Below are positions 1-37,300 of a stretch of 37,300 nucleotides of DNA, one piece after another. This DNA comes from a virus (Duplodnaviria; Heunggongvirae; Uroviricota; Caudoviricetes): IMG/VR virus record IMGVR_UViG_2925908680_000006. The stretch is one strand, 5' to 3'. The position numbers were made by a program, and so were the translations under genes. Below the pieces are notes generated by a model. The model saw only the letters and a list, made by a program, of their open reading frames with translations. It made no database searches and had not been told where the DNA came from. How positions within the stretch are numbered: position 1 is the stretch's first letter; the number at the start of each line of letters is the position of its first letter.

Positions 1-807
1 TTATGTAGCCGAAATGGTTGTGGTAATAGTCCCCCGAAGCCGCTGCGCTGCTACCTCAAAATAATGATCACTGGTTTCTATACCAATAAATTTTCGCCCT
101 GCTTTCAGTGCAGCCACACCCGTTGTCCCTGACCCCATAAAAGGATCAAGGACTGTTCCGCCACTATTCACAGTCCTGACCAGTTCCGCCATTAGTTCTT
201 CTGGTTTTCCGGTCGGGTGCATTTTCTTTGACGGGATAACCGGGTACGTCATGCAGCCGTCGAACGGCCCCGAAGGCGATTTATCTAAATGACCTTTGCT
301 GCCCCAGACGATGTATTCGCACTGATGCCTGAAATACCCCGTATGGGGTGTTCGTGACCCCCTCCCTTTGTTCCACGCAATGATGCCGCGCCATGTAAAG
401 CCGCTGGCCTGAAACGCATCGGTTAAAGCTGGTAGTTGTCGCCAGTCAGTAAATACCAAGGCATAACCGCCCGGCCTGACTGCGCGGTGTGCCTGTGCCA
501 TCCATAATTGTGTCCAGTAAGCCCACGAACGGGCGTCCATGTTTTCACCCGCGAACCCATCAAAGCGGTGAAGGTTCTCGCCGTTCAGATATTTTGCATG
601 GCTGCCCTGGTTGGTGCGTCCGGCCTTGTGTGTCGCACCCGAACTGTAAGGCGGGTCAGTGATTAAGGCATCAATGCTTTCTGGCTCAATCAGCGGCAAT
701 ATTTCCAGCGCATTCCCACGACAGAGCGTGGCATTGTCAGTCTGATAAACCTTAGTGTGTTCCGGTGTATGTGCTGGTTGGTGCTGGATTGCGATCCCCA
801 CGGTCAT
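1..807 (-). CDS. DNA amino-methyltransferase (N6-adenine or N4-cytosine), beta-class motif order
   Basis: 268 aa; DPPY catalytic motif near the N-terminus followed much later by FMGSGTTGVAA AdoMet-binding motif; ATG at 807. Confidence 0.85.
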   Translation of the reverse strand: MTVGIAIQHQPAHTPEHTKVYQTDNATLCRGNALEILPLIEPESIDALITDPPYSSGATHKAGRTNQGSHAKYLNGENLHRFDGFAGENMDARSWAYWTQLWMAQAHRAVRPGGYALVFTDWRQLPALTDAFQASGFTWRGIIAWNKGRGSRTPHTGYFRHQCEYIVWGSKGHLDKSPSGPFDGCMTYPVIPSKKMHPTGKPEELMAELVRTVNSGGTVLDPFMGSGTTGVAALKAGRKFIGIETSDHYFEVAAQRLRGTITTTISAT

Positions 808-949
808 AACTCCTCATGTGTGTGGGGTGCTCGATGGCTCTCGTTATCTGGTTAAGTATTTTGCAGCGCGGACATTTTATTTCAATGTAGTGAAATGAGG
901 CGCGGGCAAGTAGTTTGTTGCAATTTTTGCATCGTACATTTTGCGTCAT
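752..949 (-). CDS. com: Com-like zinc-finger protein (Mu Com family translational regulator)
   Basis: 65 aa from ATG at 949 with GAGGTG SD; RCKNCNKLL...HYIEIKCPRCK matches remembered Mu Com; 3' end overlaps the methyltransferase start by 56 nt. Confidence 0.7.
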   Translation of the reverse strand: MTQNVRCKNCNKLLARASFHYIEIKCPRCKILNQITRAIEHPTHMRSYDRGDRNPAPTSTYTGTH

Positions 950-991
950 TTGCGGCACCTCTTGTGTGGTTACTGCTGCCGATATGATAAC

Positions 992-1031
992 AAATCGATC
1001 GCTTTTATCGATCGGATTTATTGCATCGATC
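992..1031 (-). promoter_or_regulatory. Cluster of three GATC sites in imperfect palindromes, in the upstream region of com-methyltransferase
   Basis: GATC at 997-1000, 1010-1013 and 1028-1031, each inside ATCGATC; 50-80 bp upstream of the com ATG. Confidence 0.4.
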
Positions 1032-1077
1032 TGTTATGCCTATTACTTATGAATGGTGTTACCCTCATTTATGAGGG

Positions 1078-1114
1078 CAACAAAAAGAAAACCCGCAGTT
1101 TTTACGCTGCGGGT
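1078..1114 (-). terminator. Rho-independent terminator downstream of the TM2-domain gene
   Basis: acccgcag / ctgcgggt 8-bp stem (1091-1114) followed on the minus strand by a T-rich tract. Confidence 0.55.
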
Positions 1115-1141
1115 TTGTCATTCTGATTCGCCCACTAGGCA

Positions 1142-1438
1142 TTAGCCATATTTGCGGGCAAAGTCTTCATCAGAGGTGCATAGATAGATAAAAAACTCAA
1201 TAAATGCCACGATTGCCGGAATGAATGTCCAGCAAAAAATAAGGTAAAGGAATCCTTGCCCCACTTTACCTAAATAAAATTTGTGTGCACCAAGACCACC
1301 TAAAAAGAAAGCCAGTAGTGCGGCTGTCATTCTGCTTTTTGAACTTGCTGTTCTTTGAGGTGCTCCACAATTGGGGCAGGATGTGGCATCTTTATGTATT
1401 TCCTTGCCGCATCCGCGACAAAATACCATTTCACTCAT
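1142..1438 (-). CDS. Zinc-ribbon plus TM2-domain membrane protein, function unknown
   Basis: 98 aa; N-terminal CRGCGK...CPNCG zinc ribbon, then two hydrophobic helices with a GG.GAHKFYLGK motif. Confidence 0.6.
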   Translation of the reverse strand: MSEMVFCRGCGKEIHKDATSCPNCGAPQRTASSKSRMTAALLAFFLGGLGAHKFYLGKVGQGFLYLIFCWTFIPAIVAFIEFFIYLCTSDEDFARKYG

Positions 1439-1904
1439 AAAGAGTTCCTTTCAAATTTAAATAAGCGTTAAGCCCCCACTCTTACTGGTGGGCCTCAATT
1501 TAAATTTGGGTGCCACTTCGACCATACCCTGGCAACCGATTGACGGGGGATTGCTCCCCCGTCGCGGTTTCCTTACTGCTTACACTGTAAGAACGCCGCA
1601 AACTCCGCTCCCCAAAAGCTCATCCGTATTTCACACAGCGAACCGTGCAGCATCCAGATGATGAGGATTACCGTCACGCAGAACGTAATGGCCGTAAGCG
1701 ATTTTTGCGACATAGCGCTTGCTCCTTTGTTGGAGAGGCGCTAACCTATCACTTGCTTAAGGTAGATATGTTAGGGCCTCGGTTAAACAGAAATGTTTTC
1801 CGGGGCCTTTCCACATCTGGCCTTCGGGTATTCCCTCCGACCATCAGCCGAAAGGCACCCGCGCGTAATCTATCGCTTTTTTGTTACTCCGGCAATTCTG
1901 CCTG

Positions 1905-2165
1905 TTAATTCTGAGATAAAGGCAAACTCATCTGATTGTTTCCTCTGTGTGAAGCTGGCAGCTCATGCCACGGGATACCTTCTGAAGAGTGAACGCCGGA
2001 GGCGTGTTTTGATGTGAATTTATGGAAAGCTTCCAGTGTTGAGAAGCATACGCCGCATTCCAGGTTGTTACACTGGTAATACTTTTGCCGCACGGTGTTT
2101 GAATCATTTTCCGGACGACTGGTGCGGATACGGGCAGATGCGCCACAAAGCGGACAACGGAACAT
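1905..2165 (-). CDS. ogr: Ogr-type zinc-finger late gene activator
   Basis: MFRCPLCGASARIRTSR...YYQCNNLECG matches the remembered P2 Ogr N-terminus and Cys pattern. Confidence 0.85.
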   Translation of the reverse strand: MFRCPLCGASARIRTSRPENDSNTVRQKYYQCNNLECGVCFSTLEAFHKFTSKHASGVHSSEGIPWHELPASHRGNNQMSLPLSQN

Positions 2166-2207
2166 AGCGACCTCCCTTAACGTGGTGCTGCCGCTATTCT
2201 AAGTTGC

Positions 2208-3317
2208 TCACTCTGTTTCTGCTATCCATTCCGGGATTTTTGCTTCAAGCTCAAGCTGCGTGGTAAAGCCACTGTTATCAATAGAGTGCTCCGCTTTTGC
2301 AATAATCCAGTCCTGATTATCAATCTCGCTTTTAAATCCTGTTACCGTGCCATGCATTTCGGGGTAGAGTTCTGCACGTCCACGCGCCAGCGTGATGGAA
2401 AATGATGCGGCTCCGCGTTGTAGTTGCTGCCACTTTGCCGCCGCTGCGCGTCTTGCTGCCTGCTCGTTCTGATAAGTCTTGCGTAACACAAACACATTGC
2501 CTTCCGCGCCTTCCATATAATCACCTTCACGGCTGCTGCTTTTCTCCTTTTTGGGTTTTGGCGGTTTACGGCGTTTCACGCTGACTTTTTTCTTTTTCCC
2601 GTAATTAAGATCAAGCCAGTAGGCGCGTACCCCCGTATACGCCTCGCGGTCAGCAATGCGGAACTGATGGCGATCGCCGCTGCTGCGTGTAATGGCGAAC
2701 GAGGGCAACGGCTGGCCCTGTGCGTTCACGCCACCACCTGGCATGATGAATAACAGATTGCCGCTTTTTACCGTGGTGATTGCGCCCAGCATTTCCGCCA
2801 TGCGCGTAAGGAAGGACATGTCGCTTTCTTCGGTCTGGTCGGCGTGGTCGATTTCGATATCCATCAGCATTTCGCTGATTTGCGGTTTCAGACCATACCG
2901 ATGAGCGATGGCGGATACCACACGCTCAACGGTCACATCATGCCAGGACACCTCACGTTTAACGTTAAATTCATCCCGAAAATCTGCGCTTCTGGCTGAA
3001 ACAGTCAGCCTGTCCGGCGGTCCTTCGTGAGCGATTTCATCAACAATGTAAGTGCCTTTTTCTGTCAGCGGTTCTCCCTTCCAGCCAATGAGAACCGTCA
3101 GGCGCGCGCCCCGTGGCGGTAGCTGCAACTGACCATCCGCATCATCCAGCGTGATGGTGAGCTGGTCCGCCTCAAATCCCCGGTTGTCGGTCAGTGACAG
3201 GCTCATCAGGCGCTCTGCCACGCCTGACAGCGTTTTACCCTCCGCGAGAATATCAAAATCCGGCATTTTCACGGGGTCTGTGCCCTGACTGAGCAATTGC
3301 ATGGTGGTGTCGGTCAT
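2208..3317 (-). CDS. D: Tail protein D (late control D family)
   Basis: 369 aa from ATG at 3317 preceded by GGGAGGG SD; LTDNRGFEADQL, SARSADFR, SWHD, GFTT motifs match remembered P2 gpD; the ORF-track N-terminal extension is ignored. Confidence 0.85.
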   Translation of the reverse strand: MTDTTMQLLSQGTDPVKMPDFDILAEGKTLSGVAERLMSLSLTDNRGFEADQLTITLDDADGQLQLPPRGARLTVLIGWKGEPLTEKGTYIVDEIAHEGPPDRLTVSARSADFRDEFNVKREVSWHDVTVERVVSAIAHRYGLKPQISEMLMDIEIDHADQTEESDMSFLTRMAEMLGAITTVKSGNLLFIMPGGGVNAQGQPLPSFAITRSSGDRHQFRIADREAYTGVRAYWLDLNYGKKKKVSVKRRKPPKPKKEKSSSREGDYMEGAEGNVFVLRKTYQNEQAARRAAAAKWQQLQRGAASFSITLARGRAELYPEMHGTVTGFKSEIDNQDWIIAKAEHSIDNSGFTTQLELEAKIPEWIAETE

Positions 3318-3474
3318 CTGCTCCCTCCCTGTGTGGCATGGTCGCATGTGCGTGCGGAGGGGGTTACTGCTTTTTGTTGTCGCCGTGGCGGGAGAATGGC
3401 GCAGGGGTGAGATTACGCGCGTGGTGGGTGATGATTGTTGCCGAATCATTTAACGGATACAAGGGGCTGAAGCT

Positions 3475-4659
3475 ATGAGTGAAACTCGTTTTCATGGTGC
3501 CCGTGTTACGGAAAATACCGACCTGGTAACAGCGATTAACGATGTTGATTCCAGCGTTATCGGTATCGTGGCAACGGCGGATGATGCGGACGCGAAGCTG
3601 TTCCCGCTGAACAAGCCCACACTGCTGACCCGCGTCAATGACGTGCTGGGAAAATGCGGAACAACGGGGACGCTTTATCGTGCGCTTAAGGCCATCGCAG
3701 ACCAGGTGAGCACAAAGGTGATCGTCGTTCGCGTGGCTGAACACAAAGAAGAAGACGGAAAGACGCAGGATCAACTGGTTATCGGTGGTTCTGAGGATGA
3801 CGGCAGCTATACGGGGATGTATGCGCTGCTTGTTGCAGAGCAGGATGAAAGCATCGGATACCGTCCGCGTATTCTGGCCGCGCCGGAGCTGGACACGGAG
3901 GCTGTAACAAAATCCCTGTGCGTGATTGCAGGTAAACTGCGCGCGTTTGTGTATGCCTCATGTCACGGCTGTAACACGATGGCTGAGGCGATTACCTACC
4001 GCCAGAAATTCAACGAACGTGAGGTGATGCTCTTATGGCCGGACTTCATCGCCTACAACCCGAAAAGTGGCAAAAACGAAACGTTCCCCGCGCCTGCCTA
4101 TGCGTGCGGCCTTCGTGCGTACATTGACCATGAGCAGGGATGGCACAAATCACTGTCCAACGTTCCGGTTAAAAATGTGCTGGGGATGTCGAGGCATGTG
4201 TTCTGGTCGTTACAGGCCGAAGACAGTGATGCCAACAGCCTCAACAACAAAGAAATCACGACCATTATTCGTCGCAACGGGTTCCGCTTCTGGGGCAACC
4301 GCACACCGGAAACGAACGCCTACATCTTTGAGGTGTATACCCGAACCGCACAGGTGCTGGCTGATTCAATTGCGGAAGCGCAGTTTGAAACCATCGACAG
4401 TCCACTGACGCCTGCGAACGTGAAGGATGTTATCAGTGCCATCAGGGCAAAACTGGATTCACTGGTTACTGCCGGGAAACTGATTGGCGCGGAGTGCTGG
4501 TATGACGTGGTGGATAACAGCACCACGGATTTACGTCAGGGACGTGTGCGTATTCGCTACAAATATACGCCCGTTCCGCCACTGGAAGACATGGAGCTTT
4601 ACCAGACGTTTACTGATGAATACTTTGAACCCGCATTTGCGGTGCTGGGAGGTGCCTGA
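3475..4659 (+). CDS. FI: Tail sheath protein FI
   Basis: 394 aa; FPLNKP, LRAF, GWHK, RFWGNRT, YTPVPPLE motifs match remembered P2 gpFI. Confidence 0.92.
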   Translation: MSETRFHGARVTENTDLVTAINDVDSSVIGIVATADDADAKLFPLNKPTLLTRVNDVLGKCGTTGTLYRALKAIADQVSTKVIVVRVAEHKEEDGKTQDQLVIGGSEDDGSYTGMYALLVAEQDESIGYRPRILAAPELDTEAVTKSLCVIAGKLRAFVYASCHGCNTMAEAITYRQKFNEREVMLLWPDFIAYNPKSGKNETFPAPAYACGLRAYIDHEQGWHKSLSNVPVKNVLGMSRHVFWSLQAEDSDANSLNNKEITTIIRRNGFRFWGNRTPETNAYIFEVYTRTAQVLADSIAEAQFETIDSPLTPANVKDVISAIRAKLDSLVTAGKLIGAECWYDVVDNSTTDLRQGRVRIRYKYTPVPPLEDMELYQTFTDEYFEPAFAVLGGA

Positions 4660-5171
4660 TGGCTGTGCCAAAACATCTTCGCTTTTTTACGCTGTTTGTG
4701 GATGGTGAAAACGAAGTGGGTAAGGTGACGTCCGTCACTCTGCCTAAGCTGACGCGCAAAACCGACAGCTACCGGGGTGGTGGCATGATGGGGGCGGTAA
4801 GTATTGATCTCGGCCTGGACGACTCCGCGCTTGATGCGAGCTTTGTCATGGGGGGCGCAGTTCGTGAGCTGTTCCTTAAGTATGGCGGCACGATTGACGG
4901 CACACTGCTGCGTTTTGCGGGTGAATACTACACCGATGCAGAAAGCGACCTGTATGAAGTCGAAATGCGCGGACGTGTGACGGAAATTGATATGGGGGAA
5001 GCCAAACAGGGCGAAGCCACATCACACACTTATGCCATTAAAAACACCTACTACAAGCTGAGTGTTAACGATCGCCCGTTGTGGGAGATTGACCTGCTGA
5101 ACTTCATTTACCGGAAGGACGGCAAGGACATTGTGCCCGATCGCATCCGTTCCGCGCTTGGGCTTGGCTGA
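4659..5171 (+). CDS. FII: Tail tube protein FII
   Basis: 170 aa; start overlaps the FI stop (TGATG); size and position match P2 gpFII. Confidence 0.85.
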   Translation: MAVPKHLRFFTLFVDGENEVGKVTSVTLPKLTRKTDSYRGGGMMGAVSIDLGLDDSALDASFVMGGAVRELFLKYGGTIDGTLLRFAGEYYTDAESDLYEVEMRGRVTEIDMGEAKQGEATSHTYAIKNTYYKLSVNDRPLWEIDLLNFIYRKDGKDIVPDRIRSALGLG

Positions 5172-5225
5172 TAAGTAATATGCAGGCGGCGCAGTGCGTC
5201 GCCTCTGACTGAAAGGAGTTTCCTG

Positions 5226-5591
5226 ATGAAAGAGACGAAAAACATCGATACCGAAAACACGGTAGTTACTGACACTGTGAAAGAAACCAGTGAGCGTGGC
5301 GTAAAACTTACCCAACCAATTGAGCGAAGCGGCGAAAAAATCACGTATGTGGAGATCACCGGGGCTATTGAGCAGGCTGGATCTCTGCGAGATTTGTCGC
5401 TGTCTGATGTGCTGAGTCTGAAAGCGGAATCCATGTTTACGCTGCTGTCACGCGTGACATCACCGCGACTGGATGAAGTGACGATCAAAAAAATGGCATC
5501 CCGTGACTTTATTCAGTTATGTGTGGTTGCCGTAAATTTTTTGAGCGGTGCGGACTCTGGCGGGAAGAACGAACAGGCGACGGAAGCCTGA
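5226..5591 (+). CDS. E: Tail assembly chaperone E
   Basis: 121 aa between tube and tape-measure genes; contains the slippery site. Confidence 0.8.
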   Translation: MKETKNIDTENTVVTDTVKETSERGVKLTQPIERSGEKITYVEITGAIEQAGSLRDLSLSDVLSLKAESMFTLLSRVTSPRLDEVTIKKMASRDFIQLCVVAVNFLSGADSGGKNEQATEA

Positions 5592-5755
5592 TCACGGTTG
5601 TGTGCTTTGAGCACATAGAAGACTTTGTGGCAGATATTGCCGTTATTTTTAACTGGTCGCCCGCCGAAATCTTCATGATGACGCCCGGCGAAGTGGTTAG
5701 CTGGCGTGAGCGGGCGGCACTTCGCAGCGGGAATGCAGACAATGAAGACTCTTGA
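5226..5755 (+). CDS. E': Tail assembly chaperone E+E' (-1 frameshift product)
   Basis: The -1 frame is open from the TTTTTTG heptamer at 5538-5544 to 5755 and ends inside the tape-measure start. Confidence 0.7.
5538..5544 (+). other. Programmed -1 ribosomal frameshift slippery heptamer TTTTTTG
   Basis: T6G in frame N_TTT_TTG within E, with the -1 ORF open downstream. Confidence 0.7.
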
Positions 5756-8549
5756 TATCCGGGTCGCTTTCAGCGCCGTTGACAGGCTGACCCGACCTGC
5801 CGAAAACGCACGCCGCCTGATGGGGCAGTTTGGTGACTCCATCCAGCGAACGCAGGGGGCGATCAAAAATCTCGAGCGTCAGGCGCGTTCATTTGAGCGC
5901 GCCCGCGACGCTGTCAGTAAAGCGGATGCGGGTATCGTGAAAGCACGACGCCAGCTTAACGCCCTTAATCAGTTACAACGCACGGGTACAGTGCTCAGCG
6001 AAAAACAACAAAAGCTGATGCAGCAGTTAAGCACCCGGCTTGAACGCCTGAATGAATCGCGCACACGGGAAATTCAGAAAATGCGGGAGCTTGGCGGAGA
6101 GCTGAAACGCCACGGCATTTCCCTGACAGGCAGCGATAACACCATCCAGCAGGCCATCAGACGCACCGAACAGTACAACAACCAGCTTGAACGCGAACGG
6201 CAGGCGCTTGCGCGTGTAACGCGGGCGCGTGAGCGGTATTCGCGCGCGCAGGAAACAGCGGGAAAACTGAAAACAGGTGGTGCGCTGGCAATTGGTGCGG
6301 CAGCGGCGGGCGGCTATGCTGCCGGGCGTTTTTTGCAGCCTGCGATCGGGTTCGGGAAAGAGATGTCCCGCGTTCAGGCACTGACGCGAATCGACAAAAA
6401 CAGCCCGCAGTTTAAGGCGCTGCGTGAGCAGGCGTTAAAACTTGGCTCTGAAACGCAGTTCACCGCAGGCGATGCCGCCAGTGGGCAGGCATTTCTTGCA
6501 ATGGCTGGCTTCACACCGCAGGCCATTCAGGCTGCGCTTCCGGGCGTGCTGAGCATGGCAACGGCTGGCGGTATGGACCTTGGCGAGACGGCGGATATTG
6601 GCTCAAATATCCTGACGCAGTTCGGCCTCTCCGCTGACCAGATGGACCGGGTCGGTGACACGCTTACAGCAGCGTTTACCCGTACTAACACTGACCTTCG
6701 CGCGCTGGGCGAAACCATGAAATATGCAGGTCCGGTGGCGGGTAAGCTGGGAATATCGCTGGAGCAGGCCGCAGCGATGGCGGGCGTGCTGGCGAATATG
6801 GGTATCAGAGGGAGTGATGCCGGGACGGCAATGCGTGCCAGCCTGGCTCGTCTGGCATCACCGCCAAAGGCGGCAGCAGAGGCGCTGAAAGAGCTTGGCG
6901 TGTCTGTCTCGGATGCCGGGGGCAAAATGCGCCCGATGGAGGATGTGCTGGCTGACCTTTATAAAGCTACCCGCAAATACGGGGAAGTTGACCGGGTATC
7001 GTTCTTTAAGGACATTGCCGGAGAAGAGGCTTTCACATCATTTATGGCCCTCGTTGATGCGGCAGGTGACGGCTCCTTACCCAAACTGAGAAAAGAACTT
7101 GAAGGCGCGCGCGGTGAGGCTGAACGCACGGCAAAGGTTATGGCCAACAACCTTGACGGCGATCTGAAATCACTCAGCAGTGCATGGGAAGGGTTGCGCA
7201 TCCGCATTGCAGATCTGATTGACGGTCCGCTGCGTTCTGTCACGCAGTGGCTCACGCGTGTGGTATCAAAGGTGACGGCGCTGGCGCAGGCCCATCCCGC
7301 ACTGACGCGCCAGCTACTGATTGCAGGCGGCGCACTGCTGGCAATGACTGCAACGGTTGGCTCGTTGTCGCTGGCTATTGGTGTGCTTGCTGGCCCGCTG
7401 ACAAAACTGCGTCTTGGTTTTTCCCTCCTGACCGGATCAATGAATGCTGTCAGGGTTCTGCCAGCACTATGGGGAATGGTGACGGGTTCCGTTTCTTTAC
7501 TGGGAGGCGCTATCGGGGCGTTGTTCAGTCCGGTTGGTCTTATCGTGGCTGCGCTTGCCGGAGCTGCCGTTCTTATCTGGAAATACTGGGATCCCATCAG
7601 GGCATTTTTTGCCGGGGTGTTCAGCGGGATTATGGAAAGGCTGACCCCGTTGCGCGAAACCTTTGAACGGTTTGGTCCTGTTTTTGACGCAATCGGGAGT
7701 GGGATCAGCCAGGTGTTTAACTGGTTTAAATCGCTGCTGTCACCGATGGAGTCCAGCAAGGAAACGCTGGATAAATGTACCAGTGCTGGCGAGATATTCG
7801 GTAACGTTCTTGGCGGTGCGTTACAACTTGTTCTGACACCTGCAAAAATGTTGCTGGATACGCTGGCGTGGATACTTGAAAAGCTCGGTGTGCTTCCGGA
7901 TGAAGCGGAAAGGGCGCGCAAGAAAATCGAAGACGCACAGCGTGCGGCCATTCTTCAGGACAAGGTTGCCTTGCTTCAGGGGGACCTGGCGAAAATCAAT
8001 CCGCCGAAGCCTGTGGAAAATGGCAATGGCACCGGAGGTGATAAACCCAAAGACAACAAACCGCTCACAGACAGCAATACCGGTACGCTACGCAGACTCA
8101 GCAAAATTGCTGATAACACAGGTAAGCTGGTTGATGAGACGAAAAAACGTATTGGCCCCGGCGATATTGTCTTTAAGAACCTGCCCCGCGCACTTGCCGT
8201 TCGTGGGGAGTGGCAGGAGCGGAAGATTGCGCAGGTCAGTAAGCCTGCCCCCGCAATTAATATCACACCTGTGGTTCCGGCTCCGCTGCCTCCGGCGCTG
8301 GTCCCTGTTGTTGCGGCCAGCTCCCGCCCGGTGGCAGAGGCCATACGATCGCCAGTGGCATCAGTTCCTGCAACTTCCCGTAACCGGGAGCCTGTTGCCT
8401 GCGGATTTGGCGGTGAAATTCATGTTCATCTGCATAACGTTGTTACACAGAATCCCCGCGAACTGGCGAAACTGGTCGGTGAAATGGTCAGGGCAGAAAT
8501 GGAACGGCGCGCCCGTGCCGGGCGTGGCAGTTTTTACGATAAAGATTGA
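5733..8549 (+). CDS. T: Tail tape-measure protein T
   Basis: About 938 aa; coiled-coil N-terminus, Gly/Ala-rich hydrophobic middle; position after E/E'. Confidence 0.9.
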   Translation: MQTMKTLDIRVAFSAVDRLTRPAENARRLMGQFGDSIQRTQGAIKNLERQARSFERARDAVSKADAGIVKARRQLNALNQLQRTGTVLSEKQQKLMQQLSTRLERLNESRTREIQKMRELGGELKRHGISLTGSDNTIQQAIRRTEQYNNQLERERQALARVTRARERYSRAQETAGKLKTGGALAIGAAAAGGYAAGRFLQPAIGFGKEMSRVQALTRIDKNSPQFKALREQALKLGSETQFTAGDAASGQAFLAMAGFTPQAIQAALPGVLSMATAGGMDLGETADIGSNILTQFGLSADQMDRVGDTLTAAFTRTNTDLRALGETMKYAGPVAGKLGISLEQAAAMAGVLANMGIRGSDAGTAMRASLARLASPPKAAAEALKELGVSVSDAGGKMRPMEDVLADLYKATRKYGEVDRVSFFKDIAGEEAFTSFMALVDAAGDGSLPKLRKELEGARGEAERTAKVMANNLDGDLKSLSSAWEGLRIRIADLIDGPLRSVTQWLTRVVSKVTALAQAHPALTRQLLIAGGALLAMTATVGSLSLAIGVLAGPLTKLRLGFSLLTGSMNAVRVLPALWGMVTGSVSLLGGAIGALFSPVGLIVAALAGAAVLIWKYWDPIRAFFAGVFSGIMERLTPLRETFERFGPVFDAIGSGISQVFNWFKSLLSPMESSKETLDKCTSAGEIFGNVLGGALQLVLTPAKMLLDTLAWILEKLGVLPDEAERARKKIEDAQRAAILQDKVALLQGDLAKINPPKPVENGNGTGGDKPKDNKPLTDSNTGTLRRLSKIADNTGKLVDETKKRIGPGDIVFKNLPRALAVRGEWQERKIAQVSKPAPAINITPVVPAPLPPALVPVVAASSRPVAEAIRSPVASVPATSRNREPVACGFGGEIHVHLHNVVTQNPRELAKLVGEMVRAEMERRARAGRGSFYDKD

Positions 8550-8555
8550 GGAGTC

Positions 8556-9050
8556 ATGGCCATGATGATGATCTACGGCATGTTTGTTTTTGAGCTGCGC
8601 ACGCTGCCGCATCAGCAGTTACAGCAAAACAAAAGCTGGCGGCATGTGAAAAATGAACGCGTTAACCGTTCAGCAAGCTGGCAGTATATCGGTGCAGGTG
8701 ATGATCGCATCGTTCTTTCTGGTGTGCTTTATCCTGAAATTACAGGTGGCGAAGTGTCGCTGTCGCTGCTGACCACGCAGGCGTATACAGGACGACCCTG
8801 GCCTTTGATTGATGGCGTCGGGCAGATTTACGGCATGTATGTCCTGACCGGAACGAATACGACCCGTTCCGAGTTTGATCGCTACGGTAAGGCGAAAAAG
8901 ATAGAATTTTCACTGACCCTTGAACGCTGTGATGAGGATTTGCGGGAGCGCCTGCAATCCTCATCGTTCAGCGATATGCTGTCCGGCTTCAAAGATAAGG
9001 TGACATCATCTCTTAACAGCGCGGCCAGTTCAGTTAAAGGGCTGTTCTGA
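8556..9050 (+). CDS. U: Tail protein U
   Basis: 164 aa starting MAMMMIYGMFVF, resembling the remembered P2 gpU N-terminus; follows T. Confidence 0.8.
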   Translation: MAMMMIYGMFVFELRTLPHQQLQQNKSWRHVKNERVNRSASWQYIGAGDDRIVLSGVLYPEITGGEVSLSLLTTQAYTGRPWPLIDGVGQIYGMYVLTGTNTTRSEFDRYGKAKKIEFSLTLERCDEDLRERLQSSSFSDMLSGFKDKVTSSLNSAASSVKGLF

Positions 9051-9054
9051 TTTA

Positions 9055-9100
9055 ACACAAAAACCGCTAATGGTCAGATTAGCGGTTATTTTGTTTTCTG
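9055..9100. terminator. Bidirectional terminator between convergent U and invertase genes
   Basis: Perfect 10-bp stem aaccgctaat / attagcggtt (9062-9087) flanked by A/T tracts on both sides. Confidence 0.7.
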
Positions 9101-9673
9101 ACTCTTCTCTATTGTTCCGCTTGATTCTCCTGCGGGGTGGTAACGATAAATCGTCGATGTACCAATGCCGTAAATTATTGCCAGTTGTTTTCTGTCGTGA
9201 CCGTTTTTAATCAGCCTTGCTATTTGCTCATGCTGTTCTTTTGTCAGCTTCGGGCGACGTCCGCCTGTGCGCCCCCGTGCGCGCGCTGCTGCCAGTCCGG
9301 CCAGTGTACGTTCAACAATTAATTCACGTTCCATTTCAGCCAGGGCACCCATCACGTGGAAGAAAAAACGCCCCATTGGAGAAGATGTATCTATGCTGTC
9401 GGTCAGACTGCGAAAATTAATCCCTCGCTCCCGTAGTTCCCCGACGAGAGAAATCAGATGTTTCATGCTTCGCCCGAGGCGATCCAGTTTCCAGACAACC
9501 AGCGTGTCACCTTTTTGAAGGCGCTTTAAAGCGCGTTTTAATCCCGGTCGGTCTGTCTTTGTCCCGCTTAATTTATCTTCAAATATTTGTTCACATCCTG
9601 CACAAACAAGAGCGTTTCGTTGCAGGTCTGTATTCTGGTCATTTGTTGATACCCTTACATAGCCAATCAGCAC
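9086..9673 (-). CDS. gin: Serine DNA invertase (Gin/Hin/Pin/Cin family)
   Basis: LIGYVRVSTNDQNTDLQRNAL...GDTLVVWKLDRLGRSMKHL is near-identical to remembered Mu Gin; likely GTG start at 9673; C-terminal HTH. Confidence 0.93.
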   Translation of the reverse strand: MLIGYVRVSTNDQNTDLQRNALVCAGCEQIFEDKLSGTKTDRPGLKRALKRLQKGDTLVVWKLDRLGRSMKHLISLVGELRERGINFRSLTDSIDTSSPMGRFFFHVMGALAEMERELIVERTLAGLAAARARGRTGGRRPKLTKEQHEQIARLIKNGHDRKQLAIIYGIGTSTIYRYHPAGESSGTIEKSQKTK

Positions 9674-9727
9674 GCTGAATCTCCCGTCCAAAAGCGTAAA
9701 TCATGCCATGCAGGTCAGAAACGGCCA

Positions 9728-9766
9728 TTATCTAAAACCTCGGTTTACAGGAAACGGTAAACAGGG
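9728..9766. repeat. Left gix-type recombination site (inverted repeat)
   Basis: ttatctaaaacctcggtttacaggaa matches the Mu gix consensus; shares a 23-bp inverted repeat with 12767-12805. Confidence 0.85.
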
Positions 9767-10758
9767 CTGGTAACGCCGTGCAAAAAAATGGCGATACCTT
9801 GTCCGGTGGGCTTACTTTTGAAAACGACTCAATCCTTGCCTGGATTCGAAATACTGACTGGGCAAAGATTGGTTTTAAAAATGATGCCGATAGCGATACT
9901 GATTCATACATGTGGTTTGAAACAGGCGACAACGGCAATGAATATTTCAAATGGAGAAGCAAACAAAGCACCACAACAAAAGACCTGATGAATCTTAAAT
10001 GGGATGCTTTGTCTGTTCTTGTTAAAGCCCTTTTCAGCAGTGAAGTAAAAATATCGACAGTCAATGCACTGAGGATATTTAATTCATCTTTTGGTGCCAT
10101 TTTTCGCCGTTCTGAAGAATGCCTGCATATCATCCCTACACGAGAGAATGAGGGGGAAAATGGCAATATAGGGCCGCTACGCCCCTTTACGCTTAATCTC
10201 AGAACTGGTCGCATAAATATGGGGCATGGTCTGGATGTTACAGGAGATATAACAACTAACGCATGGGTGTACGCAAACCGCCTTGCAATTAACAGCAGCA
10301 CAGGCATGTGGATTCATATGCGTGACCAGAATGTTATTTTTGGACGTAATGCGGTATCCACTGATGGTGCTCAGGCTTTGCTCCGTCAGGACCATGCCGA
10401 CCGCAAATTTATGATTGGCGGTCTGGGAAATAAGCAATTTGGCATCTACATGATTAATAACTCAAGGACAGCCAATGGCACCGATGGTCAGGCGTACATG
10501 GACAATAACGGTAACTGGCTTTGCGGTGCGCAAATTATTCCCGGAAATTATGGCAATTTTGACTCACGCTATGTGAGAGATGTCCGACTTGGCACACGTG
10601 TTGTTCAATTGATGGCGCGTGGAGGGCGTTATGAAATAGCCGGACACGCACTTACCGGATTAAGGATTATTGGTGAAGTTGATGGCGATGATGAAGCTAT
10701 CTTCAGGCCGATACAAAAATACATCAATGGCATATGGTATAACGTCGCACAGGTGTAA
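9742..10758 (+). CDS. Alternative tail-fibre variable C-terminal cassette (no own start; fuses to H constant part after inversion)
   Basis: Reading frame continues from gixL as [33 protein letters not shown]..., matching the remembered C-terminal half of P2 gpH; ends ...[11 protein letters not shown]. Confidence 0.8.
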
Positions 10759-10761
10759 ATT

Positions 10762-11287
10762 ATGCAGCATTAAAAAATATTAAGTCTGGAAATCCAAAAA
10801 CAAAAGAACAATATCAGCTAACAAAGAATTTTGATGTTATCTGGTTATGGTCCGAAGACGGAAAAAACTGGTATGAGGAAGTGAAAACTTTCAGCCAGAC
10901 ACAATAAAGATTGTTTACGATGCAAATAATATTATTGTCGCCATCACCAAAGATGCCTCCACGCTTAACCCTGAAGGTTATAGCGTCGTTGAGGTTCCTG
11001 ATATCACAGCTAATCGTCGTGCTGATGATTCCGGTAAGTGGATGTTTAAGGACGGAGCTGTGGTTAAACGGATTTATACGGCAGACGAGCAACAACAACA
11101 GGCCGAATCACAAAAGGCCGCGTTACTTTCCGAAGCAGAAAACGTTATTCAGCCACTGGAACGCGCTGTCAGGCTGAATATGGCGACGGATGAGGAACGC
11201 GCACGACTGGAGTCATGGGAACGCTATAGTGTTCTGGTCAGCCGTGTGGATACGGCAAATCCTGAATGGCCACAAAAGCCTGAATAA
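10762..11287 (+). pseudogene. G: Tail-fibre assembly gene (G/Tfa-like), interrupted by two 1-nt frame disruptions
   Basis: ATG at 10762 hits TAA after 3 codons; conserved N-peptide [16 protein letters not shown] is in the -1 frame; body from about 10896 is in a third frame and ends ...[15 protein letters not shown]...PEWPQKPE. Confidence 0.5.
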
Positions 11288-11315
11288 AAATTAAGGCCCG
11301 ATAGCGGGCCTTGTT

Positions 11316-11845
11316 TCATTCTGGTTGTTCTGGAAACGTTACTGGCAGGCTGGAGGTGTCTGTGGATTCGACCTTCTGCGCATAGAGCATCCACTCGGTT
11401 AATTTTTGTTTATTCTCGTCGGAAATGATACCCAGCCGTAGCTGTGAGTCCCATAGCTGGGTTTTATCCCTGACAAGTTGCAACAGGCTTTGCTTTTCAT
11501 TCTCTGCCTGCTGCCTCTGTTCCTCCTCGGTATAAGTTCGCTTTATCACTACGCCATCTTTGAACATCCATTTACCCGAAATATCAGCCCGGCGATTTGC
11601 TGTAATATCAGGTAATTCAACGACGCTTGCGCCTTCCGGATTAATTGCTGAAACATCCTTTTCAATACAAATATAACGCGTTATGGTCATAGACCATTTT
11701 CAAAGTGTCTGGCTGGAAATTCTTTTGTTCTCATACCAGTTTTTTCCATCATCTGAATAAAGCCATTTGATGTTAAATTGCTTTGTTAGCTGGTATTGCT
11801 CTTTTGTTTTAGGGTTGCCAGCAGTAATGTTTTTAAGTGCATCAT
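11316..11845 (-). pseudogene. Second tail-fibre assembly gene (G'-like), interrupted by several 1-nt frame disruptions
   Basis: ATG-ATG at 11845 is out of frame with the conserved peptide [22 protein letters not shown]; in-frame TGA at about 11700; [17 protein letters not shown] readable only in an alternative frame; intact C-terminal body 11316-11690. Confidence 0.5.
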
Positions 11846-11847
11846 CG

Positions 11848-12792
11848 TTAAATACTCCCCGCGTTATACCACGTCCCATTAATGCAATACTGAATTGGCC
11901 TTGCCTGAGTTGTATCACTTAATTCATCACGGTTCCCGTAACTGAACCGTACGACATAACCTGACCTGTCAGACCAGGCCGGGGCCATTCCATGTCTGAA
12001 CAGATGACAGACCGCCAAGGCGAATACCTGTAATAACCTTGAGTTACATTCTGCCCGCGTATATGCACCAACATCTCCCGCAGAGGGTTTGCGGGTTGTG
12101 GTGTAAAACTCTGACCAGTCAGCTTCAAAGCCATAACCATCTCGCGCTGAACGATAATAAATACCGCCGTTCTTATAATTCACACGGAACTGAACCGCCG
12201 GGCAACTCCCCGCATTCATATTAAAGTGAAGAATCAATGTTGACGCTCCACTAATAGTCGCATCATAAACGCCGCTATTCCAGTTCCAGCCAACAGCTTT
12301 ATCATTGCAAACCCTGCTTCTGTTGCCTAAGCAATGCAGGCGGTGTTTTTACGTGTGTAGTCTCTCGCAGCCAGGAGAATAAACCATCACCATGGATAAT
12401 ATAGGTGAATTGGCGTTAGAATTCCGCCACCACTTGGACGTGCTCGGGTGGTAACGCGTTATGGTTCATTTTACGCCCGGGGGTTCCCCACCTCAATCAC
12501 GGCTCCGGCAGGCAGATATGTCCAAAACCGGGATTCCGTAAAACCTGTTTCTGGCATAGGACCATGAACCTTTACACATCCAGTATGGATGTCGGAAAGC
12601 TCGTTTCTCCAGCCACGAAATTAATGCAACTGTCGACCATCAACCTTGGAACCATCGATATCAGTCCTCGCCGCTAAATGCACGACAAAAGCCCCTGTGT
12701 CTTGTATTGAATTTATTTCTATTTCGGAATATCTGCACCTGCTTCTTGTTTCGTATGCCTCAGAAGGCCTGTTTACCGTTTCCTGTAAACCG
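11848..12792 (-). pseudogene. Degenerate alternative tail-fibre variable cassette (currently joined to the H constant part)
   Basis: Fibre-like C-terminus ...[17 protein letters not shown] at 11848-12237 is in a different frame from H, and 12238-12620 has no ORF of 60 aa or more in any frame. Confidence 0.5.
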
Positions 12793-14201
12793 AGGTATTC
12801 GATAACGGCAGCAACGGTCGATTTCGCAAGAATATCCCGCCCGACTTTTGTCAGGGTTGCCAGGCTGGCGACATCATTCCCCGTAAAATACGGAAACTTG
12901 TCTGCCGCAGTAGCAAGCCCGGCCAGCGCCGTCAGGGTGGCATCTTTCGGTTGCTTACCCGCAAGCGCGTTAGTCATGGTGGTCGCAAAATTCGGGTCGT
13001 TTCCCAGCGCCGCCGCTAACTCGTTCAGCGTATTCAGTGCGTCAGGTGACGAATCTACAAGGGCGGCAATCGCAGCCATAACGAAAGCCGTGCTTGCGAT
13101 TTGGGTATTATTCGTTCCCTGTCGCGCAGTTGGCGTTGTTGGCGTTCCGGTCAACGCAGGACTGTTTAAGGGCGCTTTCTTGTTCGTTTCATCCATTACC
13201 GCCTTAACCGCTTTCGATGTCGCGGCCAGTGTTTCAGACGTGCTGTTGGTGGCACTACTGAGCTGGACTATCCCTTTTTGTGCCGTCGTGGCGTCCTGAG
13301 CGGTATATTTTGCGTTAGCAAGGTCATACGCGGCCTTTACTGCTTTCGGCGTTGCAGCCTGCGTTTCAGACGTGCTGTTGGTGGCGCTACTGAGCTGGAC
13401 AAGGCCTTTTCGTGCCGTCGTGGCGTCCTGAGCGGTATATTTTCCGTTAGCCAGGTCATACGCGGCCTTTACTGCTTTCGGCGTTGCAGCCTGCGTTTCA
13501 GACGTGCTGTTGGTGGCGCTACTGAGCTGGACAAGGCCTTTTCGTGCCGTCGTGGCGTCCTGAGCGGTATATTTTCCGTTAGCCAGGTCATACGCGGCCT
13601 TAACCGCTTTCGGCGTTGCAGCCTGCGTTTCAGACACGCTGTTAGTGGCGCTACTGAGTTGAACAAAGCCTTTTGCGGTCAGCGAGGCGTCCGGGTGACG
13701 TCGTGACTGTTCATGCTCTTTCAGTTTGTCATCCACGTAATCCACTGTGGCCATCACCATGGTGTTATCCACGGTAAGCGCCACGGTGGCCGTGCTGGAT
13801 ACGGTCAGAATGGTGCGAAATGTTTGTGCACGACCGGACCCTTCAGCAACGGCTGGCTTGTAACTTTCGGCAGTATTGCCCACCGCGATTAAATCGCCGT
13901 GCTCATCAAATACACCAATTTCCCGGATCCAGAATCCGCCCGTTTCAGGAGGAATAACCAGCTCCGCAATAATGCGGTTCTGATGTGTTGCGTCCAGGAT
14001 GACGCGATTAACTGTGTGTCGCCACACCTCATGCACCAGACGGGTCTGCTTACTGTCTGGTGTGAGCAACGTGCCGCCACCGTCGCCCACGGCCATATGA
14101 GTCAGGCGAACAGGCTTACCATCTGGCGCGGCTGCCTGAGCTAATTTTTTGGCACCTGTATCGGTGATAACGGTTTTAAATTTTCGTGTTGTGGTACTCA
14201 T
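12621..14201 (-). CDS. H: Tail fibre protein H: constant N-terminal part (12793-14201) plus a short 45-codon tail in the present orientation
   Basis: N-terminal 470 aa match remembered P2 gpH including the QLSSATNS...TPKAVKAAYDLANGKY repeats; after the gixR-encoded GLQETVNR it reads PSEAYETRSRCR... and stops. Confidence 0.85.
   Translation of the reverse strand: MSTTTRKFKTVITDTGAKKLAQAAAPDGKPVRLTHMAVGDGGGTLLTPDSKQTRLVHEVWRHTVNRVILDATHQNRIIAELVIPPETGGFWIREIGVFDEHGDLIAVGNTAESYKPAVAEGSGRAQTFRTILTVSSTATVALTVDNTMVMATVDYVDDKLKEHEQSRRHPDASLTAKGFVQLSSATNSVSETQAATPKAVKAAYDLANGKYTAQDATTARKGLVQLSSATNSTSETQAATPKAVKAAYDLANGKYTAQDATTARKGLVQLSSATNSTSETQAATPKAVKAAYDLANAKYTAQDATTAQKGIVQLSSATNSTSETLAATSKAVKAVMDETNKKAPLNSPALTGTPTTPTARQGTNNTQIASTAFVMAAIAALVDSSPDALNTLNELAAALGNDPNFATTMTNALAGKQPKDATLTALAGLATAADKFPYFTGNDVASLATLTKVGRDILAKSTVAAVIEYLGLQETVNRPSEAYETRSRCRYSEIEINSIQDTGAFVVHLAARTDIDGSKVDGRQLH
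12767..12805. repeat. Right gix-type recombination site (inverted repeat)
   Basis: ttcctgtaaaccgaggtattcgataa; inverted copy of the 9728-9766 site. Confidence 0.85.
13230..13700 (-). repeat. In-frame tandem repeats of 123 bp (41 aa), about 3.8 copies, inside the fibre gene
   Basis: Repeated unit GxVQLSSATNSxSETQAATPKAVKAAYDLANGKYTAQDATTARK at protein and nucleotide level. Confidence 0.85.
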
Positions 14202-14203
14202 GC

Positions 14204-14734
14204 TTAATCGTCCGGATAAATGGTAATAACTTCACCGTCATAAGTTGCCGCCGCTGCGAAAATATCCCCCGGAATTTCCTGAATGATATTCAGCCCTGTC
14301 ATGTGGCGGCTGACCGGACGGGCATCAGCAATCAACCGCTCCATTTCCAGATACATTTCCTCCGTCACGCCACTGTCCAGTGTGCCGACTTCAACGGTAA
14401 ATGTTCCCGGTTCTCCGCCGAACTCCCACCACTCAGACACGCGAATGAGGTATCCCAGCGGCTCAATGGCCCTGCGCAGTGCGCTGATGGTCCCTTTGTG
14501 TCGGTGTATCAGCCATGCATCACGAATCACCTGTCGTTTTGTCTCTTCCGGCCAGTTGCGATCCCAGCGGTCAACGGAAAATGCCCAGGCGAGATAAGGC
14601 AGCAGGTGCACCGGGCAGGTGTCCGGCGACCACAGCGTGTTGAGGTCTACCGGGATGTCTGTAATGCGCGTTCCGACAGCTTCGGCACAACGCATGAAAC
14701 TGCTGGCTGATGGTGGTAACAGTGAATTACTCAT
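14204..14734 (-). CDS. I: Baseplate/tail protein I
   Basis: 176 aa from ATG at 14734; position and size match P2 gpI. Confidence 0.8.
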   Translation of the reverse strand: MSNSLLPPSASSFMRCAEAVGTRITDIPVDLNTLWSPDTCPVHLLPYLAWAFSVDRWDRNWPEETKRQVIRDAWLIHRHKGTISALRRAIEPLGYLIRVSEWWEFGGEPGTFTVEVGTLDSGVTEEMYLEMERLIADARPVSRHMTGLNIIQEIPGDIFAAAATYDGEVITIYPDD

Positions 14735-15623
14735 TGCGCCCACCTTCGCTGATGGTGAACGACTCACAGCGCGCCGCCTGTATGTCGCTGATGGCCATAT
14801 TCTGTGTGGGTTCGATTATCTCCACGCGTTGCACACCGTGCACATGCAGTGCGGCAGCAATGGCGGACAACGCCACGTCCTGACCGATAAGCCCCTGCTC
14901 AGCCAGCCACTTCCTGAACGACGATTCAGCCGCCGCCAGAATAGGTTCGGATTCCGGGCCGGGGTAAAAGTACAGTTTTGCATTCAGCCGCCATGTCACG
15001 ATTCTGGCGCTCTGTACAGTAAGGCGGTCGGCCACCGGGCGGGTATCCTCTGCATTCAGAACGGCGCGAACGGTATTAAGCAACGCCTCCGTTGCTGTGC
15101 CGTCGCCTTCAGTGGACAGGATGGAAACCGTCACATTTGCCGGAGACGGACTGATAGCCCGCGCATCACGCACCAGACCGCTGGCGCTGCGGGCAAAATA
15201 CTCGTATGCACCTGACGGGCCAGCAACACTCAGGCCATCGTACGCCCGCTGCGCCCGCAGTCTCAGCGAGGTGTCACTTTCCATCACTGCGTCGGTGGTA
15301 TCCGTTGCCGGAGTGATGGTCAGGCGCTTTGTGTTCATATTGCCCGCGAGGTTGTCCAGGTCTGTCCCGGCGCTGTGGCTTAACATGCAGGCGCGTGCCC
15401 CCTCATTGACCCGCTGGCGTAACAGCATTTCACGAAACGCTGTTGTCTGGGCGATAACGTTCAGGGGTTCCGATTCCAGCTCCAGCGCGGCGGAGACGGC
15501 TTCACGCTGTTCGGCGGGATAAGCCGCAATCATCATGGCCTTTGTGTCAGCCAGAATTGCCTCAAAGTCAGGCTCCGCGATGATGGCGGGTTCCGGTAAC
15601 TGGGAAAGGTCAACGGCGGGCAT
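14727..15623 (-). CDS. J: Baseplate assembly protein J
   Basis: 298 aa; size and position as P2 gpJ. Confidence 0.85.
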   Translation of the reverse strand: MPAVDLSQLPEPAIIAEPDFEAILADTKAMMIAAYPAEQREAVSAALELESEPLNVIAQTTAFREMLLRQRVNEGARACMLSHSAGTDLDNLAGNMNTKRLTITPATDTTDAVMESDTSLRLRAQRAYDGLSVAGPSGAYEYFARSASGLVRDARAISPSPANVTVSILSTEGDGTATEALLNTVRAVLNAEDTRPVADRLTVQSARIVTWRLNAKLYFYPGPESEPILAAAESSFRKWLAEQGLIGQDVALSAIAAALHVHGVQRVEIIEPTQNMAISDIQAARCESFTISEGGRNE

Positions 15624-15626
15624 GAT

Positions 15627-15977
15627 TTACTCCCTCAGCGTGATGGTTAACTCAACATTCTGCATGGTCTGCATGACAGTGCCCGACAGCGTCACCCCGG
15701 CGCGGCCTCCCGCTTTCCAGACAACGTCGATGGCATCCAGGGCAATGCGGGGTTCCCATCGTGTCAGCGCAATCACGGCAGCACTCATGCATTGCAGACG
15801 CGTGGTGTTATTCATGGGTTCGTCAATCAAATCAGGCACAAGGCTGCCATATTCCCGTCGCATAACCCGGCTTGCCAGCGGGGTGGTCAGGATATCCCTG
15901 ACTGACTGTTTCAGGTGCTCCATATCGTTCAGGTTTCCCGTCCCGTCCGGATTCATTCCTGTGTAGCGGGTTGTCAC
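15627..15977 (-). CDS. W: Baseplate protein W (gp25/GPW family)
   Basis: 116 aa; conserved position between V and J. Confidence 0.85.
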   Translation of the reverse strand: MTTRYTGMNPDGTGNLNDMEHLKQSVRDILTTPLASRVMRREYGSLVPDLIDEPMNNTTRLQCMSAAVIALTRWEPRIALDAIDVVWKAGGRAGVTLSGTVMQTMQNVELTITLRE

Positions 15978-16555
15978 TGCGGGCCTCCTGTCGAATCGCT
16001 GCCGCCTTTCACGCCACCGTGTTTATGCGTATGCACGGTAATGCCGTTTGAGGTGAAGTTGCCGCCGCTGTGCGTGATATTGCCGCTCATCTTTCCTCCT
16101 TTTGTGACGTCAAGCGTCGCCGTTCTCAGAAGGTTTGTGCATTCCACGACGGGCGTGTCCAGTTTCACGCTGACGGATGCCTGTAAAGTGGCCGTTTTCA
16201 TGCCGCTGGCGCTCAGTGCGCCTGCGTCCGCGTCGTAGCGGAACACCGCGCCGTCCGGCGCGCTGATCACGATTTCTTTCAGGCTTTTGCCGGGGGCCGG
16301 ACTGGCATCACTCCACAGGCTGCCAATTATCATGGCGGTTTCCGGGTTGCCGCCAATGCAGGCAATTACTACCTGTTCGCCTGGTGATGGCGGCAGCCAC
16401 ACATTGAAGGCTCCCGCGCGCGTGGTGTTCCAGCGCAGCCAGCCTGTTTCCAGTTCGCCGCTGCGAACGCGCACGCGCCAGGACTTCTCATCAACTTCAG
16501 AGATGATCCCGGTGCGGATGATATTGCTCAGCAGTCGCATGAGTTCTGCGCTCAC
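15974..16555 (-). CDS. V: Baseplate spike protein V
   Basis: 193 aa with Gly-rich C-terminus; position as P2 gpV. Confidence 0.8.
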   Translation of the reverse strand: MSAELMRLLSNIIRTGIISEVDEKSWRVRVRSGELETGWLRWNTTRAGAFNVWLPPSPGEQVVIACIGGNPETAMIIGSLWSDASPAPGKSLKEIVISAPDGAVFRYDADAGALSASGMKTATLQASVSVKLDTPVVECTNLLRTATLDVTKGGKMSGNITHSGGNFTSNGITVHTHKHGGVKGGSDSTGGPQ

Positions 16556-17187
16556 CGTACAGCCTCCGCAATCCGGCCCAGCACCGTGTTATAAATCAGG
16601 CGCTCATCTGCCTGGCTGATACCCAGCAGCTCACGTACCGGGTAATCGGTGAAAATGCCCGGCGCAACCTGATCGCGCTCACCGAACTGATGAACGCGGG
16701 CAATACGTGCGGCCACGCCGCTGTAACCCACCGTCACACCGGAAGCATCTGCACGGGCTTTCAGGTAGCGGGCGGTGCGCAGTTTTACGAACATGGGGAC
16801 GCGCTTTGTGCTGTCCTGGTTGATGCGCCGGGTGCGTATTTCCAGAAAACGGTCGATGTCATCCCGGTAAAACGTGCGGATATTGTTTTTATCCTCATCC
16901 CACCCGGTAATGGTTCGCCCGTATTTCCCCGTGTCGTGATGCCAGTTTTTCAGCGTGCGTGCTTCGTTATTCCAGATAAAGCGAATGCGTTCCTGTATCC
17001 GGGTTACGCGGCGTCTGCGTGGTGTCCACGCGGTCCCGTCCGGCGCTTTCTGTGACCGGATACGCGCCTGCTGGGCGCGGCGTAAATCCTGTGCCAGCTT
17101 TCTGGCGATGTTATTGATGGCCTGCTGATTCAGGCTGTCGCGGATGGCCTCAAAGGTTTCATCCACGCGGGTGAATGCCTTATCCAT
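16552..17187 (-). CDS. S: Phage virion morphogenesis / tail completion protein (S position)
   Basis: About 211 aa, between R and V as in P2; sequence assignment is weaker than for its neighbours. Confidence 0.6.
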   Translation of the reverse strand: MDKAFTRVDETFEAIRDSLNQQAINNIARKLAQDLRRAQQARIRSQKAPDGTAWTPRRRRVTRIQERIRFIWNNEARTLKNWHHDTGKYGRTITGWDEDKNNIRTFYRDDIDRFLEIRTRRINQDSTKRVPMFVKLRTARYLKARADASGVTVGYSGVAARIARVHQFGERDQVAPGIFTDYPVRELLGISQADERLIYNTVLGRIAEAVR

Positions 17188-17647
17188 CGCTTTCACCCCA
17201 CGTCACATCCTGGAATACATGCGACCAGTCGCCTTCGGAAGATGGCAGGCGGGGTTTTGGCTCCGGCAGGTGTTCTGCCTGCGGTGTGCCCTGACTGCTG
17301 CGCGTGATGCGAACGCGTTCCCGCAGGGGGAGCGTAAACAGGAGATCGGCGCTGTCATCGTCATTGATAACGGCGGAAAATTTGATGTCCTGATTACGCT
17401 CAGGGTTGAGCAACAACTGTGGCTGATTTTCGGATAACCACGCCAGCAGCGGCAGCGTGAGGTCGTCCAGCTCCCCGGCGTAATCCATGACAAACATCAC
17501 CATCTGATAGCGGTAAACAAACGATGGGGTTTCTCCGGTCGTTTCAATGTTGCCGCTCTCCACGAAAATGGTGAATTTTTCCGGGTTGGCCTGACACCAT
17601 CGGCATGAACGGGTCATGGCTTCACGCAGGGAATCAGTTTTCAGCAT
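17180..17647 (-). CDS. R: Tail completion protein R
   Basis: 155 aa; MLKTDSLR...FV..G....LL.P...AWL.ENQP resembles remembered P2 gpR. Confidence 0.85.
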   Translation of the reverse strand: MLKTDSLREAMTRSCRWCQANPEKFTIFVESGNIETTGETPSFVYRYQMVMFVMDYAGELDDLTLPLLAWLSENQPQLLLNPERNQDIKFSAVINDDDSADLLFTLPLRERVRITRSSQGTPQAEHLPEPKPRLPSSEGDWSHVFQDVTWGESDG

Positions 17648-17924
17648 GGTTGTTATCCTCGTTGTTCAGTCGTTGCAGCCTGCGCTGTTCCAGTAATTCA
17701 ATGGCCCGTTTATCCGCGTTACAGGTTTCCAGTGCATCCAGAAGGCGGTCGCCCCATATACCGAGATTTCCCCATGTGGGAGTATCAGGGAAGGGGGGAG
17801 GCGTTACCGGTATGGTCAGCGTCTGCGGTATAAGCCGGACTGACGGCGCTGGCCGTGGCGCGTTCTGCGTGCCTGCGCAGCCTGTCAGTAAAACGAGCGT
17901 CAGGCAAAGCGTGGGCGCATTCAT
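17634..17924 (-). CDS. lysC: Outer-membrane spanin lipoprotein (LysC/Rz1-like), embedded out of frame in lysB
   Basis: MNAPTLCLTLVLLTGCAG lipobox; Pro-rich; nested in the LysB coding region. Confidence 0.75.
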   Translation of the reverse strand: MNAPTLCLTLVLLTGCAGTQNAPRPAPSVRLIPQTLTIPVTPPPFPDTPTWGNLGIWGDRLLDALETCNADKRAIELLEQRRLQRLNNEDNNHAEN

Positions 17925-18192
17925 CTTTTGCAATATCGTTGCGTAGCTGTTCACGTCTTACCTCTCCGTCCTGATTGCGTTGCTGATTTTCCACGCGGAG
18001 TTGCGCCAGCACCTGCTGCATATCCTGTACCCCGGCGCTGATAATATTCAGGGTGTCGGCGGTACTTTTCAGGGTGCTGGCCTGCGCTTCGTTTCTGGCG
18101 TTCTCCCGGCCCAGCGACCACGACAGACGCATGGATGTTCCCCATCCGGCAATCAGAAGGAAAGCGACGCCCAGCGTGGGCCAGAGCTTCAT
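17785..18192 (-). CDS. lysB: Inner-membrane spanin (LysB/Rz-like)
   Basis: ATG at 18192 overlaps the endolysin stop (ATGA); N-terminal TM helix then coiled coil. Confidence 0.75.
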   Translation of the reverse strand: MKLWPTLGVAFLLIAGWGTSMRLSWSLGRENARNEAQASTLKSTADTLNIISAGVQDMQQVLAQLRVENQQRNQDGEVRREQLRNDIAKDECAHALPDARFTDRLRRHAERATASAVSPAYTADADHTGNASPLP

Positions 18193-18581
18193 GCCGGATA
18201 GGCTCCGTGTGGTAACTGAAAATGCGGTCCGTCTTTCAGGGTCTTCCAGTCGCCGCCCCATTCCACCGGAATATTCAGTTCCCGGCTGGCCTGTCTGAAT
18301 GCTGCTGCGATTTTTTCGTACAGCGGCCATTCCCATGACACCTGGCTGCCGACATAAGCCACAACATCCACGGCATGCCCCGTAAGGTGGCGGCTGTTCA
18401 TGGTCTGGCTCTTACCTGTGGCCACAAGTTGCTTCTGGCGGTAACGGCTGCGCAACCCTTCGGTGATACCAAAATCCACTTCCGAGATTTCCAGTGCCCG
18501 TCGGGTCACTTTCACCAGATCAGGATTTACGCCCTGCAAATTCTTTTCGCTCCGGCTGCTGAATTTAAATGTGTTGCTCAT
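18189..18581 (-). CDS. Endolysin, peptidase M15 (L-alanyl-D-glutamate peptidase) family
   Basis: 130 aa; SRHLTGHAVDV and DGPHFQL zinc-ligand motifs typical of M15 endolysins. Confidence 0.8.
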   Translation of the reverse strand: MSNTFKFSSRSEKNLQGVNPDLVKVTRRALEISEVDFGITEGLRSRYRQKQLVATGKSQTMNSRHLTGHAVDVVAYVGSQVSWEWPLYEKIAAAFRQASRELNIPVEWGGDWKTLKDGPHFQLPHGAYPA

Positions 18582-18901
18582 TCGTCCTTCTCCTTCACCC
18601 TGCGATTAAAGGCCGTAATAACCTTGTCGCGTGCTTTCTCTGCGCCCATAAAACCGATTGATGCGCCGATAAACGTCACGGCATCTTCAGGAAAACCGAA
18701 GAAGCGCAACGACCCGGCCACGGCCATGGCAAGAACGCCGCACGCCAGCGATCCCGTTACGGTCTGAACCAGTGTTCGTCCGTCATAAAGACTCATCAGC
18801 GCGGAAATGCTGACCGCCGCGCCTACTGCATACACCGTTGGCAGGTGGTCAAAGAGCCACGCAATAACCTGCTCTGTGATCCCTGTTTGAATGGTGCTCA
18901 C
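18578..18901 (-). CDS. Putative holin
   Basis: About 107 aa from GTG at 18901, right after the X stop; 2-3 hydrophobic helices and charged C-terminus; start uncertain. Confidence 0.6.
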   Translation of the reverse strand: MSTIQTGITEQVIAWLFDHLPTVYAVGAAVSISALMSLYDGRTLVQTVTGSLACGVLAMAVAGSLRFFGFPEDAVTFIGASIGFMGAEKARDKVITAFNRRVKEKDE

Positions 18902-18903
18902 TG

Positions 18904-19104
18904 CTACTCCCCCCACAACTGAATCATTTCTCGTTTCTTCTTCTCCGGCTCCGGCATCTCCACTTCCTGCCCGGCGTCCAGAAATACCTGCTGACAGAGT
19001 CCGGGGTTGGCATCCAGCACCTTTTCGGTGACACCCTGCGTCGTGCCGTAGTACCGGAAACAGAGCGAATCCACGGTGTCGCCTTCCAGTGCCTTCACTT
19101 TCAT
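18904..19104 (-). CDS. X: Tail protein X
   Basis: 66 aa; MKVKALEGDTVDSLCFRYYG...VLDANPGL resembles remembered P2 gpX; ATG overlaps the L stop. Confidence 0.85.
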   Translation of the reverse strand: MKVKALEGDTVDSLCFRYYGTTQGVTEKVLDANPGLCQQVFLDAGQEVEMPEPEKKKREMIQLWGE

Positions 19105-19607
19105 CAGCACAACTCCGCAAAGATTCGCGGGCGGCACAGAATGTCAGAGATGGCCCAGCTCACATCGCGCCACAAATCCGATGTCTGTATATCCAGTGCG
19201 TCCGCCCGGCGGTCGCCCTTGTCCGTTGTGTCCGCATCGCGGTAACGCTCCAGAATCAGGGCGCGTGTGGCGGTGTAAACCGCATTGCGCCAGTGCCAGA
19301 GATTGACGCTTTCTCCGTTAATTACGGGTGCCGGAACATCGGCCAGCGTCTGATGGCCAGCCGCCTGCTGTTCCTGCTGCCACGCTTCCAGCTCGCGGGT
19401 AACGTGTGCCACGGCCCCGGTGGCGGTATGCAGCAGGCGGGAGGTGGTCACACGGCCCGGCAGTCGTACCGCCAGACGCAGCTCACGCAGCACAATATCC
19501 GGCCAGAATGCACCTGCTGAAATACGGGTATCACCATCATCGGTATCGGTGATGTCGTCCTCTGCGGGTCCGGGGTTGGTTCTGGCAACCATACTCATGG
19601 GGTTCAC
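19104..19607 (-). CDS. L: Head completion/stabilisation protein L
   Basis: 167 aa; position and size as P2 gpL. Confidence 0.85.
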   Translation of the reverse strand: MNPMSMVARTNPGPAEDDITDTDDGDTRISAGAFWPDIVLRELRLAVRLPGRVTTSRLLHTATGAVAHVTRELEAWQQEQQAAGHQTLADVPAPVINGESVNLWHWRNAVYTATRALILERYRDADTTDKGDRRADALDIQTSDLWRDVSWAISDILCRPRIFAELC

Positions 19608-19699
19608 TCCTGAAAAAATCGGGCGGTGGGTGCGCGGTGTAAACGGTCACGGAGTCAAACCGGAACACCGCGCACGCCGCCCGCTGACGGGGTCAGTCG

Positions 19700-20500
19700 T
19701 TAACCGCGCTTCGCCTTCTGCGTCGCGGTGGTTTTTCGTGTTGCAGGCTTCCGCGTTGTCTTTTTACTTTTGCTGCTTTCGTCCTGCGCCTGCGGTGTGC
19801 TGGCATCTTCTGGTGCGGCTGCGGAATCGGCTTTTTTCAGGGCGCGGGAAAGGGTTGCAATCTCGCGTTTCACACCTGCGTTCGGGTTCAGGTGCATCGC
19901 TTCGCGCAGCAGCTTCAGTGATGAGGCCATGCTGTCCGCATCGGTCAGGCCACGGCGGGCAAAGGCGCACGCTTTGCATAATTTGGCGCGCACTTCGTCC
20001 GGCATGTCCTGGTCGGTGACAATCTCCCGGAGGGTGTCCAGTGGTTCGATAAAGGCGGACAAATCCGCGTCGGCATCCGTCCCGGCCTGCGTCAGTACCG
20101 GATTACAGATTTCTTCGGTCAGTACCGTGGCAGCAGTACGTCCAAAGTTATCCGGCATGATGAGGTTGTGACGGACCACATATGCACCAATACGCAGCGC
20201 CAGCGGAAGATCGCCGCAGTCAATCGCCCACACCATCAGTGTGGCAATCACTTCATCCTGCTGCCCGCCGTCAGCCTCCAGCGTTCCCTCAATCCAGCCG
20301 GAAAAGTCCGGCAATAACTCTTTTTTGATGGCGGCTTTCGCGCTTCTGGCCTGTACGCCCTTAAGCCGGGCCTGTGCCAGACGCAGACGATACAGCACCT
20401 CTTCATGCGCGGTACGCGCGGCGTGGTCCACGCCTTCATTCGCCCGGCCTGCGCGCTGTGCCATCACGTTCTGCCAGTGTTGCTGTGCAGGAGTAATCAT
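19700..20500 (-). CDS. M: Terminase endonuclease (small) subunit M
   Basis: 266 aa with basic Lys/Arg-rich C-terminus; position as P2 gpM. Confidence 0.85.
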   Translation of the reverse strand: MITPAQQHWQNVMAQRAGRANEGVDHAARTAHEEVLYRLRLAQARLKGVQARSAKAAIKKELLPDFSGWIEGTLEADGGQQDEVIATLMVWAIDCGDLPLALRIGAYVVRHNLIMPDNFGRTAATVLTEEICNPVLTQAGTDADADLSAFIEPLDTLREIVTDQDMPDEVRAKLCKACAFARRGLTDADSMASSLKLLREAMHLNPNAGVKREIATLSRALKKADSAAAPEDASTPQAQDESSKSKKTTRKPATRKTTATQKAKRG

Positions 20501-20545
20501 TTTTTCTCTCCGTTACAGGCGGGCATGATGCCCGCCGTGAGGTGA

Positions 20546-21598
20546 TTAGCTGTCGGCGAACTTCAGGCCAGTGACCATCGCGCACTTGCCATAGTCTTCA
20601 ACGACATAAGCGTCATTGATGGACTGGTAGGTGGCGATGCGGTTGTATTCCGGCTCGTCTTTCATCAGGCGACGCATTGTTCCTTTCTGCCAGTAAATTG
20701 ACAGGTTGTTGAACGAGGTGATCAGCATCGTTGCATCCGGGAAGAACGGCGCAAGGAATACATCCAGCCCGCCAATGGCGCGCGATGACAGGATGAGCTG
20801 TCCGGCAAGTAATTCCGCATTGGGATTCTGGCCGCTGATGCTGTTCAGCACGGGCAGACGCAGCGAGTTAAACAGGTTGCGCCCCATAATCACCACGAGG
20901 TCGTCAGCTTCCTTGTGCCATTCATCCAGCAGGGATAAGCGCGCGTCCTGTACCAGTGCATCAGCGTTCGCATATTTACCCGCGTGCGCCACGGTGTTGT
21001 CCATGTTGCGGGAGGTCAGCGTTACATCATTCATAACGCGCTCGCTGGCGTCGGTTCTGATGTGCTCCAGCCATCCCACGTTAACGTCCTGAAGCAGCTT
21101 GTTAGTGCTGAAGTTGGACTCATCCGCGTGAGACGTGCCGTTGAAACCGATCATGATGCGGTCAAGCGCCACCTGCCGGGCAATCTGTGTGCTGACGCGG
21201 GACTGAAAATCAGGGTGTGCCGCCCAGGCATCAAGCTGCGGATACGAAATAAACGTGTCGTAGTTCACCTGTTCGCACTGGTATTTGCGGTTTTTCAGAT
21301 CAACCACGTTATTCGGGTTACGGCGTTTTGTGCCGTCATAACTGGTATTCGTGCGCGCAATCGGCCCGGTGGTGTCCAGGAGGATTTTTTCGCCTTTCTG
21401 GTCAGTCACACCGAACACGTTAATTTTTTTTGTAAATTCAGTGCTCTCCTTTACTGCGTTTTCAAAACGCTGCTGCACCGAGGGTTCCACGGTAAATCGC
21501 GATACCAGTGCAGATACCGGGATATTGTTAAGCGACGCCTGCTGCGCCATATAGCAACCCAGCTTGTTGCGGGTAATATCTGACATCACCAGATTCAT
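20546..21598 (-). CDS. N: Major capsid protein N
   Basis: 350 aa; FTVEPSV, ML.DV.VGWL, DLVVI.GR, NLSIY, DYVVEDY motifs match remembered P2 gpN. Confidence 0.92.
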   Translation of the reverse strand: MNLVMSDITRNKLGCYMAQQASLNNIPVSALVSRFTVEPSVQQRFENAVKESTEFTKKINVFGVTDQKGEKILLDTTGPIARTNTSYDGTKRRNPNNVVDLKNRKYQCEQVNYDTFISYPQLDAWAAHPDFQSRVSTQIARQVALDRIMIGFNGTSHADESNFSTNKLLQDVNVGWLEHIRTDASERVMNDVTLTSRNMDNTVAHAGKYANADALVQDARLSLLDEWHKEADDLVVIMGRNLFNSLRLPVLNSISGQNPNAELLAGQLILSSRAIGGLDVFLAPFFPDATMLITSFNNLSIYWQKGTMRRLMKDEPEYNRIATYQSINDAYVVEDYGKCAMVTGLKFADS

Positions 21599-21620
21599 AA
21601 AAATTTGCTCCTTTGTCTTA

Positions 21621-22457
21621 TCAGAAGTCAGCCAGCTGGTCGGAGGCTGCGCCCGTTGCGGTGAAGCGGTTCTGCGGATCGCCGTCCTGCGTGCGCAGTT
21701 TTTCCTTCAGTGCTGTCAGCTCTGTGGTCAGTGACGTGATTTTCTGGCGGTCCTGCTGATGGCGGGTTTCCAGCACATTAAAACGGTCGATAATGTCGGC
21801 CTGTGACGTTGCGACGCCTTCCACCGCTTCCTGAATACGGGAGAAACTGGCGTCATCCGCTTTGCGGCCACGACCAATAATCCCCATTACGCGGTTAAAC
21901 CACTGGGTGCCTTCTTCCTGGCGTTGTTCTGCCATTTCGATGATTTCAGACTCGATGGCTTCGGAAATGAGCGGTGCTTCACCCTGGACACTGTTGAACG
22001 TCATCACCGCCTGACGTTGCTGTGCCGTGAATTTCAGGCGCTCAGTGCCCAGGCTTGCCGGGGTGTCGGTCATCGCCAGCCCGACCAGATAGGCGCGCCC
22101 GTTAACGGAGAACTGCGGGTGCAGTTCGATACTGGAATAGATTTTCTTGCCGTCCGCGACAAGCTGCTTCATGCGCTCGGTCGGTTCGATTTCTGCATAC
22201 AGCGCAGTACGTCCGGCCAGCGGACCTTCCGTAATGTCTTCCGTACTCAGTGCGGTGACATCGCCCATTGCGGAAAATTCGCTTGACGGGCATGGCGAGA
22301 GATAGTGCTCAACGTTCACGCGGGCAGCGTAAACATCCGGGTTGAAGTTCTCGGCGGCTTCACGCAGATGCACCGGACTGATTTCACGGCCATCAACAGT
22401 TGATCCGGAGACAGCCACGCGAAACTTTTTGCGGGATGTCTTTTTTTCATTAGCCAT
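21621..22457 (-). CDS. O: Capsid scaffolding protein O
   Basis: About 278 aa from ATG at 22457; F...V.G.T.DGR.I, YLVGLA.TD.PASLGTE match remembered P2 gpO. Confidence 0.9.
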   Translation of the reverse strand: MANEKKTSRKKFRVAVSGSTVDGREISPVHLREAAENFNPDVYAARVNVEHYLSPCPSSEFSAMGDVTALSTEDITEGPLAGRTALYAEIEPTERMKQLVADGKKIYSSIELHPQFSVNGRAYLVGLAMTDTPASLGTERLKFTAQQRQAVMTFNSVQGEAPLISEAIESEIIEMAEQRQEEGTQWFNRVMGIIGRGRKADDASFSRIQEAVEGVATSQADIIDRFNVLETRHQQDRQKITSLTTELTALKEKLRTQDGDPQNRFTATGAASDQLADF

Positions 22458-22611
22458 AGTTTTTGCCCCTCTGACTGGTTCTTCAGTCATGATGGCAAAG
22501 CGTAACAGGCTGATACAAAGGGCTTTTGTTGTAAGAAAACGGCCAGAACAGGGGGTTAAGGAGAACAGTTTCGCGCGCGGGTAATCTTCCTGTAATTACT
22601 CAGGGGGAGCA
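22458..22611. promoter_or_regulatory. Divergent late promoter region between O and P
   Basis: 154-bp spacer between divergently transcribed O and P operons, as in P2; no specific promoter elements were located. Confidence 0.4.
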
Positions 22612-24363
22612 ATGATTCAGGACGCTTTTGTGCGCCAGCGTGCGCGGCAACTTTACTGGCAGGGTTATCCGCCCGCAGAAATATCACGTCTGATGGGAAT
22701 AAACCCGAACACGATTTATGCGTGGAAAAAACGCGACCAGTGGGATGAAACGCCACCCGTGCAGCGTGTCACGCAGTCCATCGATGCGCGCCTCATCCAG
22801 CTTACTGAAAAACAGAATAAAACAGGCGGTGACTTTAAGGAAATAGACCTGCTGACCCGGCAGCTTAAAAAACTGCATGATGGCCAGCCGGATGCGACGG
22901 CCACAGGAAAGAAAGGCCGGGCGAAAAAACTCAAAAATCATTTCACGCCGGAACAGATTGCCGCACTGCGGGAAAAAATCATCAGCAGGCTGGAGTGGCA
23001 TCAGCGGGGCTGGTTTGACTCCCTGACCCTTTGCAGGGAAGCCGGGATACGTAACAGGATGATCCTGAAATCCCGACAGATTGGGGCGACCTGGTATTTT
23101 GCACAGGAAGCACTGCTGATGGCGCTGCGTGACGATGTGGCGCAACCTTACCAGCGTAACCAGATTTTTTTGTCTGCGTCGCGTCGTCAGGCGTTCCAGT
23201 TTAAAAGCATTATTCAGAAGGCCGCGGCTGAAGTTGATGTGGAGCTGAAAGGGGGCGATAAAATCATCCTCTCCAACGGCGCAGAGCTGCATTTTCTCGG
23301 CACTTCTGCTGCGTCGGCACAGTCCTATACGGGCAATTTTTATTTTGATGAATTTTTCTGGGTCAGTCGCTTTGCTGAACTGCGCAAGGTGGCTGGCGCT
23401 ATGGCAACCCTCAGCGGACTGCGGCGCACCTACTTCTCCACGCCATCCACCGAAACGCACGAGGCATACGCCTACTGGAACGGCGACCGCTGGAACGAGA
23501 AAAAGGCCTCGCATAAACGCCAGCGCTTTTCTGTGGACTGGAAAACGCTGCATAACGGGCTTATCTGCCCTGACCGGACGTGGCGGCAAATTGTCACGCT
23601 GGAAGATGTGGTTAATCACGGCTGGAAACACACCGATATCGACGAAATTCGTGATGAAAACACCGAAGACGAGTTCCTCAATCTCTATATGTGTGAGTTT
23701 GTCCGCGAAGGGGAATCGGCATTTAACCTGAATATCCTGATTGGCTGCGGTGTTGACGGATACGACGACTGGAAAGACTGGAAACCTTTTGCTCCCCGCC
23801 CGATGGGGAATCGTCCGGTATGGATTGGGTATGACGCAAACGGCAGCAGTGGCAACGGCGACAGCGGCGCTGTGTCCGTGGTGGTTCCTCCGGCTGTTCC
23901 TGGTGGCCGTTTTCGAACGGTGGAGACGCGACGCGTTCAGGGGCTGGAGTTTGAAGAACAGGCCAGAGTCATTGAAGAGTTCACGTGTCGCTACAACGTG
24001 GAACACATCGGCATTGATGTGACGGGCGGGAACGGGGAGGCTGTTTATCAGATAGTGAAACGGTTTTTCCCTGCCGCTATTCCGTACACCTTCACGCTGT
24101 CATCAAAACGGTCGCTGGTACTGAAAATGCTGCAAATAATGCGTGCCGGGCGGTGGGAATACGATCGCGCCGAACGCGAGCTGGTCGCGGCCTTTAACGC
24201 CGTGCGTAAGGTGAAAACACCGGGCGGCTTTATCACTTACGAAACGGACCGCGCGAGGGGGATCAGCCACGGCGACCTTGCGTGGGCAACCATGCTTGCT
24301 GTCATTAACGAACCAATTGGCGGCGAAGGAGAAAACGAGCGTTTCACGGTTATGGAGTTCTGA
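22612..24363 (+). CDS. P: Terminase ATPase (large) subunit P
   Basis: 583 aa; N-terminal HTH-like region, Walker-type GATWYFAQEAL segment, size as P2 gpP. Confidence 0.92.
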   Translation: MIQDAFVRQRARQLYWQGYPPAEISRLMGINPNTIYAWKKRDQWDETPPVQRVTQSIDARLIQLTEKQNKTGGDFKEIDLLTRQLKKLHDGQPDATATGKKGRAKKLKNHFTPEQIAALREKIISRLEWHQRGWFDSLTLCREAGIRNRMILKSRQIGATWYFAQEALLMALRDDVAQPYQRNQIFLSASRRQAFQFKSIIQKAAAEVDVELKGGDKIILSNGAELHFLGTSAASAQSYTGNFYFDEFFWVSRFAELRKVAGAMATLSGLRRTYFSTPSTETHEAYAYWNGDRWNEKKASHKRQRFSVDWKTLHNGLICPDRTWRQIVTLEDVVNHGWKHTDIDEIRDENTEDEFLNLYMCEFVREGESAFNLNILIGCGVDGYDDWKDWKPFAPRPMGNRPVWIGYDANGSSGNGDSGAVSVVVPPAVPGGRFRTVETRRVQGLEFEEQARVIEEFTCRYNVEHIGIDVTGGNGEAVYQIVKRFFPAAIPYTFTLSSKRSLVLKMLQIMRAGRWEYDRAERELVAAFNAVRKVKTPGGFITYETDRARGISHGDLAWATMLAVINEPIGGEGENERFTVMEF

Positions 24364-25409
24364 TGAGCAGAAAAAATAAAAAAGTGCGCATGAGTTCACG
24401 CATTGATCTCGCTGATGCGCTCAGGAAAGAATCATCGCTCAGTGCATTCACATTTGATGGTCCTTATCGCCTGACCGGGCATGACCTGCTGGACAATATG
24501 TACTGTGCTGATAACGGGCGGTGGTATGAAACCCCGGTGGACTGGTACGGTCTGGCAAGAGCCGCCCGGCAAACGTCCTGGCATCAGTCTGCGCTTTACT
24601 TTAAGCGCAATGTATTGCTCGGTTGCTACATCCCGCACCCGCTGCTTTCCCGGCAGGATTTCTCGGCGCTGGCGCTGGACTGGTTTGTGTTCGGTAACGC
24701 ATTCCTTGAGCTTCGAAGCAATATGCTCGGCGAACCGCTTAAATTACGGCACGCCCTGGCGAAATACATACGACGCGGAAGCGATCTTGAATCATGGTGG
24801 TATGTGCAGGATGGCAAGGATGCGTTTCAGTTTCGCCCTGGCAAAGTGTGCCACCTGATGAATCCGGATATTAACCAGGAAATCTACGGCATGCCGGAAT
24901 ATCTTGGCGCATTACTCTCGGCCAGCCTTTCTCATTCGGCGGACATGTTCAGAAAACTGTACTACGACAACGGATCCCACGCCGGGTGCATCATCTACAT
25001 CGGTGCAGCGCAGGTAAACCGCGAAAGCATGGACTCCCTGAAAGAAACGTTACAGGGTGCGCGTGGTGGTGGTGCATTTAAAAACGTGCTCATTCATGCG
25101 CCCAACGGGGGCAAAGAAGGTGTGCAAATTTTGCCGTTCCAGCAGATCACCGCAAAGGATGAGTTCATGAATGTTAAGGCGGCATCCCGTGATGATGTAC
25201 TGGCTGCGCACCGCGTTCCGCCGCAACTGATGGGGGCGATGCCGGGTGAAAAAAGTGCGTTTGGTGATGTGGAGAAGGCCGCGCGAGTTTACGCAATTAA
25301 CGAGCTGATGCCCGTCATGGAGGCCATGAAGCACATCAATGACTGGCTTGGCGAAGAGGTGATCCGCTTTAACCCTTACGCACTGTTAGATACCCAGCCC
25401 ACATCCTGA
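24363..25409 (+). CDS. Q: Portal protein Q
   Basis: 348 aa immediately after P, reading towards the cos region as P2 gpQ does. Confidence 0.88.
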   Translation: MSRKNKKVRMSSRIDLADALRKESSLSAFTFDGPYRLTGHDLLDNMYCADNGRWYETPVDWYGLARAARQTSWHQSALYFKRNVLLGCYIPHPLLSRQDFSALALDWFVFGNAFLELRSNMLGEPLKLRHALAKYIRRGSDLESWWYVQDGKDAFQFRPGKVCHLMNPDINQEIYGMPEYLGALLSASLSHSADMFRKLYYDNGSHAGCIIYIGAAQVNRESMDSLKETLQGARGGGAFKNVLIHAPNGGKEGVQILPFQQITAKDEFMNVKAASRDDVLAAHRVPPQLMGAMPGEKSAFGDVEKAARVYAINELMPVMEAMKHINDWLGEEVIRFNPYALLDTQPTS

Positions 25410-25436
25410 CGCGCTTCGCTTGTCTGCTGCTTCGCC

Positions 25437-25459
25437 GGGGCATAAAAAATTTATGCCCC
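25437..25459 (+). terminator. Stem-loop after Q (possible terminator, no U-tract)
   Basis: ggggcataaa / tttatgcccc 10-bp stem 28 nt after the Q stop. Confidence 0.35.
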
Positions 25460-25599
25460 GACTCTCCAGCTCCTGTATCAGTCAGATAATTTCACGACGC
25501 TTTCCTGCTTATTGCCATCATCGACGGTCAGACTCTTACGCAATCCCACTGCGCTGACTGCATGTTCTCGCCGCCTCAGTGCGATTTTGACGGCCTTAC

Positions 25600-25870
25600 C
25601 TTTCACCCCATCAAACCAGAATCCCTCACGTATTTTTCACGCTCAGCGTGAGAAATACGGCCATTCTGTCGTGTCGCTGCGACATCGTTAAGGGAACGCT
25701 ATTTACCCCCTGAAACGCGGGCTGTTCCCCCGTCACCTGCGCGCAGAAAAAACGCGTTTTTTTGTGCACGCACGGATCCTTAACGGATCCAGCCGCCACG
25801 CGGGCCGGAAGGGCAAAAAGTCGTTCAAAAAAATTGTGCAAATTTGTGCACTATTGTGCAGCAGGGCGAT
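25600..25870. other. cos-containing region (predicted by synteny), palindrome-rich
   Basis: Lies between the portal gene 3' end and the accessory genes; 31-bp palindrome at 25629-25659; GC-rich stretch cacgcgggccggaagggca at 25797-25815 loosely resembles remembered P2/186 cohesive ends; three TTGTGCA repeats at 10-bp phasing (25834-25860). Confidence 0.3.
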
Positions 25871-25912
25871 GCGCGATTATCGCCCTGGTTTGAGGGAGAT
25901 CAGGTGTTATTT

Positions 25913-26437
25913 TTATCTGTCGTCGTGTTTCTCCTGCCACAATGCTTTTCCGCCAGCCTTTATGATGGCTCTTTCAACATCCCGCTCGTATCGCAAGGGC
26001 TGAAATACGTCATTAATGAAATATTCGCTTATGTCCGGAAGCGATACTGCAAAATTATTTGTTTGTTGCGCCGTCCGGCTATGCAGCAAAGCGGCATGCT
26101 TTAATGCGTCCTGTGCTTTCTGGAATTTAAGTGCATAGTCAGTGGCGATTTTTTCCAGTTCAGCGATTCGGTTGTCTTTAGTTTCCAGCCAATCAAGTAG
26201 CGCCAATACTTCAGGATCCCCGACATCCAACACTGTTACGCGCGATTTTTCATAATGTTCGTCGGCAAGAGTTCGACCAATTTTGAAATCTCCATCATCA
26301 CCATAACCGGAGCAGGCATAAACAACCTGTGCTCCAGATATTCGCTGAATTGACATTTCCTCGCCGCAAATAGGGCATTTCGGTACTGGCGCAGGTGAAT
26401 AGCGTTCGCGTAATGCCTGATAGTCAATCTTGCTCAC
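25913..26437 (-). CDS. Hypothetical protein with N-terminal CxxC zinc-ribbon-like motif and coiled-coil region
   Basis: 174 aa; CPICGEE...YACSGY; last gene of the three-gene accessory operon; start overlaps the upstream gene stop. Confidence 0.6.
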   Translation of the reverse strand: MSKIDYQALRERYSPAPVPKCPICGEEMSIQRISGAQVVYACSGYGDDGDFKIGRTLADEHYEKSRVTVLDVGDPEVLALLDWLETKDNRIAELEKIATDYALKFQKAQDALKHAALLHSRTAQQTNNFAVSLPDISEYFINDVFQPLRYERDVERAIIKAGGKALWQEKHDDR

Positions 26438-27024
26438 TGGTTGCCTCCTTTGTGTTGCGTCAGCTCTTCCTGCGCCTGCATCATGCGATTGACCTGAACG
26501 CGTGTGCGTCGAACGGCAAAATTAAATTGAAACATGAGCCGGAACATTTCTGAGGCTTCCGTGTGAACATCATGGAGAGGTGACAGGCGGTACAGTTCTG
26601 CCTCCGTAGCTTGTTGAATCAATGACAGATCAAATTGAAGTGCGGGTCTGGTACATTTTGCACATCTGGCAGCAAGCTCCGGCATCAGTTTCTTAACGAA
26701 GGTGTTTTGCACCGCTTTGTTGAGTTGTGTCTGCATCCAAATCGCAAATTTCAGCGAACGCATAAGTTTGATAGCCTCGGGCAGCGGCAGATAGATCATG
26801 CTGGTAGATTTGGGTGGTTGGTGAATCATCTTCACGGATACGCGATTTCGCAGCGTTCGGAAAATCGTGTTCCCAACAACAGCTTCTACGGATACAGGAC
26901 AGGGAGCCAGACCAGCCCGCAGTGCTTCTTTCATTAGCATGTATTCGTATTTTTTCATCGTGTTTTCCTCGTGCGGGGGGAGACAGTGCGCCCCGATAAA
27001 ATTAAAAGCCGTCAAATTCGTCAT
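26434..27024 (-). CDS. Hypothetical protein (no recognised domain)
   Basis: 196 aa ORF, possibly starting at the internal MKKYEY (26958); middle gene of the accessory operon. Confidence 0.55.
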
Positions 27025-27356
27025 TCATGCGTTTTTTCTTCATGGTCTGTCACTTCTCTTCTGATAATTTCATTGCACAAATCCACGCACTCATTGCAGA
27101 TGTAAACAGACGGTCCGGCAATCACCTTTATGACTTCGTGCTGGGATTTATTGCAGAAGCTGCAATAAATCGTCTTCTTGCCTGAAGTCCATGTTTTGCT
27201 GATTTCGCCAGACATCAGTTGCTTGATGTCTTTTTCACGACGAAGAACTATCTGGCCACATTCAGCTATTTTTTGGATGTTGACATTTTCTTCTTTCGCC
27301 AGCGCTTCCATTCGCTCAATCAGTCGCTGCGCTTTTTCTCTGTCAATGTGTTGCAT
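27021..27356 (-). CDS. Small protein with C-terminal ClpX-type C4 zinc-binding domain
   Basis: 111 aa; [39 protein letters not shown] is near-identical to the remembered ClpX N-terminal zinc-binding domain; helical N-terminus; AAGGGGGA SD. Confidence 0.8.
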
Positions 27357-27419
27357 TGTGTCCCCCTTGTTTATGTTCCCGGATTAAAGTCATCAGGGCG
27401 GATGCGCCCTGATGTTGTG

Positions 27420-27731
27420 TTATTCGGGAAATAACGCCCGGATATTTCCGGCCATCTGACTGGTTATCTGTGCGGTTGATACTGGCTGTGACGCGGGGCA
27501 TTCTGTCCTGGTTTGTGTCACTGATAACGCCTCATCGTCAGCCCATGCAGCCAGTCGGTAAGCCTCTGCCGGATTCATTTTCAGAAGTGCCAGCCCGGCC
27601 AGAAAAGCCACGCGTTGGCCGCTTTTGCGGGCTTCTGGTGTAAGGCTGTCCAGCCAGGCGCATGCTTCGCTTTCGTTCTTGACGGCCGCAGGCTTCAGAT
27701 AGAAACTTATCCGTCTGGTTGGTGTCGTCAT
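27420..27731 (-). CDS. parR: ParR-like centromere-binding protein
   Basis: 103 aa from ATG at 27731; ISFYLKP...RVAFLAGLAL...NIRALFPE parallels remembered plasmid R1 ParR; directly downstream of parM. Confidence 0.7.
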   Translation of the reverse strand: MTTPTRRISFYLKPAAVKNESEACAWLDSLTPEARKSGQRVAFLAGLALLKMNPAEAYRLAAWADDEALSVTQTRTECPASQPVSTAQITSQMAGNIRALFPE

Positions 27732-27735
27732 TGGT

Positions 27736-28695
27736 TTACTCCTTGTCCATTGCGTACAGCCCATTAACCAGAGCAAACTGTGGCACCCCGTCCGCGATGA
27801 AAGTCGCATTAACTCCGCAGGCTTCGCGGATAGCGGGTGCCACAATCTCCGCCCCTCCACCGACAACCATCACCCGCCCGTAACCCGAAAAACCCGCCAG
27901 CGCGCGGATCACGCGTTGTTTCAGTGTTTCTTCCTTTTCACGAATAACCTCCATCAGGCTGGCGTAATGCGCGTCATTGTGGATGTGCTGGCGCAGCCAG
28001 GCTTCATTATGGCGATGTTCGATAATGGTATTGGCGATGTGGTGACTGGTGCGCATACCGTTAGTGGCCATCACCGACAGTACGGCATCGGCCATCAGAG
28101 AAACGCCTACGTGTGGATCGCAAAACACCTGGCTGATACCTGCCAGTTGCCCCTGAACCTTTGCCACATCCAGCGTGGTTCCGCCCAAATCTACAATCAG
28201 CAGGGATTCAAACGGACTCATGTCAGCCAGTGCCTTAAAGCCAGCCGGAATGGATTCAGGCATAACCCGCACGTTACGGATAGTGAATGCTTCGCCGTTC
28301 TGGTACTCCACCGGGCGCATAACGTTCGCTTTTTTGCGGTTGATGTTGGCCATGTCCGGCTGTGCGTTTGTGTCGAAATACTCGCTCAGTGGCAGGGTGA
28401 CAACCACATCCACCTCCTGTGGCGTGATGCCTGATTTGACCAGCGCGTGATGAATGGCAATGACATTCACATCGCTGTACTGGTATTGCGTGTCGGTCGT
28501 CTGGACAAAGCGATCGCTGACCGGATCAAAACCATAGCGCACGCCATCAAGCATGTAGTTCGCGGGCTGCGTGCCACCAAACGGCGCAGACCATTCCGAC
28601 TTGAAGCTGTTCGGGCTGATGGCGTTGCGGCGTTCGCCGTTCTCAGTCCATGCCAGCTTGATGTTGGTGGAGCCGTCGTCGATACAAATTTTCAT
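27736..28695 (-). CDS. parM: ParM/StbA-like actin-type segregation ATPase
   Basis: 319 aa; IDDGSTNIKL, ISPNSF, YSDVNV.A.HHAL, VMPESIPAG, DLGGTTLD, VGGGAE are strongly similar to remembered R1 ParM. Confidence 0.9.
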   Translation of the reverse strand: MKICIDDGSTNIKLAWTENGERRNAISPNSFKSEWSAPFGGTQPANYMLDGVRYGFDPVSDRFVQTTDTQYQYSDVNVIAIHHALVKSGITPQEVDVVVTLPLSEYFDTNAQPDMANINRKKANVMRPVEYQNGEAFTIRNVRVMPESIPAGFKALADMSPFESLLIVDLGGTTLDVAKVQGQLAGISQVFCDPHVGVSLMADAVLSVMATNGMRTSHHIANTIIEHRHNEAWLRQHIHNDAHYASLMEVIREKEETLKQRVIRALAGFSGYGRVMVVGGGAEIVAPAIREACGVNATFIADGVPQFALVNGLYAMDKE

Positions 28696-28726
28696 GTCGC
28701 TTTTCCTTATGTTGATTAATTAATCG

Positions 28727-28838
28727 TTTACGGGATTCTAAAATCCCGTTTTTGCCTGTTTTGTGCGCGCTTCATATATCGCTGCGCGTTTTTTGCTCAT
28801 TTACGGGATTCGTGAGTCCCGTTTCTGTCTGTTTTTTG
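28727..28838. repeat. Two related palindromic repeats upstream of parM (parC-like candidate)
   Basis: tttacgggatt-ctaa-aatcccgt at 28727-28750 and tttacggga-ttcgtgag-tcccgt at 28800-28822, each followed by a T-rich ctgttttt segment; the second lies inside the 3' end of gene A. Confidence 0.5.
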
Positions 28839-31594
28839 TTTCCACTGGTCAGGCCACCCCGCAGCAGGTCTGCTTTGCGGCGGGCGCGTTCAGTGGTTTC
28901 ACTGATTCTCTGTGCGTGCTCTGCGTCGCGGATGGCGCGCAGCATGTCAGAAAGCACGGTAACGGGTGTTTTCATGGTGTTCTGGTCCTGCTGAAGTGTG
29001 GATGCCAGGCGTGCGGCGGCTTCAGGGTCTGATGCCCCCAGCTGTGCCAGATAGCTGGCGACCGGGTTATGGCGGATCTCCGTGCTGCTTACGCCGTGAT
29101 TACGGCTCAGGCGCTGCCAGAGCTGCGTGATTCGGCTGTCCGGGCGGGTATCCGGTTTGCGTACAATTTCAAATCCCTGCGGTGCAATGATGCTGCCGTC
29201 AACGTACAGACTGCCGCCCCGTAACAGGTGCTGCATCTGTTGTTCACCGATATGCAGGCCGAGAGATTCAGCAGACTCCCGCCATTCTTTAGCGAGTAAC
29301 TCGTGGTTATCAGGCAAAGGCCGCGGCTGTTTGCGGCTCTGTGTCCAGTTCTGCATTTCATCACTGTTGTTTTTTGCCTGTTTGTCACGCAGCGAACGCA
29401 TCAGCGCCCGGCGTTCGTGCCGTTTCAGTGAGTGCAGCCATTCGTTCACTTCAACACCGTCAGGGATCTGCGGCCACGGTGCTGGCCGTTCTTCCGGCTG
29501 TTCTGTCCCGTTGTTGTCCGTTTCCTGTACACGGGGACAGTTATTGCCACGAGTCCAAGGGGCGGCAGGGCCGCCCTGAAGGTCAAAACCATTTTCGCGG
29601 GCGCTGTCTTCCGCTTCCGGTTTACGTCTTACCAGCTTCCAGTTATCCGGGTGCGTGCACACGCGGGAAGACTCCCCGATGAGCGGCGACCAGATCCCGT
29701 AAATCTGTACACTCTGCTCGCCGTAATCGTTCAGCTCATCTGCGAGGTCGTAGGCGGTGCGAATCAGGTAGTCTTTACGTGGAACAAGTACGCCGCCCTG
29801 TTTTTCAATGTAGGAGGCAAAACACCCGGCATCAGCGGCAGCGAGTACCGCATCCATTGCATCATCCTTCAGCCGTTGCGGGCCTTCCGGGTTGCGTGCC
29901 ATCTGACAGGCAAGGCGGCGGAGTTCACGCCATACCTGACGGGAGGGGATGCCAAAGAACTGGAACTGGCGGACCCGATGAAGACGCGCCCAGCCAATGG
30001 CGCGCTCCACGCTCTCGGCCATTGATTTTCCGGTTTCGTGGTCAACGCGTGGCTTGCCCGTTTTCGGGTCGATGCCATCCACGGCGCGGCTGTCCAGGTT
30101 TTTTCCGATGTAGGTCGCGATATAGCTGGTTGGTGTGCCTTTTGAGCCGTCGACATACTCCGCCTTAAAGCGCGGAGTAATATCATCGCCCAGTTCGTGA
30201 CGATCTTCCTGAATGGCAATATCGCGGGTGATGGCCACGATGCTGTCGATTTCTTCCGGATGAGCAAAGACCATCATATGCCAGTGCACGGTGCCGTCAT
30301 GGTGAGGCTCCACCGTGCGGATGCCATACCAGCGCAGGCCGTCGCGGTTCAGTTTTTTGCGGACCGCCGCAAAAAACGTGTTAACCAGGTAATCGCTGGA
30401 GTCGCGCATGGTGGCCCCGTTCCATTTGGGGTTCGGATGACCGTTCTCCGTTGTTGCGTGGTATTTTGACGGGCAGGTGACAGTCAGAAACACCGCTTTG
30501 TCACCACGGGCTTCGGCCAGAAGTTCCAGCCCCTTCATGGTGGCCATCATTTCTGCCTTACGGTGAACCGGGTTACTTACTCCCGCGTAATACACTGTCT
30601 CGAGATCAATCGTGAACCCGTCTTCATTTTCCAGCATGAAACTTTTCAGGAAATCGCGTGTTTTCTCGCGCTGTGCGCGAAACTCGCTTAACGCGTCCTG
30701 GCTCAGATAGGGCGATGTTTTTCTGGAAACCAGACAGGCGGCGCGGAGTTGTTCTTCTCTCCACTCGCAACGTAACAGCCACAGTTTGCGTTTCCACCAT
30801 TCCGCACAGGTCAGGCGAAGGATTGCGCCCGGCAGCAGCTCCGTGTCCGGTTCGTTCCTCCGGTCTTTGTCTGTTGTCAGTGCGTCATAATGTGGAGGCA
30901 TGGCGTGCAGGTGTAACGCCATGCGGGCCAGCATCTGATACGCCTTCAGCGTTACATCCATGGTCAGTTCGCCATCGGTCGCGCCAAAGCCATCGCAGAG
31001 TTTTTCGAAGGTGCTGCTGAACATCGCCGCCGTCATGGTGGCCAGCGTCTGTATCTGGTGTTTGTTGAGCTGCGGCAGGTAAAGCAAATCGTCCAGGCGT
31101 TCGCGTCCGGCAAGGGAGCGATAACCCGGTGTCAGCCAGCGGTGATCGGTGCAGTCCAGACGTTCGAATATTTTGCGCAGGGTTCCGCGCGCGTAGCGTT
31201 CCGCCTGCCAGCTCTTTTTGCCTTTCTGACGATCGGCTTCCTGCTTCTTGCGCAGGAAGGAGAGGTGGCGAATAAGCGGATCGCGCAGATAGGACGGCAG
31301 CAGGCGCAGCGAGGCCATGGCTTCATCCACCGCGCCGCGTGCCTGTTTTCTGGCGTCTCCTGCCAGTGTGATGGTTTTGTCCTGTTTTTCCTGTGCGTCC
31401 AGGCTTTTATTAATCAGGTTGCCCAGCGGCGTGGCGGAGAACGCCGCATCAGCCATTTCCTGGCGGCGCTCGTTCTCTACCCGGTAGGCATCCAGCCAGG
31501 AGGAAAGCGCGGATTCAGGAGCGGGGATCTCCGTTCCTTCACGCCCCACTGCGTGGCGCGGTTGTTGCCAGTCCCTGATGTACTCTGCCGTCAT
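28772..31594 (-). CDS. A: Rolling-circle replication initiation endonuclease A
   Basis: 940 aa; HUH-type VHWHMMVF motif and the Y-containing TSYIATYIGKN segment as in the P2/186 A family. Confidence 0.88.
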   Translation of the reverse strand: MTAEYIRDWQQPRHAVGREGTEIPAPESALSSWLDAYRVENERRQEMADAAFSATPLGNLINKSLDAQEKQDKTITLAGDARKQARGAVDEAMASLRLLPSYLRDPLIRHLSFLRKKQEADRQKGKKSWQAERYARGTLRKIFERLDCTDHRWLTPGYRSLAGRERLDDLLYLPQLNKHQIQTLATMTAAMFSSTFEKLCDGFGATDGELTMDVTLKAYQMLARMALHLHAMPPHYDALTTDKDRRNEPDTELLPGAILRLTCAEWWKRKLWLLRCEWREEQLRAACLVSRKTSPYLSQDALSEFRAQREKTRDFLKSFMLENEDGFTIDLETVYYAGVSNPVHRKAEMMATMKGLELLAEARGDKAVFLTVTCPSKYHATTENGHPNPKWNGATMRDSSDYLVNTFFAAVRKKLNRDGLRWYGIRTVEPHHDGTVHWHMMVFAHPEEIDSIVAITRDIAIQEDRHELGDDITPRFKAEYVDGSKGTPTSYIATYIGKNLDSRAVDGIDPKTGKPRVDHETGKSMAESVERAIGWARLHRVRQFQFFGIPSRQVWRELRRLACQMARNPEGPQRLKDDAMDAVLAAADAGCFASYIEKQGGVLVPRKDYLIRTAYDLADELNDYGEQSVQIYGIWSPLIGESSRVCTHPDNWKLVRRKPEAEDSARENGFDLQGGPAAPWTRGNNCPRVQETDNNGTEQPEERPAPWPQIPDGVEVNEWLHSLKRHERRALMRSLRDKQAKNNSDEMQNWTQSRKQPRPLPDNHELLAKEWRESAESLGLHIGEQQMQHLLRGGSLYVDGSIIAPQGFEIVRKPDTRPDSRITQLWQRLSRNHGVSSTEIRHNPVASYLAQLGASDPEAAARLASTLQQDQNTMKTPVTVLSDMLRAIRDAEHAQRISETTERARRKADLLRGGLTSGNKKQTETGLTNPVNEQKTRSDI

Positions 31595-31600
31595 AGTGAT

Positions 31601-31966
31601 TTACTTCGTCATGCCATTCAGGGTGTCGCGGCAGACTGTAGCCAGCCTCTGAATTTCCAGCACGGTGTCTTCTGTGTCGGCATGGCGATGTGTGATGCGG
31701 ATGCTGTCGGCAATCACATCGACGATTGCAGAGGATGGGCGCTGGTAAATGCCAATAACGTACGGGGTGCCACCTTCAATGCGGTAAAGCCTGTAATTTC
31801 CCTCGTGGCTGTCAATCATGTAGCGACCATCAATAACAATCTTTCCGTCAGCGAGCTGCGGTACAGGCAGGGATTTCAGGTACATGTCATAACGTTCACG
31901 CACGCGAACGGCAAGATCACGCTCTGTGTTGAGCAGGTATTCAAGAAAGTCGTTGGCGAGAATCAT
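31601..31966 (-). CDS. Hypothetical early protein
   Basis: 121 aa ORF ending 6 nt before the A start. Confidence 0.55.
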   Translation of the reverse strand: MILANDFLEYLLNTERDLAVRVRERYDMYLKSLPVPQLADGKIVIDGRYMIDSHEGNYRLYRIEGGTPYVIGIYQRPSSAIVDVIADSIRITHRHADTEDTVLEIQRLATVCRDTLNGMTK

Positions 31967-32038
31967 TGCGGCAATCCTCTGGTTACAGATGTGCGAAGGC
32001 CTCCCGCCGCAAGGTGCAGGAAAGGCCCGGAACAGGAA

Positions 32039-32269
32039 TTAATGGAGTTTGTTTTGCTGCTGGATGAGCTGTTGAAGCTCGCGCAGATCATCCGCCAGAT
32101 AGCTGAAAACAGCGGATGAATAGAGGTTTGAAAGTTCGCAGCTACGCTCATGCAGCATATTGATGTGCATGATTTTAGCGACGCGGAATGCGCGGGAAAG
32201 TCTGCGGTTGATTTCAGTCTGGATGTGACGACGCTCCGCGATAGTGCGGTGCTGTTTGCGGTTTGCCAT
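32039..32269 (-). CDS. Hypothetical small basic protein
   Basis: 76 aa ORF downstream of the structured intergenic region. Confidence 0.5.
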   Translation of the reverse strand: MANRKQHRTIAERRHIQTEINRRLSRAFRVAKIMHINMLHERSCELSNLYSSAVFSYLADDLRELQQLIQQQNKLH

Positions 32270-32280
32270 GATATGTGGCC

Positions 32281-32500
32281 TCTTGTAGTAAGTTGTGAAA
32301 ACTCACCATCCAGAGCTGCGAAACTGTGGGTGGCGAGACGTACGAGGTTCGCAGTACCGGCTACAAGAGATCCCGGCCCGACCGAAGTCGGCCCCGTACG
32401 CCCCGCCATAATTCTGACGCGAAAAAAACGTGGCAATACAGTACGCACAAAAAAACCGCTGGCGCGGTTGTGCGCTCTTGTAGTCAGCAGGCTGCGAAAC
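32281..32500. promoter_or_regulatory. Intergenic region with three copies of a bipartite motif (ctcttgtag ... ctgcgaa), the middle copy inverted
   Basis: ctcttgtag at 32281 and 32474, ctacaagag at 32364; gctgcgaaac at 32315 and 32490, gttcgcag at 32347. Confidence 0.4.
32447..32469 (-). terminator. Candidate rho-independent terminator (minus strand)
   Basis: aaccgc-tggc-gcggtt hairpin with a run of 7-8 T immediately downstream on the minus strand. Confidence 0.4.
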
Positions 32501-32605
32501 CCGGCACCCGTTTTATGAGGTGCAGCGAAAATGTAACCTGACTGATTGCGGCATGGCAAGCGGTTTTTTTGTGAGAACGGCATACTAAAAAATCCTGATA
32601 CTGCT

Positions 32606-32630
32606 CCGGCCAGCGGTTTGCACTGGCCGG
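32606..32630 (-). terminator. Stem-loop just downstream of the SPFH gene
   Basis: ccggccag / ctggccgg 8-bp GC stem starting 7 nt after the stop; T-run is displaced. Confidence 0.4.
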
Positions 32631-32636
32631 GTGTCA

Positions 32637-33467
32637 TTACTTCACGGGAACGAACGGAACAGCGGTGTTACTGGTCATGTATTGCGGCAGCGTGCCGTTC
32701 CATTTGTTGATCGCTTCCAGCTCCATAACGCCGGGATTCTGGCGCAGAGCTTCACCGCGTAAACGAATGGCGTCGGCTTCAGCCTGGGCTTTTGTGCGAA
32801 TGGCATCAGCCTGTCCGGCAGCTTCTGCGCGCAACATGTTGGCTTCTGCTTCGCGTTGCTTGACTTCCTGTTCGCGTTGCAGGGTTTTCTGGTTTGCCGT
32901 GACTTTGGCGTTAATGCTGTCGATAACGGTTGGCGGATATTCCGGTTTACCGACATAAGAGAGGCTCATGACCTGAATACCGATGGGGGTCATCTCTTCC
33001 TGAATATCTTTAAGTGCTGAATCCAGCAGTTCAGACTTACCACCGTCGATAAACTTATCGGTGGTCATTTTGCTGGCCAGTCGGTTGAGTGCATCGGCGA
33101 TCTTCTGGCGCAGGTCAGTGTCGGTAATGTCGTCCACGCCTTTGCGGTAGGTCTGAAACACCGTGGTAACTTTGGATGGATCAACTTTGTAGGCCACGCC
33201 GATGTGATAGCCGATGGTTGTGCCGTCACTCATCTGGAAGCTGAACGGCTCATCGTAAGTCTTCATTTGTTTGAAGGTCGGGAAGATGTAAACCTCTGTA
33301 TTCCAGCCTGTCCAGTAGCGGCCAACGCCAACTACTTCGCCGACGCCTTTGTCGTCGCCCAGTTTGTTGACTTTGATGCCCACATTACCTGGCTCAACGC
33401 GATCGCAACCAACCAGCAGGATGGCGGCAAAAAGCGGGAGAATCTGAAATAGTCTGAATTTCTTCAT
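32637..33467 (-). CDS. SPFH/band-7 (prohibitin-like) family lipoprotein
   Basis: 276 aa; lipoprotein signal MKKFRLFQILPLFAAILLVGC; C-terminal Ala/Glu-rich coiled-coil typical of SPFH proteins. Confidence 0.7.
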   Translation of the reverse strand: MKKFRLFQILPLFAAILLVGCDRVEPGNVGIKVNKLGDDKGVGEVVGVGRYWTGWNTEVYIFPTFKQMKTYDEPFSFQMSDGTTIGYHIGVAYKVDPSKVTTVFQTYRKGVDDITDTDLRQKIADALNRLASKMTTDKFIDGGKSELLDSALKDIQEEMTPIGIQVMSLSYVGKPEYPPTVIDSINAKVTANQKTLQREQEVKQREAEANMLRAEAAGQADAIRTKAQAEADAIRLRGEALRQNPGVMELEAINKWNGTLPQYMTSNTAVPFVPVK

Positions 33468-33667
33468 TGTTTGATTTCCTTGATGTACTTACTGAAAAGG
33501 CGAACAACGCCTGCCGGGTACAGCATGGCAATGAAAATGCCCAGCAATACCAGGAAGGAGCTGTCTGATGAAATCATTCGGGGGAGTAGTCCTGCATACA
33601 GAATGAGAGAGACGAGGACGCATACCAGCGCCCACATGTATGCGCGAAACCAGGTCTTTTTGTTCAT
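33464..33667 (-). CDS. Small two-helix membrane protein, partner of the SPFH gene
   Basis: 67 aa, two hydrophobic segments; stop overlaps the SPFH start. Confidence 0.55.
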   Translation of the reverse strand: MNKKTWFRAYMWALVCVLVSLILYAGLLPRMISSDSSFLVLLGIFIAMLYPAGVVRLFSKYIKEIKQ

Positions 33668-33678
33668 ATCGCGGTCCT

Positions 33679-33978
33679 TTACTGGTTAAGGAAAAAATCA
33701 AAAACCTTGTCGATGCGTTGCAGTAGCTCTCGTTGCATTGCTTCCGGCGTTTCCGGTTCTCCTGGCGCCTCCAACGTCGCGCAGAAATCCTTGATTTCAT
33801 GATGGAGTGTCAGGCGAATGGCTGGAGCCATGGTTCTGACGTGCTCCAGCTCATCCAGCAGTGCCAGCACGGCAGATGGTGAGAGCATTGCGCGAAACGC
33901 CAGTAATTTTTGATGCGTTGCCATTCGTTGCAGGGCAAATGCCAGTTCGCGTAGTTCCTGGTAGTTGATGGTGCTCAT
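33679..33978 (-). CDS. Hypothetical early protein
   Basis: 99 aa ORF in the early operon. Confidence 0.5.
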   Translation of the reverse strand: MSTINYQELRELAFALQRMATHQKLLAFRAMLSPSAVLALLDELEHVRTMAPAIRLTLHHEIKDFCATLEAPGEPETPEAMQRELLQRIDKVFDFFLNQ

Positions 33979-34220
33979 GCTCTGGCTTCCTTCAGTAGTT
34001 GGTTAAACATGTTGGTAAGTGGATTGCCGCACCCGAACGGCATCGGGTTTATCTGGTAAGAAAAGCGACCGCCTGTTTTGCGCTCTTTTCTTATGACTGA
34101 ACCGCTGCGCCAGAGTCGGCGTAACTCCGCATTAATGGCTGTGGTTGGGGTATTCAGTGCTGCGGCGATTTCTCCACCGCTACAACCCGGATTGGCGGCG
34201 ATGTAGTCCAGAATGGTCAT
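33975..34220 (-). CDS. Putative winged-helix DNA-binding protein
   Basis: 81 aa; ...GCSGGEIAAALNTPTTAINAELRRLWRSGSVIRK... looks like a wHTH. Confidence 0.5.
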   Translation of the reverse strand: MTILDYIAANPGCSGGEIAAALNTPTTAINAELRRLWRSGSVIRKERKTGGRFSYQINPMPFGCGNPLTNMFNQLLKEARA

Positions 34221-34420
34221 CTGCGTGACTCCTGTACCTGTCTGATAAGATTCACCTGCACCACGTTGGTGGCGCAGAAGTAAGTGTCGTCAGTGAGATA
34301 AATGTGATGCGCGTCAGGTTGCGAACGGTGACGGTCGAGCGTTTTAATCAGCCGTTCGTCAACTTCGTATTCACGTCCTCTGGAAGTGAAACGAACGACG
34401 GTAAATCGCTTAATTGCCAT
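34217..34420 (-). CDS. Hypothetical early protein
   Basis: 67 aa ORF, translationally coupled to its neighbours. Confidence 0.45.
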   Translation of the reverse strand: MAIKRFTVVRFTSRGREYEVDERLIKTLDRHRSQPDAHHIYLTDDTYFCATNVVQVNLIRQVQESRR

Positions 34421-34494
34421 TGCGCCTCCTTGGCGTGTGCGAATACCTCCGCGAATGCGGATTGTTTTTACATTTTCTTATTTAACCTGTGGTT

Positions 34495-34620
34495 TTATTT
34501 GCTCTGTTTTTCGCCAGTGAAAAAGCGTTCAATCTTTTTTACTGAATGAATAATTCGCATAATCCCAATGGCGCAGGCCACCGAAATAATCAGAACAAGC
34601 CATGAGATAAATATACTCAT
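34495..34620 (-). CDS. Candidate 41-aa single-pass membrane peptide
   Basis: MSIFISWLVLIISVACAIGIMRIIHSVKKIERFFTGEKQSK; ATG overlaps the upstream gene stop (ATGA); below the ORF-track size cutoff. Confidence 0.4.
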   Translation of the reverse strand: MSIFISWLVLIISVACAIGIMRIIHSVKKIERFFTGEKQSK

Positions 34621-34859
34621 GCGATATTTCCCAGCTTATACGGTTCAATATGTTCCCCGCACTCTGCGGCACAGATCAGCTCGGAAAGTTCGTTAAGTGC
34701 ATCCAGATCATCAGCGTAAAAAGCGACGTCATACAAACTCCGGATTGCCCTGGTCAATGAGTCACGGGCTGCACGTTCAGCATGAGCGCCTGATGCACTT
34801 AAGCGAAAATAAAATCGTTCAAGTGCTTTGTTAATGAGAGTTTTATATTCTTTATCCAT
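34617..34859 (-). CDS. Hypothetical early protein
   Basis: 80 aa ORF in the early operon. Confidence 0.5.
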   Translation of the reverse strand: MDKEYKTLINKALERFYFRLSASGAHAERAARDSLTRAIRSLYDVAFYADDLDALNELSELICAAECGEHIEPYKLGNIA

Positions 34860-34870
34860 CGCAACGCCCT

Positions 34871-35149
34871 TTAATCTGCCTTTTGAATTTCAGCTTCTGA
34901 ATCCATGCAGATAATTTCGATATAGGGTTCATCGCCATTAACCTGACGTGCTTTTTCAGCTTCGCTAATAATTTCGCGCACGGTCTGGTACGGAAGTTCC
35001 ACAAACAATCGCGTGCCGTTCAGATAAAGGTAAGTAGCCACATCTTTTGCTGCCGGGACTACAGCATCAATAGCCGATGCACGTAATAACAGTTCACCGC
35101 GAAAATCAATAAAACGGATAAATACACCTTGTGCATGGTCTTTGGTCAT
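34871..35149 (-). CDS. Hypothetical early protein
   Basis: 92 aa from ATG at 35149. Confidence 0.5.
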   Translation of the reverse strand: MTKDHAQGVFIRFIDFRGELLLRASAIDAVVPAAKDVATYLYLNGTRLFVELPYQTVREIISEAEKARQVNGDEPYIEIICMDSEAEIQKAD

Positions 35150-35159
35150 AAAGCACCTG

Positions 35160-35501
35160 TTATAAATCAGCCTGTTTAATAAAACTTTGCCCGCGAAGCA
35201 GACGATCAACCGTGCGAAGTGCTTCGTATAATGTGAAATCCTGCCCGAACTGATTGTCGCCACTGCTTAGAGCAAAAATGCGGTTTCCGGTAAACGGATT
35301 GCGTGGGCATTTGTGAACCACGATTCCAGCTTTCTCAATCAGCCAGGCATGCTCGCCGATTTGTTTTACTGGGTAGCCATCCGGCGTTGCGTGTGTATCA
35401 CTCAGGCTGTAGCGGATGTTGCTGCGTGATGCACTGGTAGCGAAACGGTTAGCGTGGCGTTCAGCACCATTACGAAAGCGTGAATTACGTTGCTGTTTCA
35501 T
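35160..35501 (-). CDS. Hypothetical early protein
   Basis: 113 aa ORF immediately downstream of cox. Confidence 0.5.
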   Translation of the reverse strand: MKQQRNSRFRNGAERHANRFATSASRSNIRYSLSDTHATPDGYPVKQIGEHAWLIEKAGIVVHKCPRNPFTGNRIFALSSGDNQFGQDFTLYEALRTVDRLLRGQSFIKQADL

Positions 35502-35519
35502 ATCAAAACTCCCTGCATC

Positions 35520-35846
35520 TCATGCAGCAAAATTAAGGAAGCCTAATCCCAAATCTTCCGCCAGCTTCTTGGCTTTCTTAAGCCAGTGATTGCGCCAATC
35601 TTTACGCTCAGGAGGAAGCTGTTTCGTTGCGTCATAGACCATTTCGAGCCACTCATTCCAAAGGATGAGAAGACGGCGCGAACTCCCTTCCTCGCCTAAA
35701 ACCTCGCGCTCAGTAGTTAGAGGGATGAGTCGACGCTCTACCAACTTTCTTACGGCTGATTCGGTCTTACCTGTGCGGCGGGAAAACTCATCGACGGTGA
35801 TGGGGTCTGGGATCTTAAACAATGCCCTCAATAGTTCTTCATTCAT
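35520..35846 (-). CDS. cox: Cox-like excisionase/early regulator
   Basis: 108 aa from ATG at 35846; I.V.EF...GK...AVR....R..IP and a C-terminal W...LGLG parallel remembered P2 Cox; divergent from C. Confidence 0.7.
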   Translation of the reverse strand: MNEELLRALFKIPDPITVDEFSRRTGKTESAVRKLVERRLIPLTTEREVLGEEGSSRRLLILWNEWLEMVYDATKQLPPERKDWRNHWLKKAKKLAEDLGLGFLNFAA

Positions 35847-35941
35847 GTGATAATCTCCCTGTTTGGGGTATTTCTTGCGACGGATGCCCCAAATCAAACT
35901 CATTTGTATAAACATTAATACAGACGTTGGAGAATTGCAAC
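35847..35941. promoter_or_regulatory. Immunity switch region (early and repressor promoters/operators) between cox and C
   Basis: About 95 bp between divergent cox and C starts; contains inverted repeat tttgggg ... ccccaaa. Confidence 0.5.
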
Positions 35942-36244
35942 ATGCGTATGACTATTGGAGAGCGCATAAAAATCATGCGTGAAAGCGAGAGACTTACTAG
36001 CCTCCCGGATACAGCAAAAATGCTTGGTTTAAACCGTGATGCTCTGTGGAGATATGAAAGCGGTAAAACTATCCCTAATGCTGAAGTAATTGAGCAAATA
36101 CTAAACAACCCCAGATTTGAGAAATATGCGTTGTGGTTTATGACTGGAAAAATTGCGCCTGAATCCGGGCAGATAGCTCCGGCTCTCGCACACTATGGGC
36201 AAGAGCCAACGGACTTACCCCCATCCGAAAGGAAAATTGGTTAA
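35942..36244 (+). CDS. C: Immunity repressor C (P2 C type)
   Basis: C-terminal FEKYALWFMTGKIAPESGQIAPALAHYGQ is near-identical to remembered P2 C; N-terminal HTH. Confidence 0.9.
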   Translation: MRMTIGERIKIMRESERLTSLPDTAKMLGLNRDALWRYESGKTIPNAEVIEQILNNPRFEKYALWFMTGKIAPESGQIAPALAHYGQEPTDLPPSERKIG

Positions 36245-36310
36245 CCCTTTATTATTCTTACGTTTTACAAACTGGAAATGTCTTTCCTCGTTTCACCGGA
36301 GGGCTTGCCA

Positions 36311-37300
36311 ATGGCAATTAAAGCGCTCGATGGTGGACGGTATAAAGTGGATGTTAGACCGCGTGGCCGGAGTGGACGTCGGATTCAGCGGATTTTTAAG
36401 AAAAAGGCAGATGCAGTGGCCTTTGAGCGTTATGTTCTCAGCCACATGCACGATAAGGAATGGCTTGAAAAGCCAACAGAGCAACGTCATCTCTCAGATC
36501 TGCTTCCGTTATGGTGGGAATTGGGTGGACGCAATAAGCCATATGCTAACGGCGTTCTAACCAGGTTGAAAAAAATCATCAAAGAAATGAATGATCCAAG
36601 GGTTAGCCAGATTAATGCTCGTTTCATGGCCGCTTATCGAAGCTCCCGTTTATCCTTGGGAGTAAAAGAGTCTACTGTTCGGCGTGATGAGTCGGATCTC
36701 GGAGGAATGTTTACACTCCTGGCAAATGCCGGGGAATTTCACGGAGAAAATCCGCTCCGCGCCCTCCCCTCTTTGAAACGAAAATCACCCGAAATGACGT
36801 ATCTCACCACGGAAGAAATCGCCAAATTACTGGATGCAGTAAGCGGTGATGCCCGGCGGATTACGCTACTTTGTCTCAGTACTGGGGCGAGATGGGGAGA
36901 AGCGAAAAATCTGCGCGCGGAACACATCATCAATAATCGCGTGACGTTTAACAAAACTAAAAACGGAAAAGTTCGAATTATTCCTGTCTCTGATGAAGTT
37001 GTTAGTGAGATCAAAACAAAGAAATCCGGCCTTTTGTTTGACGTCAATTATGAGGAATATCGCAAGGTGCTTCGCAGTGTTAAGCCAGACCTACCAAAAG
37101 GACAGGCTGTACATGTTCTACGCCATACCTTTGCTGCTCACTTTATGATTAATGGAGGAAATATACTTACGCTCCAGCGAATTATGGGGCACGCCACGAT
37201 CCAGCAAACTATGACCTATGCGCACCTCGCTCCTGATTTCCTCCAGGATGCAATTTCACTTAATCCGTTAAAAGGAGGCATCCACATTTCATCCACATAA
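36311..37300 (+). CDS. int: Tyrosine integrase (P2 Int type)
   Basis: MAIKALDGGRYKVDVRPRGRSGRRIQR..., LCLSTGARWGEA, HVLRHTFAAHFMINGG, TMTYAHLAP match remembered P2 Int; GGAGGG SD before ATG at 36311. Confidence 0.93.
   Translation: MAIKALDGGRYKVDVRPRGRSGRRIQRIFKKKADAVAFERYVLSHMHDKEWLEKPTEQRHLSDLLPLWWELGGRNKPYANGVLTRLKKIIKEMNDPRVSQINARFMAAYRSSRLSLGVKESTVRRDESDLGGMFTLLANAGEFHGENPLRALPSLKRKSPEMTYLTTEEIAKLLDAVSGDARRITLLCLSTGARWGEAKNLRAEHIINNRVTFNKTKNGKVRIIPVSDEVVSEIKTKKSGLLFDVNYEEYRKVLRSVKPDLPKGQAVHVLRHTFAAHFMINGGNILTLQRIMGHATIQQTMTYAHLAPDFLQDAISLNPLKGGIHISST

Follow-up and report, generated by a model that had tools for sequence, protein, structure and literature searches.

A com–methyltransferase operon of a P2-like Escherichia coli prophage with predicted Mu mom-type control of transcription and translation

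How is a DNA methyltransferase gene controlled that lies at one end of a P2-like Escherichia coli prophage, overlaps a small zinc-finger gene and has three clustered GATC sites upstream of this pair? The question arises from a stretch of 37,300 nucleotides (the window; virus record IMGVR_UViG_2925908680_000006), which represents a prophage of the P88/Xuanwuvirus type and carries the two genes at the prophage's outer end, beside raiA. A sequence-only reading had compared them with com and mom of phage Mu and proposed a methylation-gated, translationally coupled DNA modification module. On the minus strand, ogr is followed by hok/gef, a TM2/zinc-ribbon gene, a terminator, a 140-nt gap, com and finally the methyltransferase gene:

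2165..1905, minus strand: ogr
1713..1573, minus strand: hok/gef
1438..1142, minus strand: TM2/zinc-ribbon gene
1089..1116, minus strand: intrinsic terminator of the upstream TM2 gene, a 10-bp stem (6 of its pairs G-C) and a subsequent T run
958..963, minus strand: Shine-Dalgarno sequence AAGAGG of com, 8 nt before ATG 949, read from the sequence
752..949, minus strand: com, encoding a 65-aa Cys4 zinc-ribbon protein, a predicted translational activator
1..801, minus strand: gene of an orphan beta-class DNA methyltransferase, 266 aa from GUG 801, with its stop codon at 3..1

The terminator of the TM2 gene (1116..1089) is predicted to shield the com operon from read-through. Over its first 2.2 kb, the window is 99.5% identical to chromosomal sequence flanking raiA that recurs in many E. 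coli genomes, with 125 genomes covering at least 80% of this segment, and 96% identical to phage Chuche, whose record bears the label 'gpCom control of modification'. The com–methyltransferase module is found in more than 100 complete E. coli genomes, each of the two proteins is recorded on at least about a thousand contigs, and PGAP has already named them 'Com family DNA-binding transcriptional regulator' and 'DNA-methyltransferase'. The cassette is thus of a known kind, of which the operon is an ordinary and very widespread example with both genes already annotated.

The small gene had been described as encoding a Com-type zinc finger, and this description holds: The protein scores 40.5 bits against Pfam family PF10122 (cut-off 22.9, E 1.9e-10), shares 60% identity with Mu Com over 42 aa, and retains the cysteines C7, C10, C26 and C29 (CxxC...CxxC), which are invariant in an alignment with Mu Com and seven relatives. 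Its reading frame can be opened by a GTG (752..958, minus strand) or by an ATG (752..949, minus strand), the latter of which is the start chosen by PGAP. A sequence search for a solved Com structure found none and returned weak matches to the eS27 zinc ribbon only, and NCBIfam contains no equivalog for either Com or the methyltransferase. We regard the protein as a zinc-ribbon translational activator of the PF10122 family, with the activator function as a prediction.

The downstream gene, claimed to encode an orphan amino-methyltransferase of the beta class, likewise fits its description. The product matches PF01555 (E 2.3e-33), displays the beta order of motifs with DPPY near residue 50 and FMGSGTTG (FxGxG) near residue 220, and may be called an orphan because no endonuclease gene adjoins it. 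Its solved relatives are 5hek, CcrM (nearest) and also M.MboIIA, with the structure 5hek being deposited as adenine-specific DNA methyltransferase DpnA; the DPPY motif suggests that the target base is probably N6-adenine. The gene can be read from ATG 807 (ORF 1..807, minus strand, 268 aa) or from GUG 801 (266 aa), and both forms are present in databases. We take GUG 801 as the start because the GUG of the sequence GUGGGG serves throughout the enterobacterial relatives as the start codon of the downstream gene, irrespective of its type (one relative, L038, has no AUG at this place), and because the Shine-Dalgarno sequence GAGGAG is spaced 8 nt from GUG 801 and only 2 nt from AUG 807. GUG 801 is thus most likely the true start, judged from conservation and spacing, and the overlap of com with the methyltransferase gene measures 50 nt; the 56 nt given by the sequence-only reading are correct for the ATG 807 start.

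Several closer identifications of the enzyme were rejected. A BLASTP comparison with the 281-aa Haemophilus influenzae protein encoded next to com, which we take to be of the Hin1523/Hia5 type, yielded short matches in the permuted catalytic motifs only (E 0.005), and the two proteins are not homologous. Nor is the enzyme M.EcoGI or M.EcoGII, whose carrier phages are presumably lambdoid. These two are E. coli prophage-encoded, non-specific adenine methyltransferases that are silent in lysogens and harmful when expressed, and a close homologue is carried by E. coli phage 1720a-02 (PMC5778455). They share with the window enzyme that they are beta-class, prophage-borne and orphan, but they comprise 349 aa as opposed to 266 aa, and com is not mentioned for them in their paper (PMC5778455). 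A tie of com to this methyltransferase family in general was also discarded since homologues exist without com: A 62%-identical Salmonella homologue lies without com in the lysis cassette of a Mu-like prophage, and a 41%-identical homologue in a Burkholderia P2-like phage has no com either, while a 72%-identical Yersinia homologue is accompanied by hok, com and the same control region. A Mor match was seen in the Salmonella lysis-cassette locus; it is unrelated to the window.

The best explanation for this arrangement, to which we assign a probability of roughly 70%, is a two-gene operon in which a DNA-modifying enzyme is held under both a transcriptional and a translational lock. In the first lock, an OxyR-type site with the three GATCs would cover the -35 region and the spacer of an extended -10 promoter (TGtTATCAT, 992..984): OxyR would bind to unmethylated GATCs and block RNA polymerase, and Dam methylation of the GATCs would exclude OxyR and set the promoter free. 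In the second lock, proposed by homology, a hairpin (827..796) would shut off the Shine-Dalgarno sequence and GUG 801 of the methyltransferase gene, and Com translated from the same mRNA would bind to the adjoining small hairpin (842..826). The Com hairpin shares its last two bases with the inhibitory stem, so that binding of Com would open this stem; ribosomes would start only after this opening, so that the methyltransferase would be made only once Com has accumulated. The role of the enzyme would most likely be to shield phage DNA from restriction, as Mom does for Mu.

The elements of the putative transcriptional lock are the following:

997-1000, 1010-1013 and 1028-1031: three Dam sites GATC, 18 and 13 bp apart when read along the direction of transcription
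998..1034: predicted OxyR-type site ACAGATCGATGCAAT-N7-ATCGATAAAAGCGAT, consensus match 15/20
984..1011, minus strand: predicted sigma-70 promoter with -35 TCGATA (1011..1006), a 16-nt spacer, TG (992..991) and -10 TATCAT (989..984)

The GATC cluster was confirmed at the reported place, with three sites in 35 bp (997-1031) and in ATCGATC context, 48-82 nt upstream of the com ATG. Its proposed resemblance to the Mu mom control region is well founded: The 18/13 spacing is identical in the window and in Mu, the ungapped identity between the two is 30/46, and scoring against the OxyR consensus ATAGnTnnnAnCTAT-N7-ATAGnTnnnAnCTAT gives 15/20 in the Mu-homologous register (1034..998), compared with 13 for Mu and 14 for agn43; a second register (1043..1007) reaches an equal score. 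As in the window, the GATCs of agn43 and of Salmonella/P22 gtr are found in ATCGATCG-type OxyR half-sites, with a spacing of 19/13 in agn43. In gtr, a GATC pair 13 bp apart lies within one OxyR half-site, and Dam methylation abolishes binding of OxyR (PMC2909390). We infer that OxyR would bind the three-GATC site of the window.

The promoter is a prediction by consensus, with 9/12 matches plus TG; the sequence TGnTATCAT is kept in relatives including Yersinia, and consensus promoter matches in the region are no more numerous than in shuffles. The transcription start inferred for the com operon is near 977. Relative to this promoter, GATC2 falls into the -35 element and GATC3 into the spacer, GATC1 is located near -53, and the distance from GATC3 to the predicted -10 is only 7 nt. 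The third GATC of Mu, in contrast, lies 40 nt upstream of TAAGAT, which we take to be the mom -10 and which fits the T-stretch spacer in the literature, and the Mu C-activator site is presumably located between this GATC and the -10. The T-stretch spacer itself is documented for Mu mom (PMC4461284). While the weak Mu promoter depends on a C/Mor-type activator, the window has a predicted self-sufficient extended -10 promoter and no evident activator site: There is no room for a C-type site between the GATCs and the predicted -10, and the Ogr-type motif TGT-N12-ACA does not occur near com, its three copies in the window all being located elsewhere. For this reason, OxyR would act by occlusion, in the way it does at agn43 and at the gtr site proximal to the promoter.

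Because the GATC/OxyR site overlaps the predicted promoter, the operon may behave differently in lysogens than its Mu counterpart. With a self-sufficient promoter and sites kept methylated by Dam, lysogens would express the operon, and this speaks against the two-lock reading, as a harmful enzyme should be tightly controlled; the close Salmonella homologue that does without com speaks against it as well. A rival reading is that the same elements serve another biology because the OxyR/GATC site overlaps a self-sufficient promoter, with the operon flipping heritably between ON and OFF in lysogens like agn43 and gtr, and the methyltransferase being phase-variable instead of purely lytic. We hold this to be possible but less likely than not. 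The placement of GATC2 in the predicted -35 and of GATC3 in the spacer speaks for it, as do the same kind of arrangement in agn43 (19/13) within the same ATCGATCG context, the gtr precedent of a phase-varying operon repressed through an OxyR site that overlaps its promoter (PMC2909390), and the lack of both an Ogr-type site and space for a C-type activator. The overlap in the window, however, is one with a promoter that is itself predicted, it is not known whether even Mu mom phase-varies (PMC2909390), and control by Com points to an enzyme that growing cells ought to keep silent. Moreover, agn43 and gtr differ from the window in that they control surface-antigen genes without Com or an RNA layer; for the window operon, phase variation is a prediction. 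We consider it unlikely that OxyR and Dam compete at the promoter as a heritable ON/OFF switch in lysogens, such that a subpopulation makes the adenine methyltransferase; if true, this switch would constitute a phage-borne phase-variable methylome in E. coli. Should the methyltransferase also act on adenines in GATC or ATCGAT, its activity would prevent OxyR from occupying the operon's promoter and so fix the ON state through positive feedback, and Com would serve as a threshold filter against leaky expression.

Returning to the two proposed locks, the translational one would consist of two adjacent RNA elements:

826..842, minus strand: predicted Com-binding RNA hairpin GAGAGCC-AUC-GAGCACC, the window's sole occurrence of the SELEX motif GAGNNCC(N)2-3GAGNNCC
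796..827, minus strand: translation-inhibiting hairpin, a predicted fold with an outer stem of C827-C822 and G801-G796

In the inhibitory hairpin (827..796), CCCCAC (827..822) pairs with GUGGGG (801..796), and the enclosed segment contains the Shine-Dalgarno sequence GAGGAG (815..810) and the ATG 807..805, whereas the GUG 801..799 is itself fully paired in the stem; the minimum-free-energy fold has -17.5 kcal/mol (z -2.67). The motif predicted to bind Com lies directly 5' of this hairpin and reaches with its last two bases into the inhibitory stem. This motif derives from Nowacka et al., who performed SELEX with a Com protein, obtained NGAGNNCC(N)2-3GAGNNCCNN, placed it in a hairpin next to the structure that inhibits mom translation, and found that the Com proteins of Mu and H. 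sputorum bind RNA hairpins carrying it in vitro (PMC6483171). On both strands of the window, there is exactly one match (842..826), where Com would bind; its hairpin contains one A.A mismatch and forms 3 of 4 stem pairs.

To place this single match in context, 160 related com loci were gathered from viral and genome collections. The element GA-N4-C-N2-4-GA-N4'-C occurs in 106 of 110 unique loci (10.7 in shuffles), at a position 5-70 nt and mostly 11-40 nt after the CPRCK codons, and in 64 loci the two N4 blocks are fully complementary, the stem thus being fully paired. The background of such fully paired elements amounts to 11 in 597 kb of flanking DNA, or 0.0023 per 125 nt. In an alignment of 70 distinct motif instances, 94.3% of the cells of the 4-bp stem are paired, both sides have changed in 83 cells, and the observed covariation score is reached in 0 of 500 shuffles. 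Rfam has no family for this Com-binding element.

The sequence-only reading had suggested translational coupling. In its ordinary form, ribosomes translating com, whose end lies 50 nt beyond the GUG, would unfold the hairpin, and Com would have no role in trans. We regard this as quite unlikely. The com ORF does cross the entire hairpin in the window, but the motif for Com binding shows conservation and structural covariation, and Com binds the SELEX motif in vitro (PMC6483171). In addition, the com ORF of Haemophilus and of other loci stops before the motifs and the hairpin, which there lie in the intergenic spacer, and coupling cannot explain why they are conserved at such a place. The H. 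influenzae hairpin has the same topology as that of the window with an entirely different sequence (GCCAUAG/CUAUGGC). Because these H. influenzae elements lie outside the com ORF, we favour activation by Com in trans over coupling through the ribosome, and this part of the earlier interpretation has to be replaced.

Still less probable, in our view, is that the GATC cluster upstream of com has no regulatory role and represents either a leftover of Mu-like recombination or a DNA/RNA hairpin (CGATCGATAAAAGCGATCG) unrelated to OxyR and Dam. A terminator scan does flag an inverted repeat at 1014..996, natural variants (L035-L037) have lost the GATC block and kept both genes, and the bare count of three sites is insignificant: With 87 GATCs placed randomly, such a triple has P ~0.18 window-wide (1.8e-3 for a given 100-nt stretch), and it arises in 385 of 1000 dinucleotide shuffles. 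We therefore rejected the count as an argument and rely on context and conservation. Each of the three GATCs is embedded in ATCGATC, which has only these three copies in the 37.3 kb window, and three ATCGATC within 40 bp were obtained in 0/1000 dinucleotide shuffles. The OxyR consensus score exceeds that of every other window tile, the best of 621 other 60-nt tiles reaching 13. Within the 125 nt upstream of com, 33 of 38 close relatives, among them Salmonella and Yersinia kristensenii, possess the exact 18/13 triple, and P2-like relatives with Mom or with a C5 methyltransferase all have the 13-bp GATC pair (38/38; the pair alone in 35). The cluster is thus retained in Escherichia, Salmonella and Yersinia relatives. 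No GATC occurs there in 54 of 68 com loci outside the enterobacteria, and the cluster is confined to hosts having Dam and OxyR.

That Com is instead a DNA-binding transcription factor which activates the promoter and not translation is an idea to which we give next to no credit, as it is backed by the database name alone, while Mu and H. sputorum Com bind RNA hairpins with exactly the window's motif (PMC6483171) and the compensatory base changes of a motif located within the transcript indicate an RNA structure and not a DNA operator.

The Mu com-mom-like geometry claimed for the locus is borne out in its essentials: The match to the SELEX motif adjoins a start-hiding hairpin, as in Mu, where the Com-binding hairpin is found directly 5' of an inhibitory hairpin with a GUG start (PMC6483171), and in both systems the start of the downstream gene precedes the com stop by 50 nt. 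The Mu hairpin has the same topology (CCCAC...GUGGG), its stem includes the GUG at which mom starts, and each operon is situated at one end of its phage genome. The differences concern the phage, which is transposable in the case of Mu and P2-like here, and the regulated gene, which is Mom (PF25680) in Mu and a PF01555 methyltransferase in the window. Published combinations of com with a DNA methyltransferase in mom's place come from FluMu, Pnm1, H. aegyptius and B3 (Drozdz et al. 2012, PMC3299994). They comprise com and non-specific N6-adenine methyltransferases of Mu-like prophages (Hia5, Hin1523, Nma1821; B3 ORF47/48), with the Com homologue immediately upstream, as in the window (PMC3299994). 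The H. influenzae locus that we compared (L133) resembles the window in possessing Com hairpin motifs along with a hairpin that covers the start codon, and differs in that com has 39 aa, a 56-nt spacer takes the place of the overlap, and a GATC cluster is missing. At 47 representative Com loci, the downstream gene encodes a DNA-modification enzyme in 40, among them 28 D12 methyltransferases, 5 PF01555 and 4 C5 methyltransferases, and 3 Mom proteins.

Overall, the observation behind the earlier proposal is confirmed and its interpretation is supported by our sequence comparisons, on stronger sequence evidence than that reading had before it. Three corrections concern the start codon, Com acting in trans, and where the OxyR site lies. 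The current understanding of how such modules work is unchanged by the locus; it does illustrate that the Mu mom control package, consisting of Com, its RNA hairpin, the start-hiding hairpin and the Dam/OxyR-sensitive GATC site, is portable, and that in enterobacterial P2-like prophages this cassette is joined to other DNA-modifying enzymes, here to a beta-class methyltransferase that is carried by many E. coli, Salmonella and Klebsiella genomes. A literature search for a description of this P2-like module or for undermethylated GATCs at it returned nothing specific. Control by Com would predict why prophage methyltransferases of this sort may leave no motif in methylome surveys, and suggests a defined way to switch them on, namely by supplying Com or by opening the hairpin. 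The OxyR site over the promoter also raises the possibility of phase-variable methylation in lysogens. Two annotations are corrected, the start codon of the methyltransferase gene and the Com product name 'DNA-binding transcriptional regulator'. Finally, an Rfam search gave no match at 752..1040; the matches within 1..2500 were limited to sok, MicC (1075..1199) and BSnc120 (1042..1137), of which the latter two are weak, lie outside the com-methyltransferase finding and were taken as chance.

Three relatives of the com operon, which in the window consists of com and an orphan beta-class methyltransferase gene, have lost the entire GATC block, that is, the Dam sites of the OxyR-like site upstream of com (L035, L036 and L037; about 1440..1500). 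The loss takes the form of an apparent 31-bp deletion between the first and third GATCGAT, and the leftover site is mutated. Because the predicted extended −10 element TGtTATCAT, com and the methyltransferase gene are all retained despite this loss, these loci should, judging from their sequence, constitute natural variants that are blind to both OxyR and Dam. Across the whole window GATC is rarer than expected, with 87 sites vs 135 ± 11 in dinucleotide-preserving shuffles.

The gene that follows the Com cassette differs between loci: Mom, a C5 methyltransferase or a beta methyltransferase is found in this place, and the joint lies a few codons past the shared GUG start, at the following positions:

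about 1640..1660: cassette/downstream-gene joint in L038, L039, L051, L068 and L069
790..801: cassette/downstream-gene joint in the window

The sharing of GTGGGGAAC by all three kinds suggests that a recombination junction lies just within the downstream gene. The annotated methyltransferase start (ATG 807) is probably placed 6 nt too far upstream, and the PGAP product name of com (752..949), 'Com family DNA-binding transcriptional regulator', is at odds with the evidence that Com binds RNA and acts on translation.

Further upstream, the following features were assigned:

1116..1089: terminator belonging to the TM2 gene
1142..1438, minus strand: TM2 gene; its product is a small membrane protein that has a zinc ribbon at the N-terminus as well as the TM2 domain
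1573..1713, minus strand: hok/gef toxin ORF (PF01848), between ogr and the TM2 gene

The TM2 gene is missing from the otherwise co-linear phage Chuche and therefore looks like an inserted accessory gene. Between its terminator and the OxyR-like site lies a perfect palindrome, CCCTCA-taaa-TGAGGG (1061..1078); L035–L037 carry a similar element able to form a hairpin, CCCTCAcaaaTGAGGG. The hok/gef ORF is accompanied by a sok-like antisense RNA match (RF01794, E 5e-9; its 47.9 bits fall short of the gathering score, 59), and together they span 1573..1860 (minus strand), flanked by ogr and the TM2 gene.

In many Acinetobacter, Moraxella and other loci, the single Com hairpin motif, the predicted Com-binding RNA element, is replaced by two tandem motifs about 22 nt apart (L098, L099, L101, L118–L121, L126, L127, L132, L135, L136, L139, L140, L143–L145, L147, L153, L154, L158, L160, L164). 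In Methylophaga thiooxydans DMS010, com and a D12 methyltransferase gene occur together in 12 or more near-identical copies (L094, L100, L102–L108, L110–L112), several of them exactly 446 nt from a contig end; this multiplicity and fixed distance point either to a Mu-like element that occupies many sites or to repeats at which the assembly breaks. Finally, an enterobacterial com–methyltransferase module (L086; 91% identity) is present on a contig whose label names a Firmicute, Vagococcus sp.; contamination is the probable source, with recent transfer as the alternative.

Follow-up and report, generated by a model that had tools for sequence, protein, structure and literature searches.

Inverted FI-U tail operon order is fixed in a large clade of P2-like phages and probably accommodated by a shared Ogr box

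RESULTS

The FI-U operon lies in reverse orientation between D and the invertase gene

The window (the whole stretch of DNA analyzed here, 37,300 nucleotides) very probably represents a P88-like prophage that has the gene order standard for its clade, derived by one ancestral inversion of FI-U, and whose late regulon was probably rewired via a shared Ogr box. The inverted FI-U block is the fixed ancestral order of a large and viable P2-like clade and is therefore ordinary, neither a recent rearrangement nor an assembly error. Gene identities and strands were taken from the ORF list and from PHROGs and Pfam searches, as follows.

1905-2165, minus strand: ogr, Ogr/Delta zinc-finger late activator, 86 aa (Pfam PF04606 Ogr_Delta, E = 5e-14)
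2208-3317, minus strand: D, baseplate hub/late control D, 369 aa (phrog_52, E = 3e-167; PF05954 Phage_GPD)
3318-3474: D-FI spacer between divergent genes, 157 bp
3475-4659, plus strand: FI, tail sheath (phrog_23, E = 1e-127)
4659-5171, plus strand: FII, tail tube (phrog_55, E = 8e-60; major tail tube in the P88 and SEN5 annotations)
5226-5591, plus strand: E, tail assembly chaperone (phrog_103)
5519-5755, plus strand: E' extension, -1 frame ORF, tail assembly chaperone (PF06528 GpE)
5706-8549, plus strand: T, tape measure protein (phrog_28, E = 2e-216)
8556-9050, plus strand: U, tail protein, final gene of the inverted block (phrog_76, E = 8e-75)
9051-9085: U-gin spacer between convergent genes, with a hairpin
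9062-9087, both strands: hairpin, predicted bidirectional terminator of convergent U and gin
9086-9691, minus strand: gin, Gin/Hin/Cin-family serine DNA invertase (phrog_125, E = 7e-97; PF00239 and PF02796)
9724-12809: invertible tail-fiber segment, with 45-nt inverted repeats (9724-9768 and 12765-12809) carrying gix-type cores
12621-16555, minus strand: H, I, J, W, and V (tail fiber and baseplate), contiguous with S and R upstream

Every component of the P2-like (Peduoviridae) contractile-tail module is present (FI, FII, E/E', T, U, D, and Ogr/Delta), each with a PHROGs and Pfam match. A 72-aa ORF at 1928-2146 was rejected as ogr, being in the wrong frame. A 413-aa ORF for D reaching 3449 was likewise rejected as an overcall: homology begins at about residue 43, and the ATG at 3317 is preceded by the Shine-Dalgarno sequence GGGAGGG.

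FI-U (3475-9050) is on the plus strand, and D/ogr (1905-3317), the invertase gene, and H to V are on the minus strand. These assignments bear out the original prediction, made from the sequence without database searches, both in the strands of the blocks and in the divergence of D from FI across about 157 bp and the convergence of U with gin, between which the hairpin lies. In the annotated P2 record (NC_001895), V-G, FI-D, and ogr all lie on the same strand, as the original prediction had it. The P2 order, with FI-FII-E-T-U-D-ogr co-directional with V-W-J-I-H-G, is not that of the window, and the single in-place inversion of about 5.7 kb that had been proposed relative to P2 holds as a difference in order.

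The window shares with the P2 F operon (FI FII E E' T U D) the gene set, the internal order from FI to U, and an Ogr/Delta gene after D with its own promoter predicted at the matching position, although protein identities are only 31 to 62%. In P2, D is the final F-operon gene, runs in the same direction as U, and overlaps U, whereas in the window D is a separate, divergent unit whose N-terminal ~18 aa do not align with P2 D. The closest named match is P88 (NC_026014/KP063541), where ogr-D-FI-FII-E-T-U-invertase is 98.9% identical over 8.3 kb in one collinear piece, with the same annotated strands, including divergent D and FI and convergent U and invertase; P884B11 and Citrobacter phiSM are relatives of P88. 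P88 differs from the window in the tail-fiber tip region (H is 88% identical, and the content of the invertible segment is different) and slightly in the length of T. On the 98.9% identity over 8.3 kb and the collinear order, we assign the window to a P88-like (Xuanwuvirus-type) prophage of the P2 family.

The inverted order is common, old, and monophyletic

A query spanning the D-FI junction was collinear, in one piece, in 1,358 of 5,426 complete Escherichia coli genomes (about 25%), and a query spanning the U-gin junction was collinear in 621. A 6.5-kb query, to which E. coli ETEC4090 is an exact match, hit 1,362 genomes at ≥80% coverage; it was dropped as a diagnostic in favor of the junction-spanning queries because the block alone makes up 86% of it.

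We then surveyed 218 loci from GTDB genomes, IMG/VR, and phage records. The inverted order was found in 126/126 informative loci whose D is 62 to 100% identical to that of the window, and the P2 order in 88/88 loci with D identity of 43 to 54%; no loci were sampled between 54 and 62%, so that the node of the inversion is bracketed by that gap only. None of the 218 loci had a mixed order. The inverted loci span about 20 named Enterobacterales genera, and in neighbor-joining trees of D, FI, FII, and U they form a single clade with no canonical member inside. This clade includes Xuanwuvirus, Senquatrovirus, Reginaelenavirus, and unnamed prophages, and is characterized by a D-FI spacer of ~125 to 160 bp and D at least 62% identical; the window fits on each count. 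Annotation agrees for the named members P88 (Xuanwuvirus), SEN5 (Senquatrovirus), and Klebsiella 3LV2017 (Reginaelenavirus), which are assigned to three different ICTV genera.

The canonical P2 order is found in Wadgaonvirus, Felsduovirus, Kapieceevirus, Citexvirus, Baylorvirus, Entnonagintavirus, Aresaunavirus, and Burkholderia KS5. Wadgaonvirus 500465-1 resembles the window in having an invertase gene between the invertible fiber segment and the sheath operon, and Felsduovirus RE-2010 has the same modules with no invertase annotated; unlike in the window, FI-U-D-ogr are co-directional in both, and their D is only 52 to 53% identical to the window's. P2 gene order characterizes the type phage and not the family as a whole.

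The original prediction had implied something peculiar to this sequence, whether a misassembly or an event of recent date, and that implication fails: the arrangement is shared by P88, SEN5, 3LV2017, the 1,358 E. coli genomes, and all 126 clade loci. The synteny comparison with relatives proposed at the time thus returned a lineage norm.

Neither inverted repeats nor gix-type sites flank the block

A search of positions 2000 to 10000 for inverted repeats pairing the two breakpoint regions (3318-3474 and 9051-9085) found none above chance, only chance-level pairs and the terminator hairpin, in agreement with the earlier impression that the breakpoints carry no obvious repeats. Segments inverted by Gin/Hin/Cin enzymes have inverted crossover sites of ~26 bp with a core of the AAACC-NN-GGTTT type, and the FI-U block has no such sites. 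The only gix-type cores in the window, at 9735 and 12787, both belong to the tail-fiber segment (9724-12809), which is the only invertase substrate found in the window and shares ~90% identity with the Mu G and P1/P7 C segments.

The stem of the hairpin at 9062-9087 is preceded by an A-run and followed by a T-run, and the hairpin was called on both strands. In a crude scan downstream of U across the clade, a terminator was flagged in 22/95 stretches, and we propose the U-gin terminator only for the window together with its closely related loci.

The D-FI spacer contains a conserved Ogr-type box flanked by mirrored -10-like hexamers

Late promoters of P2 depend on Ogr and carry the motif TGT-N12-ACA (PMC3931495). 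The following elements were predicted in the window.

2196-2201, minus strand: predicted -10 of the ogr promoter, TAGAAT, 6 nt past the D stop codon; the P2 ogr promoter is at the same place
3338-3343, minus strand: predicted -10 of the D promoter, GACCAT, 35 nt from the box edge; predicted transcription start site (TSS) ~3331
3378-3395: Ogr-type activator box TGTCGCCGTGGCGGGAGA, TGT-N12-AGA
3430-3435, plus strand: predicted -10 of pF, GATGAT, 35 nt from the box edge; predicted TSS ~3442
22530-22547: second Ogr-type box TGTAAGAAAACGGCCAGA, in the P-O spacer, flanked on either side by -10-like hexamers at offset 35/36

The box at 3378-3395 is the most conserved element of the spacer across D identities of 62 to 100%. 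It has one mismatch to the dyad TGT-N12-ACA, its right half being AGA where 36/102 relatives' spacers have ACA; the boxes of P2 pF and pO likewise depart from the dyad, having CCA. Hexamers of the form nAnnAT show a sharp peak at offset 35 on both sides of the box, clade-wide. On the FI side, nAnnAT stands at offset 35 in 79/102 unique spacers; on the D side, it stands at offset 35 in 64/102 and at offset 36 in 7 more, and is absent from both positions in 31, with the caveat that the 102 unique spacers are phylogenetically related and these counts overstate independent support. The D side additionally has a block, TTTCA(C/T)GCGCGCG, that is conserved together with the hexamer at a fixed distance from the box across D identities of 62 to 100%.

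The same geometry occurs in P2, where the -10 elements of pP, pO, and pF (GAAAAT in pF) likewise lie 35 nt from the box edge, relative to mapped TSSs. The P2 counterpart of the D-FI pair is P-O: a single annotated site (3057-3087) serves both pP and pO, with TSSs at 3016 and 3127, and a TGT-N12-(A/C)(C/G)A box lies midway between the divergent genes, both TSSs being ~55 nt from its center. The D-FI pair of the window is a prediction, and the window also has a P-O pair of the same design. The P-O box supports TGT-N12-AGA as the likely late-promoter box of this phage. A window-wide scan for the composite of box and -10 returned 5 matches against 3.1 expected, which is no enrichment; 3 of the 5 are in the two divergent late spacers, and no candidate was found upstream of V.

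Taken together, these data suggest that D probably has a promoter, which would be Ogr dependent, divergent, and served by the box that it shares with FI. The D-side hexamer of the window (GACCAT) is weak, and the predicted D leader is only ~14 nt. To the left of the pF box, FI upstream regions of the P2 type have V-operon terminators and variable sequence only and no promoter resembling that of the D side; because of this, the predicted D-side promoter was not simply carried over. The original prediction held that the inversion separates D from the FI promoter. It was right in that cotranscription of D with FI-U has ended and wrong in that the activator site of pF was kept, with D directly on its other side. 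It had also allowed that relatives might share the order as a norm with a D promoter of its own, and such a promoter is probably present, given the conserved Ogr box and the mirrored -10 elements predicted in the spacer.

Alternative explanations

The order is unlike that of P2 and D has lost its place downstream of pF, as would be the case had one prophage undergone a recent private inversion or been misassembled, leaving D stranded and the prophage possibly defective. We consider this reading hardly credible, since the same junction is present in the 1,358 complete and mostly long-read-finished E. coli genomes, in the genomes of P88, P884B11, phiSM, and SEN5, each sequenced independently from virions or induced phage, and in every informative locus of the clade, and since P88 and phiSM, which can be induced or show spontaneous activity, form infectious particles. 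The related Serratia prophage PP4 was induced and gave P2-like particles in transmission electron microscopy. Programmed flipping of FI-U by the adjoining Gin-type invertase, with the window caught in one of two states, is suggested by the position of the serine invertase gene (9086-9691), and enzymes of this type can use secondary sites. It is nonetheless extremely improbable: gix-type cores and inverted repeats surround the tail-fiber segment only, none pair the two breakpoint regions, SEN5 and 3LV2017 have the identical order without any invertase, and the opposite state occurs in 0/126 clade loci. Phage genomes are mosaic, and T (24 to 36%) and E (~30%) are very divergent from P2, so the sheath-tube-tape-measure module might instead have come from another phage by horizontal transfer and have replaced the resident block in reverse orientation. 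We regard such a replacement as quite unlikely. FI, FII, and U show the same degree of relatedness to P2-type phages as D, V, W, and J on the flanks (about 42 to 55%; individually, FI 46 to 51%, U 46 to 49%, D 48 to 53%, and V 47%), the tree of D, outside the block, recovers the same monophyletic clade as those of FI, FII, and U inside it, the FI-side promoter is still laid out like P2 pF and traveled with the block, and T and E evolve fast in all comparisons.

The remaining alternative accepts the order as a lineage norm and concerns the promoter of D, which could be constitutive or otherwise regulated and independent of the shared Ogr box, the conserved D-side sequence having another role. 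The weak hexamer and very short predicted leader in the window fit this explanation, as do the 31/102 spacers without D-side nAnnAT at offset 35/36. At Ogr-dependent P2 late promoters, however, the -35 and -10 elements are normally poor, and pV is annotated as leaderless in the P2 record; moreover, the D-side block and hexamer keep a fixed distance from the box throughout the clade, and this distance equals that of the mapped P2 promoters pP, pO, and pF. A D promoter independent of Ogr is therefore a possibility that we take seriously while judging it unlikely.

DISCUSSION

A proposed single inversion with a rewired late regulon

Our favored account is an ancestral inversion after which the late regulon was rewired rather than broken. 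In the ancestor of the clade, the ~5.7-kb FI-U operon would have been inverted once, together with the pF promoter, relative to P2 and the other sampled genera, with one breakpoint immediately upstream of the activator box of pF and the other where U meets D. Because no repeats are visible at the breakpoints, illegitimate recombination is the probable route; an in-place inversion and reinsertion of the same block in reverse are formally indistinguishable. The inversion would have been fixed since the clade ancestor. Because the Ogr-binding site is a near-dyad, the box would face D after the inversion, and the 157-bp spacer would carry two divergent Ogr-dependent late promoters served by a single box, the arrangement documented for pP and pO of P2. 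Rightward, pF would transcribe FI-U on the plus strand from a predicted TSS near 3442 to the bidirectional hairpin at 9062-9087. Leftward, pD would transcribe D on the minus strand from a predicted TSS near 3331, with a ~14-nt leader carrying the Shine-Dalgarno sequence, and the transcript would probably run on into ogr, which would also keep its own promoter past the D stop codon.

We lean slightly toward a broader reading, in which the inversion made a second bidirectional Ogr-dependent node, so that the whole clade would run its late regulon from two boxes, P-O and D-FI, with D-ogr as a short late unit and ogr under direct positive feedback. On this two-box reading, the near-dyad activator site would have given the stranded D access to the activator at once. 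If it is true, ogr would lie 1.1 kb from the late promoter versus 6.4 kb in P2. We found no description of a two-box bidirectional Ogr-dependent late regulon in the literature searched. Papers on P88, SEN4/SEN5, Citrobacter rodentium phiSM, and Serratia PP4 do not mention the inversion, and a broader literature search returned nothing specific.

Implications for P2-like phages

P2 provides the textbook map, yet a large and very common P2-like clade, carried by about 25% of complete E. coli genomes and by many other Enterobacterales, has its sheath operon inverted. Given how common this order is, annotation pipelines and synteny-based calls of prophage intactness should not score it as damage. 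If the promoter model is true, the clade would offer a clean natural case in which inversion of an operon was tolerated via a symmetric activator site serving both directions.

Gene order of the late region

The window is a P2-family prophage, complete or nearly so, and E. coli ETEC4090 matches its positions 2900 to 9400 at 100%. A gene map was built from six-frame open reading frames (ORFs), PHROGs, and Pfam:

1905-2165, minus strand, ogr
2208-3317, minus strand, D
3475-4659, plus strand, FI
4659-5171, plus strand, FII
5226-5591, plus strand, E (GpE-domain E' frame, 5519-5755)
5706-8549, plus strand, T
8556-9050, plus strand, U
9086-9691, minus strand, serine invertase
~9.7-12.8 kb, invertible tail-fiber segment, about 3 kb
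12621-16555, minus strand, H, I, J, W, and V, contiguous with S, R, the lysis genes, and L through O to about 22.46 kb
from 22612, plus strand, P and Q

This map agreed with the original prediction in the coordinates and strands of the FI-U block and its neighbors, in the divergent D|FI gap of about 157 bp (spacer 3318-3474, 157 bp), and in the convergence of U (plus) with the invertase gene gin (minus). Where these two genes meet lies a hairpin (9062-9087) that is called as a terminator in either direction. The annotated P2 record places V-W-J-I-H-G, FI-FII-E-T-U-D, and ogr on a single strand, with U overlapping D; compared with that record, FI-U is indeed inverted.

A longer ORF, 2208-3449, was rejected as an over-call of D (homology from near residue 43; GGGAGGG before the ATG at 3317). 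RefSeq/PGAP and the record of phage P88 annotate a small "hypothetical protein" within the D|FI spacer (3318-3449, minus strand); its frame stays open in the window from 3449 into D and overlies conserved promoter elements, and it is most likely not a gene.

The inverted order defines a clade

P88 (genus Xuanwuvirus) matched positions 1508 to 9765 at 98.9% in a single collinear piece, with annotated strands as in the window (D, minus; sheath to U, plus; invertase, minus; fiber and baseplate, minus). P884B11, Citrobacter phiSM, 500465-2, PhiR44_2, and Chuche were also collinear over the D|FI junction. An 801-nt junction query (40% D, 20% spacer, 41% FI) was covered to at least 80% in one place in 1,358 of 5,426 complete E. 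coli genomes; the U|invertase junction was likewise covered in 621, and elsewhere U adjoins something else.

Gene order was classified by tblastn with window and P2 proteins in 47 loci from GTDB species representatives (obtained via the D protein), 160 IMG/VR loci, and eleven annotated phage records. FI-U ran opposite to D in 126 loci, where D was 62 to 100% identical to the window D, and followed the P2 order in 88 (43 to 54% identity); no mixed-order locus was found among those classified. GTDB hosts of the inverted type include Salmonella, Citrobacter, Enterobacter, Klebsiella, Raoultella, Kosakonia, Kluyvera, Yokenella, Trabulsiella, Serratia, Edwardsiella, Erwinia, Pantoea, Mixta, Izhakiella, Brenneria, Pectobacterium, Symbiopectobacterium, and Rouxiella. 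Two Firmicutes-labeled GTDB records, a Vagococcus sp. WN89Y contig (L004) and a Planococcaceae MAG (L045), carried D genes 98 to 99% identical to that of the window prophage, most likely as enterobacterial DNA contamination of those assemblies. Among annotated records, SEN5 (Senquatrovirus) and Klebsiella 3LV2017 (Reginaelenavirus) have the inverted order without an invertase, and 500465-1 (Wadgaonvirus) has the canonical order with an invertase directly upstream of FI. The order is also canonical in RE-2010 (Felsduovirus), ST11-OXA48phi15.3 (Kapieceevirus), BR319a (Citexvirus), phiMhaA1 (Baylorvirus), ENT90, and RsoM1USA and, per the gene table of its paper, in Burkholderia KS5.

With BR319a or RsoM1USA (a Pseudomonas or Ralstonia phage) as the root, neighbor-joining trees of D, FI, U, and FII placed the inverted loci in one clade with no canonical member within it. 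The conclusion is that the canonical order is ancestral and that the inversion was a single event in the progenitor of a clade that is very common today. A peculiarity or misassembly of this one sequence is contradicted by the P88-type records, the E. coli genomes, and the clade loci that share the order, which is the norm among close relatives (P88, SEN5, and 3LV2017). The inversion is ancient, fixed, and clade defining, not a lesion, switch, or misassembly. As a sequence feature the arrangement is already known, records of P88 and two further ICTV genera having been public for years; the inversion goes unremarked in the literature searched on P88, SEN4/5, phiSM, and PP4. Rearranged late operons have been described in other P2-like phages, e.g., Smp131.

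A proposed shared-box promoter between D and FI

D is an essential tail gene. Infectious phage is produced by P88 and phiSM, and the related Serratia prophage PP4 is inducible, with P2-like particles seen by TEM; D must therefore be adequately expressed in the inverted arrangement.

P2 late promoters carry TGT-N12-ACA and are Ogr dependent (PMC3931495). In the P2 record, a single activator site (3057-3087) serves divergent pP and pO (transcription start sites 3016 and 3127), and the P2 sequence shows one and the same distance, 35 nt, between the box edge and the start of the -10 hexamer for pP (TAGCCT), pO (GAAACT), and pF (GAAAAT). The window D|FI spacer holds a single box, TGTCGCCGTGGCGGGAGA (3378-3395), with GATGAT (3430-3435) on the FI side and GACCAT (complement of 3338-3343) on the D side, both at an offset of 35 nt. 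Across 102 unique D|FI spacers, all from the clade, the best-conserved element was the box core, TTTTGTTGT-N12-A(G/C)A, its right half being AGA in 51 and ACA in 36. The pattern nAnnAT peaked sharply at offset 35 on both the D side (64 spacers, plus 7 at offset 36) and the FI side (79, plus 8) and was near zero at most other offsets. A conserved TTTCA(C/T)GCGCGCG block just upstream of the D-side hexamer is similar to the GC-rich run that precedes the -10 in the window P promoter and in P2 pP.

From this conservation and geometry, we infer that the spacer may be a second divergent late promoter with a shared box and predicted starts at about 3442 (plus strand) and 3331 (minus strand). The inversion was expected to cut D off from the FI promoter; the rearrangement stands, but D is probably not promoterless, given the shared conserved box with predicted -10-like hexamers on both sides. 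D probably has its own promoter rather than being stranded, and we give a promoter-capture model somewhat better than an even chance. The literature searched yielded no account of a shared-box promoter at D|FI. As in P2, ogr retains a good predicted -10 (TAGAAT, 2196-2201) immediately past the stop codon of D.

Origin of the inverted block

As originally predicted, an inverted-repeat search found no repeats pairing the D|FI and U|invertase junctions. The only gix-type cores in the window, with matching 45-nt inverted repeats, lie at 9724-9768 and 12765-12809, bounding the tail-fiber segment. Since, in addition, invertase-less members share the order and no clade member was seen with FI-U in the other orientation, the block is not a programmed switch.

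Identity to P2-type phages is 46 to 51% for FI, 42 to 48% for FII, and 46 to 49% for U inside the block and 48 to 53% for D, 47% for V, 44% for W, and 55% for J in the flanks. Because block and flank genes are about equally distant, in-place inversion appears to be a more parsimonious explanation than the uptake of a module from elsewhere. The promoter pF would have traveled with the block, because the FI-side half of the spacer retains the P2 pF layout; in P2-type relatives, the DNA left of the pF box is variable or is a V-operon terminator. The N terminus of D (first ~18 residues) cannot be aligned with P2 D and differs among clade members, which would fit a breakpoint at the U/D overlap.

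Other elements of the prophage

The 45-nt inverted repeats at the ends of the 3-kb invertible fiber segment (9724-12809) are 91% complementary and contain gix-type cores; the segment shares about 90% identity with the Mu G and P1/P7/D108 segments. Inverted repeats of ~159 nt (10762-10920 and 11687-11845) lie inside it, between two alternative fiber-tip and chaperone cassettes. On the minus strand of the early region, hits at the Rfam gathering level to C4 antisense RNA (32326-32413, 81 bits) and isrK (32449-32523, 67 bits) fall within or beside a repressor-like ORF (31963-32637); by sequence match, 32326-32523 is a P1/P7-type c4-like immunity element within a P2-like prophage. The replication initiator A (28772-31594, minus strand) has 940 aa versus 761 in P2, about 180 residues extra.

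Downstream of ogr lies a 46-aa hok/gef-type toxin ORF (1572-1712, minus strand; "MokW-like host killing" in the P88 record), followed by a strong hairpin (1541-1564); Rfam gave no match to a hok/sok-type RNA at 1541-1712. Cargo beyond ogr comprises an N6/N4 DNA methyltransferase (1-807, minus strand), truncated at the edge of the window, and a zinc-ribbon/TM2-domain membrane protein (1142-1438, minus strand).

The P|O spacer and late operon layout

The window P|O spacer carries a box of the D|FI type (22530-22547), with -10-like hexamers at offset 35 or 36 in both directions (CATCAT on the O side, TAATCT on the P side). The listed O start at 22490 was rejected as an over-call; the likely true ATG is at 22457, with GAGGGG before it, and O from there begins MANEKKTSRKKFRV (P2 O, MAKKVSKFFRI). 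Given that start, the shared-box geometry is as in P2 pP/pO. S (16552-17196, minus strand) and V (15974-16555, minus strand) overlap, without a P2-like orf30 or pV gap, and no Ogr-type box was found upstream of V, which suggests that the baseplate and fiber genes are probably transcribed within the O operon. If they do belong to it, the late genes of this lineage may run from only two box regions.

Follow-up and report, generated by a model that had tools for sequence, protein, structure and literature searches.

Does the prematurely terminated tail fibre of an E. coli prophage in CP024997.2 mark a host-range switch that has decayed on one side, or an error in the deposited sequence? The fibre gene ends inside a 3-kb segment that lies between two inverted 26-bp gix sites with a Gin-like invertase alongside. 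An earlier note on this DNA, of which we analysed a 37,300-nucleotide stretch (the window), had taken the prophage to look locked or biased, one of its two states being functional and the other decayed. Our analysis shows that the locus is a known Gin/G-segment host-range switch of the Mu-G/P1-C type in a P88-like prophage, and suggests that the truncated fibre is most probably an artefact of the assembly, perhaps one caused by mixed orientations or repeated cassettes.

Architecture of the invertible segment

The prophage was assigned to the P88-like group (Xuanwuvirus, P2-family) from its colinearity with P88 at 96.3–98.9% identity over positions 1508–9765, 13333–25860 and 27024–35480, and its gene set is P2-type. 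PADLOC returned no hits for the ORFs at 25913–27024 that are not shared with P88. ORFs and Pfam matches place two opposed sets of cassette and chaperone inside the segment and the constant N-terminus of the fibre outside it, a layout colinear with the annotated loci of Mu, P88, E110019 and ETEC4090. The features are as follows.

9086–9673, minus strand: Gin-family serine DNA invertase, 195 aa, GTG start, intact (Pfam Resolvase and HTH_7).
9430–9673, minus strand: putative Fis-dependent recombinational enhancer region near the 5' end of the invertase gene (predicted position).
9728–9753, minus strand: gixL, 26-bp recombination site, TTCCTGTAAACC-GA-GGTTTTAGATAA, with one mismatch to the Mu gix consensus.
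9754–10758, plus strand: Sv, the P88-type alternative C-terminal third of the fibre, silent here and intact (Pfam Gp34_trimer).
10762–11287, plus strand: U, tail-fibre assembly chaperone of Sv, broken in the deposit (Pfam Caudo_TAP on the 3' ORF).
11316–11845, minus strand: U', chaperone of Sv', broken in the deposit (Pfam Caudo_TAP).
11848–12779, minus strand: Sv', an ETEC4090-type allele joined to Sc at present, with ~56 small indels, densest at 12305–12772.
12780–12805, plus strand: gixR, 26-bp recombination site, TTCCTGTAAACC-GA-GGTATTCGATAA, with two mismatches to the Mu gix consensus.
12806–14201, minus strand: Sc, the constant N-terminal part of the tail fibre (P2 gpH-like; Pfam Phage_tail_fib and four Phage_fiber_2 repeats).

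Sc carries a 132-nt tandem repeat in 3.6 copies at 13201–13674. The segment is 87–94% identical in nucleotides to the Mu G, P7 C, D108 and P88 segments and is itself a mosaic, its Sv/U half being of P88 type and its U'/Sv' half of ETEC4090 type. The invertase, the sites, the cassette layout and this level of identity together bear out the earlier description of a Gin-type invertible tail-fibre segment.

Recombination sites and invertase

When up to three mismatches to the Mu gix consensus were allowed, exactly two matches were found in the 37.3-kb window, where shuffled sequences led us to expect none; they are the two inverted gix-like sites that had been proposed. Both share the same central dinucleotide, GA, and lie in the arms of a 45-nt inverted repeat (9724–9768 and 12765–12809; 91% complementary), and the gixR sequence is the same in E110019, EC361 and ETEC4090. 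The presence of just two sites at this threshold bears on the reading that the locus is a multi-site, shufflon-like system of the p15B Min type, whose fragments would be extra partial cassettes between internal crossover sites. Internal inverted repeats of 159 and 158 nt (71–73%) do occur between the chaperone genes, as such a system would have, but they amount to the U and U' genes themselves, which are homologous, and the fragments are colinear with single intact genes of relatives, which leaves a shufflon-like arrangement extremely improbable.

The invertase matches the Mu Gin structures 4M6F and 3UJ3 with E values of about 1e-100 and has strong Pfam scores (Resolvase, 1.3e-50; HTH_7, 9e-14). 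Ser9, whose role in Gin-type catalysis has been described (PMC3575834), is aligned and present. Residues 1–113 differ from Gin at a single position, R39K, while the C-terminal DNA-binding domain departs from Gin after about residue 114. In the Gin-type family the enhancer lies ~100 bp from one recombination site (PMC3798978). Because the 5' ~250 nt of the invertase gene are about 99% identical to Mu gin, a Fis-dependent enhancer is very likely conserved in this part of the gene. Since the invertase, the site cores and this enhancer-bearing 5' region are intact, nothing indicates locking.

Reading frames in the two orientations

As deposited, the fibre ORF spans 12621–14201 on the minus strand and encodes 526 aa. 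Its stop lies 52 codons inside gixR, that is, 47 codons beyond the end of the 45-nt repeat and close to the 45 codons given previously, so the reported truncation is seen in the deposit. The remainder of the joined cassette (11848–12620) is likewise broken in every frame, as had been described, and the 526-aa product was found on one contig only, CP024997.2. On the other side of the segment, Sv differs from E110019 by one substitution and no indels. In-silico inversion at the GA cores joins Sc to Sv in frame to give an 808-aa fibre, in which 760 of 764 residues are identical to P88 gp39.

The claim that this opposite cassette is intact therefore holds for Sv, which is open, but not for its chaperone. 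U carries two 1-nt homopolymer deletions, at about 10770 and 10884, that now place a stop at codon 4; apart from these, it shows no difference from the intact 175-aa gene that E110019 and P88 carry. U' carries four such deletions, at 11673, 11679, 11730 and 11830, and has no substitutions relative to the intact 177-aa gene of ETEC4090. The damage is not confined to one cassette, as the earlier note had it, and extends to both chaperones. With U and U' both frameshifted, neither orientation of the sequence as deposited would be fully functional.

These observations bear on the possibility of real decay, in which the Sv'/U' side, and U in part, would have become pseudogenes, the fibre would be truncated in the present orientation and only the flipped state could infect. 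The frameshifts and the 526-aa ORF do stand in the public record and were kept into its second version. However, the chaperone of the supposedly functional cassette is broken as well, so that a picture of one good and one bad state fails on its own terms.

A tract of small indels ending at gixR

To count differences, the tract was aligned pairwise, with a low gap penalty, to the closest allele; a MAFFT alignment of 12290–12770, which gave ~35 indels and more substitutions, was superseded by this procedure. Against near-identical prophages, the 2 kb at 10745–12805 contain 62 small indels and 12 substitutions, whereas the 10,358 bp outside the tract (flanks and the silent Sv), compared with the same references, contain 1 indel and 4 substitutions. 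The flanks alone differ from ETEC4090 by 3 substitutions and 1 indel in 9.35 kb, and Sc at 12806–13200 by 1 substitution and no indels. Comparison with P88 revealed no gaps across 12.5 kb on the right and only compensating gaps elsewhere.

Nearly all of the indels (57/62) are 1 nt long and 41 of the 62 change the length of a homopolymer, many at runs of just 2–3 bases. The tract starts at 10770, 1 kb inward from gixL. Over more than 900 bp (11300–12239), a single substitution relative to ETEC4090 is accompanied by 9 homopolymer indels, and homopolymer compression of this interval renders it identical at 670 of 671 positions. At 12240–12779 the same comparison gives 507 matches, 10 substitutions and 56 gap columns. 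Indel density climbs toward gixR, reaching ~10% beside it, close to the rate of errors in one raw long read, and the final indel, at 12772, lies 8 bp short of the site. Three genes in the tract are hit, each by at least two independent frameshifts, while the remaining prophage genes are all intact.

A search for the same lesions in 5,426 complete E. coli genomes found none, the closest match being 93.5%, and they are absent from all 699 genomes that carry the cassette. Thus neither the excess of substitutions over indels nor the sharing of lesions by descent that characterises pseudogenes was found, and together with the indel-to-substitution ratio and the concentration of repeated hits in three genes, this makes real decay very unlikely. 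A mutator background was ruled out by the single indel in 10.4 kb outside the tract. It is also very unlikely that the 62 indels are real in another sense, as the product of a localised, indel-dominated mutational process that affected one side of the invertible segment, stopped at a recombination site and destroyed Sv', U' and U while sparing the rest of the prophage; we know of no mechanism for such a process.

The indel profile almost certainly fits an unpolished long-read consensus rather than evolution, as judged from its composition: the lesions are mostly 1 nt long, two thirds affect homopolymers, and they fall in three genes of one public record, which argues for consensus error and against evolutionary decay. 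We consider it highly probable that the locus is functional as a host-range switch and that the truncation and fragmentation reflect consensus errors at 10770–12772 and not a biological state. The claim that one state is decayed and the prophage locked or biased is therefore unsupported, given 62 indels to 12 substitutions in a sequence otherwise identical to its relatives. In the literature, we found CP024997 cited only as the source of an stx2e A-subunit sequence, and nothing on the sequencing method.

Orientation among relatives and possible origin of the indel tract

Among complete E. coli genomes, 65 carry the segment in the orientation of the window and 62 carry it flipped. The P88 segment is flipped relative to flanks that are 99.7% identical, and strains 2022S01-140 and 2022S01-140-18 differ by inversion. 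The E110019 assembly holds both orientations of one prophage, the other-orientation copy being a spare 25-kb 'extrachromosomal' contig. This prophage family really switches. A comparable artefact within this family is the spare contig of E110019.

In the proposed mechanism, the minus-strand late operon (V-W-J-I-H) would be transcribed through Sc (14201–12806), across gixR and into the adjoining cassette, so that in the assembled orientation Sc reads into Sv' and chaperone U', and after inversion it would be joined to Sv and chaperone U, giving a P88-type receptor-binding end. Inversion would follow the established Gin mechanism: invertase dimers bound at the two inverted gix sites would synapse with the enhancer, which Fis would occupy near the 5' end of the invertase gene, cleave at the identical central GA, rotate by 180 degrees and religate. 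The errors probably reflect failed polishing of the tract, either because the culture that was sequenced contained both orientations or because the same cassettes were present elsewhere in the genome. An even mix of orientations and the presence of repeats have both been documented to make polishing fail and to leave errors densely clustered (PMC9980784).

The first of these sources would make the tract a footprint of active switching: with a near-balanced mix of orientations, reads would be clipped or conflicted at gixR, few would remain and the segment side would stay unpolished. The rise of error density toward gixR, the stop 8 bp short of it and the intact invertase system are consistent with this, as are the published polishing mistakes at a 50:50 fim-switch mixture (PMC9980784) and the E110019 assembly, which yielded a 'frameshifted' fibre along with its spare 25-kb contig of the other orientation. 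The tract, however, stops short of gixL. A test for a chimeric consensus at 12300–12779, in which mismatches of the window were compared with the base predicted by the mirrored position of the flipped orientation, was not significant, with agreement at 26/68 for the window base and at 22/68 for the reference base at offset 0; other offsets were similarly noisy, and most of the 'mismatches' scored here are indels under gap-friendly alignment. In addition, P1/D6-like plasmids and further prophages in pig E. coli carry these Sv'/U' cassettes too, so that short reads would map ambiguously there, and this alternative cause agrees equally with where the tract ends. We therefore regard a switching footprint as a plausible source of the consensus errors, but hold it only tentatively.

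Implications

Since Mu and P1, fibre switches of the Gin type have belonged to textbook knowledge, and prophages of the P88-like group that carry them are already known, deposited and annotated. The biological weight of the locus is therefore small, the type of switch being long established. Neither the truncated fibre of 526 aa nor the lack of chaperones in CP024997.2 should be taken as prophage decay or a locked host range. Where a 'complete' genome shows densely clustered indels that end at a recombination site, they serve as a warning that the locus may be repeated or actively switching. The host-range determinants of P88 have been assigned to fibre residues 716–746 (PMC5285337). As these residues fall within the invertible cassette, P88-like phages would have a second, unexamined host-range state.

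Comparison with known systems

The locus has the same layout, Sc-gix-Sv-U-U'-Sv'-gix-invertase with a 3.0-kb segment, as Mu (G/Gin), P1 and P7 (C/Cin), D108, SfMu and D6, and its segment is 87–92% identical in nucleotides to those of Mu, D108, SfMu, D6 and P7. Its gix sites are 1–2 nt off the Mu consensus and have the GA core in common with Mu. Unlike the Mu-like and P1-like phages, the element that hosts it is a P2-family (Peduoviridae) prophage, and its constant part is of the P2 gpH fibre type, with repeats of 44 aa.

The closest comparison is with P88 (Xuanwuvirus P88), with which the window is colinear at 96–99% identity over ~29 kb when the segment is left aside; the deposited P88 sequence has the segment flipped and contains one 132-nt fibre repeat fewer. 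ETEC4090, E110019, EC361 and phage 503458 are P88-like relatives of the window prophage, and the records of P88 and this group share its invertase and segment, for which they already give the annotations 'DNA invertase', 'tail fiber protein' and 'tail fiber assembly protein'. Compared with P88 and the P88-like prophages, the indel tract is present in the window alone. In this respect the window would match polishing failure at loci that are heterogeneous or repeated in long-read bacterial assemblies, of which the fim switch is an example (Wick et al. 2023, PMC9980784): its small indels, mostly of 1 nt and largely at homopolymers, are densely clustered and bounded by a recombination site in an assembly that is clean elsewhere.

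Organization of the invertible locus

The window holds a P2-family prophage (Xuanwuvirus, Peduoviridae) that is colinear with Escherichia phage P88 at 96.3–98.9% identity over positions 1508–9765, 13333–25860 and 27024–35480. Its proteins match exactly those of NCBI CP024997.2 (GCA_002804345.3), a 5.17-Mb E. coli chromosome that served one preprint as the source of an stx2e A-subunit gene. The invertible locus is located between a tail gene block on the plus strand and an operon on the minus strand. A search of the whole 37.3 kb with the Mu gix consensus, allowing up to 3 mismatches, returned exactly two sites where none is expected by chance; a multi-site shufflon was rejected on this count.

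Features of the locus and of the stretch beyond the portal gene
Up to 9050, + strand: tail genes T and U (gpU, distinct from the chaperone U)
9086–9673, − strand: serine invertase of 195 aa with Resolvase and HTH_7 domains
9728–9753, − strand: gix site (gixL), TTCCTGTAAACCGAGGTTTTAGATAA
12780–12805, + strand: gix site (gixR), TTCCTGTAAACCGAGGTATTCGATAA
16555 through to the fibre gene, − strand: operon V-W-J-I-H
25913–26437, − strand: Ead/Ea22-like ORF

Both gix sites lie within a 45-nt inverted repeat (91% complementary) and carry GA as the central dinucleotide. The adjacent invertase aligns with the Gin sequences of the crystal structures 4M6F and 3UJ3 at E ~1e-100, differs from Gin by one conservative change in residues 1–113, and is encoded by a gene whose first 250 nt are ~99% identical to Mu gin. 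It retains Ser9, the residue that makes the covalent link to DNA and without which Gin is inactive (PMC3575834). In this invertase family, ~100 bp separate the Fis-dependent enhancer from one of the recombination sites (PMC3798978). The earlier note's description of two inverted gix-like sites beside a Gin-like invertase is thus borne out.

Elsewhere in the prophage, the stretch 25860–27024 beyond the portal gene has no P88 counterpart and is possibly a variable cargo spot; besides the Ead/Ea22-like ORF, it encodes a 196-aa ORF (26434–27024, − strand) with no match in Pfam or PADLOC. An N6/N4 DNA methyltransferase ORF on the minus strand (1–807) is cut off by the window's left edge, outside the P88 homology that starts at 1508, and could be prophage-end cargo or part of a neighbouring element.

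Fibre gene and cassettes as deposited

The fibre ORF (12621–14201, − strand, 526 aa) passes gixR and stops 52 codons further on, the truncation that the earlier note had reported, and its product turned up on one contig only. The plus-strand cassette (9754–10758) is open, and in-silico inversion of 9741–12792 yields the full-length fibre foreseen there, a protein of 808 aa that is identical to P88 gp39 at 760 of 764 positions and has one additional 44-aa repeat unit. This unit belongs to a 132-nt tandem repeat (44 aa, Pfam Phage_fiber_2) that occupies 13201–13674 of the constant fibre part in 3.6 copies; compared with the window, P88 lacks one unit and the related prophage ETEC4090 has an extra one, so that fibre length varies in whole units among near-identical prophages.

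The damage exceeds one cassette, as both chaperone genes are frameshifted. U (10762–11287, + strand), the chaperone gene of the supposedly intact cassette, has lost one T at ~10770, which leaves ATG CAG CAT TAA, and one A at ~10884, while U′ (11316–11845, − strand) carries four 1-nt deletions. Four of these six isolated deletions fall inside a 159-nt inverted repeat (10762–10920/11687–11845) made up of the conserved 5′ portions of both genes, and the other two are within 15 bp of it, a clustering that fits errors in repeated sequence.

Lesion profile of the probable error tract

Every gene is intact in the close relatives E110019, EC361, ETEC4090 and P88. Over 9,351 bp of flank, ETEC4090 and the window are separated by 3 substitutions and 1 indel. 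They also share the U′/Sv′ allele, and the two prophages are practically the same element. The Sv/U allele common to the window, E110019 and P88 shows 1 substitution and no indels in 9754–10760.

Differences inside and outside the probable error tract
Error tract 10745–12805: 2,061 bp, 62 indels, 12 substitutions
Outside the tract (flanks and Sv cassette): 10,358 bp, 1 indel, 4 substitutions

The tract indels comprise 40 deletions and 22 insertions; 57 are of 1 nt and 41 are homopolymer length changes. They begin at 10770 and end at 12772, 8 bp short of gixR. Against ETEC4090, 11300–12239 shows 1 substitution and 9 indels (670/671 identical after homopolymer compression), and 12240–12779 shows 507 matches, 10 substitutions and 56 gap columns, a roughly 10% indel error that is about that of a single uncorrected long read. 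Elsewhere, the window aligns to P88 with 0 gaps in 12.5 kb and otherwise only compensating gaps in divergent stretches, and the remaining prophage genes are all full length. None of 699 complete E. coli genomes with this cassette has the lesions; the closest is 93.5% identical, the shortfall being explained by indels.

In natural decay, substitutions far outnumber indels, and runs of 2–3 bases are not struck dozens of times per 2 kb. The excess of indels in the tract is the opposite of a pseudogene profile, and real decay of the cassette is accordingly very improbable. A mutator background was also rejected, since it would have affected the flanks, which are nearly clean. Lesions that are indel-heavy, homopolymer-biased and confined to one tract have the pattern of consensus error, and an assembly artefact is the most likely source of the 'truncating orientation' and the 'decayed cassette'. 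The contrast drawn previously between a functional and a decayed state fits the fragmentation of the deposited sequence but is not supported for the element, given this profile and the frameshifted U.

Such error clusters have been attributed to balanced structural heterogeneity and to repeats, in which ambiguous short-read mapping leaves residual long-read errors uncorrected (Wick et al. 2023, PMC9980784). Either or both could apply here. Mixed orientation would fit the position of the tract, which adjoins gixR and increases in error density towards it; repeats would fit the presence of the same cassettes in pig E. coli, both on P1/D6-like plasmids and within other prophages. A check for a chimeric consensus of both orientations scored 26/68 matches for the window base and 22/68 for the reference base, a near-equal split that singles out neither. 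The E110019 assembly offers a telling parallel. It contains one prophage twice (records NZ_CP035755.1 and NZ_CP035751.1), as a flipped chromosomal copy with the fibre annotated 'frameshifted' and as a linear record of 25 kb, labelled 'extrachromosomal', that has the window orientation. The copies are 99.9% identical aside from the inversion, and the 25-kb record is probably an alternative-orientation contig rather than a real replicon.

Switching in relatives and proposed mechanism

The deposited P88 sequence has the segment in the flipped orientation, between flanks 99.7% identical to those of the window, and in a set of 5,426 complete E. coli genomes the locus occurs in the window orientation 65 times and flipped 62 times. 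Strains 2022S01-140 and 2022S01-140-18 (records NZ_CM125670.1 and NZ_CM125663.1), apparently parent and derivative, have opposite orientations in prophages 99.8–99.9% identical, with essentially the inversion alone distinguishing the locus, which suggests switching on laboratory time scales. With both orientations in relatives and the invertase, GA cores and presumed enhancer region intact, there is no sign of the locked switch proposed earlier.

The sequence shows the anatomy and in-frame fusions, and we infer the operation by analogy with what is established for Gin and Hin (PMC3575834, PMC3798978). Late-operon transcription would run through the constant fibre part Sc (14201–12806), across gixR and into the neighbouring cassette, so that the fibre would be Sc-Sv′, paired with chaperone U′, in the assembled state and Sc-Sv, paired with chaperone U, once Gin has inverted the segment. 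An invertase dimer would bind each gix site and a Fis/enhancer invertasome would form, followed by double-strand cuts at GA, 180-degree subunit rotation and religation.

Sv is the receptor-binding end of P88, whose host range is set by fibre residues 716–746 (PMC5285337), and these residues are part of the invertible cassette. That host-range study uses neither 'invert' nor 'inversion', and the alternative fibre state in P88-like phages thus appears uncharacterised.

Comparison with known invertible segments

The segment is a mosaic of P88/E110019 type (9754–11299) and ETEC4090 type (11300–12779), the U′/Sv′ alleles of which differ by up to ~30% in places; such mosaicism is ordinary for tail-fibre cassettes. 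At the sequence level, the locus has the features of a Gin/G-segment switch, very likely including a conserved enhancer. The switch is real, and it is already known. Public phage and genome records contain the locus with annotation, and the segment shares 87–94% nucleotide identity with its invertible counterparts in Mu, D108, SfMu, P7, D6 and P88.

Follow-up and report, generated by a model that had tools for sequence, protein, structure and literature searches.

The question that this locus raises is whether two tail fibre assembly (tfa) genes, neither of which can be read as a single frame in the deposited sequence, are broken in the phage itself or only in its record. The window, by which we mean the whole stretch of 37,300 nucleotides analyzed here, is a P2-like, P88-like (Xuanwuvirus) E. 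coli prophage carrying a standard invertible host-range switch. The initial annotation, made from the sequence alone, had described in it two opposed Tfa genes interrupted by single-base indels at short homopolymers, with the implication that both chaperone genes had been inactivated in the phage.

Organization of the invertible tail-fibre locus

The two opposed tfa genes are indeed present, at the positions collected in Table 1, and they lie within an invertible segment. The adjacent invertase gene, 195 aa long in the gene call of the source record, codes for a resolvase catalytic domain followed by a C-terminal HTH, and its homologues in relatives are annotated as "recombinase family protein" or "DNA invertase". 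The two 45-nt crossover arms are separated by 2,996 nt, and the reading frame of H runs across the right arm, so that one crossover site lies inside the fibre gene. The Gin/Cin-type invertase flips the 3.0-kb segment between these inverted repeats, and the flip joins the constant part of H to either of the two variable ends, each with its own Tfa chaperone gene downstream. In the orientation of the window Sv' is not joined to H. Each tfa gene is placed directly downstream of the fibre end that it serves, as is expected for the Tfa family, with tfa+ starting 4 nt past the stop of Sv' (10758 to 10762) and tfa- starting 3 nt past the end of Sv (11848 to 11845). The tfa genes form between them two pairs of inverted-repeat arms, one at 10762-10920/11687-11845 (73% complementary) and a second at 10949-11106/11503-11660 (71% complementary).

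Table 1. Features of the invertible tail-fibre locus, and differences counted in consecutive parts of it against the best reference for each part (PEC399 or ETEC4090)
Feature	Position	Strand	Remarks
Serine DNA invertase (Gin/Cin/Pin type)	9086..9673	-	Pfam Resolvase PF00239, 1.5e-50; HTH_7 PF02796, 1.1e-13
Left crossover inverted repeat	9724..9768		45-nt arm, 91% complementary to 12765-12809
Sv', alternative variable C-terminal part of the tail fibre	9778..10758	+	Intact open frame of 326 aa; Pfam Gp34_trimer
tfa+, tail fibre assembly protein (Caudo_TAP)	10762..11287	+	Pfam PF02413, 5.3e-38; one-base deletions at 10770 and 10884
tfa-, tail fibre assembly protein (Caudo_TAP)	11316..11845	-	Pfam PF02413, 6.4e-37; one-base deletions at 11673, 11679, 11730 and 11830
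Sv, variable C-terminal part of the tail fibre, fused to H here	11848..12790	-	Heavily corrupted
Right crossover inverted repeat	12765..12809		Error tract ends inside, at 12772
Constant N-terminal part of gene H	12791..14201	-	Pfam Phage_tail_fib and Phage_fiber_2
Tract of private indels	10770..12772		Read as low-quality consensus; 56 of the 77 gaps of the window against PEC399 lie in 10700-12800
Compared part 1	9740..10769		2 mismatches, 0 deletions, 0 insertions (against PEC399)
Compared part 2	10770..11310		1 mismatch, 2 deletions, 0 insertions
Compared part 3	11311..12300		1 mismatch, 8 deletions, 1 insertion
Compared part 4	12301..12790		22 mismatches, 24 deletion events, 15 insertion events (against ETEC4090)
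Compared part 5	12791..14300		1 mismatch, one 132-nt repeat unit deleted, 0 insertions (against ETEC4090)

The segment is known in both orientations. That of the window is also found in ETEC4090 and PEC399, and the opposite one in phage P88 and in the near-identical prophage of E. coli U90 (NZ_CP068035.1), where positions 10885-15117 of the prophage locus, compared with positions 9724-12809 of the window, show the segment in flipped form, with H joined to Sv' and tfa+. As the flipped segment of U90 stands in essentially the same prophage, it provides direct comparative evidence that the switch operates.

A serine invertase beside a segment of about 3 kb with inverted crossover sites is likewise found with the G segment of Mu (Gin), the C segment of P1 and P7 (Cin), the P segment of e14 (Pin) and the segment of P88, and in these systems too the constant fibre part lies outside, and two opposed sets of a variable end plus Tfa/U lie inside. 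At the DNA level the segment is 88-94% identical to those of SfMu, P88 (Peduoviridae, Xuanwuvirus), P7 and D6; the cin gene of P7 has an annotated Fis-dependent recombinational enhancer within the invertase gene. Compared with the switches of the Mu G, P1 C and P88 type no biological difference was detected, and only the private indel tract of the deposited sequence differs.

Lesions in the tail fibre assembly genes

Neither of the tfa genes is called in the deposited record. The tfa+ gene reads ATG CAG CAT TAA, so that only 3 codons precede the stop in the ATG frame, and the body lies in another frame, as had been described; a T is lost at 10770, where TTT is read as TT (T3 to T2), and an A at 10884 (A5 to A4), and the body is reached only past both losses. 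For tfa-, the proposed shift of the ATG at the TTAAAAA tract was also found, caused by the one-base loss at 11830 (T6 to T5 as read on the + strand, corresponding to the A-run of TTAAAAAAC), but the number of lesions had been underestimated, as the gene has four single-base deletions and not two. At both genes the lesions are one-base losses in short runs, in agreement with the initial annotation.

When these genes were compared with their closest counterparts, almost nothing else was found to differ. The tfa+ gene, at 526 nt, differs from the 528-nt gene of PEC399 by its 2 deletions and 1 synonymous mismatch, and tfa-, at 530 nt, differs from the 534-nt gene of ETEC4090 by its 4 deletions and no mismatch. 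Repair of the gaps only, with no other change, yields intact proteins of 175 aa from tfa+ and 177 aa from tfa-, which are 100% identical to WP_001164111.1 and WP_000972144.1, respectively, and score 130.6 and 127.1 bits against Caudo_TAP (PF02413, cut-off 22.1). This supports the earlier proposal of an ancestral single ORF of about 175 aa, and such an uninterrupted ORF, absent from the deposited sequence, is present in all the relatives examined. On the other hand, the two copies do not differ only by synonymous-type changes, as had been thought; they are paralogues that have diverged, and their C-terminal thirds are for the most part dissimilar.

Frameshifts inside phage tail-assembly genes can be functional, as in the programmed -1 frameshifts of E/E' in P2 and G/GT in lambda, and an E/E' pair was found in the window at about 5226-5750. 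Both tfa genes are shifted at an A-rich tract in codons 4-6, which could suggest programmed ribosomal frameshifting, transcriptional slippage or run-length switching at the conserved TTAAAAAA tract. We consider such recoding or phase variation vanishingly unlikely. The sites of E/E' and G/GT are conserved in all homologues and consist of one shift at a slippery heptamer, whereas the interruptions of the tfa genes occur in this record only and amount to two and four per gene, so that 2-4 separate shifts would be needed in each, several of them at runs of only 2 bases. No run is as long as those of typical contingency loci, and neither the interruption nor a variable run length was conserved in homologues: in 113 IMG/VR loci the broken start junctions of tfa+ and tfa- gave 0 matches each against 75 for the intact ones, and the close relatives are all uninterrupted.

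Distribution of the lesions among relatives

Homologues with the same interrupted organization were sought and none was found among 5,426 complete E. coli genomes and 113 IMG/VR loci. The former contained no copy of the broken sequence, and in the latter, which had been recovered with patterns accepting both intact and broken forms, the five broken junction strings gave 0 matches and the intact strings between 47 and 95 each. In the closest complete E. coli genomes both tfa genes are intact (528 and 534 nt), and so is H. Over positions 9740-11310 the six closest genomes are 99.3-99.7% identical to the window, and all of them measure 1,573 nt, compared with 1,571 nt here. A scan of the GTDB species representatives with the tfa- start junction and the second tfa+ junction matched neither the intact nor the broken forms and was hence uninformative. 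The H protein of the window, truncated to 526 aa, was found on one contig only, the E. coli chromosome with GenBank accession CP024997.2 (assembly GCA_002804345.3), from which the window derives and the sequencing method of which was not found in the literature that uses CP024997.2 as an E. coli or Stx2e reference.

One close homologue of tfa- is also interrupted in its deposit, namely gene U of phage P7 (AF503408; 2529-3062 of the compared locus), annotated as Ua/Ub. We considered it as a precedent for the same interruption and rejected it, because P7 U keeps a full-length frame of 534 nt with no frameshift, and differs by one in-frame nonsense codon (W94 to stop, where relatives have Trp).

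Extent of the indel tract

As shown in Table 1, the lesions extend beyond the tfa genes, as part of a single tract that also damages Sv. The initial annotation had taken the genes of the other 36 kb as intact, and this is wrong for the neighbouring H, the variable part of which is corrupted. Sv is readable only in pieces, as an ORF at 11848-12237 plus the tail of the ORF at 12621-14201, and H stops prematurely at 12621 because of the indels and mismatches accumulated in its Sv part. Within the stretch 11848-12300, Sv has 4 one-base deletions, 1 insertion and 1 mismatch.

Indels outnumber substitutions by 11 to 2 over 10770-12300. All 11 indels, 10 contractions and 1 insertion, fall in runs of 2-6 identical bases, and half of the contractions (5 of 10) affect runs of just 2, a length at which slippage seldom occurs naturally. 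The error density reaches around 12% in 12301-12790, where over-calls and under-calls occur together (for example, TCCTGTTTGCCCTAAAGCAAATGC read as TCTGTTGCCTAAGCAATGC); it rises toward the right crossover site and ends there, with the final indel of the tract inside the crossover repeat. The counts given for 12301-12790 in Table 1 refer to the best relative among the 5,426 complete E. coli genomes, ETEC4090 (NZ_CP122620.1, 4,716,181-4,716,751). Across these genomes, the best match to 12240-12800 reaches only 88% identity. The proportion of 17-mers that are present in around 120 related loci falls to 0-33% per 100 nt in 12300-12800 and to 0-34% in Sv, compared with 100% in the flanks.

The sequence on both sides is clean. 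Positions 1518-10032 align with ETEC4090 with 0 gaps over 8,515 nt and 99.78% identity, positions 9000-9700 are identical to the best relative among the 5,426 complete E. coli genomes, and positions 19300-21900 are 100.0% identical to U90 and ETEC4090. Two A-run differences from PEC399, at 19613 and 21599, were considered as further miscalls and rejected; they are real alleles, given this complete identity of 19300-21900 to U90 and ETEC4090. The whole-window 17-mer scan is informative only where relatives were included in the comparison, and its low private-17-mer values at 25800-27500, at 31300-33700 and beyond 35000 correspond to non-homologous accessory genes and not to errors. Outside the tract, a one-base difference from PEC399 was observed at 1476 (AAGCCC-CCACTC against AAGCCCACCACTC). 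The version of the window was absent from every other locus compared and could represent either natural variation or one more miscall.

Origin of the indels

The lesions are private, dominated by indels and associated with homopolymers, and their repair restores known proteins, a combination that is characteristic of an artefact. From these sequence comparisons, the tfa frameshifts are most probably consensus errors in the deposited CP024997.2 (GCA_002804345.3) and not properties of the phage, a reading to which we assign a probability of about 0.9. An assembly error had been named at the outset as one thing that could refute the interruption, and the comparative evidence favours it. The implied inactivation of both chaperone genes in the phage is unsupported, as the lesions are private, nearly free of substitutions and part of a 2-kb indel tract.

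Long-read assemblies have been documented to yield homopolymer indels that fragment genes (PMC12007338, PMC9262707). The same one-base homopolymer miscalls produce frameshifts and apparent pseudogenes in them, and repair restores the proteins of relatives; the difference is that the errors are confined here to 2 kb within a 37-kb region that is exact elsewhere, with a local density of about 12%. This confinement, with an end at a recombination site, suggests that read support was lost locally, as opposed to an error rate shared by the whole genome. The tract 10770-12772 would then hold under- and over-called short homopolymers of the kind typical of single-molecule reads with scant read support.

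Long-read error at a segment inverting in culture is the probable cause. The segment may have been present in both orientations in the culture that was sequenced, or the assembler may have broken the contig at the crossover site, and either situation would leave one side as a contig-end consensus made from very few reads and never corrected; the contig-end variant is our conjecture. A simple pile-up of reads in mixed orientations was rejected as the cause, since it fails to explain the clean left third of the segment (9740-10769). The asymmetry of the tract is itself a point against the artefact model, and so is the fact that the record is already in its second version and has been revised at least once with the errors still present.

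Many tail fibre proteins labelled as "partial" in GenBank, of 465-468 aa, share a 90% cluster with the H of the window (12621-14201, -). The constant part, taken as far as the crossover site, is about this long, from which we infer that assemblies break there, and the match in length suggests that draft assemblies routinely end contigs at the invertible segment.

A related explanation is a collapsed or chimeric consensus, in which reads of paralogous tail-fibre and tfa copies, or of the flipped orientation, would have piled up at this place, or short-read polishing would have skipped a multi-copy region. E. coli genomes do carry homologous segments at a median of 2 places each, and at up to 9, and the tfa genes, 71-73% complementary, are placed nearly symmetrically about the centre of the segment. 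Paralogues mixed in this way should nevertheless give mosaics of substitutions shared with other alleles, and what was seen are private indels with 0-1 substitutions per gene; moreover, the left third of the segment is equally repeated in other genomes and yet clean. We give this explanation a very small chance, somewhat below that of the genuine decay considered next.

Genuine pseudogenization would mean that true frameshifts affect the two tfa genes as well as the variable part of H that is expressed, and that the prophage is defective in its tail fibres. The lesions do stand in a deposited sequence that has already been revised once, tail-fibre modules of prophages are often degraded, and gene U of phage P7 is truly or apparently interrupted. 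Against this, the ratio of indels to substitutions is 11:2 over 10770-12300, and the following 490 nt accumulate 39 indel events and 22 mismatches while being flanked by identical sequence, an indel excess between identical flanks for which we know of no evolutionary precedent. Deep decay should also add many substitutions and affect other genes, and the flanks are 99.8-100% identical to independent isolates; none of the lesions was found in any other of the genomes and loci compared. Pseudogenization is thus very improbable in our estimation.

A last possibility is that the indels are real and reflect a localized burst within the segment, intensifying toward the right crossover site and ending there. 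If true, invertase-mediated recombination, or its repair, would have a mutagenic side-reaction not known so far. To our knowledge, no mutational process of E. coli gives four frameshifts without a substitution beside 490 nt with around 12% of mostly indel differences and identical flanks, and we see scarcely any chance for such a burst.

Other features of the prophage

The constant part of H contains a tandem repeat of 132 nt (44 aa) at 13201-13674, detected with Tandem Repeats Finder as 3.6 copies with 93% matches. Its copy number varies among near-identical prophages, the window having one unit more than PEC399 and one unit less than ETEC4090.

The block with the sheath, tube, E/E', tape-measure and U genes (3475-9050, +) opposes the V-W-J-I-H block (11848-17650, -), in such a manner that both converge on the invertase, and gene D is at 2208-3449 (-). 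In P2 these genes are all co-oriented. The opposed arrangement is conserved in PEC399, ETEC4090, U90 and P88.

At the prophage end, positions 1-807 (-) of the window and the sequence upstream correspond, according to the annotation of PEC399, to a Com-family regulator followed by a DNA methyltransferase, with a TM2-domain protein and a Hok/Gef toxin. The prophage end of ETEC4090 and U90 differs at 1-807 from that of the window and PEC399.

Implications

The finding has little biological importance in itself, as the switch is of the textbook Mu G / P1 C type and has already been described for P88-like phages. Its practical value is one of caution: being heterogeneous in culture and prone by nature to break contigs, invertible segments can leave behind a local patch of error that stays uncorrected in a complete genome that is otherwise exact. 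Such a patch reads as a set of pseudogenes, in this case a truncated tail fibre and two uncalled tfa genes, and pseudogene counts, calls of prophage intactness and predictions of host range made from CP024997.2 would be wrong at this locus.

Follow-up and report, generated by a model that had tools for sequence, protein, structure and literature searches.

Known actin-type partition systems

The closest described relatives of the locus analysed here are the ParMRC modules (StbA/StbB/parC) of the low-copy plasmids R1 and R100, which have the gene order parC-parM-parR. In R1, parC comprises two sets of five direct 11-bp A/C-rich iterons, and R100 parC has two iteron clusters around a central region. 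An actin-like ATPase with a co-transcribed DNA-binding adaptor is also encoded by CGP3, an integrated prophage of Corynebacterium glutamicum (AlpC/AlpA/alpS; PMC4446434, PMC5539076). The adaptor binds DNA upstream of the operon that encodes it, and the pair is induced early on excision, acts on the excised circular phage DNA and is needed for efficient phage DNA replication (PMC4446434). Plasmid partition genes are further found in the P1-like phage-plasmid D6 (ParM type) and in Arsenophonus paNv_UK11 (ParA type), which has a P2-type virion module.

Among P2-like phages, the gpA-gpQ interval is documented as a hotspot of defence and accessory genes (PMC9122126, PMC13586616). One of the many arrangements that Rousset et al. 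2022 reported there, "StbA + Plasmid_stab_B", matches the one described below in both cassette and locus, and the idea of plasmid maintenance was already raised for it (PMC9122126). Our literature search found no functional study of the P88-like parMR cassette.

A complete ParM/ParR cassette behind the replication gene

The window, meaning the whole 37.3-kb stretch of DNA that was analysed, is a P88-like phage (Xuanwuvirus, Peduoviridae). It opens inside a gene for a DNA methylase and closes with the stop codon of the integrase, and since it contains no host flanks, the prophage is called integrated by inference from its relatives. This P2-like E. coli phage carries a complete ParM/ParR cassette, together with likely binding repeats, just after its replication gene:

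27391-27414, no strand: hairpin with a 10-bp stem, a terminator-like match directly 3' of parR; distal edge of the conserved par module
27420-27731, minus strand: parR, candidate adaptor/centromere-binding protein, 103 aa; Plasmid_stab_B (PF10784) 1.8e-24; PHROG 2515
27736-28695, minus strand: parM, actin-like segregation ATPase, 319 aa; StbA_N 1.8e-82 and ParM C-terminal domain 3.7e-68 (Pfam)
28696-28723, minus strand: parM leader, in which an ATTAAT(T/C)AA motif and the ribosome-binding site AAGGA are found
28724-28765, no strand: proximal 42-bp repeat with a dyad at 28730-28749, ACGGGATT-N4-AATCCCGT; candidate ParR site (parC/operator)
28766-28796, minus strand: inter-repeat spacer, in which gene A stops; putative position of the parMR promoter by analogy with R1 parC
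28797-28838, no strand: distal 42-bp repeat with a dyad at 28803-28822, ACGGGATTC-N2-GAGTCCCGT; second candidate ParR site
28772-31594, minus strand: gene A, replication endonuclease, 940 aa; Phage_GPA 3.3e-131; upstream neighbour, outside the par module

Gene A is annotated as a replication endonuclease in the relatives as well. The sequence-only reading had placed a full-length ParM/StbA-like ATPase and a ParR-like protein immediately behind gene A of a P2-like phage, and every one of these elements was recovered. Besides its Pfam domains, the parM product is matched over its full length by the R1 ParM chains (1mwk; E=8e-93, phmmer), is 47% identical to R100 ParM across 318 aa, and retains all ATPase nucleotide-binding motifs (DDGSTNIK, PESIPAG, DLGGTTLD and GGGAE), placing it in the R1 family. 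It belongs to PHROG 691, "partition protein", and its ALP_N match (25.8 bits) lies under the curated cut-off of 26.3.

The true start of parR is the ATG at 27731, as opposed to the TTG at 27866 of the mechanical open reading frame. The gene begins 4 nt past the parM stop, is preceded by an AAGGAG Shine-Dalgarno sequence and is translationally coupled to parM. Its product is homologous to the R1/R100 ParR (PF10784), sharing an N-terminal strand-helix-helix region, with 35% of the N-terminal 55 aa identical to R100 ParR, and a C-terminal tail, N-I-x-x-L-F-P, that is conserved and aligns with the R100 ParR C-terminus. The N-terminal RRISFYLKP strand is invariant and linker residues 64-93 are hypervariable. 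The AF2 monomer model is of low confidence (pLDDT 56) and leaves the ribbon-helix-helix fold unconfirmed.

A single clade of prophage ParMs

ParM homologues with 54-62% identity to that of the window occur in P2-like prophages of Hafnia, Plesiomonas, Serratia and Enterobacter, and each lies in the interval from gpA to the portal gene. In a neighbour-joining tree, these and the E. coli prophage ParMs form one clade apart from the plasmid ParMs, none of which is more than 52% identical to the window ParM. The cassette had been called unexpected in a P2-type phage, a view that is not borne out: it is carried by 1308 of 5426 complete E. coli genomes (24%), it is already named in PGAP, PHROGs and phage records, and its occurrence agrees with the published statement (PMC9122126).

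The same survey bears on whether ParMRC lets P2-like phages persist as low-copy plasmids instead of integrating, for example in hosts without a free attB, a proposal already in print (PMC9122126) and among the options raised in the sequence-only reading. What the cassette encodes is a bona fide partition system of plasmid type, D6 employs a related ParM (47.5% identical), and in one complete E. coli genome a full P88-like genome of 34,461 bp is listed as a circular plasmid (NZ_CP148288.1). However, 1454 of the 1456 cassette copies in complete E. coli genomes are chromosomal, and the window keeps its integrase, Cox and repressor genes, with no plasmid replication initiator or RepA-type gene annotated in it. 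The only replicon of P2 is gpA-driven rolling-circle replication from a repressible early operon, which also counts against plasmid maintenance. D6 and paNv_UK11, in contrast, have a dedicated plasmid replicon, and the latter, a true P2-like phage-plasmid, combines RepA, an RHH protein and an ATPase of the ParA type, and it has no integrase. Moreover, circular-plasmid records are independent of ParMR, since pENTAS02, a P2-like phage without par genes, is filed in the same way. A plasmid-like lifestyle thus finds little support, and we consider it unlikely.

Conserved repeats upstream of parM

Two related palindromes with identical acggga/tcccgt arms and different spacers had been noticed upstream of parM, the second overlapping the 3' end of gene A, and both are present. 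Each is the 20-bp dyad of one of two 42-nt direct repeats that are 81% identical and spaced 73 nt apart, a direct-repeat score reached by none of 300 shuffles. The pattern ACGGGA-N8-TCCCGT occurs without mismatch only in these two dyads in the 37.3 kb, and 73 of the 75 informative dyad occurrences in IMG/VR are no more than 150 nt away from a parM start. Because the gene A stop codon is at 28772-28774, the distal repeat falls within the last ~22 codons of gene A and the proximal repeat in the 76-nt intergenic gap, where it ends 28 nt before the parM ATG.

The arrangement resembles R100 parC in that two groups of repeats stand upstream of parM, and differs from R1 parC in having two 42-bp repeats with 20-bp dyads, one of them embedded in the coding region of gene A. 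As there are only two large repeats, compared with the ten 11-bp iterons of R1, the site may be an operator only. A consensus promoter scan found no match in the 28766-28796 spacer, nor did it find one in R100 parC, so the missing match does not speak against a promoter there.

Conservation beyond E. coli makes the repeats good candidates for the ParR site. The Hafnia and Plesiomonas prophage ParMs are only ~62% identical, yet a GGG-N10-CCC core is kept at both positions, with invariant GGG/CCC and an offset of 73 bp in E. coli and Hafnia alike and 72 bp in Plesiomonas. A ATTAATCAA-like leader motif and the ribosome-binding site are also kept in the loci of E. coli, Hafnia and Plesiomonas, and no other non-coding stretch varies as little as the parM leader (pi 0.025). 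In loci with additional genes between A and parM, the repeats are found next to parM and not next to gene A. The Serratia/Enterobacter sub-lineage has different repeats, with a 93-bp offset and an internal inverted repeat.

Across 82 related sequences, the arms and flanks of the distal repeat are least variable (pi 0.00-0.03), with higher values in the spacer (0.06) and the dyad centre (0.10). The coding constraint of gene A acts on the distal repeat too. The proximal dyad (pi 0.07-0.09 versus dS 0.08) is no less polymorphic than neutral sites, and no covariation was found between ParR alleles and dyad variants.

Palindromes of this kind might be RNA elements instead of ParR sites, either antisense (plus-strand) terminators into gene A or hairpins of the A-parM mRNA. 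Both dyads are terminator-like on the plus strand, with T-rich tails, and have folding energies between -9 and -10.7 kcal/mol whichever strand is folded (z-scores -2.5 to -3.9); terminator-like palindromes that run antisense to parM are present in Serratia as well, and the common proximal variant GCGGGA...TCCTGT would retain pairing on the coding strand through G-U. Given such folding energies, about -10 kcal/mol for each dyad and strand, the earlier argument for a protein site from identical arms and different spacers is weak alone, and the site's candidacy stands on the better, comparative argument: in Hafnia and Plesiomonas the hairpin potential is lost (z-scores -1 to -2.4, not significant, and no terminator predicted at either locus) while motif and spacing persist. 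In addition, the open reading frame list contains no plus-strand gene upstream of the palindromes in need of termination, the shared 42 nt including flanks exceed what a hairpin requires, and the dyad variants, transitions seen on both strands, each change one side only, with compensatory pairs absent. An RNA-level role in place of ParR binding therefore seems to us quite unlikely, and the two could coexist.

Module boundary and selection

The cassette sits at the gene A edge of the gpA-gpQ variable hotspot. In 83 P88-like loci, similarity stops at 27391-27394 (27 loci) or 27417-27424 (16 loci), so that variable cargo starts only 3' of parR and parM and the repeats are constant. This bears on whether the cassette itself is hotspot cargo serving the lysogen in trans, for example through incompatibility with incoming plasmids or phages bearing a cognate parC, or as an unrecognised defence. 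Such a role would fit the documented nature of the interval, the "fitness" class given to the cassette in the phiSM paper, and parR, which is mosaic with a fast-evolving linker. We nevertheless regard it as improbable: true cargo would not be expected to keep parM and the repeats constant or to be conserved vertically across genera at one position, PADLOC matched neither ParM nor ParR nor any of the three proteins encoded downstream, and with no plasmid ParM above 52% identity, the cassette is unlikely to cross-react with the parC sites of plasmids.

Purifying selection on parM is strong (dN/dS 0.054), and the gene is intact in 83 of 83 related loci, a sample biased towards intact copies because the 80 IMG/VR loci used for the selection statistics were best matches; dN/dS for parR is 0.24-0.29. 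Truncated parM clusters (261, 229 and 188 aa), which comprise hundreds of sequences in the protein database, and a frameshifted copy in phage 503458 would fit a relic without function, left by an old plasmid-phage recombination and simply carried along. Selection on parM, its complete ATPase motifs, and the conservation of the ParR tail and repeats across the 54-62% divergence range speak against this already disfavoured reading, which we find barely credible.

A predicted role on circular phage genomes

That the cassette is common, annotated and noted in print was known. New here are the single prophage ParM clade with its constant gpA-portal position, the GGG-N10-CCC pair kept beside parM at 72-73 bp spacing in three lineages, the parM selection figure (dN/dS 0.05), and the start of variable hotspot cargo directly after parR; the upstream repeats go beyond the account of Rousset et al. 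2022, in which the cassette is one of many hotspot arrangements and not, as here, a fixed module at the gene A edge (PMC9122126).

The explanation that we favour, and to which we give about an even chance, is an intact type II (R1-type) ParMRC that is a stable, lineage-specific module of one P2-like clade and acts on extrachromosomal phage circles. ParR dimers would bind the two 42-bp repeats, whose dyad cores lie 73 bp (roughly seven helical turns) apart, forming a centromere complex and probably also repressing a promoter between them. Filaments of ATP-ParM, captured by the conserved ParR C-terminal tail, would then grow and separate the DNA molecules bearing the site. Between gene A and parM, the scan predicts no terminator-like site on the coding strand. 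Because the integrase is kept, no plasmid replicon is present and parMR lies behind gene A on the same strand, the substrate would most likely be the circular phage genome, either after infection or excision during gene A replication, or before integration. What the sequences show is the protein families, the intact motifs, purifying selection, and a gene order and repeat geometry that are conserved; binding of the repeats by ParR, the timing of expression and the life-cycle stage served are what we infer.

The best functional analogy is CGP3 AlpC/AlpA/alpS, which differs in protein family (AlpA is not PF10784, and the ALP_N match of the window ParM is below cut-off), host phylum and phage type. 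Gene context and this analogy lead us to prefer a replication-phase role over plasmid maintenance. By this comparison, ParMR of P88-like phages may disperse or segregate phage circles much as AlpAC/alpS does, and action on replicating or not-yet-integrated circles is more likely than a stable plasmid lifestyle.

A ParM/ParR cassette directly downstream of gene A

On the minus strand of 27420-31594, gene A is followed by parM and then parR, and parM is preceded by two direct repeats. These features are as follows:

28772-31594, minus strand: gene A, 940 aa, Pfam Phage_GPA 3.3e-131
28797-28838: distal direct repeat, 42 nt
28724-28765: proximal direct repeat, 42 nt, 81% identical to the distal repeat, the two being 73 nt apart
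27736-28695, minus strand: parM, 319-aa ORF, ParM/StbA family
27420-27731, minus strand: parR, 103 aa, true start at the ATG at 27731

The parM product is predicted to be a full-length actin-fold ATPase of the ParM/StbA family. The StbA_N domain (1.8e-82) and the ParM C-terminal domain (3.7e-68) both match well over their cut-offs, the crystallised ParM of plasmid R1 aligns over the whole length (E=8e-93, residues 2-316), and the ParM of plasmid R100 is 47% identical. In pairwise alignment with the R1 and R100 proteins, the phosphate-1 (DDGSTNIK), glutamate (PESIPAG), phosphate-2 (DLGGTTLD), and adenosine (GGGAE) motifs are identical, and the same motifs are invariant among 11 prophage ParMs, so that judged from the sequence the nucleotide-binding and hydrolysis motifs are intact.

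The small gene immediately downstream is predicted to encode the ParR adaptor of a type II (R1-type) ParMRC partition system, in the same parM-parR order as in R100. It starts 4 nt past the parM stop codon with an AAGGAG Shine-Dalgarno sequence in front (a mechanical ORF list prolongs it to a TTG at 27866, within parM), and its product matches Plasmid_stab_B PF10784 (1.8e-24, 85.8 bits against a cut-off of 25). Alignment with R100 ParR covers the N-terminal 55 aa at 35% identity. When nine ParRs are compared (prophages, an ICE, and R100), the N-terminal strand-helix-helix and the C-terminal tail are conserved and the linker between them is hypervariable; the RRISFYLKP strand at the N-terminus and residue N96 are invariant. 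All prophage ParRs keep an N-(I/A)-x-x-L-F-P C-terminal motif that aligns with the ...KKNAMKLIN end of R100 ParR, which we take from published R1 work to be the ParM-binding peptide; a ParM-binding tail is thus probably present. For the putative N-terminal ribbon-helix-helix DNA-binding fold, an AF2 monomer model of ParR built on a 21-sequence alignment is of low confidence (pLDDT 56) and gives only the helices, 20-29 and 32-52, as expected for an obligate dimer. The identification of both proteins is secure, and the observation made in the sequence-only reading, a ParM/ParR module with upstream palindromes, proved correct in every particular.

Could the cassette be a dead relic? The selection data contradict this: parM is intact, at 319 aa, in 83 of 83 P88-like loci examined, with a dN/dS of 0.054, although these loci are best matches and so biased toward intact copies, and truncated alleles exist. 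The dN/dS of parR in P88-like loci is 0.24-0.29.

Three protein clusters, P0006, P0010, and P0017, hold shortened parM products (261, 229, and 188 aa; 98-99% identity) and represent 414, 649, and 555 sequences, respectively, some on contigs of >500 kb. A sizeable minority of prophage parM copies may therefore be pseudogenised, or these may instead be clonal frameshift alleles. In gene A, the Phage_GPA domain is restricted to residues 179-503, leaving a C-terminal region of ~440 aa, and the A proteins of parMR-carrying relatives are 785 to 912 aa long.

Paired repeats upstream of parM as a putative parC

Each repeat contains a 20-bp dyad with the arms ACGGGA/TCCCGT, a pattern found without mismatch at these two sites only in the 37.3-kb window, and the direct-repeat score was reached in 0 of 300 shuffles. 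The distal repeat falls within the final ~22 codons of gene A, and the intergenic gap of 76 nt holds the proximal one. For Hafnia parM, the best upstream direct repeat has a 73-bp offset and reaches to 28 nt from the ATG, the very distance seen in Escherichia coli; in Plesiomonas, the offset is 72 bp. A three-way alignment of E. coli, Hafnia, and Plesiomonas leaves as sole conserved blocks GGG-N10-CCC at both repeat positions, ATTAAT(C/T)AA, and the ribosome-binding site. Where other genes lie between A and parM, as in Hafnia and Enterobacter, the repeats still adjoin parM; therefore, they belong to the par module, and a role as part of gene A or its origin is rejected. Of the 78 loci with dyad occurrences in IMG/VR, 73 have them next to parM; another three are cut at contig ends, so that 73 of 75 informative occurrences adjoin the gene. 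The remaining two are unrelated matches that arose by chance in other phages, and the search thus gave nothing for the idea that satellites carry the dyad to hijack the system.

The repeats differ from the iterons of R1 parC in type and number. Plasmid R100 parC has two clusters of A/C-rich 11-bp iterons at an ~105-bp offset, R1 parC has 10 iterons against the two units of another type here, and pVR50A, the closest plasmid relative inspected, has T/G-rich ~10-bp iterons and no dyad. Within the phage lineage, the layout in Serratia and Enterobacter also differs, with two repeats at a 93-bp offset and an internal inverted repeat. Two significant 42-bp repeats, correctly placed and with a geometry conserved in three lineages, though numbering only two units, make a putative parC plausible, and the comparative data strengthen this assignment. 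No promoter emerged when 27300-29000 and the regions in Hafnia and Plesiomonas were scanned for a sigma-70 consensus, a result that we discarded as uninformative because the same scan misses the known R100 parC promoter. An Rfam scan found no match in the par region.

The element ATTAAT(T/C)AA, between the proximal repeat and the parM ribosome-binding site (28696-28723 here; ~7973-7985 and ~6438-6450 in the related loci L005 and L007), is set in diverged flanks; it may serve as a -10-like element, a translation signal, or a site for a host factor.

The dyads could alternatively act as RNA hairpins. Both E. coli dyads fold at about -10 kcal/mol on either strand, and on the plus strand, antisense to parM, both score terminator-like. 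However, the hairpin potential is not significant in Hafnia and Plesiomonas, though the GGG/CCC cores and their spacing persist there, and no terminators are predicted in either region. Among 82 sequences, arm variants are one-sided, with no compensatory changes. These patterns favour recognition of the dyads at the DNA level, possibly by ParR; an additional RNA role would be compatible. Across 82 loci, ParR alleles do not covary with dyad variants, and the DNA-binding strand of ParR is invariant. The binding-site case is weakened by the proximal dyad, which is no less polymorphic than synonymous sites.

An old phage lineage bordering a variable hotspot

Between the P88-like ParMs, which are >91% identical, and their next relatives at 54-62% lies an identity gap. 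The latter come from Hafnia, Plesiomonas, Serratia, and Enterobacter, and in all four genera parM always lies in a P2-like prophage, in the interval from gpA to the portal gene, and has a PF10784 gene after it. A Dickeya relative at 48% is located in an ICE, and plasmid ParMs reach <=52% identity. In a neighbour-joining tree without bootstrap support, all verified P2-prophage ParMs form one clade, apart from R1 and other sequences. The distant relatives were obtained through a homologous-protein search and their encoding contigs, since searching genome contigs with the single ParM protein gave only 3 near-identical loci and the IMG/VR profile scan, of which the best 80 loci were kept, gave only relatives at 98-100%. 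Sequence comparison thus suggests an old phage module.

Similarity among the 83 P88-like loci ends at three places: at a hairpin at 27391-27414 in 27 loci, at the parR stop codon in 16, and inside parR in 23. Thus, parM and the repeats are fixed, the 3' part of parR is mosaic, and the variable cargo of the gpA-gpQ hotspot starts after parR.

Several observations concern this border. The break-points within parR fall at 27508-27677 in the 23 loci where similarity stops inside the gene, next to a parM that is >91% identical, and E. coli prophage ParR alleles form a continuum from 97% down to 42% identity in which the N-terminal strand and C-terminal tail are invariant and the linker is hypervariable. 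The hairpin between parR and the cargo, the commonest end-point, is strong, its 10-bp stem having 7 G-C pairs, and may be both a terminator and a recombination boundary of the hotspot. The first cargo gene (27021-27356, minus strand), which most of the best E. coli matches also have annotated next to the cassette, encodes a 111-aa protein with an unknown N-terminal half and only a ClpX-type C4 zinc finger (zf-C4_ClpX, 1.4e-17; the NCBIfam ClpX N-terminus match is far below its cut-off). This protein might mimic or titrate the adaptor/substrate-binding domain of ClpX.

A common and previously annotated cassette

Escherichia phage P88 and other Xuanwuvirus (Peduoviridae) phages share 98% identity with the region, and their records already label both genes as partition proteins. 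Matches to a 1.6-kb query occur in 1308 of 5426 complete E. coli genomes, and 1454 of the 1456 places are chromosomal. PGAP names the products "plasmid segregation protein ParM" and "plasmid partitioning/stability family protein," and both proteins have PHROGs families. Rousset et al. 2022 (PMC9122126) studied P2-like phages of E. coli in the gpA-gpQ interval, and their supplementary tables list "StbA + Plasmid_stab_B" arrangements, and the phiSM paper counts the gene as a fitness factor (PMC6456863). The cassette was therefore already known from routine annotation, and a 2022 publication contains the observation as well as the plasmid hypothesis. The earlier view that such a system is unexpected in an integrating P2-type phage is not supported for a cassette so frequent in complete genomes, named in phage records and by PGAP, and remarked on in print. 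Our literature search found no functional study of it in a P2-like phage.

No complete genome in the collection is identical to the window itself, which runs from a methylase gene on the left to the integrase stop codon, its last base, with no host flanks. An identical copy of the cassette lies in a standard P2-type prophage next to dmsA in ETEC4090, in the order int, repressor, cox ... A, parM, parR, ClpX zinc-finger gene, cos region, portal, terminase.

Other elements of the window

In the early region, two stretches match Rfam families above the gathering score, beneath a spurious 224-aa ORF (31963-32637), namely, C4 antisense RNA (81 bits) and the Hfq-binding sRNA isrK (67 bits); these and two further genes are listed here:

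32326-32413 and 32449-32523, minus strand: C4 antisense RNA and isrK matches
32637-33467, minus strand: SPFH/Band 7 domain protein, 276 aa, 5.7e-31, in the early operon upstream of gene A
9086-9691, minus strand: Hin/Gin-type serine recombinase (Resolvase, 1.5e-50) adjoining tail-fibre genes

The C4/isrK region is suggestive of an antisense immunity/antirepressor element of the P1/P7 type within a P2-like phage. At the recombinase site, tail-fibre and assembly genes are duplicated or partial in relatives, which points to an invertible host-range segment.

Stage of the life cycle served by the cassette

A partition system could signal a plasmid-like lifestyle, as the sequence-only reading had also proposed. 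This idea receives little support. Phage-plasmids are extrachromosomal and usually without integrase; here, integrase, cox, and repressor are kept, copies are nearly all chromosomal (1454/1456), and no plasmid replicon is annotated. No gene for a plasmid replication initiator or origin was seen in the annotation of near-identical prophages, in the scanned ORFs of the window, or in a circular record, a 34,461-bp P88-like genome that one complete genome lists as a circular plasmid. That record, taken alone, would be a sign of episomal carriage; we down-weighted it after finding that pENTAS02, a P2-like phage with integrase and without par genes, is likewise filed as a circular plasmid. A P2-like phage-plasmid of Arsenophonus looks different, with its integrase replaced by RepA, a ParA-type ATPase, and an RHH protein, whereas the window has integrase and no RepA.

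That Arsenophonus element (NZ_CP123572.1, Arsenophonus nasoniae paNv_UK11, locus L097) is 33.5 kb long with a full virion module, and at 14747-16766, between the repressor region and ogr, it carries RepA, the ParA-type AAA ATPase, and the RHH protein. Similar 33-36-kb records exist in several Arsenophonus strains, and the element appears to be a genuine P2-like phage-plasmid.

A defence or other host-benefit role is another option. PADLOC gave no match for ParM, ParR, or the three downstream proteins, and a fixed, vertically inherited module lends such a role no support either.

The two par genes come after the replication gene, A, and share its strand; between A and parM, no terminator is predicted on the coding strand. 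Replication of P2 is started by gpA and proceeds as a rolling circle, and the monomeric circles it yields are the packaging substrate. As precedent, a single actin-like system of an integrated prophage has been studied, AlpAC/alpS of the Corynebacterium glutamicum prophage CGP3. It is induced early on excision and ties circular phage DNA to filaments, and efficient replication depends on it (PMC4446434). Its likeness to the present cassette is functional and architectural only: the ALP_N score of 25.8 bits is below the 26.3 cut-off, and ParR belongs to PF10784. The chromosomal copies, the retained integrase, the gene A context, the P2 replication mode, and the CGP3 precedent together lead us to favour a cassette that would act on extrachromosomal phage circles, either replicating or not yet integrated.

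A fuller account, which we offer tentatively and at somewhat worse than even chances, is that a large P2-like clade anciently acquired a dedicated ParM lineage into its replication programme. ParR on a minimal two-dyad centromere, together with ParM filaments, would move or disperse the gpA-made monomeric circles and so improve replication, packaging, or inheritance, in the latent period or before integration. If true, CGP3 AlpAC would have a counterpart in E. coli, and the site would be a natural "mini-parC" from which to learn how few ParR sites suffice.

Significance

The function of the cassette is a question of moderate interest and easily testable, and it concerns a P2-like prophage module in about a quarter of complete E. 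coli genomes. Should the cassette organise replicating phage circles, the best-studied bacterial host would join Corynebacterium, where CGP3 AlpAC is the single precedent, and mechanistic work would gain a very small natural centromere. Should it enable episomal carriage, the distinction between integrating phages and phage-plasmids would become less sharp.

Follow-up and report, generated by a model that had tools for sequence, protein, structure and literature searches.

The window, that is, the whole 37,300-nucleotide stretch of viral DNA analysed here, contains an intergenic region at 32270-32640 that lies behind an SPFH gene and that, like all of its flanking genes, is read on the minus strand. 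It is followed by a gene for a 76-aa protein (32269..32039) and by two distal genes of the transcription unit, one for a 121-aa protein (31966..31601, PHROG 3237) and one for gpA, a 940-aa replication endonuclease (31594..28772; Phage_GPA, 437 bits). A covariance-model search identified two small RNA genes in the region, isrK and C4, both full length, both above the Rfam gathering threshold (GA), and both on the minus strand, and the two matches recur in 8/8 divergent relatives scanned, phage P88 included. The gene order from these RNAs through A is kept in P88, phiSM, and E. coli prophages, and the host element is very probably a P88-like (Xuanwuvirus) prophage of the P2 family, with the RNA module sitting within its early operon.

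The region also contains a repeated bipartite motif. The 9-mer CTCTTGTAG occurs three times in the window, at 32280-32288 (+), 32361-32369 (-), and 32475-32483 (+), where shuffled sequences lead one to expect 0.07 occurrences, and the bipartite pattern CTCTTGTAG-N(4-30)-CTGCGAA occurs at 32280-32322 (+), 32348-32369 (-), and 32475-32498 (+), with 0.00 expected and no other copy in the window. The initial annotation of this DNA had described three copies with the middle one inverted, and had offered a small RNA among its explanations; both are borne out, the inverted copy corresponding to two parts of the C4 antisense RNA, its recognition loop (a') and its junction (b'). The upstream copy (a1/b1) lies within IsrK and the downstream copy (b2/a2) within the leader of the 76-aa gene, and the distance from a to b differs from copy to copy (6, 8, and 27 nt). 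Since everything lies on the minus strand, the copy that was initially taken as the first is the most downstream one. The strand, both RNA genes, and the overlap of the target with a ribosome-binding site had been missed in that annotation.

The C4 RNA, a member of the family that includes P1/P7 c4 and the P4 CI RNA (Rfam RF01695), is encoded at 32413..32326 and matches its model from end to end (positions 1-87 of 87; 81.1 bits, GA 45, E 1.4e-14), with scores of 77-84 bits in 8/8 relatives scanned. A 17-bp closing stem (32408..32392 with 32347..32331) encloses hairpin 1 (32391..32378) and hairpin 2 (32377..32356), the latter with a 12-nt loop holding a' (CUCUUGUAG, 32369..32361); b' (CUGCGAA, 32354..32348) lies within an 8-nt junction. 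The minimum free energy (MFE) structure, at -47 kcal/mol, is the family consensus fold (z -4.18), and among 40 distinct modules the three helices are 100% paired, with double-sided change at four stem pairs. The hairpin that had been placed at about 32375-32395 is present, at 32378-32391, but its loop on the minus strand is UUCG, the UNCG tetraloop of C4 hairpin 1, and not GNRA-like. The 3' tail CCCAC (32330..32326), together with the closing-stem A at 32331, reads ACCCAC, and the invariant ACC(C) that follows the closing stem resembles a tRNA 3' end, which is a sequence hint at maturation by RNase P. The c4 precursor is an RNase P substrate according to the account of Hartmann 1995 given in a paper that cites it. 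We also considered a separate C4 promoter at 32436..32408; this is probably spurious, as its -35 and spacer vary among relatives, and with its -10 on the C4 leader, transcripts would begin inside the 5' stem of C4.

Upstream of C4, an IsrK or P4 seqA-like small RNA is encoded at 32523..32449 (Rfam RF01394; 66.7 bits, GA 50, model positions 1-77 of 77), and the same model scores 53-72 bits in eight relatives and 60.8 bits in the P4 seqA region. The RNA is laid out as a 5' hairpin, a second hairpin with b1 (UUCGCAG; 32492-32498 in plus-strand coordinates) in its loop, a single-stranded linker with a1 (CUACAAGAG, 32475-32483), and a predicted intrinsic terminator. For the latter, a terminator scan gives a stem at 32469..32454 and a U7 tract at 32455..32449, confirming the minus-strand hairpin and T7 tract noted initially. 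The fold of IsrK in isolation is no more stable than those of shuffled sequences (z -0.89). A match to the c4-a1b1 motif (Rfam RF03163) overlaps isrK and falls below its gathering score (19.6 bits versus GA 46.7, with P4 itself at 44.1), and isrK describes the stretch better.

A sigma-70 promoter is predicted immediately before this RNA, at 32559..32530, with a -35 of TTGCCA (32559..32554), an 18-nt spacer, and a -10 of TACATT (32535..32530). Transcription would be expected to start at about 32523, exactly where the isrK model begins, and both hexamers are invariant in 40/40 distinct modules. The isrK/seqA of P4 is preceded by the same promoter arrangement, and we predict from the sequence that the promoter here is the counterpart of P4 PLE. 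Membership of the isrK/seqA family thus agrees with promoter-like and terminator-like sites predicted at the expected places and with a1 and b1 inside the match.

A further arm upstream (32556..32583, minus strand; containing CACAAAAAAACCGCUUGC) complements the 3' half and the U-tract of the IsrK terminator (32436-32463), the two arms forming a 28-nt inverted repeat with 82% complementarity. The MFE structure of 32590..32440 uses this pairing over the terminator hairpin (-54.7 kcal/mol, z -3.69), and both arms are invariant among the 40 modules. We speculate, on the basis of the folding model, that the upstream arm is a candidate antiterminator, one that only transcripts initiated ahead of the IsrK promoter would contain. 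On the plus strand, the T7 tract listed initially as a candidate terminator (32562-32568) exists, but no plus-strand terminator is predicted there, and its minus-strand counterpart, A7, complements the IsrK terminator U-tract; with both RNA matches on the minus strand, we rejected a plus-strand reading of the region.

The downstream C4 target lies in the leader of the 76-aa gene at 32322..32279 and consists of b2 (UUCGCAG, 32322..32316), a 27-nt spacer, and a2 (CUACAAGAG, 32288..32280). The a2 box overlaps the Shine-Dalgarno sequence AAGAGG (32284..32279), 9 nt before the ATG at 32269..32267, and a2 abuts or overlaps the Shine-Dalgarno in every type among the 40 variants, and likewise in P4. 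The 76-aa gene would be the first gene under control, and its product is a homologue of P4 epsilon, the helper-derepression anti-repressor. The protein is 19 residues shorter than epsilon, with 30% identity over 66 aa (BLASTP, E 2e-9), and is a marginal member of Pfam PF25738 Derepression (30.1 bits, GA 27, residues 8-67); it is annotated as 'derepression protein' in P88 and in RefSeq. We refer to it as an epsilon-like putative anti-repressor. No relatives of the 76-aa or 121-aa proteins were found in the PDB, and the 121-aa protein has no homology to P4 ORF151. Defence-system profiles gave no match to the SPFH cassette and its neighbouring genes, and 32270-32640 contains no LexA/SOS operator-like site (CTGT-N8-ACAG, allowing one mismatch).

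Folding and covariation analysis against homologues, as the initial annotation had suggested, found both RNAs in 8/8 relatives scanned and compensatory changes among 40 distinct related modules, which are 91% identical on average. Almost all of the variation among these modules falls in the a and b boxes of the three copies, and it is compensatory. In the upstream duplexes, seven of nine a1-a' pairs and four of seven b1-b' pairs change on both sides, with 100% of pairs retained in each; in the downstream duplexes, the same is true of four of seven b'-b2 pairs (100% paired) and of six of nine a'-a2 pairs (96.4% paired). Counted over both flanking targets, with 16 base pairs each, 21 of 32 duplex pairs show double-sided change, and slid controls are ~40% paired. 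Interior departures from perfect complementarity are all G.U, the sole non-pairs being at one terminal and one sub-terminal a'-a2 pair. No shuffle matched the observed covariation score or the paired-cell percentage, and 0/500 and 1/500 had as many double-sided pairs, although for further pair types the observed count was not above the shuffles (110/500 and 310/500), and shared ancestry of the related sequences means that these statistics overstate independence. Nonetheless, the 12 a-types and 5 b-types occur in 15 reassorted combinations, which points to many independent events. Cognate a-boxes pair at 8-9 of 9 positions and non-cognate ones at a mean of 5.5, and other natural a'/b' types include CUUUGGUUG and GUUCCAA.

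These compensatory changes support the initial suggestion that the middle copy pairs alternatively with either flanking copy; control of the genes leading into A, proposed along with it, is predicted. An operator array, or a set of repeated protein-binding sites, had also been put forward, and concerted change at three repeated sites, one of them inverted, would be expected as well if the copies were DNA operators of a co-evolving sequence-specific protein. However, the a and b halves reassort independently and at variable spacing, and the departures within the duplexes are G.U on the transcribed strand. Moreover, the middle copy occupies loop and junction positions of a structured RNA whose own stems covary, the homologous systems have been shown experimentally to be RNA-based (PMC3632133, PMC4825925, PMC8198154), and no candidate co-varying DNA-binding protein is encoded beside the module. 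The compensatory pattern favours RNA-RNA pairing over an operator array, and we regard operators as an extremely improbable explanation of the three copies.

The region had been described as lacking a credible ORF, and indeed it holds no ordinary protein gene, but a 224-codon frame spans it on the minus strand (32637..31963) and is open in relatives too. The frame resembles P4 eta and, judged from its sequence, is a putative read-through ORF. It has a conserved ATG at 32583, upstream of the IsrK -35 at 32559, and in the window can be extended to an ATG at 32637 that overlaps the SPFH stop as TAATG. From there it crosses both RNA genes, the target sites, and the full length of the 76-aa gene, and ends in ATGA at the start codon of the 121-aa gene (31966..31963). 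It is not nested in frame with the 76-aa gene and overprints it in frame +1. The frame is open in 79/83 loci and in 4/4 more distant relatives (Citrobacter, E. albertii, and Salmonella among them); stops are polymorphic in the other two frames, with only singletons in this one, and the conserved ATG is kept across differing upstream junctions, 9-53 nt past the stop of the upstream gene. Part of this openness might reflect conservation of the RNA sequence among phages that are closely related.

The DNA of this module goes under various labels in annotation pipelines ('ash family' pseudogene, 'transcriptional regulator', or, on the wrong strand, hypothetical protein), and it is worth asking whether the region is simply protein-coding, with incidental repeats. 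The open frame and its persistence in relatives fit such a reading, as do the PGAP call of an 'ash family protein' pseudogene and weak matches to Pfam Phage_ASH and to a PHROG annotated 'transcriptional regulator'. However, the Pfam match (PF10554 Phage_ASH, 21.4 bits) is below the cut-off (GA 26), whereas the P4 eta/'cI' ORF scores 82.2 bits and the two RNA covariance models are far over threshold. The Ash family is itself a translation across P4 seqA-CI (eta, or the old 'cI' ORF), the ORF in its downstream half shares its DNA with a conserved gene read in a different frame, and variation in the region compensates RNA pairs and is concentrated in loops rather than following codons. We therefore rejected a purely protein-coding Ash gene as the sole explanation, with its sub-threshold score and the compensatory variation, and consider it highly improbable. 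Eta-like translation of the frame is compatible with the RNA explanation and is no substitute for it.

The minus-strand reading of 32270-32640 as an IsrK-C4 antisense-RNA immunity module of the P4 and P1/P7 immI type is, in our view, strongly favoured. Such modules are a known kind of phage switch, with two small RNA genes and C4 target sites on the adjoining messenger. By analogy with the studied systems, we infer how the RNAs are processed, how translation is blocked with polarity on A, and what parts IsrK and the long ORF play. The promoter at 32559..32530 would be constitutive and give rise to an IsrK RNA of about 75 nt ending at its own terminator, while read-through transcripts and those initiated upstream would carry the C4 precursor, from which trimming would yield a stable RNA of about 80 nt, probably with RNase P cutting the 5' end, as for P1 c4 and P4 CI. 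The mature C4 would expose two single-stranded addresses, a' in the hairpin loop and b' in the junction, and these would pair with a2 and b2 in the leader of the 76-aa gene. Because a2 overlaps the Shine-Dalgarno, we propose that C4 blocks translation of the epsilon-like anti-repressor. The untranslated RNA would then probably end prematurely through Rho-dependent polarity, so that the 121-aa gene and the replication gene A would also be off in the lysogen.

The a1/b1 sites of IsrK could pair with the same C4 sequences, in cis in read-through RNA or in trans as free IsrK, and so modulate the availability of C4 or the efficiency with which transcription stops. The MFE structure of the read-through RNA pairs a1/b1 with a'/b' in cis. 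The initial proposal of an attenuator is apt as far as this predicted cis pairing goes, but the module appears to be a trans-acting antisense system and not a classical leader attenuator. Transcripts from an upstream early promoter would hold the start of the long ORF, and its translation across the module, as for P4 eta, would make lytic transcription insensitive to C4.

IsrK and C4 are structural homologues of P4 seqA and CI RNA (PMC3632133), and the likeness to P4 is extensive. The P4 immunity region runs PLE, seqA, cI/CI RNA, seqC, kil/eta, epsilon, and, further on, alpha. Both regions have the two Rfam families in identical order and orientation, beginning directly behind a promoter of the same design and with epsilon or its homologue downstream. 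Complementarity to CI or C4 is bipartite, both upstream and downstream, with the downstream a-site on the Shine-Dalgarno of the first ORF. In both, the operon closes with a replication gene, a long ORF that begins before the promoter extends across the RNAs, and the a' and b' boxes diversify combinatorially among relatives. The two also differ. P4 is a satellite, whereas here the module is found in a complete P2-type phage with its own C repressor/Cox switch (C repressor at 35927-36244), an integrase, and virion genes. In P4, kil comes first and epsilon begins 245 nt after C4, whereas kil is absent here and the epsilon homologue comes first, 56 nt after C4. The long ORF is nested in P4 and here overprints the first gene out of frame, and the distal gene is the alpha primase-helicase in P4 and the rolling-circle endonuclease gpA here.

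Termination in P4 reportedly follows from blocked translation of the first ORF, as work of Forti in 1999 is said to have found. PMC10111431 likewise describes termination as thought to follow blocked translation of the first ORF, and describes eta translation from the upstream promoter as preventing immunity termination. A close rendering of the P4 scheme would have C4 pair with a1/b1 and a2/b2 on the nascent transcript and terminate it directly, with the shutting off of A as the main aim. The layout here (isrK, C4, targets, epsilon, replication gene) is closest to that of P4, conservation is equally good in the two flanking copies, both of which covary, and the CI RNA is presented as a termination factor with seqA and seqC as its pairing partners (PMC4825925, PMC10111431); nonetheless, a2 overlaps the Shine-Dalgarno in all types here, and we think it rather unlikely that direct termination is the main mode of action. 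Since P4 termination itself seems to arise from blocked translation, occlusion of the ribosome-binding site and termination may be successive steps and not alternatives.

The immI region of P1 and P7 (a1 b1-c4-a2 b2-icd-ant1/2) offers a second comparison. It shares the C4-family RNA, complementary sites before and after the RNA gene, a first downstream ORF whose ribosome-binding site lies within the target, and compensatory specificity differences that give heteroimmunity. Its output, like the one predicted here, is said, from work of Citron and Schuster in 1990 and of Biere in 1992, to be an anti-repressor acting on a separate protein repressor, as a secondary layer of immunity in a phage that has a primary repressor as well. 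P1 C4 RNA is needed to block ant (PMC8198154). The differences are that downstream icd and ant are unrelated to the epsilon-like and 121-aa proteins, that the P1 operon promoter is under C1 operator control, with no operator evident here, and that a1/b1 here lie in a terminated IsrK-type small RNA and the operon runs on into the replication gene. The phage-plasmid N15 reportedly controls its anti-repressor genes (antA/B/C) by premature termination through a small processed CA RNA, as attributed to Ravin's work in 1999. It is a phage of another type, with other output genes. N15 uses a structurally similar system (PMC3632133).

Salmonella Gifsy-1 (isrK-orf45/STnc1160-anrP) resembles the present module in having an IsrK with its own promoter and a leaky terminator, and an output gene of the anti-repressor type. 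IsrK transcription there reads through the terminator, experiments showed the RNA to pair in cis with the C4-like region downstream, and a stable processed RNA, STnc1160, requires the isrK promoter (PMC4825925). This prophage is of the lambdoid type, with AnrP and then AntQ as outputs; its IsrK proved to be an activator, and its C4-like RNA was treated as an ORF (orf45), with an antisense role left open. Gifsy-1 is the one system for which Hfq binding by IsrK and trans activation are known: IsrK supplied in trans stimulates translation of the read-through mRNA, and induction requires it (PMC4825925). A positive switch of this sort, with short IsrK pairing in trans with a'/b' of either C4 or the read-through mRNA, exposing the ribosome-binding site, and activating the anti-repressor, so that induction hinges on the level of IsrK, would agree with the cis a1/b1-a'/b' pairing in the MFE structure of the window's read-through RNA and with the perfect complementarity to C4 that the a1/b1 copies retain. 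In P4, however, the seqA region serves the establishment of immunity and not induction (PMC3632133). The two roles are not exclusive, and we hold a positive switch to be a doubtful, if conceivable, description of this module.

Sequences like this one are widespread. The 2-kb neighbourhood was matched in 1652/5426 complete genomes and is very common E. coli prophage DNA. A scan of species-representative contigs gave three loci only, in E. albertii, in Salmonella, and in a probably contaminated 'Vagococcus' assembly. In the literature searched, we found no description of C4 or IsrK in P88 or phiSM. One large survey of P4-like satellites used as its epsilon marker the Ash profile, itself a translation of these RNAs. 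Eighty P4-like loci carry seven a' types and three b' types, none identical to those of the P88-like phages, and with no a or b type in common, we rejected cross-talk with P4-like satellites. Reverse-complementing one P88-like b' type does give a P4 b' type; with only about three variable positions left once the fixed ones are set aside, such a match is within chance by a rough estimate.

We tentatively suggest, with the balance somewhat against it, that P88-like phages carry the whole control logic of the P4 left operon before A, that the immunity module of P4 is shared with or taken from helper-type phages, and that a two-part, reassorting address code (at least 13 a-types and 5 b-types) forms a second immunity layer gating self-derepression and replication, with many heteroimmune classes in one genus. 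If the proposed IsrK-C4 mechanism is true, P2-type phages of the P88 group would have an RNA-based second layer of immunity over an anti-repressor and a replication gene. They would also have a modular, two-site specificity code that is easily reprogrammed through a 9-nt and a 7-nt box, and the shared regulatory module links helper phages with their P4-like parasites.

The region at 32270-32640 is an IsrK-C4 antisense immunity module of a known kind, and is both real and well explained. When the whole window was scanned against Rfam with curated thresholds, exactly two matches were found, both within this region, on the minus strand and at full model length: isrK (RF01394; 32523..32449), scoring 66.7 bits where 50 are required, and the C4 antisense RNA (RF01695; 32413..32326), scoring 81.1 bits where 45 are required. 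The minimum-free-energy fold of C4 (-47 kcal/mol, z -4.18) is that of the family consensus, and Rfam recovers both RNAs in all eight divergent relatives tested. The initial annotation had described three copies of a bipartite motif with the middle one inverted, and this is exact: the 37.3 kb hold three copies of CTCTTGTAG (32280-88, +; 32361-69, -; 32475-83, +), where 0.07 would be expected, and the bipartite form (CTCTTGTAG-N(4-30)-CTGCGAA; 0.00 expected) matches at those three sites only. The inverted copy occupies the parts of C4 that the family model leaves single-stranded: address sequence a' (CUCUUGUAG) falls within the 12-nt hairpin-2 loop, and b' (CUGCGAA) within the junction that precedes the closing stem. 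On the minus strand, the two flanking copies are complements of a' and b' (UUCGCAG…CUACAAGAG). In the IsrK copy, b1 lies in a hairpin loop and a1 in the linker ahead of the terminator; b2 and then a2 lie 4-46 nt downstream of C4, with a2 overlapping the Shine-Dalgarno sequence AAGAGG, 9 nt from the ATG of a 76-aa gene.

A sigma-70-like promoter is predicted at 32559..32530 (-; TTGCCA-18-TACATT), from which transcription would begin at the same base as the isrK model; a second promoter-like site is probably spurious as a C4 promoter, because its transcripts would begin within the C4 stem. As proposed earlier, the minus-strand hairpin and T-run form a terminator-like site in the scan; the plus-strand T7 tract lies outside any predicted terminator. 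The hairpin near 32378-32391 exists, but its loop is UUCG on the transcribed strand, not GNRA. No LexA box is present within 32270-32640.

Pairing was compared among 80 IMG/VR loci, P88, and one E. coli prophage, which together yield 40 distinct module sequences (mean identity, 91%). Nearly all of the differences lie in the three a and three b boxes, which change jointly. The nine-pair a1-a' and a'-a2 duplexes have seven and six double-sided changes, with 100% and 96.4% of cells paired, and the seven-pair b1-b' and b'-b2 duplexes have four each, with 100% paired in both; when the partner is slid by 1-3 columns as a control, pairing falls to ∼40%. The covariation score and the share of paired cells both exceeded those of every shuffle, and 0/500 and 1/500 shuffles attained the count of double-sided pairs; the count of further pair types was not above shuffles (110/500 and 310/500). 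The C4 stems are likewise kept through compensatory changes. Compensatory change in all four duplexes argues that the middle copy can pair as RNA with either flanking copy, one of the options first suggested. The repeats had also been read as a possible DNA operator array, but every interior exception in the duplexes is, on the transcribed strand, a G·U wobble, which fits the prediction of RNA pairing and not that of an operator, and we reject this reading. Loss of the repeats or of their structure from relatives had been named as grounds for doubt; both are kept, so these grounds are clearly absent.

The 40 modules comprise 12 a-types and five b-types in 15 combinations, and cognate a'/a2 boxes pair at 8-9 of nine positions, compared to a mean of 5.5 for non-cognate ones. 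Citrobacter phiSM, Salmonella, and E. albertii contribute new combinations and a 13th a-type, with the layout unchanged. The related locus L167 (NZ_JBQPOM010000071.1, 'Vagococcus sp. WN89Y') likewise holds an IsrK-C4-epsilon module of the enterobacterial P88-like kind, whose a-type (a' CUUCGUUAG) is new; the module's location on a Gram-positive-labelled contig probably reflects assembly contamination or mislabelling.

As a P88-like prophage, the window belongs to the genus Xuanwuvirus (Peduoviridae); identity over the region is 90% with phage P88 and 96-98% with many E. coli prophages. Its genes run in the order int, C, cox, early genes, (SPFH), module, 'derepression protein', hypothetical, and replication endonuclease. 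ORFs listed after reading 31000-33600 show that every gene around the module is on the minus strand: the SPFH gene (33467..32637), the 76-aa ORF (32269..32039), a 121-aa ORF (31966..31601; PHROG 3237, unknown function), and the 940-aa gpA replication endonuclease (31594..28772). Pfam assigns the 76-aa protein to 'Derepression' at 30.1 bits (cut-off 27), and it shares 30% identity with P4 epsilon (E 2e-9). Of 50,697 phage records, only those of the P88 group have it, and among species-representative genomes it is found in E. albertii, Salmonella, and a probably contaminated 'Vagococcus' assembly. For the 121-aa protein, neither Pfam, NCBIfam, nor PDB gives a relative, and it is not similar to P4 ORF151. 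gpA is unusually long, with the Phage_GPA domain confined to residues 179-503 and ∼180 N-terminal and ∼440 C-terminal residues lacking a Pfam assignment. Homology shared among relatives starts at ∼32573-32583, just upstream of the IsrK promoter. The SPFH/Band-7 lipoprotein gene (276 aa) and an overlapping 67-aa membrane-protein gene form a cassette (32637-33667, -), flanked by the RNA module and by a 99-aa early gene (33679-33978) that is itself conserved; the cassette is present in only ∼30 of 82 related loci and does not match known defence-system profiles. Six nucleotides past the SPFH stop codon is a perfect 8-bp hairpin (CCGGCCAG-N9-CTGGCCGG; 32606-32630, -) with a T6 run 12 nt after it, which is part of the cassette and not a canonical terminator.

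The RNA genes are variously overlain by protein annotations. PGAP places an 'ash family protein' pseudogene over both, the translated IsrK-C4 stretch is matched by PF10554 and by PHROGs 995, 6928, and 821 ('transcriptional regulator/repressor'), and in the GenBank record of P88 a hypothetical CDS lies on the opposite strand, atop the RNAs; such artefacts are located at 31963-32637 in the window, and at 6918-7181 and 5033-5221 in related loci L002 and L001, respectively. PF10554 served as the epsilon marker in a survey of P4 satellites (PMC8628076); P4 epsilon itself belongs to PF25738, not PF10554. A purely protein-coding 'Ash' gene is rejected: the box changes are compensatory, both RNAs score above Rfam cut-offs, and the match of the long ORF to Pfam Phage_ASH (21.4 bits) is below threshold.

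That ORF (224 codons; 32637..31963, -) nonetheless runs across IsrK, C4, and the targets and, in a different frame, overlaps the full length of the 76-aa gene, ending in an ATGA that overlaps the 121-aa gene start. Of 83 loci, 79 keep it open, as do 4/4 more distant relatives, and its stop codons are singletons only; the two alternative frames have polymorphic stops at appreciable frequency, including within the hypervariable boxes. Its conserved ATG (32583) is upstream of the IsrK -35 and is kept 9-53 nt past the stop codons of several different upstream genes; in loci without the SPFH cassette, the 99-aa gene stops 11 nt ahead of it. In P4 the equivalent (8812..8168) is eta, a documented gene that shares its frame with the 65-aa kil sequence and matches Phage_ASH at 82 bits. 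Forti reportedly found in 1999 that eta translation from an upstream promoter prevents immunity-dependent termination. Another account describes eta as translated only from the upstream late promoter, coupled to the preceding gene, with its translation blocking that termination (PMC10111431). From the open frame and this precedent we infer, with moderate confidence, that early-promoter transcripts would be translated across the module and escape C4 control; IsrK-promoter transcripts cannot be translated through the ORF in this way. A 28-nt inverted repeat (82% complementary; 32556-32583 and 32436-32463), both arms of which are invariant among relatives, puts a segment with the A7 tract ahead of the IsrK promoter, where it complements the 3' half of the IsrK terminator together with its U-tract. 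When upstream-initiated RNA is folded in silico, this pairing supplants the terminator hairpin, and the upstream arm is possibly a promoter-dependent antiterminator.

In P4 (NC_001609), isrK (8692..8615) and C4 (8507..8420) are followed by b2 (GTGAGAA), a2 (TTCACAGG) fused to the kil Shine-Dalgarno, and epsilon; from this order, the window's module is the PLE-seqA-CI-seqC arrangement of P4. Barquist et al. equate IsrK with seqA and C4 with CI RNA (PMC3632133). In P1, C4 RNA is needed for the Ant anti-repressor to stay off (PMC8198154), and its precursor is reported to be an RNase P substrate (Hartmann 1995). In Gifsy-1, the IsrK terminator is read through with cis pairing to a downstream C4-like region, the isrK promoter is required for a processed RNA further downstream, and IsrK activates translation in trans (PMC4825925).

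The analysis establishes the two RNA genes, how they fold, their specific pairings, and the overlap of a2 with the ribosome-binding site. By analogy with homologous systems, processing, translational repression, polarity, and anti-repressor activity are likely here, as are roles for IsrK and the long ORF. In the scheme that we favor, the internal promoter in a lysogen would yield IsrK and, by read-through, a C4 precursor, from which a' and b' of mature C4 would pair with a2 and b2, masking the ribosome-binding site of the epsilon-like anti-repressor gene; the untranslated RNA would terminate, so that the 121-aa gene and A would be silent. IsrK a1/b1 may compete for or assist C4, and in lytic growth upstream-started transcripts would be translated through the module and be insensitive to C4. 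Two variants within the IsrK-C4 system differ from this masking scheme. Direct termination, as in P4, seems to us possible but less likely; the same holds for activation by IsrK, as in Gifsy-1, which is favored by the predicted cis pairing of a1/b1 with a'/b' in the window's read-through RNA.

Satellites show the same combinatorial variation as the P88-like set: 80 P4-like IMG/VR loci (L084-L163), with epsilon 96-99% identical, have seven a' loop types and three b' types, reassorted. No a'/b' type is common to these 80 loci and the P88-like set, and there is therefore no evidence of helper-satellite cross-immunity in this sample. In a large P4 survey, delta was the sole P4 gene with clear P2-like phage homologues (PMC8628076), and our literature search found no account of an IsrK-C4 module in P88-like or other P2-type helper phages. 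The module thus has a setting that we did not find described, a P2-type helper phage in which it would directly gate an epsilon-like gene and gpA, and it shows a striking modular diversification of address sequences together with a conserved eta-like read-through frame.

Follow-up and report, generated by a model that had tools for sequence, protein, structure and literature searches.

The closest described counterparts of the locus analysed here are the HflK/HflC proteins and the SPFH–NfeD operons, such as QmcA-YbbJ, YqiK-YqiJ and FloA/FloT-NfeD (PDB 8z5g). HflK and HflC are two SPFH paralogues with an N-terminal transmembrane (TM) helix, and they expose the SPFH domain and a long coiled-coil helix at the periplasmic surface of the inner membrane. 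In the SPFH–NfeD operons, an SPFH gene is coupled with a gene for a small membrane protein, and the NfeD partners possess an OB-fold domain. Phage relatives belonging to the same family as the protein studied here have already been catalogued as PHROG 200, as MbpS of Kayvirus, as a 'band 7 lipoprotein' of phiCbK and under the name 'HflK family' in N4-like phages and Bruynoghevirus. The role of SPFH proteins in phages has been called unclear in papers up to 2026 (PMC8540360, PMC7150955, PMC13239085). For the Kayvirus protein, a possible aid to the secretion of lytic enzymes was put forward as speculation (PMC7150955). PM0222 of Pasteurella multocida, an HflK/C-like SPFH protein encoded by a prophage, is an OMV-secreted TLR1/2 agonist, the deletion of which attenuates virulence (PMC9872710). 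Literature searches found no experimental work on the function of the phage SPFH family considered here.

The window, i.e., the whole 37,300-nt stretch of DNA that was analysed, is a complete P2-family (Peduoviridae) prophage. The locus under study encodes a 276-aa SPFH lipoprotein precursor and a 67-aa hairpin membrane protein, which are 99.6% and 98.5% identical to gp12 and gp11 of phage P88, respectively. Both genes of the pair are already annotated in the GenBank and RefSeq records of P88. The locus resembles HflK/HflC in combining an SPFH domain with a long coiled-coil helix predicted to lie at the periplasmic face of the inner membrane (fold probability 1.0). It differs in that a lipid at Cys21 would take the place of the N-terminal TM helix and in that two SPFH paralogues are replaced by one SPFH protein and a 67-aa hairpin, encoded by the phage. 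With the SPFH–NfeD operons, it shares the coupling of an SPFH gene to a gene for a small membrane protein, and the fold of the 276-aa protein matched QmcA with an E-value of 1.8e-7. However, the phage hairpin has neither an OB-fold nor a Pfam match, and QmcA faces the cytoplasm, whereas a periplasmic orientation is predicted for the phage SPFH protein.

Organisation and predicted products of the gene pair

The late genes of the prophage matched those of Escherichia phages 503458, Chuche, PhiR44_2 and P88 at 96–98%. P88, a member of the genus Xuanwuvirus, showed 95.9% nucleotide identity to the examined stretch, and the prophage can be described as P88-like. Its early genes are located on the minus strand, where a Cox-like gene (35520..35915) is followed by several small ORFs and finally by the replication endonuclease gene A (28772..31594). 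The hairpin and SPFH ORFs both belong to this series and lie between the Cox-like gene and gene A. The following features were assigned to them:

33464..33667, minus strand: 67-aa two-helix membrane partner (ORF list, hydropathy and charge, PHROG 1130, family alignment)
32637..33467, minus strand: 276-aa SPFH/Band-7 lipoprotein precursor (Pfam PF01145, PHROG 200, AF2 model and Foldseek)
33405..33467, minus strand: predicted lipoprotein signal peptide, aa 1–20, with the lipobox L-V-G-C, Cys21 and Asp22 at +2 (read from the sequence)
32841..33401, minus strand: SPFH domain proper, aa 23–209 (Pfam envelope; strands and helices of the AF2 model)
32739..32933, minus strand: modelled long C-terminal helix, aa 179–243, Ala/Glu-rich, followed by a family-specific KWNGxLP tail (DSSP of the AF2 model)

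The stop codon of the 67-aa ORF and the start codon of the 276-aa ORF share the four bases ATGA (CAA TGA / ATG AAG), and an AAGGA ribosome-binding site (RBS) is present 7–10 nt 5' of the ATG of both ORFs. The same two-gene layout was kept in P88, Stx2 phages, P1-like phage-plasmids and distant phages, which argues that this is not a chance pair of ORFs. In the Stx2 phages and P1-like phage-plasmids, the small ORF often has no annotation.

The Pfam search assigned residues 23–209 of the 276-aa protein to PF01145 (Band_7) with an E-value of 5.7e-31 and a score of 108.4 bits at a cut-off of 23.6. The match spanned positions 2–176 of the 176 profile positions and placed the protein in the SPFH/Band 7 superfamily (clan CL0433). 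PHROG 200, labelled 'lipoprotein', matched it with an E-value of 2.4e-112. The NCBIfam models of HflK and HflC (TIGR01933, TIGR01932, NF008181 and NF008259) gave 18.8–25.7 bits against cut-offs of 134–660, and on this ground the protein is not an HflK/HflC orthologue. The AF2 model, a monomer of moderate confidence obtained with a shallow alignment, had a mean pLDDT of 73.8 (below 50 in the C-terminal 30 residues) and comprised an SPFH alpha/beta domain and one long helix. In Foldseek, this model matched PHB1/2, HflK/C, erlin1/2, stomatin, flotillin and QmcA with a probability of 1.0 over 250–300 aligned columns. A profile of 50 diverse homologues compared with the PDB detected prohibitin 1 (6e-11), HflK (1.6e-7) and QmcA (8e-7). 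As modelled, the protein has the SPFH alpha/beta fold and a long coiled-coil helix found in the cage-forming members. Within the 50 diverse homologues, residues W256, G258 and P261 were invariant or nearly so.

The N-terminus of the 276-aa protein (MKKFRLFQILPLFAAILLVG/C21-D-R) fits the lipobox pattern [LVI][ASTVI][GAS]C preceded by a basic n-region and a hydrophobic h-region (MKKFR-LFQILPLFAAILLVG-C21). Most homologues from phages of Gram-negative hosts keep the lipobox, and D-R was present at positions +2/+3 in 96 of the 104 close homologues with a detectable one. By the +2 rule of E. coli, Asp at this position retains a lipoprotein in the inner membrane. Asp22 thus predicts inner-membrane retention, and the SPFH lipoprotein would be held there with its domain facing the periplasm, although Arg at +3 may weaken the retention conferred by Asp at +2. 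The relatives from viruses of Gram-positive bacteria and archaea have an N-terminal TM anchor in place of the lipobox, which would again put the SPFH domain outside the cytoplasmic membrane.

The analysis of hydropathy and charge in the 67-aa protein revealed two hydrophobic stretches (residues ~9–28 and ~37–57) and basic ends. The N-terminus reads MNKKTWFR, the C-terminus RLFSKYIKEIKQ and the connecting loop LLPRMISSDSS. According to the positive-inside rule, the basic ends would locate both termini in the cytoplasm and the loop in the periplasm. The predicted hairpin hence consists of an N-terminus inside, TM1, a short periplasmic loop, TM2 and a C-terminus inside. PHROG 1130 ('membrane protein') matched this protein with an E-value of 1.3e-22, and the alignment of the hairpin family yielded the core motif Y-G-x3-P-x-[LM]-[IV]-S-[AS]-x-[SD]-[ST]. 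No Pfam match was obtained for the partner from the window at E ≤ 0.01, and none of 20 members of the hairpin family matched NfeD at E ≤ 1. The PDB search revealed no relatives of the small-partner family, and the hits in both the Pfam and PDB searches were noise caused by the transmembrane composition.

The original prediction had described the locus as a secreted, lipid-anchored SPFH protein whose ORF overlaps that of a 67-aa two-helix membrane partner. Each of these elements was recovered, namely the SPFH domain in the Pfam search, the lipoprotein signal LLVG/C with Asp at +2 in the putative signal peptide, the ATGA overlap of the stop and start codons and the two hydrophobic segments of the partner. 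The resemblance to an SPFH–NfeD module that had also been proposed did not hold, since the partner matches neither Pfam nor NfeD and a length of 67 aa leaves no space for an OB-fold. That two coupled membrane proteins belong together here, one of them an exported SPFH protein, is regarded as established, as are the fold, the signal features, the conservation of the partner, the fusions, the indel and the distribution described below.

Conservation of the hairpin partner and its fusions

The records of the Stx2a phage Stx2_EH2201 and of RCS47, a P1-like phage-plasmid, list the SPFH gene without a partner. Unannotated ORFs of 62 and 78 aa, overlapping the SPFH start by 4 and 20 bp, respectively, were identified in these genomes. 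Their products align to the hairpin from the window, with P29, I32, S33 and G43 being invariant. An 8-sequence search for related loci returned only relatives of more than 92% identity, and diversity was sampled in 15 named phage records with an SPFH homologue. A small gene was located directly upstream of the SPFH gene in 13 of these 15 phages and directly downstream instead in EfV12-phi1 and HRTV-21. The loop motif was recognised in Klebsiella P18-100, Enterobacter SABI, the N4-like vB_Eco_SPSP and Aeromonas Gekk3-15, as well as in Burkholderia vB_E253, Myxococcus Mx1 and Agrobacterium OLIVR5. It was also present in the partner from Klebsiella BIS47, which sits two genes upstream of the SPFH gene.

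A profile HMM of the hairpin found a same-strand upstream match in 92 of the 98 SPFH-bearing loci examined, and the partner overlapped the SPFH start by 4 bp in 59 loci and by 20 bp in 20 loci. As the 98 loci are mostly close relatives, the independent evidence comes from the diverse named phages, 9 of 15 of which had the partner. These included Pseudomonas U47, in which the match was located 448 bp upstream. The hosts of the HMM-positive phages were Klebsiella, Enterobacter, Escherichia (N4-like), Aeromonas, Burkholderia, Pseudomonas, Myxococcus and Agrobacterium. No HMM-detectable partner was found for Kayvirus MbpS or in the Enterococcus phages, phiCbK, one crAss-like phage and the haloarchaeal viruses (SPFH identity of 25–32%), nor in the Erwinia phage Pistou (~38% SPFH identity). 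Most of the HMM-negative distant relatives still have a gene for a small membrane protein beside the SPFH gene, and that of the crAss-like phage encodes a similar loop, N-M-I-S-Q-A-N-T.

When 1.84 billion representative proteins were searched exhaustively, 2906 SPFH homologues were obtained. About 20 of the best 150 of these, counted on representatives clustered at 50% identity, were fusions of 320–390 aa, in which a basic linker and a hydrophobic segment ending in a lipobox connect an N-terminal hairpin to the SPFH protein. P0001, a close P1-like relative (97% identical), was fused likewise; AlphaFold run on this natural fusion as a single sequence without an alignment gave a pLDDT of 49 and a tertiary structure too poorly defined for use. 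The existence of the hairpin–SPFH fusions argues for a physical cooperation of the two proteins, and the basic linker supports the proposed topology of the hairpin. Because the internal lipobox is kept, cleavage by signal peptidase II (LspA) is a possibility, and it could split the fused precursor into the same two products, a hairpin and a lipoprotein. In the single representative P0129, the hairpin is C-terminal to the SPFH domain, which would place the hairpin loop on the cytoplasmic side unless the ORF is a read-through of two genes. An internal Met-Lys-Lys resembling a separate start makes this possible, and P0129 may correspond to two genes that lie in the reversed order and are read through.

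As judged from these alignments, the hairpin is a specific, conserved and dedicated partner of the SPFH protein. This conserved partner, the fusions with an internal lipobox and the placement in the early operon are newly described here, no earlier description having been found.

Distribution and transcription of the cassette

The blastn comparison with P88_4B11 showed that the flanks of the pair in the window (32200–32573 and 33679–34100) are contiguous in that phage, with ~18 bp between them. The DNA present in addition in the window was defined as a cassette:

32574..33678, minus strand: accessory cassette of 1105 bp, encompassing the partner gene, the SPFH gene, 11 bp upstream and a 63-bp 3' tail (blastn against P88_4B11)

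The cassette was absent from the close relatives P88_4B11, PhiR44_2 and Shae_phiSM. Among 5426 complete E. coli genomes, 145 contained the whole cassette and 947 the empty junction, and the copy in the chromosome of E. coli strain E94 was 100% identical over 1105 bp. A 224-aa ORF abutting the cassette (31963..32637, minus strand) shares its DNA with the isrK and C4 RNA genes and with the derepression gene and was for this reason not accepted as a gene. No equivalent of the SPFH pair was found among the annotated genes of the P2 early operon, which has the order cox-orf78-B-orf80-83-A-orf91. This agrees with the original prediction, and the idea expressed there that the pair might be an insertion and not a conserved P2 core gene is borne out by the clean 1105-bp indel among the compared relatives. 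The pair is an optional, horizontally exchanged module and not a core early gene of the P2 family.

The SPFH gene was detected in 534 of the 5426 E. coli genomes (~10%), carried by prophages and P1-like plasmids. Plasmids hold 197 of the 615 places of the SPFH gene in E. coli, the listed examples being P1-like in size. The cassette from the window is an ordinary, already catalogued accessory module, common in E. coli. The nucleotide identity of its SPFH gene was 92.5% to the Stx-phage copy and 86.7% to the P1-like copy. The similarity to both extended from at or near the stop codon to positions 33410–33416, which correspond to the lipobox, and the signal peptide and the hairpin gene shared only 25–45% protein identity with these copies. 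The break at the lipobox indicates that the mature SPFH part and the hairpin with the signal peptide had different histories or changed at very different rates. In a tblastn search of 50,697 phage records, 774 (~1.5%) contained an SPFH homologue. Many of the 774 are strictly virulent phages, among them 244 Staphylococcus records, N4-like, Vequintavirinae, Bruynoghevirus, jumbo and crAss-like phages and haloarchaeal tailed viruses; Kayvirus and phiCbK were also found among these records.

No promoter-like site for the cassette was detected nearby. The stop codon of the upstream Ead-like gene and the 67-aa ORF are separated by 11 bp, the RBS included. With no promoter of its own and such a short gap, the cassette should depend on the early promoter, which also serves the replication genes. 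In P2, the immunity repressor shuts off the early promoter in the lysogen. The pair would be transcribed with the early operon and be off in the lysogen.

Immediately 3' of the SPFH stop codon, the cassette contains a potential RNA structure:

32606..32630, minus strand: 10-bp GC-rich stem-loop (RNA fold, MFE -24.8 kcal/mol, z -2.5)

This stem-loop was considered as a terminator of the cassette and rejected, as it has no adjacent T-run and would block the downstream gene A. The T-run begins 11 nt past the stem, so the structure is not a canonical terminator, and it was not reported by the terminator scan.

The pair was also located in P1-like and Stx2 phages. According to the annotated P1 record, from which the operon structure was taken, the upl-trnI/ban slot inside the C1-controlled ban operon of P1 is filled by tciA-tciB-tciC. 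In the RCS47-type relatives of P1, the SPFH pair occupies the tciABC slot. Both are small envelope-related accessory modules placed at the same site of the ban operon, but they have no sequence relationship, and the equivalence is positional only. The tciABC genes are TerB-like genes labelled 'tellurite/colicin resistance or inhibition of cell division'. In the Stx2 phages, the pair is located between the cI region and xis/int, apparently in the distal PL operon and thus at a seemingly equivalent place.

Possible functions of the pair

In the preferred reading, to which a probability of roughly 55% is given, the two gene products are the halves of a single membrane scaffold that is synthesised at an early stage of the lytic cycle. 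The 276-aa protein would be exported and lipidated at Cys21, and Asp at +2 would retain it in the inner membrane, anchored in the outer leaflet. The SPFH domain and the long helix of this protein would face the periplasm, the side used by bacterial HflK/C and mitochondrial prohibitins. By analogy with all solved full-length SPFH proteins, it could oligomerise to a ring, cage or dome over a membrane patch. The coupled 67-aa hairpin would supply the transmembrane palisade, which HflK/C and prohibitins carry within their own chains, and its conserved short loop (P-x-M-I-S-S) would face the SPFH protein. Seen in this way, the pair would be a 'split' form of a TM-anchored SPFH protein, represented in many relatives by one polypeptide with an internal lipobox. 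Early in infection, a patch of membrane would be enclosed by the assembly. The purpose favoured for it would be the conditioning or protection of the inner membrane of the infected cell, e.g., against a secondary injection of DNA or a membrane that fails prematurely. The topology, oligomerisation, timing of expression and biological role given here are what we infer for the pair.

Superinfection exclusion, in which the periplasm-facing complex would block DNA entry or inner-membrane penetration by later phages during lytic growth or in the lysogen, fits the envelope location and the accessory, mobile slot. Early expression would suit exclusion in virulent phages, and the SPFH gene adjoins a gene annotated as 'superinfection exclusion protein' in vB_Eco_SPSP (N4-like) and PhiSH19 (Vi01-like). 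However, the pair resembles no known Sie protein and gave no PADLOC match, and the cassette has no promoter of its own in the prophage, which makes expression in the lysogen unlikely; exclusion as the function of the pair is accordingly rather doubtful. A mimic of HflK/C, the cage of which captures or shields FtsH or another membrane protease and so alters protein turnover, the lysis–lysogeny decision or the timing of lysis, would use the same membrane side and architecture as HflK/C and the prohibitins, which enclose FtsH-type proteases. The weak NCBIfam matches to HflC and HflK, the location near int/xis in lambdoid phages, a similar speculation in the literature (PMC8540360) and the annotation in Gekk3-15 point in the same direction. 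This explanation is nevertheless unlikely, as those NCBIfam scores are far under the cut-offs expected of an orthologue, the likeness is generic to SPFH proteins and equally close to prohibitin, erlin and stomatin, and the family is common in virulent phages, which make no lysogeny decision.

The pair could also be a module of anti-phage defence or abortive infection expressed in the lysogen, being a variable accessory prophage cassette that encodes membrane proteins. Other variable loci of the P2 family carry defence genes. This is quite improbable in view of the position of the cassette inside a repressor-controlled early operon, 11 bp behind the preceding gene, and of the wide occurrence of the family in strictly lytic phages. 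PADLOC-DB 2.0.0 gave no match for the SPFH protein and, for the partner, only a sub-threshold one to PDC-M18B (E 0.0078) in which no stretch passed, and the literature searches found nothing linking SPFH to an anti-phage function. Abortive infection, which had been among the roles suggested originally, becomes unlikely on the same grounds if lysogen expression is meant. The other two suggested roles, superinfection exclusion and membrane remodelling, could still apply in the lytic phase. A lipoprotein of lysogenic conversion or virulence, present in OMVs and sensed by TLR1/2, has a possible precedent in PM0222 of P. multocida (PMC9872710). Asp at +2 predicts the inner membrane and not the outer membrane or OMVs, and the virulent, environmental and archaeal virus carriers argue for a phage-centred role, which leaves conversion with a very small chance. 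Finally, the product is annotated as 'serine protease' in Stx2 phages, phiP27 and RCS47, and it showed a weak match to PHROG 11227 ('protease', E 4.8e-4). Neither Pfam nor NCBIfam revealed a protease domain, and the protease label, which presumably stems from the old COG0330 name 'membrane protease subunits', is effectively refuted. An NfeD or ClpP-like domain is likewise missing from the partner, and the protein is hardly conceivable as a protease or as the SPFH half of a canonical SPFH–NfeD operon.

The scaffold of the lytic cycle is considered likelier than a lysogen defence because the cassette has no promoter of its own, the pair is placed in repressor-controlled early operons and homologues are present in virulent phages. 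In a wider and tentative form of this proposal, which we hold to be possible but less than probable, the pair would be a pan-phage device for the takeover of the host membrane. Temperate and virulent phages of many families alike would deploy, early in infection, a split SPFH cage that faces the periplasm and that arises in some lineages from one LspA-cut precursor. The cage would fence off a patch of the inner membrane, sequestering a host factor (e.g., FtsH) or closing DNA entry to competitors.

With the dedicated hairpin, the fusions and the location in early lytic operons, what has been an annotation of phage SPFH proteins becomes a testable two-subunit system. A function, if found, would show how phages manipulate the inner membrane from the periplasmic side and would add a lipid-anchored, split architecture to the family of SPFH cages.

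Mosaic boundary at the lipobox and the hairpin partner gene

The coding sequence of the SPFH lipoprotein was found to contain an abrupt mosaic boundary located at the lipobox (window 33405-33416; about 3422 in the Stx2a phage Stx2_EH2201, L003, and about 3774 in the P1-like phage-plasmid RCS47, L004). The part coding for the mature SPFH protein displayed 87-93% nucleotide identity among P88-like, Stx2 and P1-like phages. On the 5' side of the boundary, nucleotide similarity of the signal peptide and the hairpin partner gene was undetectable across these three groups, and the amino-acid identity of this part was only 25-45% (P88-like vs Stx2 vs P1-like).

In many phage records the SPFH gene is annotated without the hairpin partner gene. 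This applies to Stx2a-converting phages and to RCS47, as well as to several P1 records in which the annotation at the tblastn matches reads 'none'. Hairpin partner genes lacking annotation were located as follows:

L003 3467-3655, (-), hairpin partner gene of Stx2_EH2201
L004 3809-4045, (-), hairpin partner gene of RCS47

A different arrangement was observed for P0129, an SPFH lipoprotein homologue from the representative protein library, in which the hairpin family is found at the C-terminus (residues 283-336) and not at the N-terminus, preceded by a sequence resembling an internal start (MKKEII...). P0129 may represent the reversed gene order with the stop read through, possibly in a phage with a recoded stop codon.

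Region 3' of the cassette and other early-region genes

The SPFH stop codon is directly followed by a stem-loop belonging to the cassette, and the isrK and C4 RNA genes lie directly downstream of the cassette, followed by the derepression protein gene:

32606-32630, (-), 10-bp GC-rich stem-loop
32449-32523, (-), isrK RNA gene (Rfam, 66.7 bits)
32326-32413, (-), C4 antisense RNA gene (Rfam, 81.1 bits)
32039-32269, (-), gene of a 76-aa 'derepression protein' (PF25738)
31963-32637, (-), 224-aa ORF abutting the SPFH stop codon
34495-34620, (-), 41-aa single-helix membrane ORF (MSIFISWLVLIISVACAIGIMRIIH...) in the same early operon
27736-28695, (-), 319-aa ORF immediately 3' of replication gene A

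No T-run adjoins the stem-loop, which may serve as an RNA stabiliser, a processing site or a weak terminator. A promoter-like site precedes both isrK and the C4 gene, and a terminator-like hairpin follows isrK. Together with the derepression gene, the two RNA genes look like an antirepressor module of the P1/P7/P4 type, controlled by antisense RNA and placed within a P2-family early operon. The 224-aa ORF crosses all three of these genes in a different frame and is probably a spurious call; its counterpart in P88_4B11 (L002 2564-3181), a locus devoid of the cassette, is annotated as 'transcriptional regulator'.

The 41-aa ORF encodes a further tiny predicted membrane protein in the early operon, and P88 gp07 ('membrane protein') occupies the equivalent position, the match being positional only. 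The positional counterpart of the 319-aa ORF in P88 is annotated as 'plasmid segregation protein ParM', an unusual annotation for an integrating P2-family phage.

Position of the pair in P1-like phage-plasmids

In P1-like phage-plasmids (RCS47, L004 3001-4045), the SPFH pair takes the position that tciA-tciB-tciC, a group of TerB-like genes, occupies in P1 (L101 18234-18930), a slot inside the C1-controlled ban operon. The SPFH pair and tciA-tciB-tciC are alternative envelope-related accessory modules sharing one slot.
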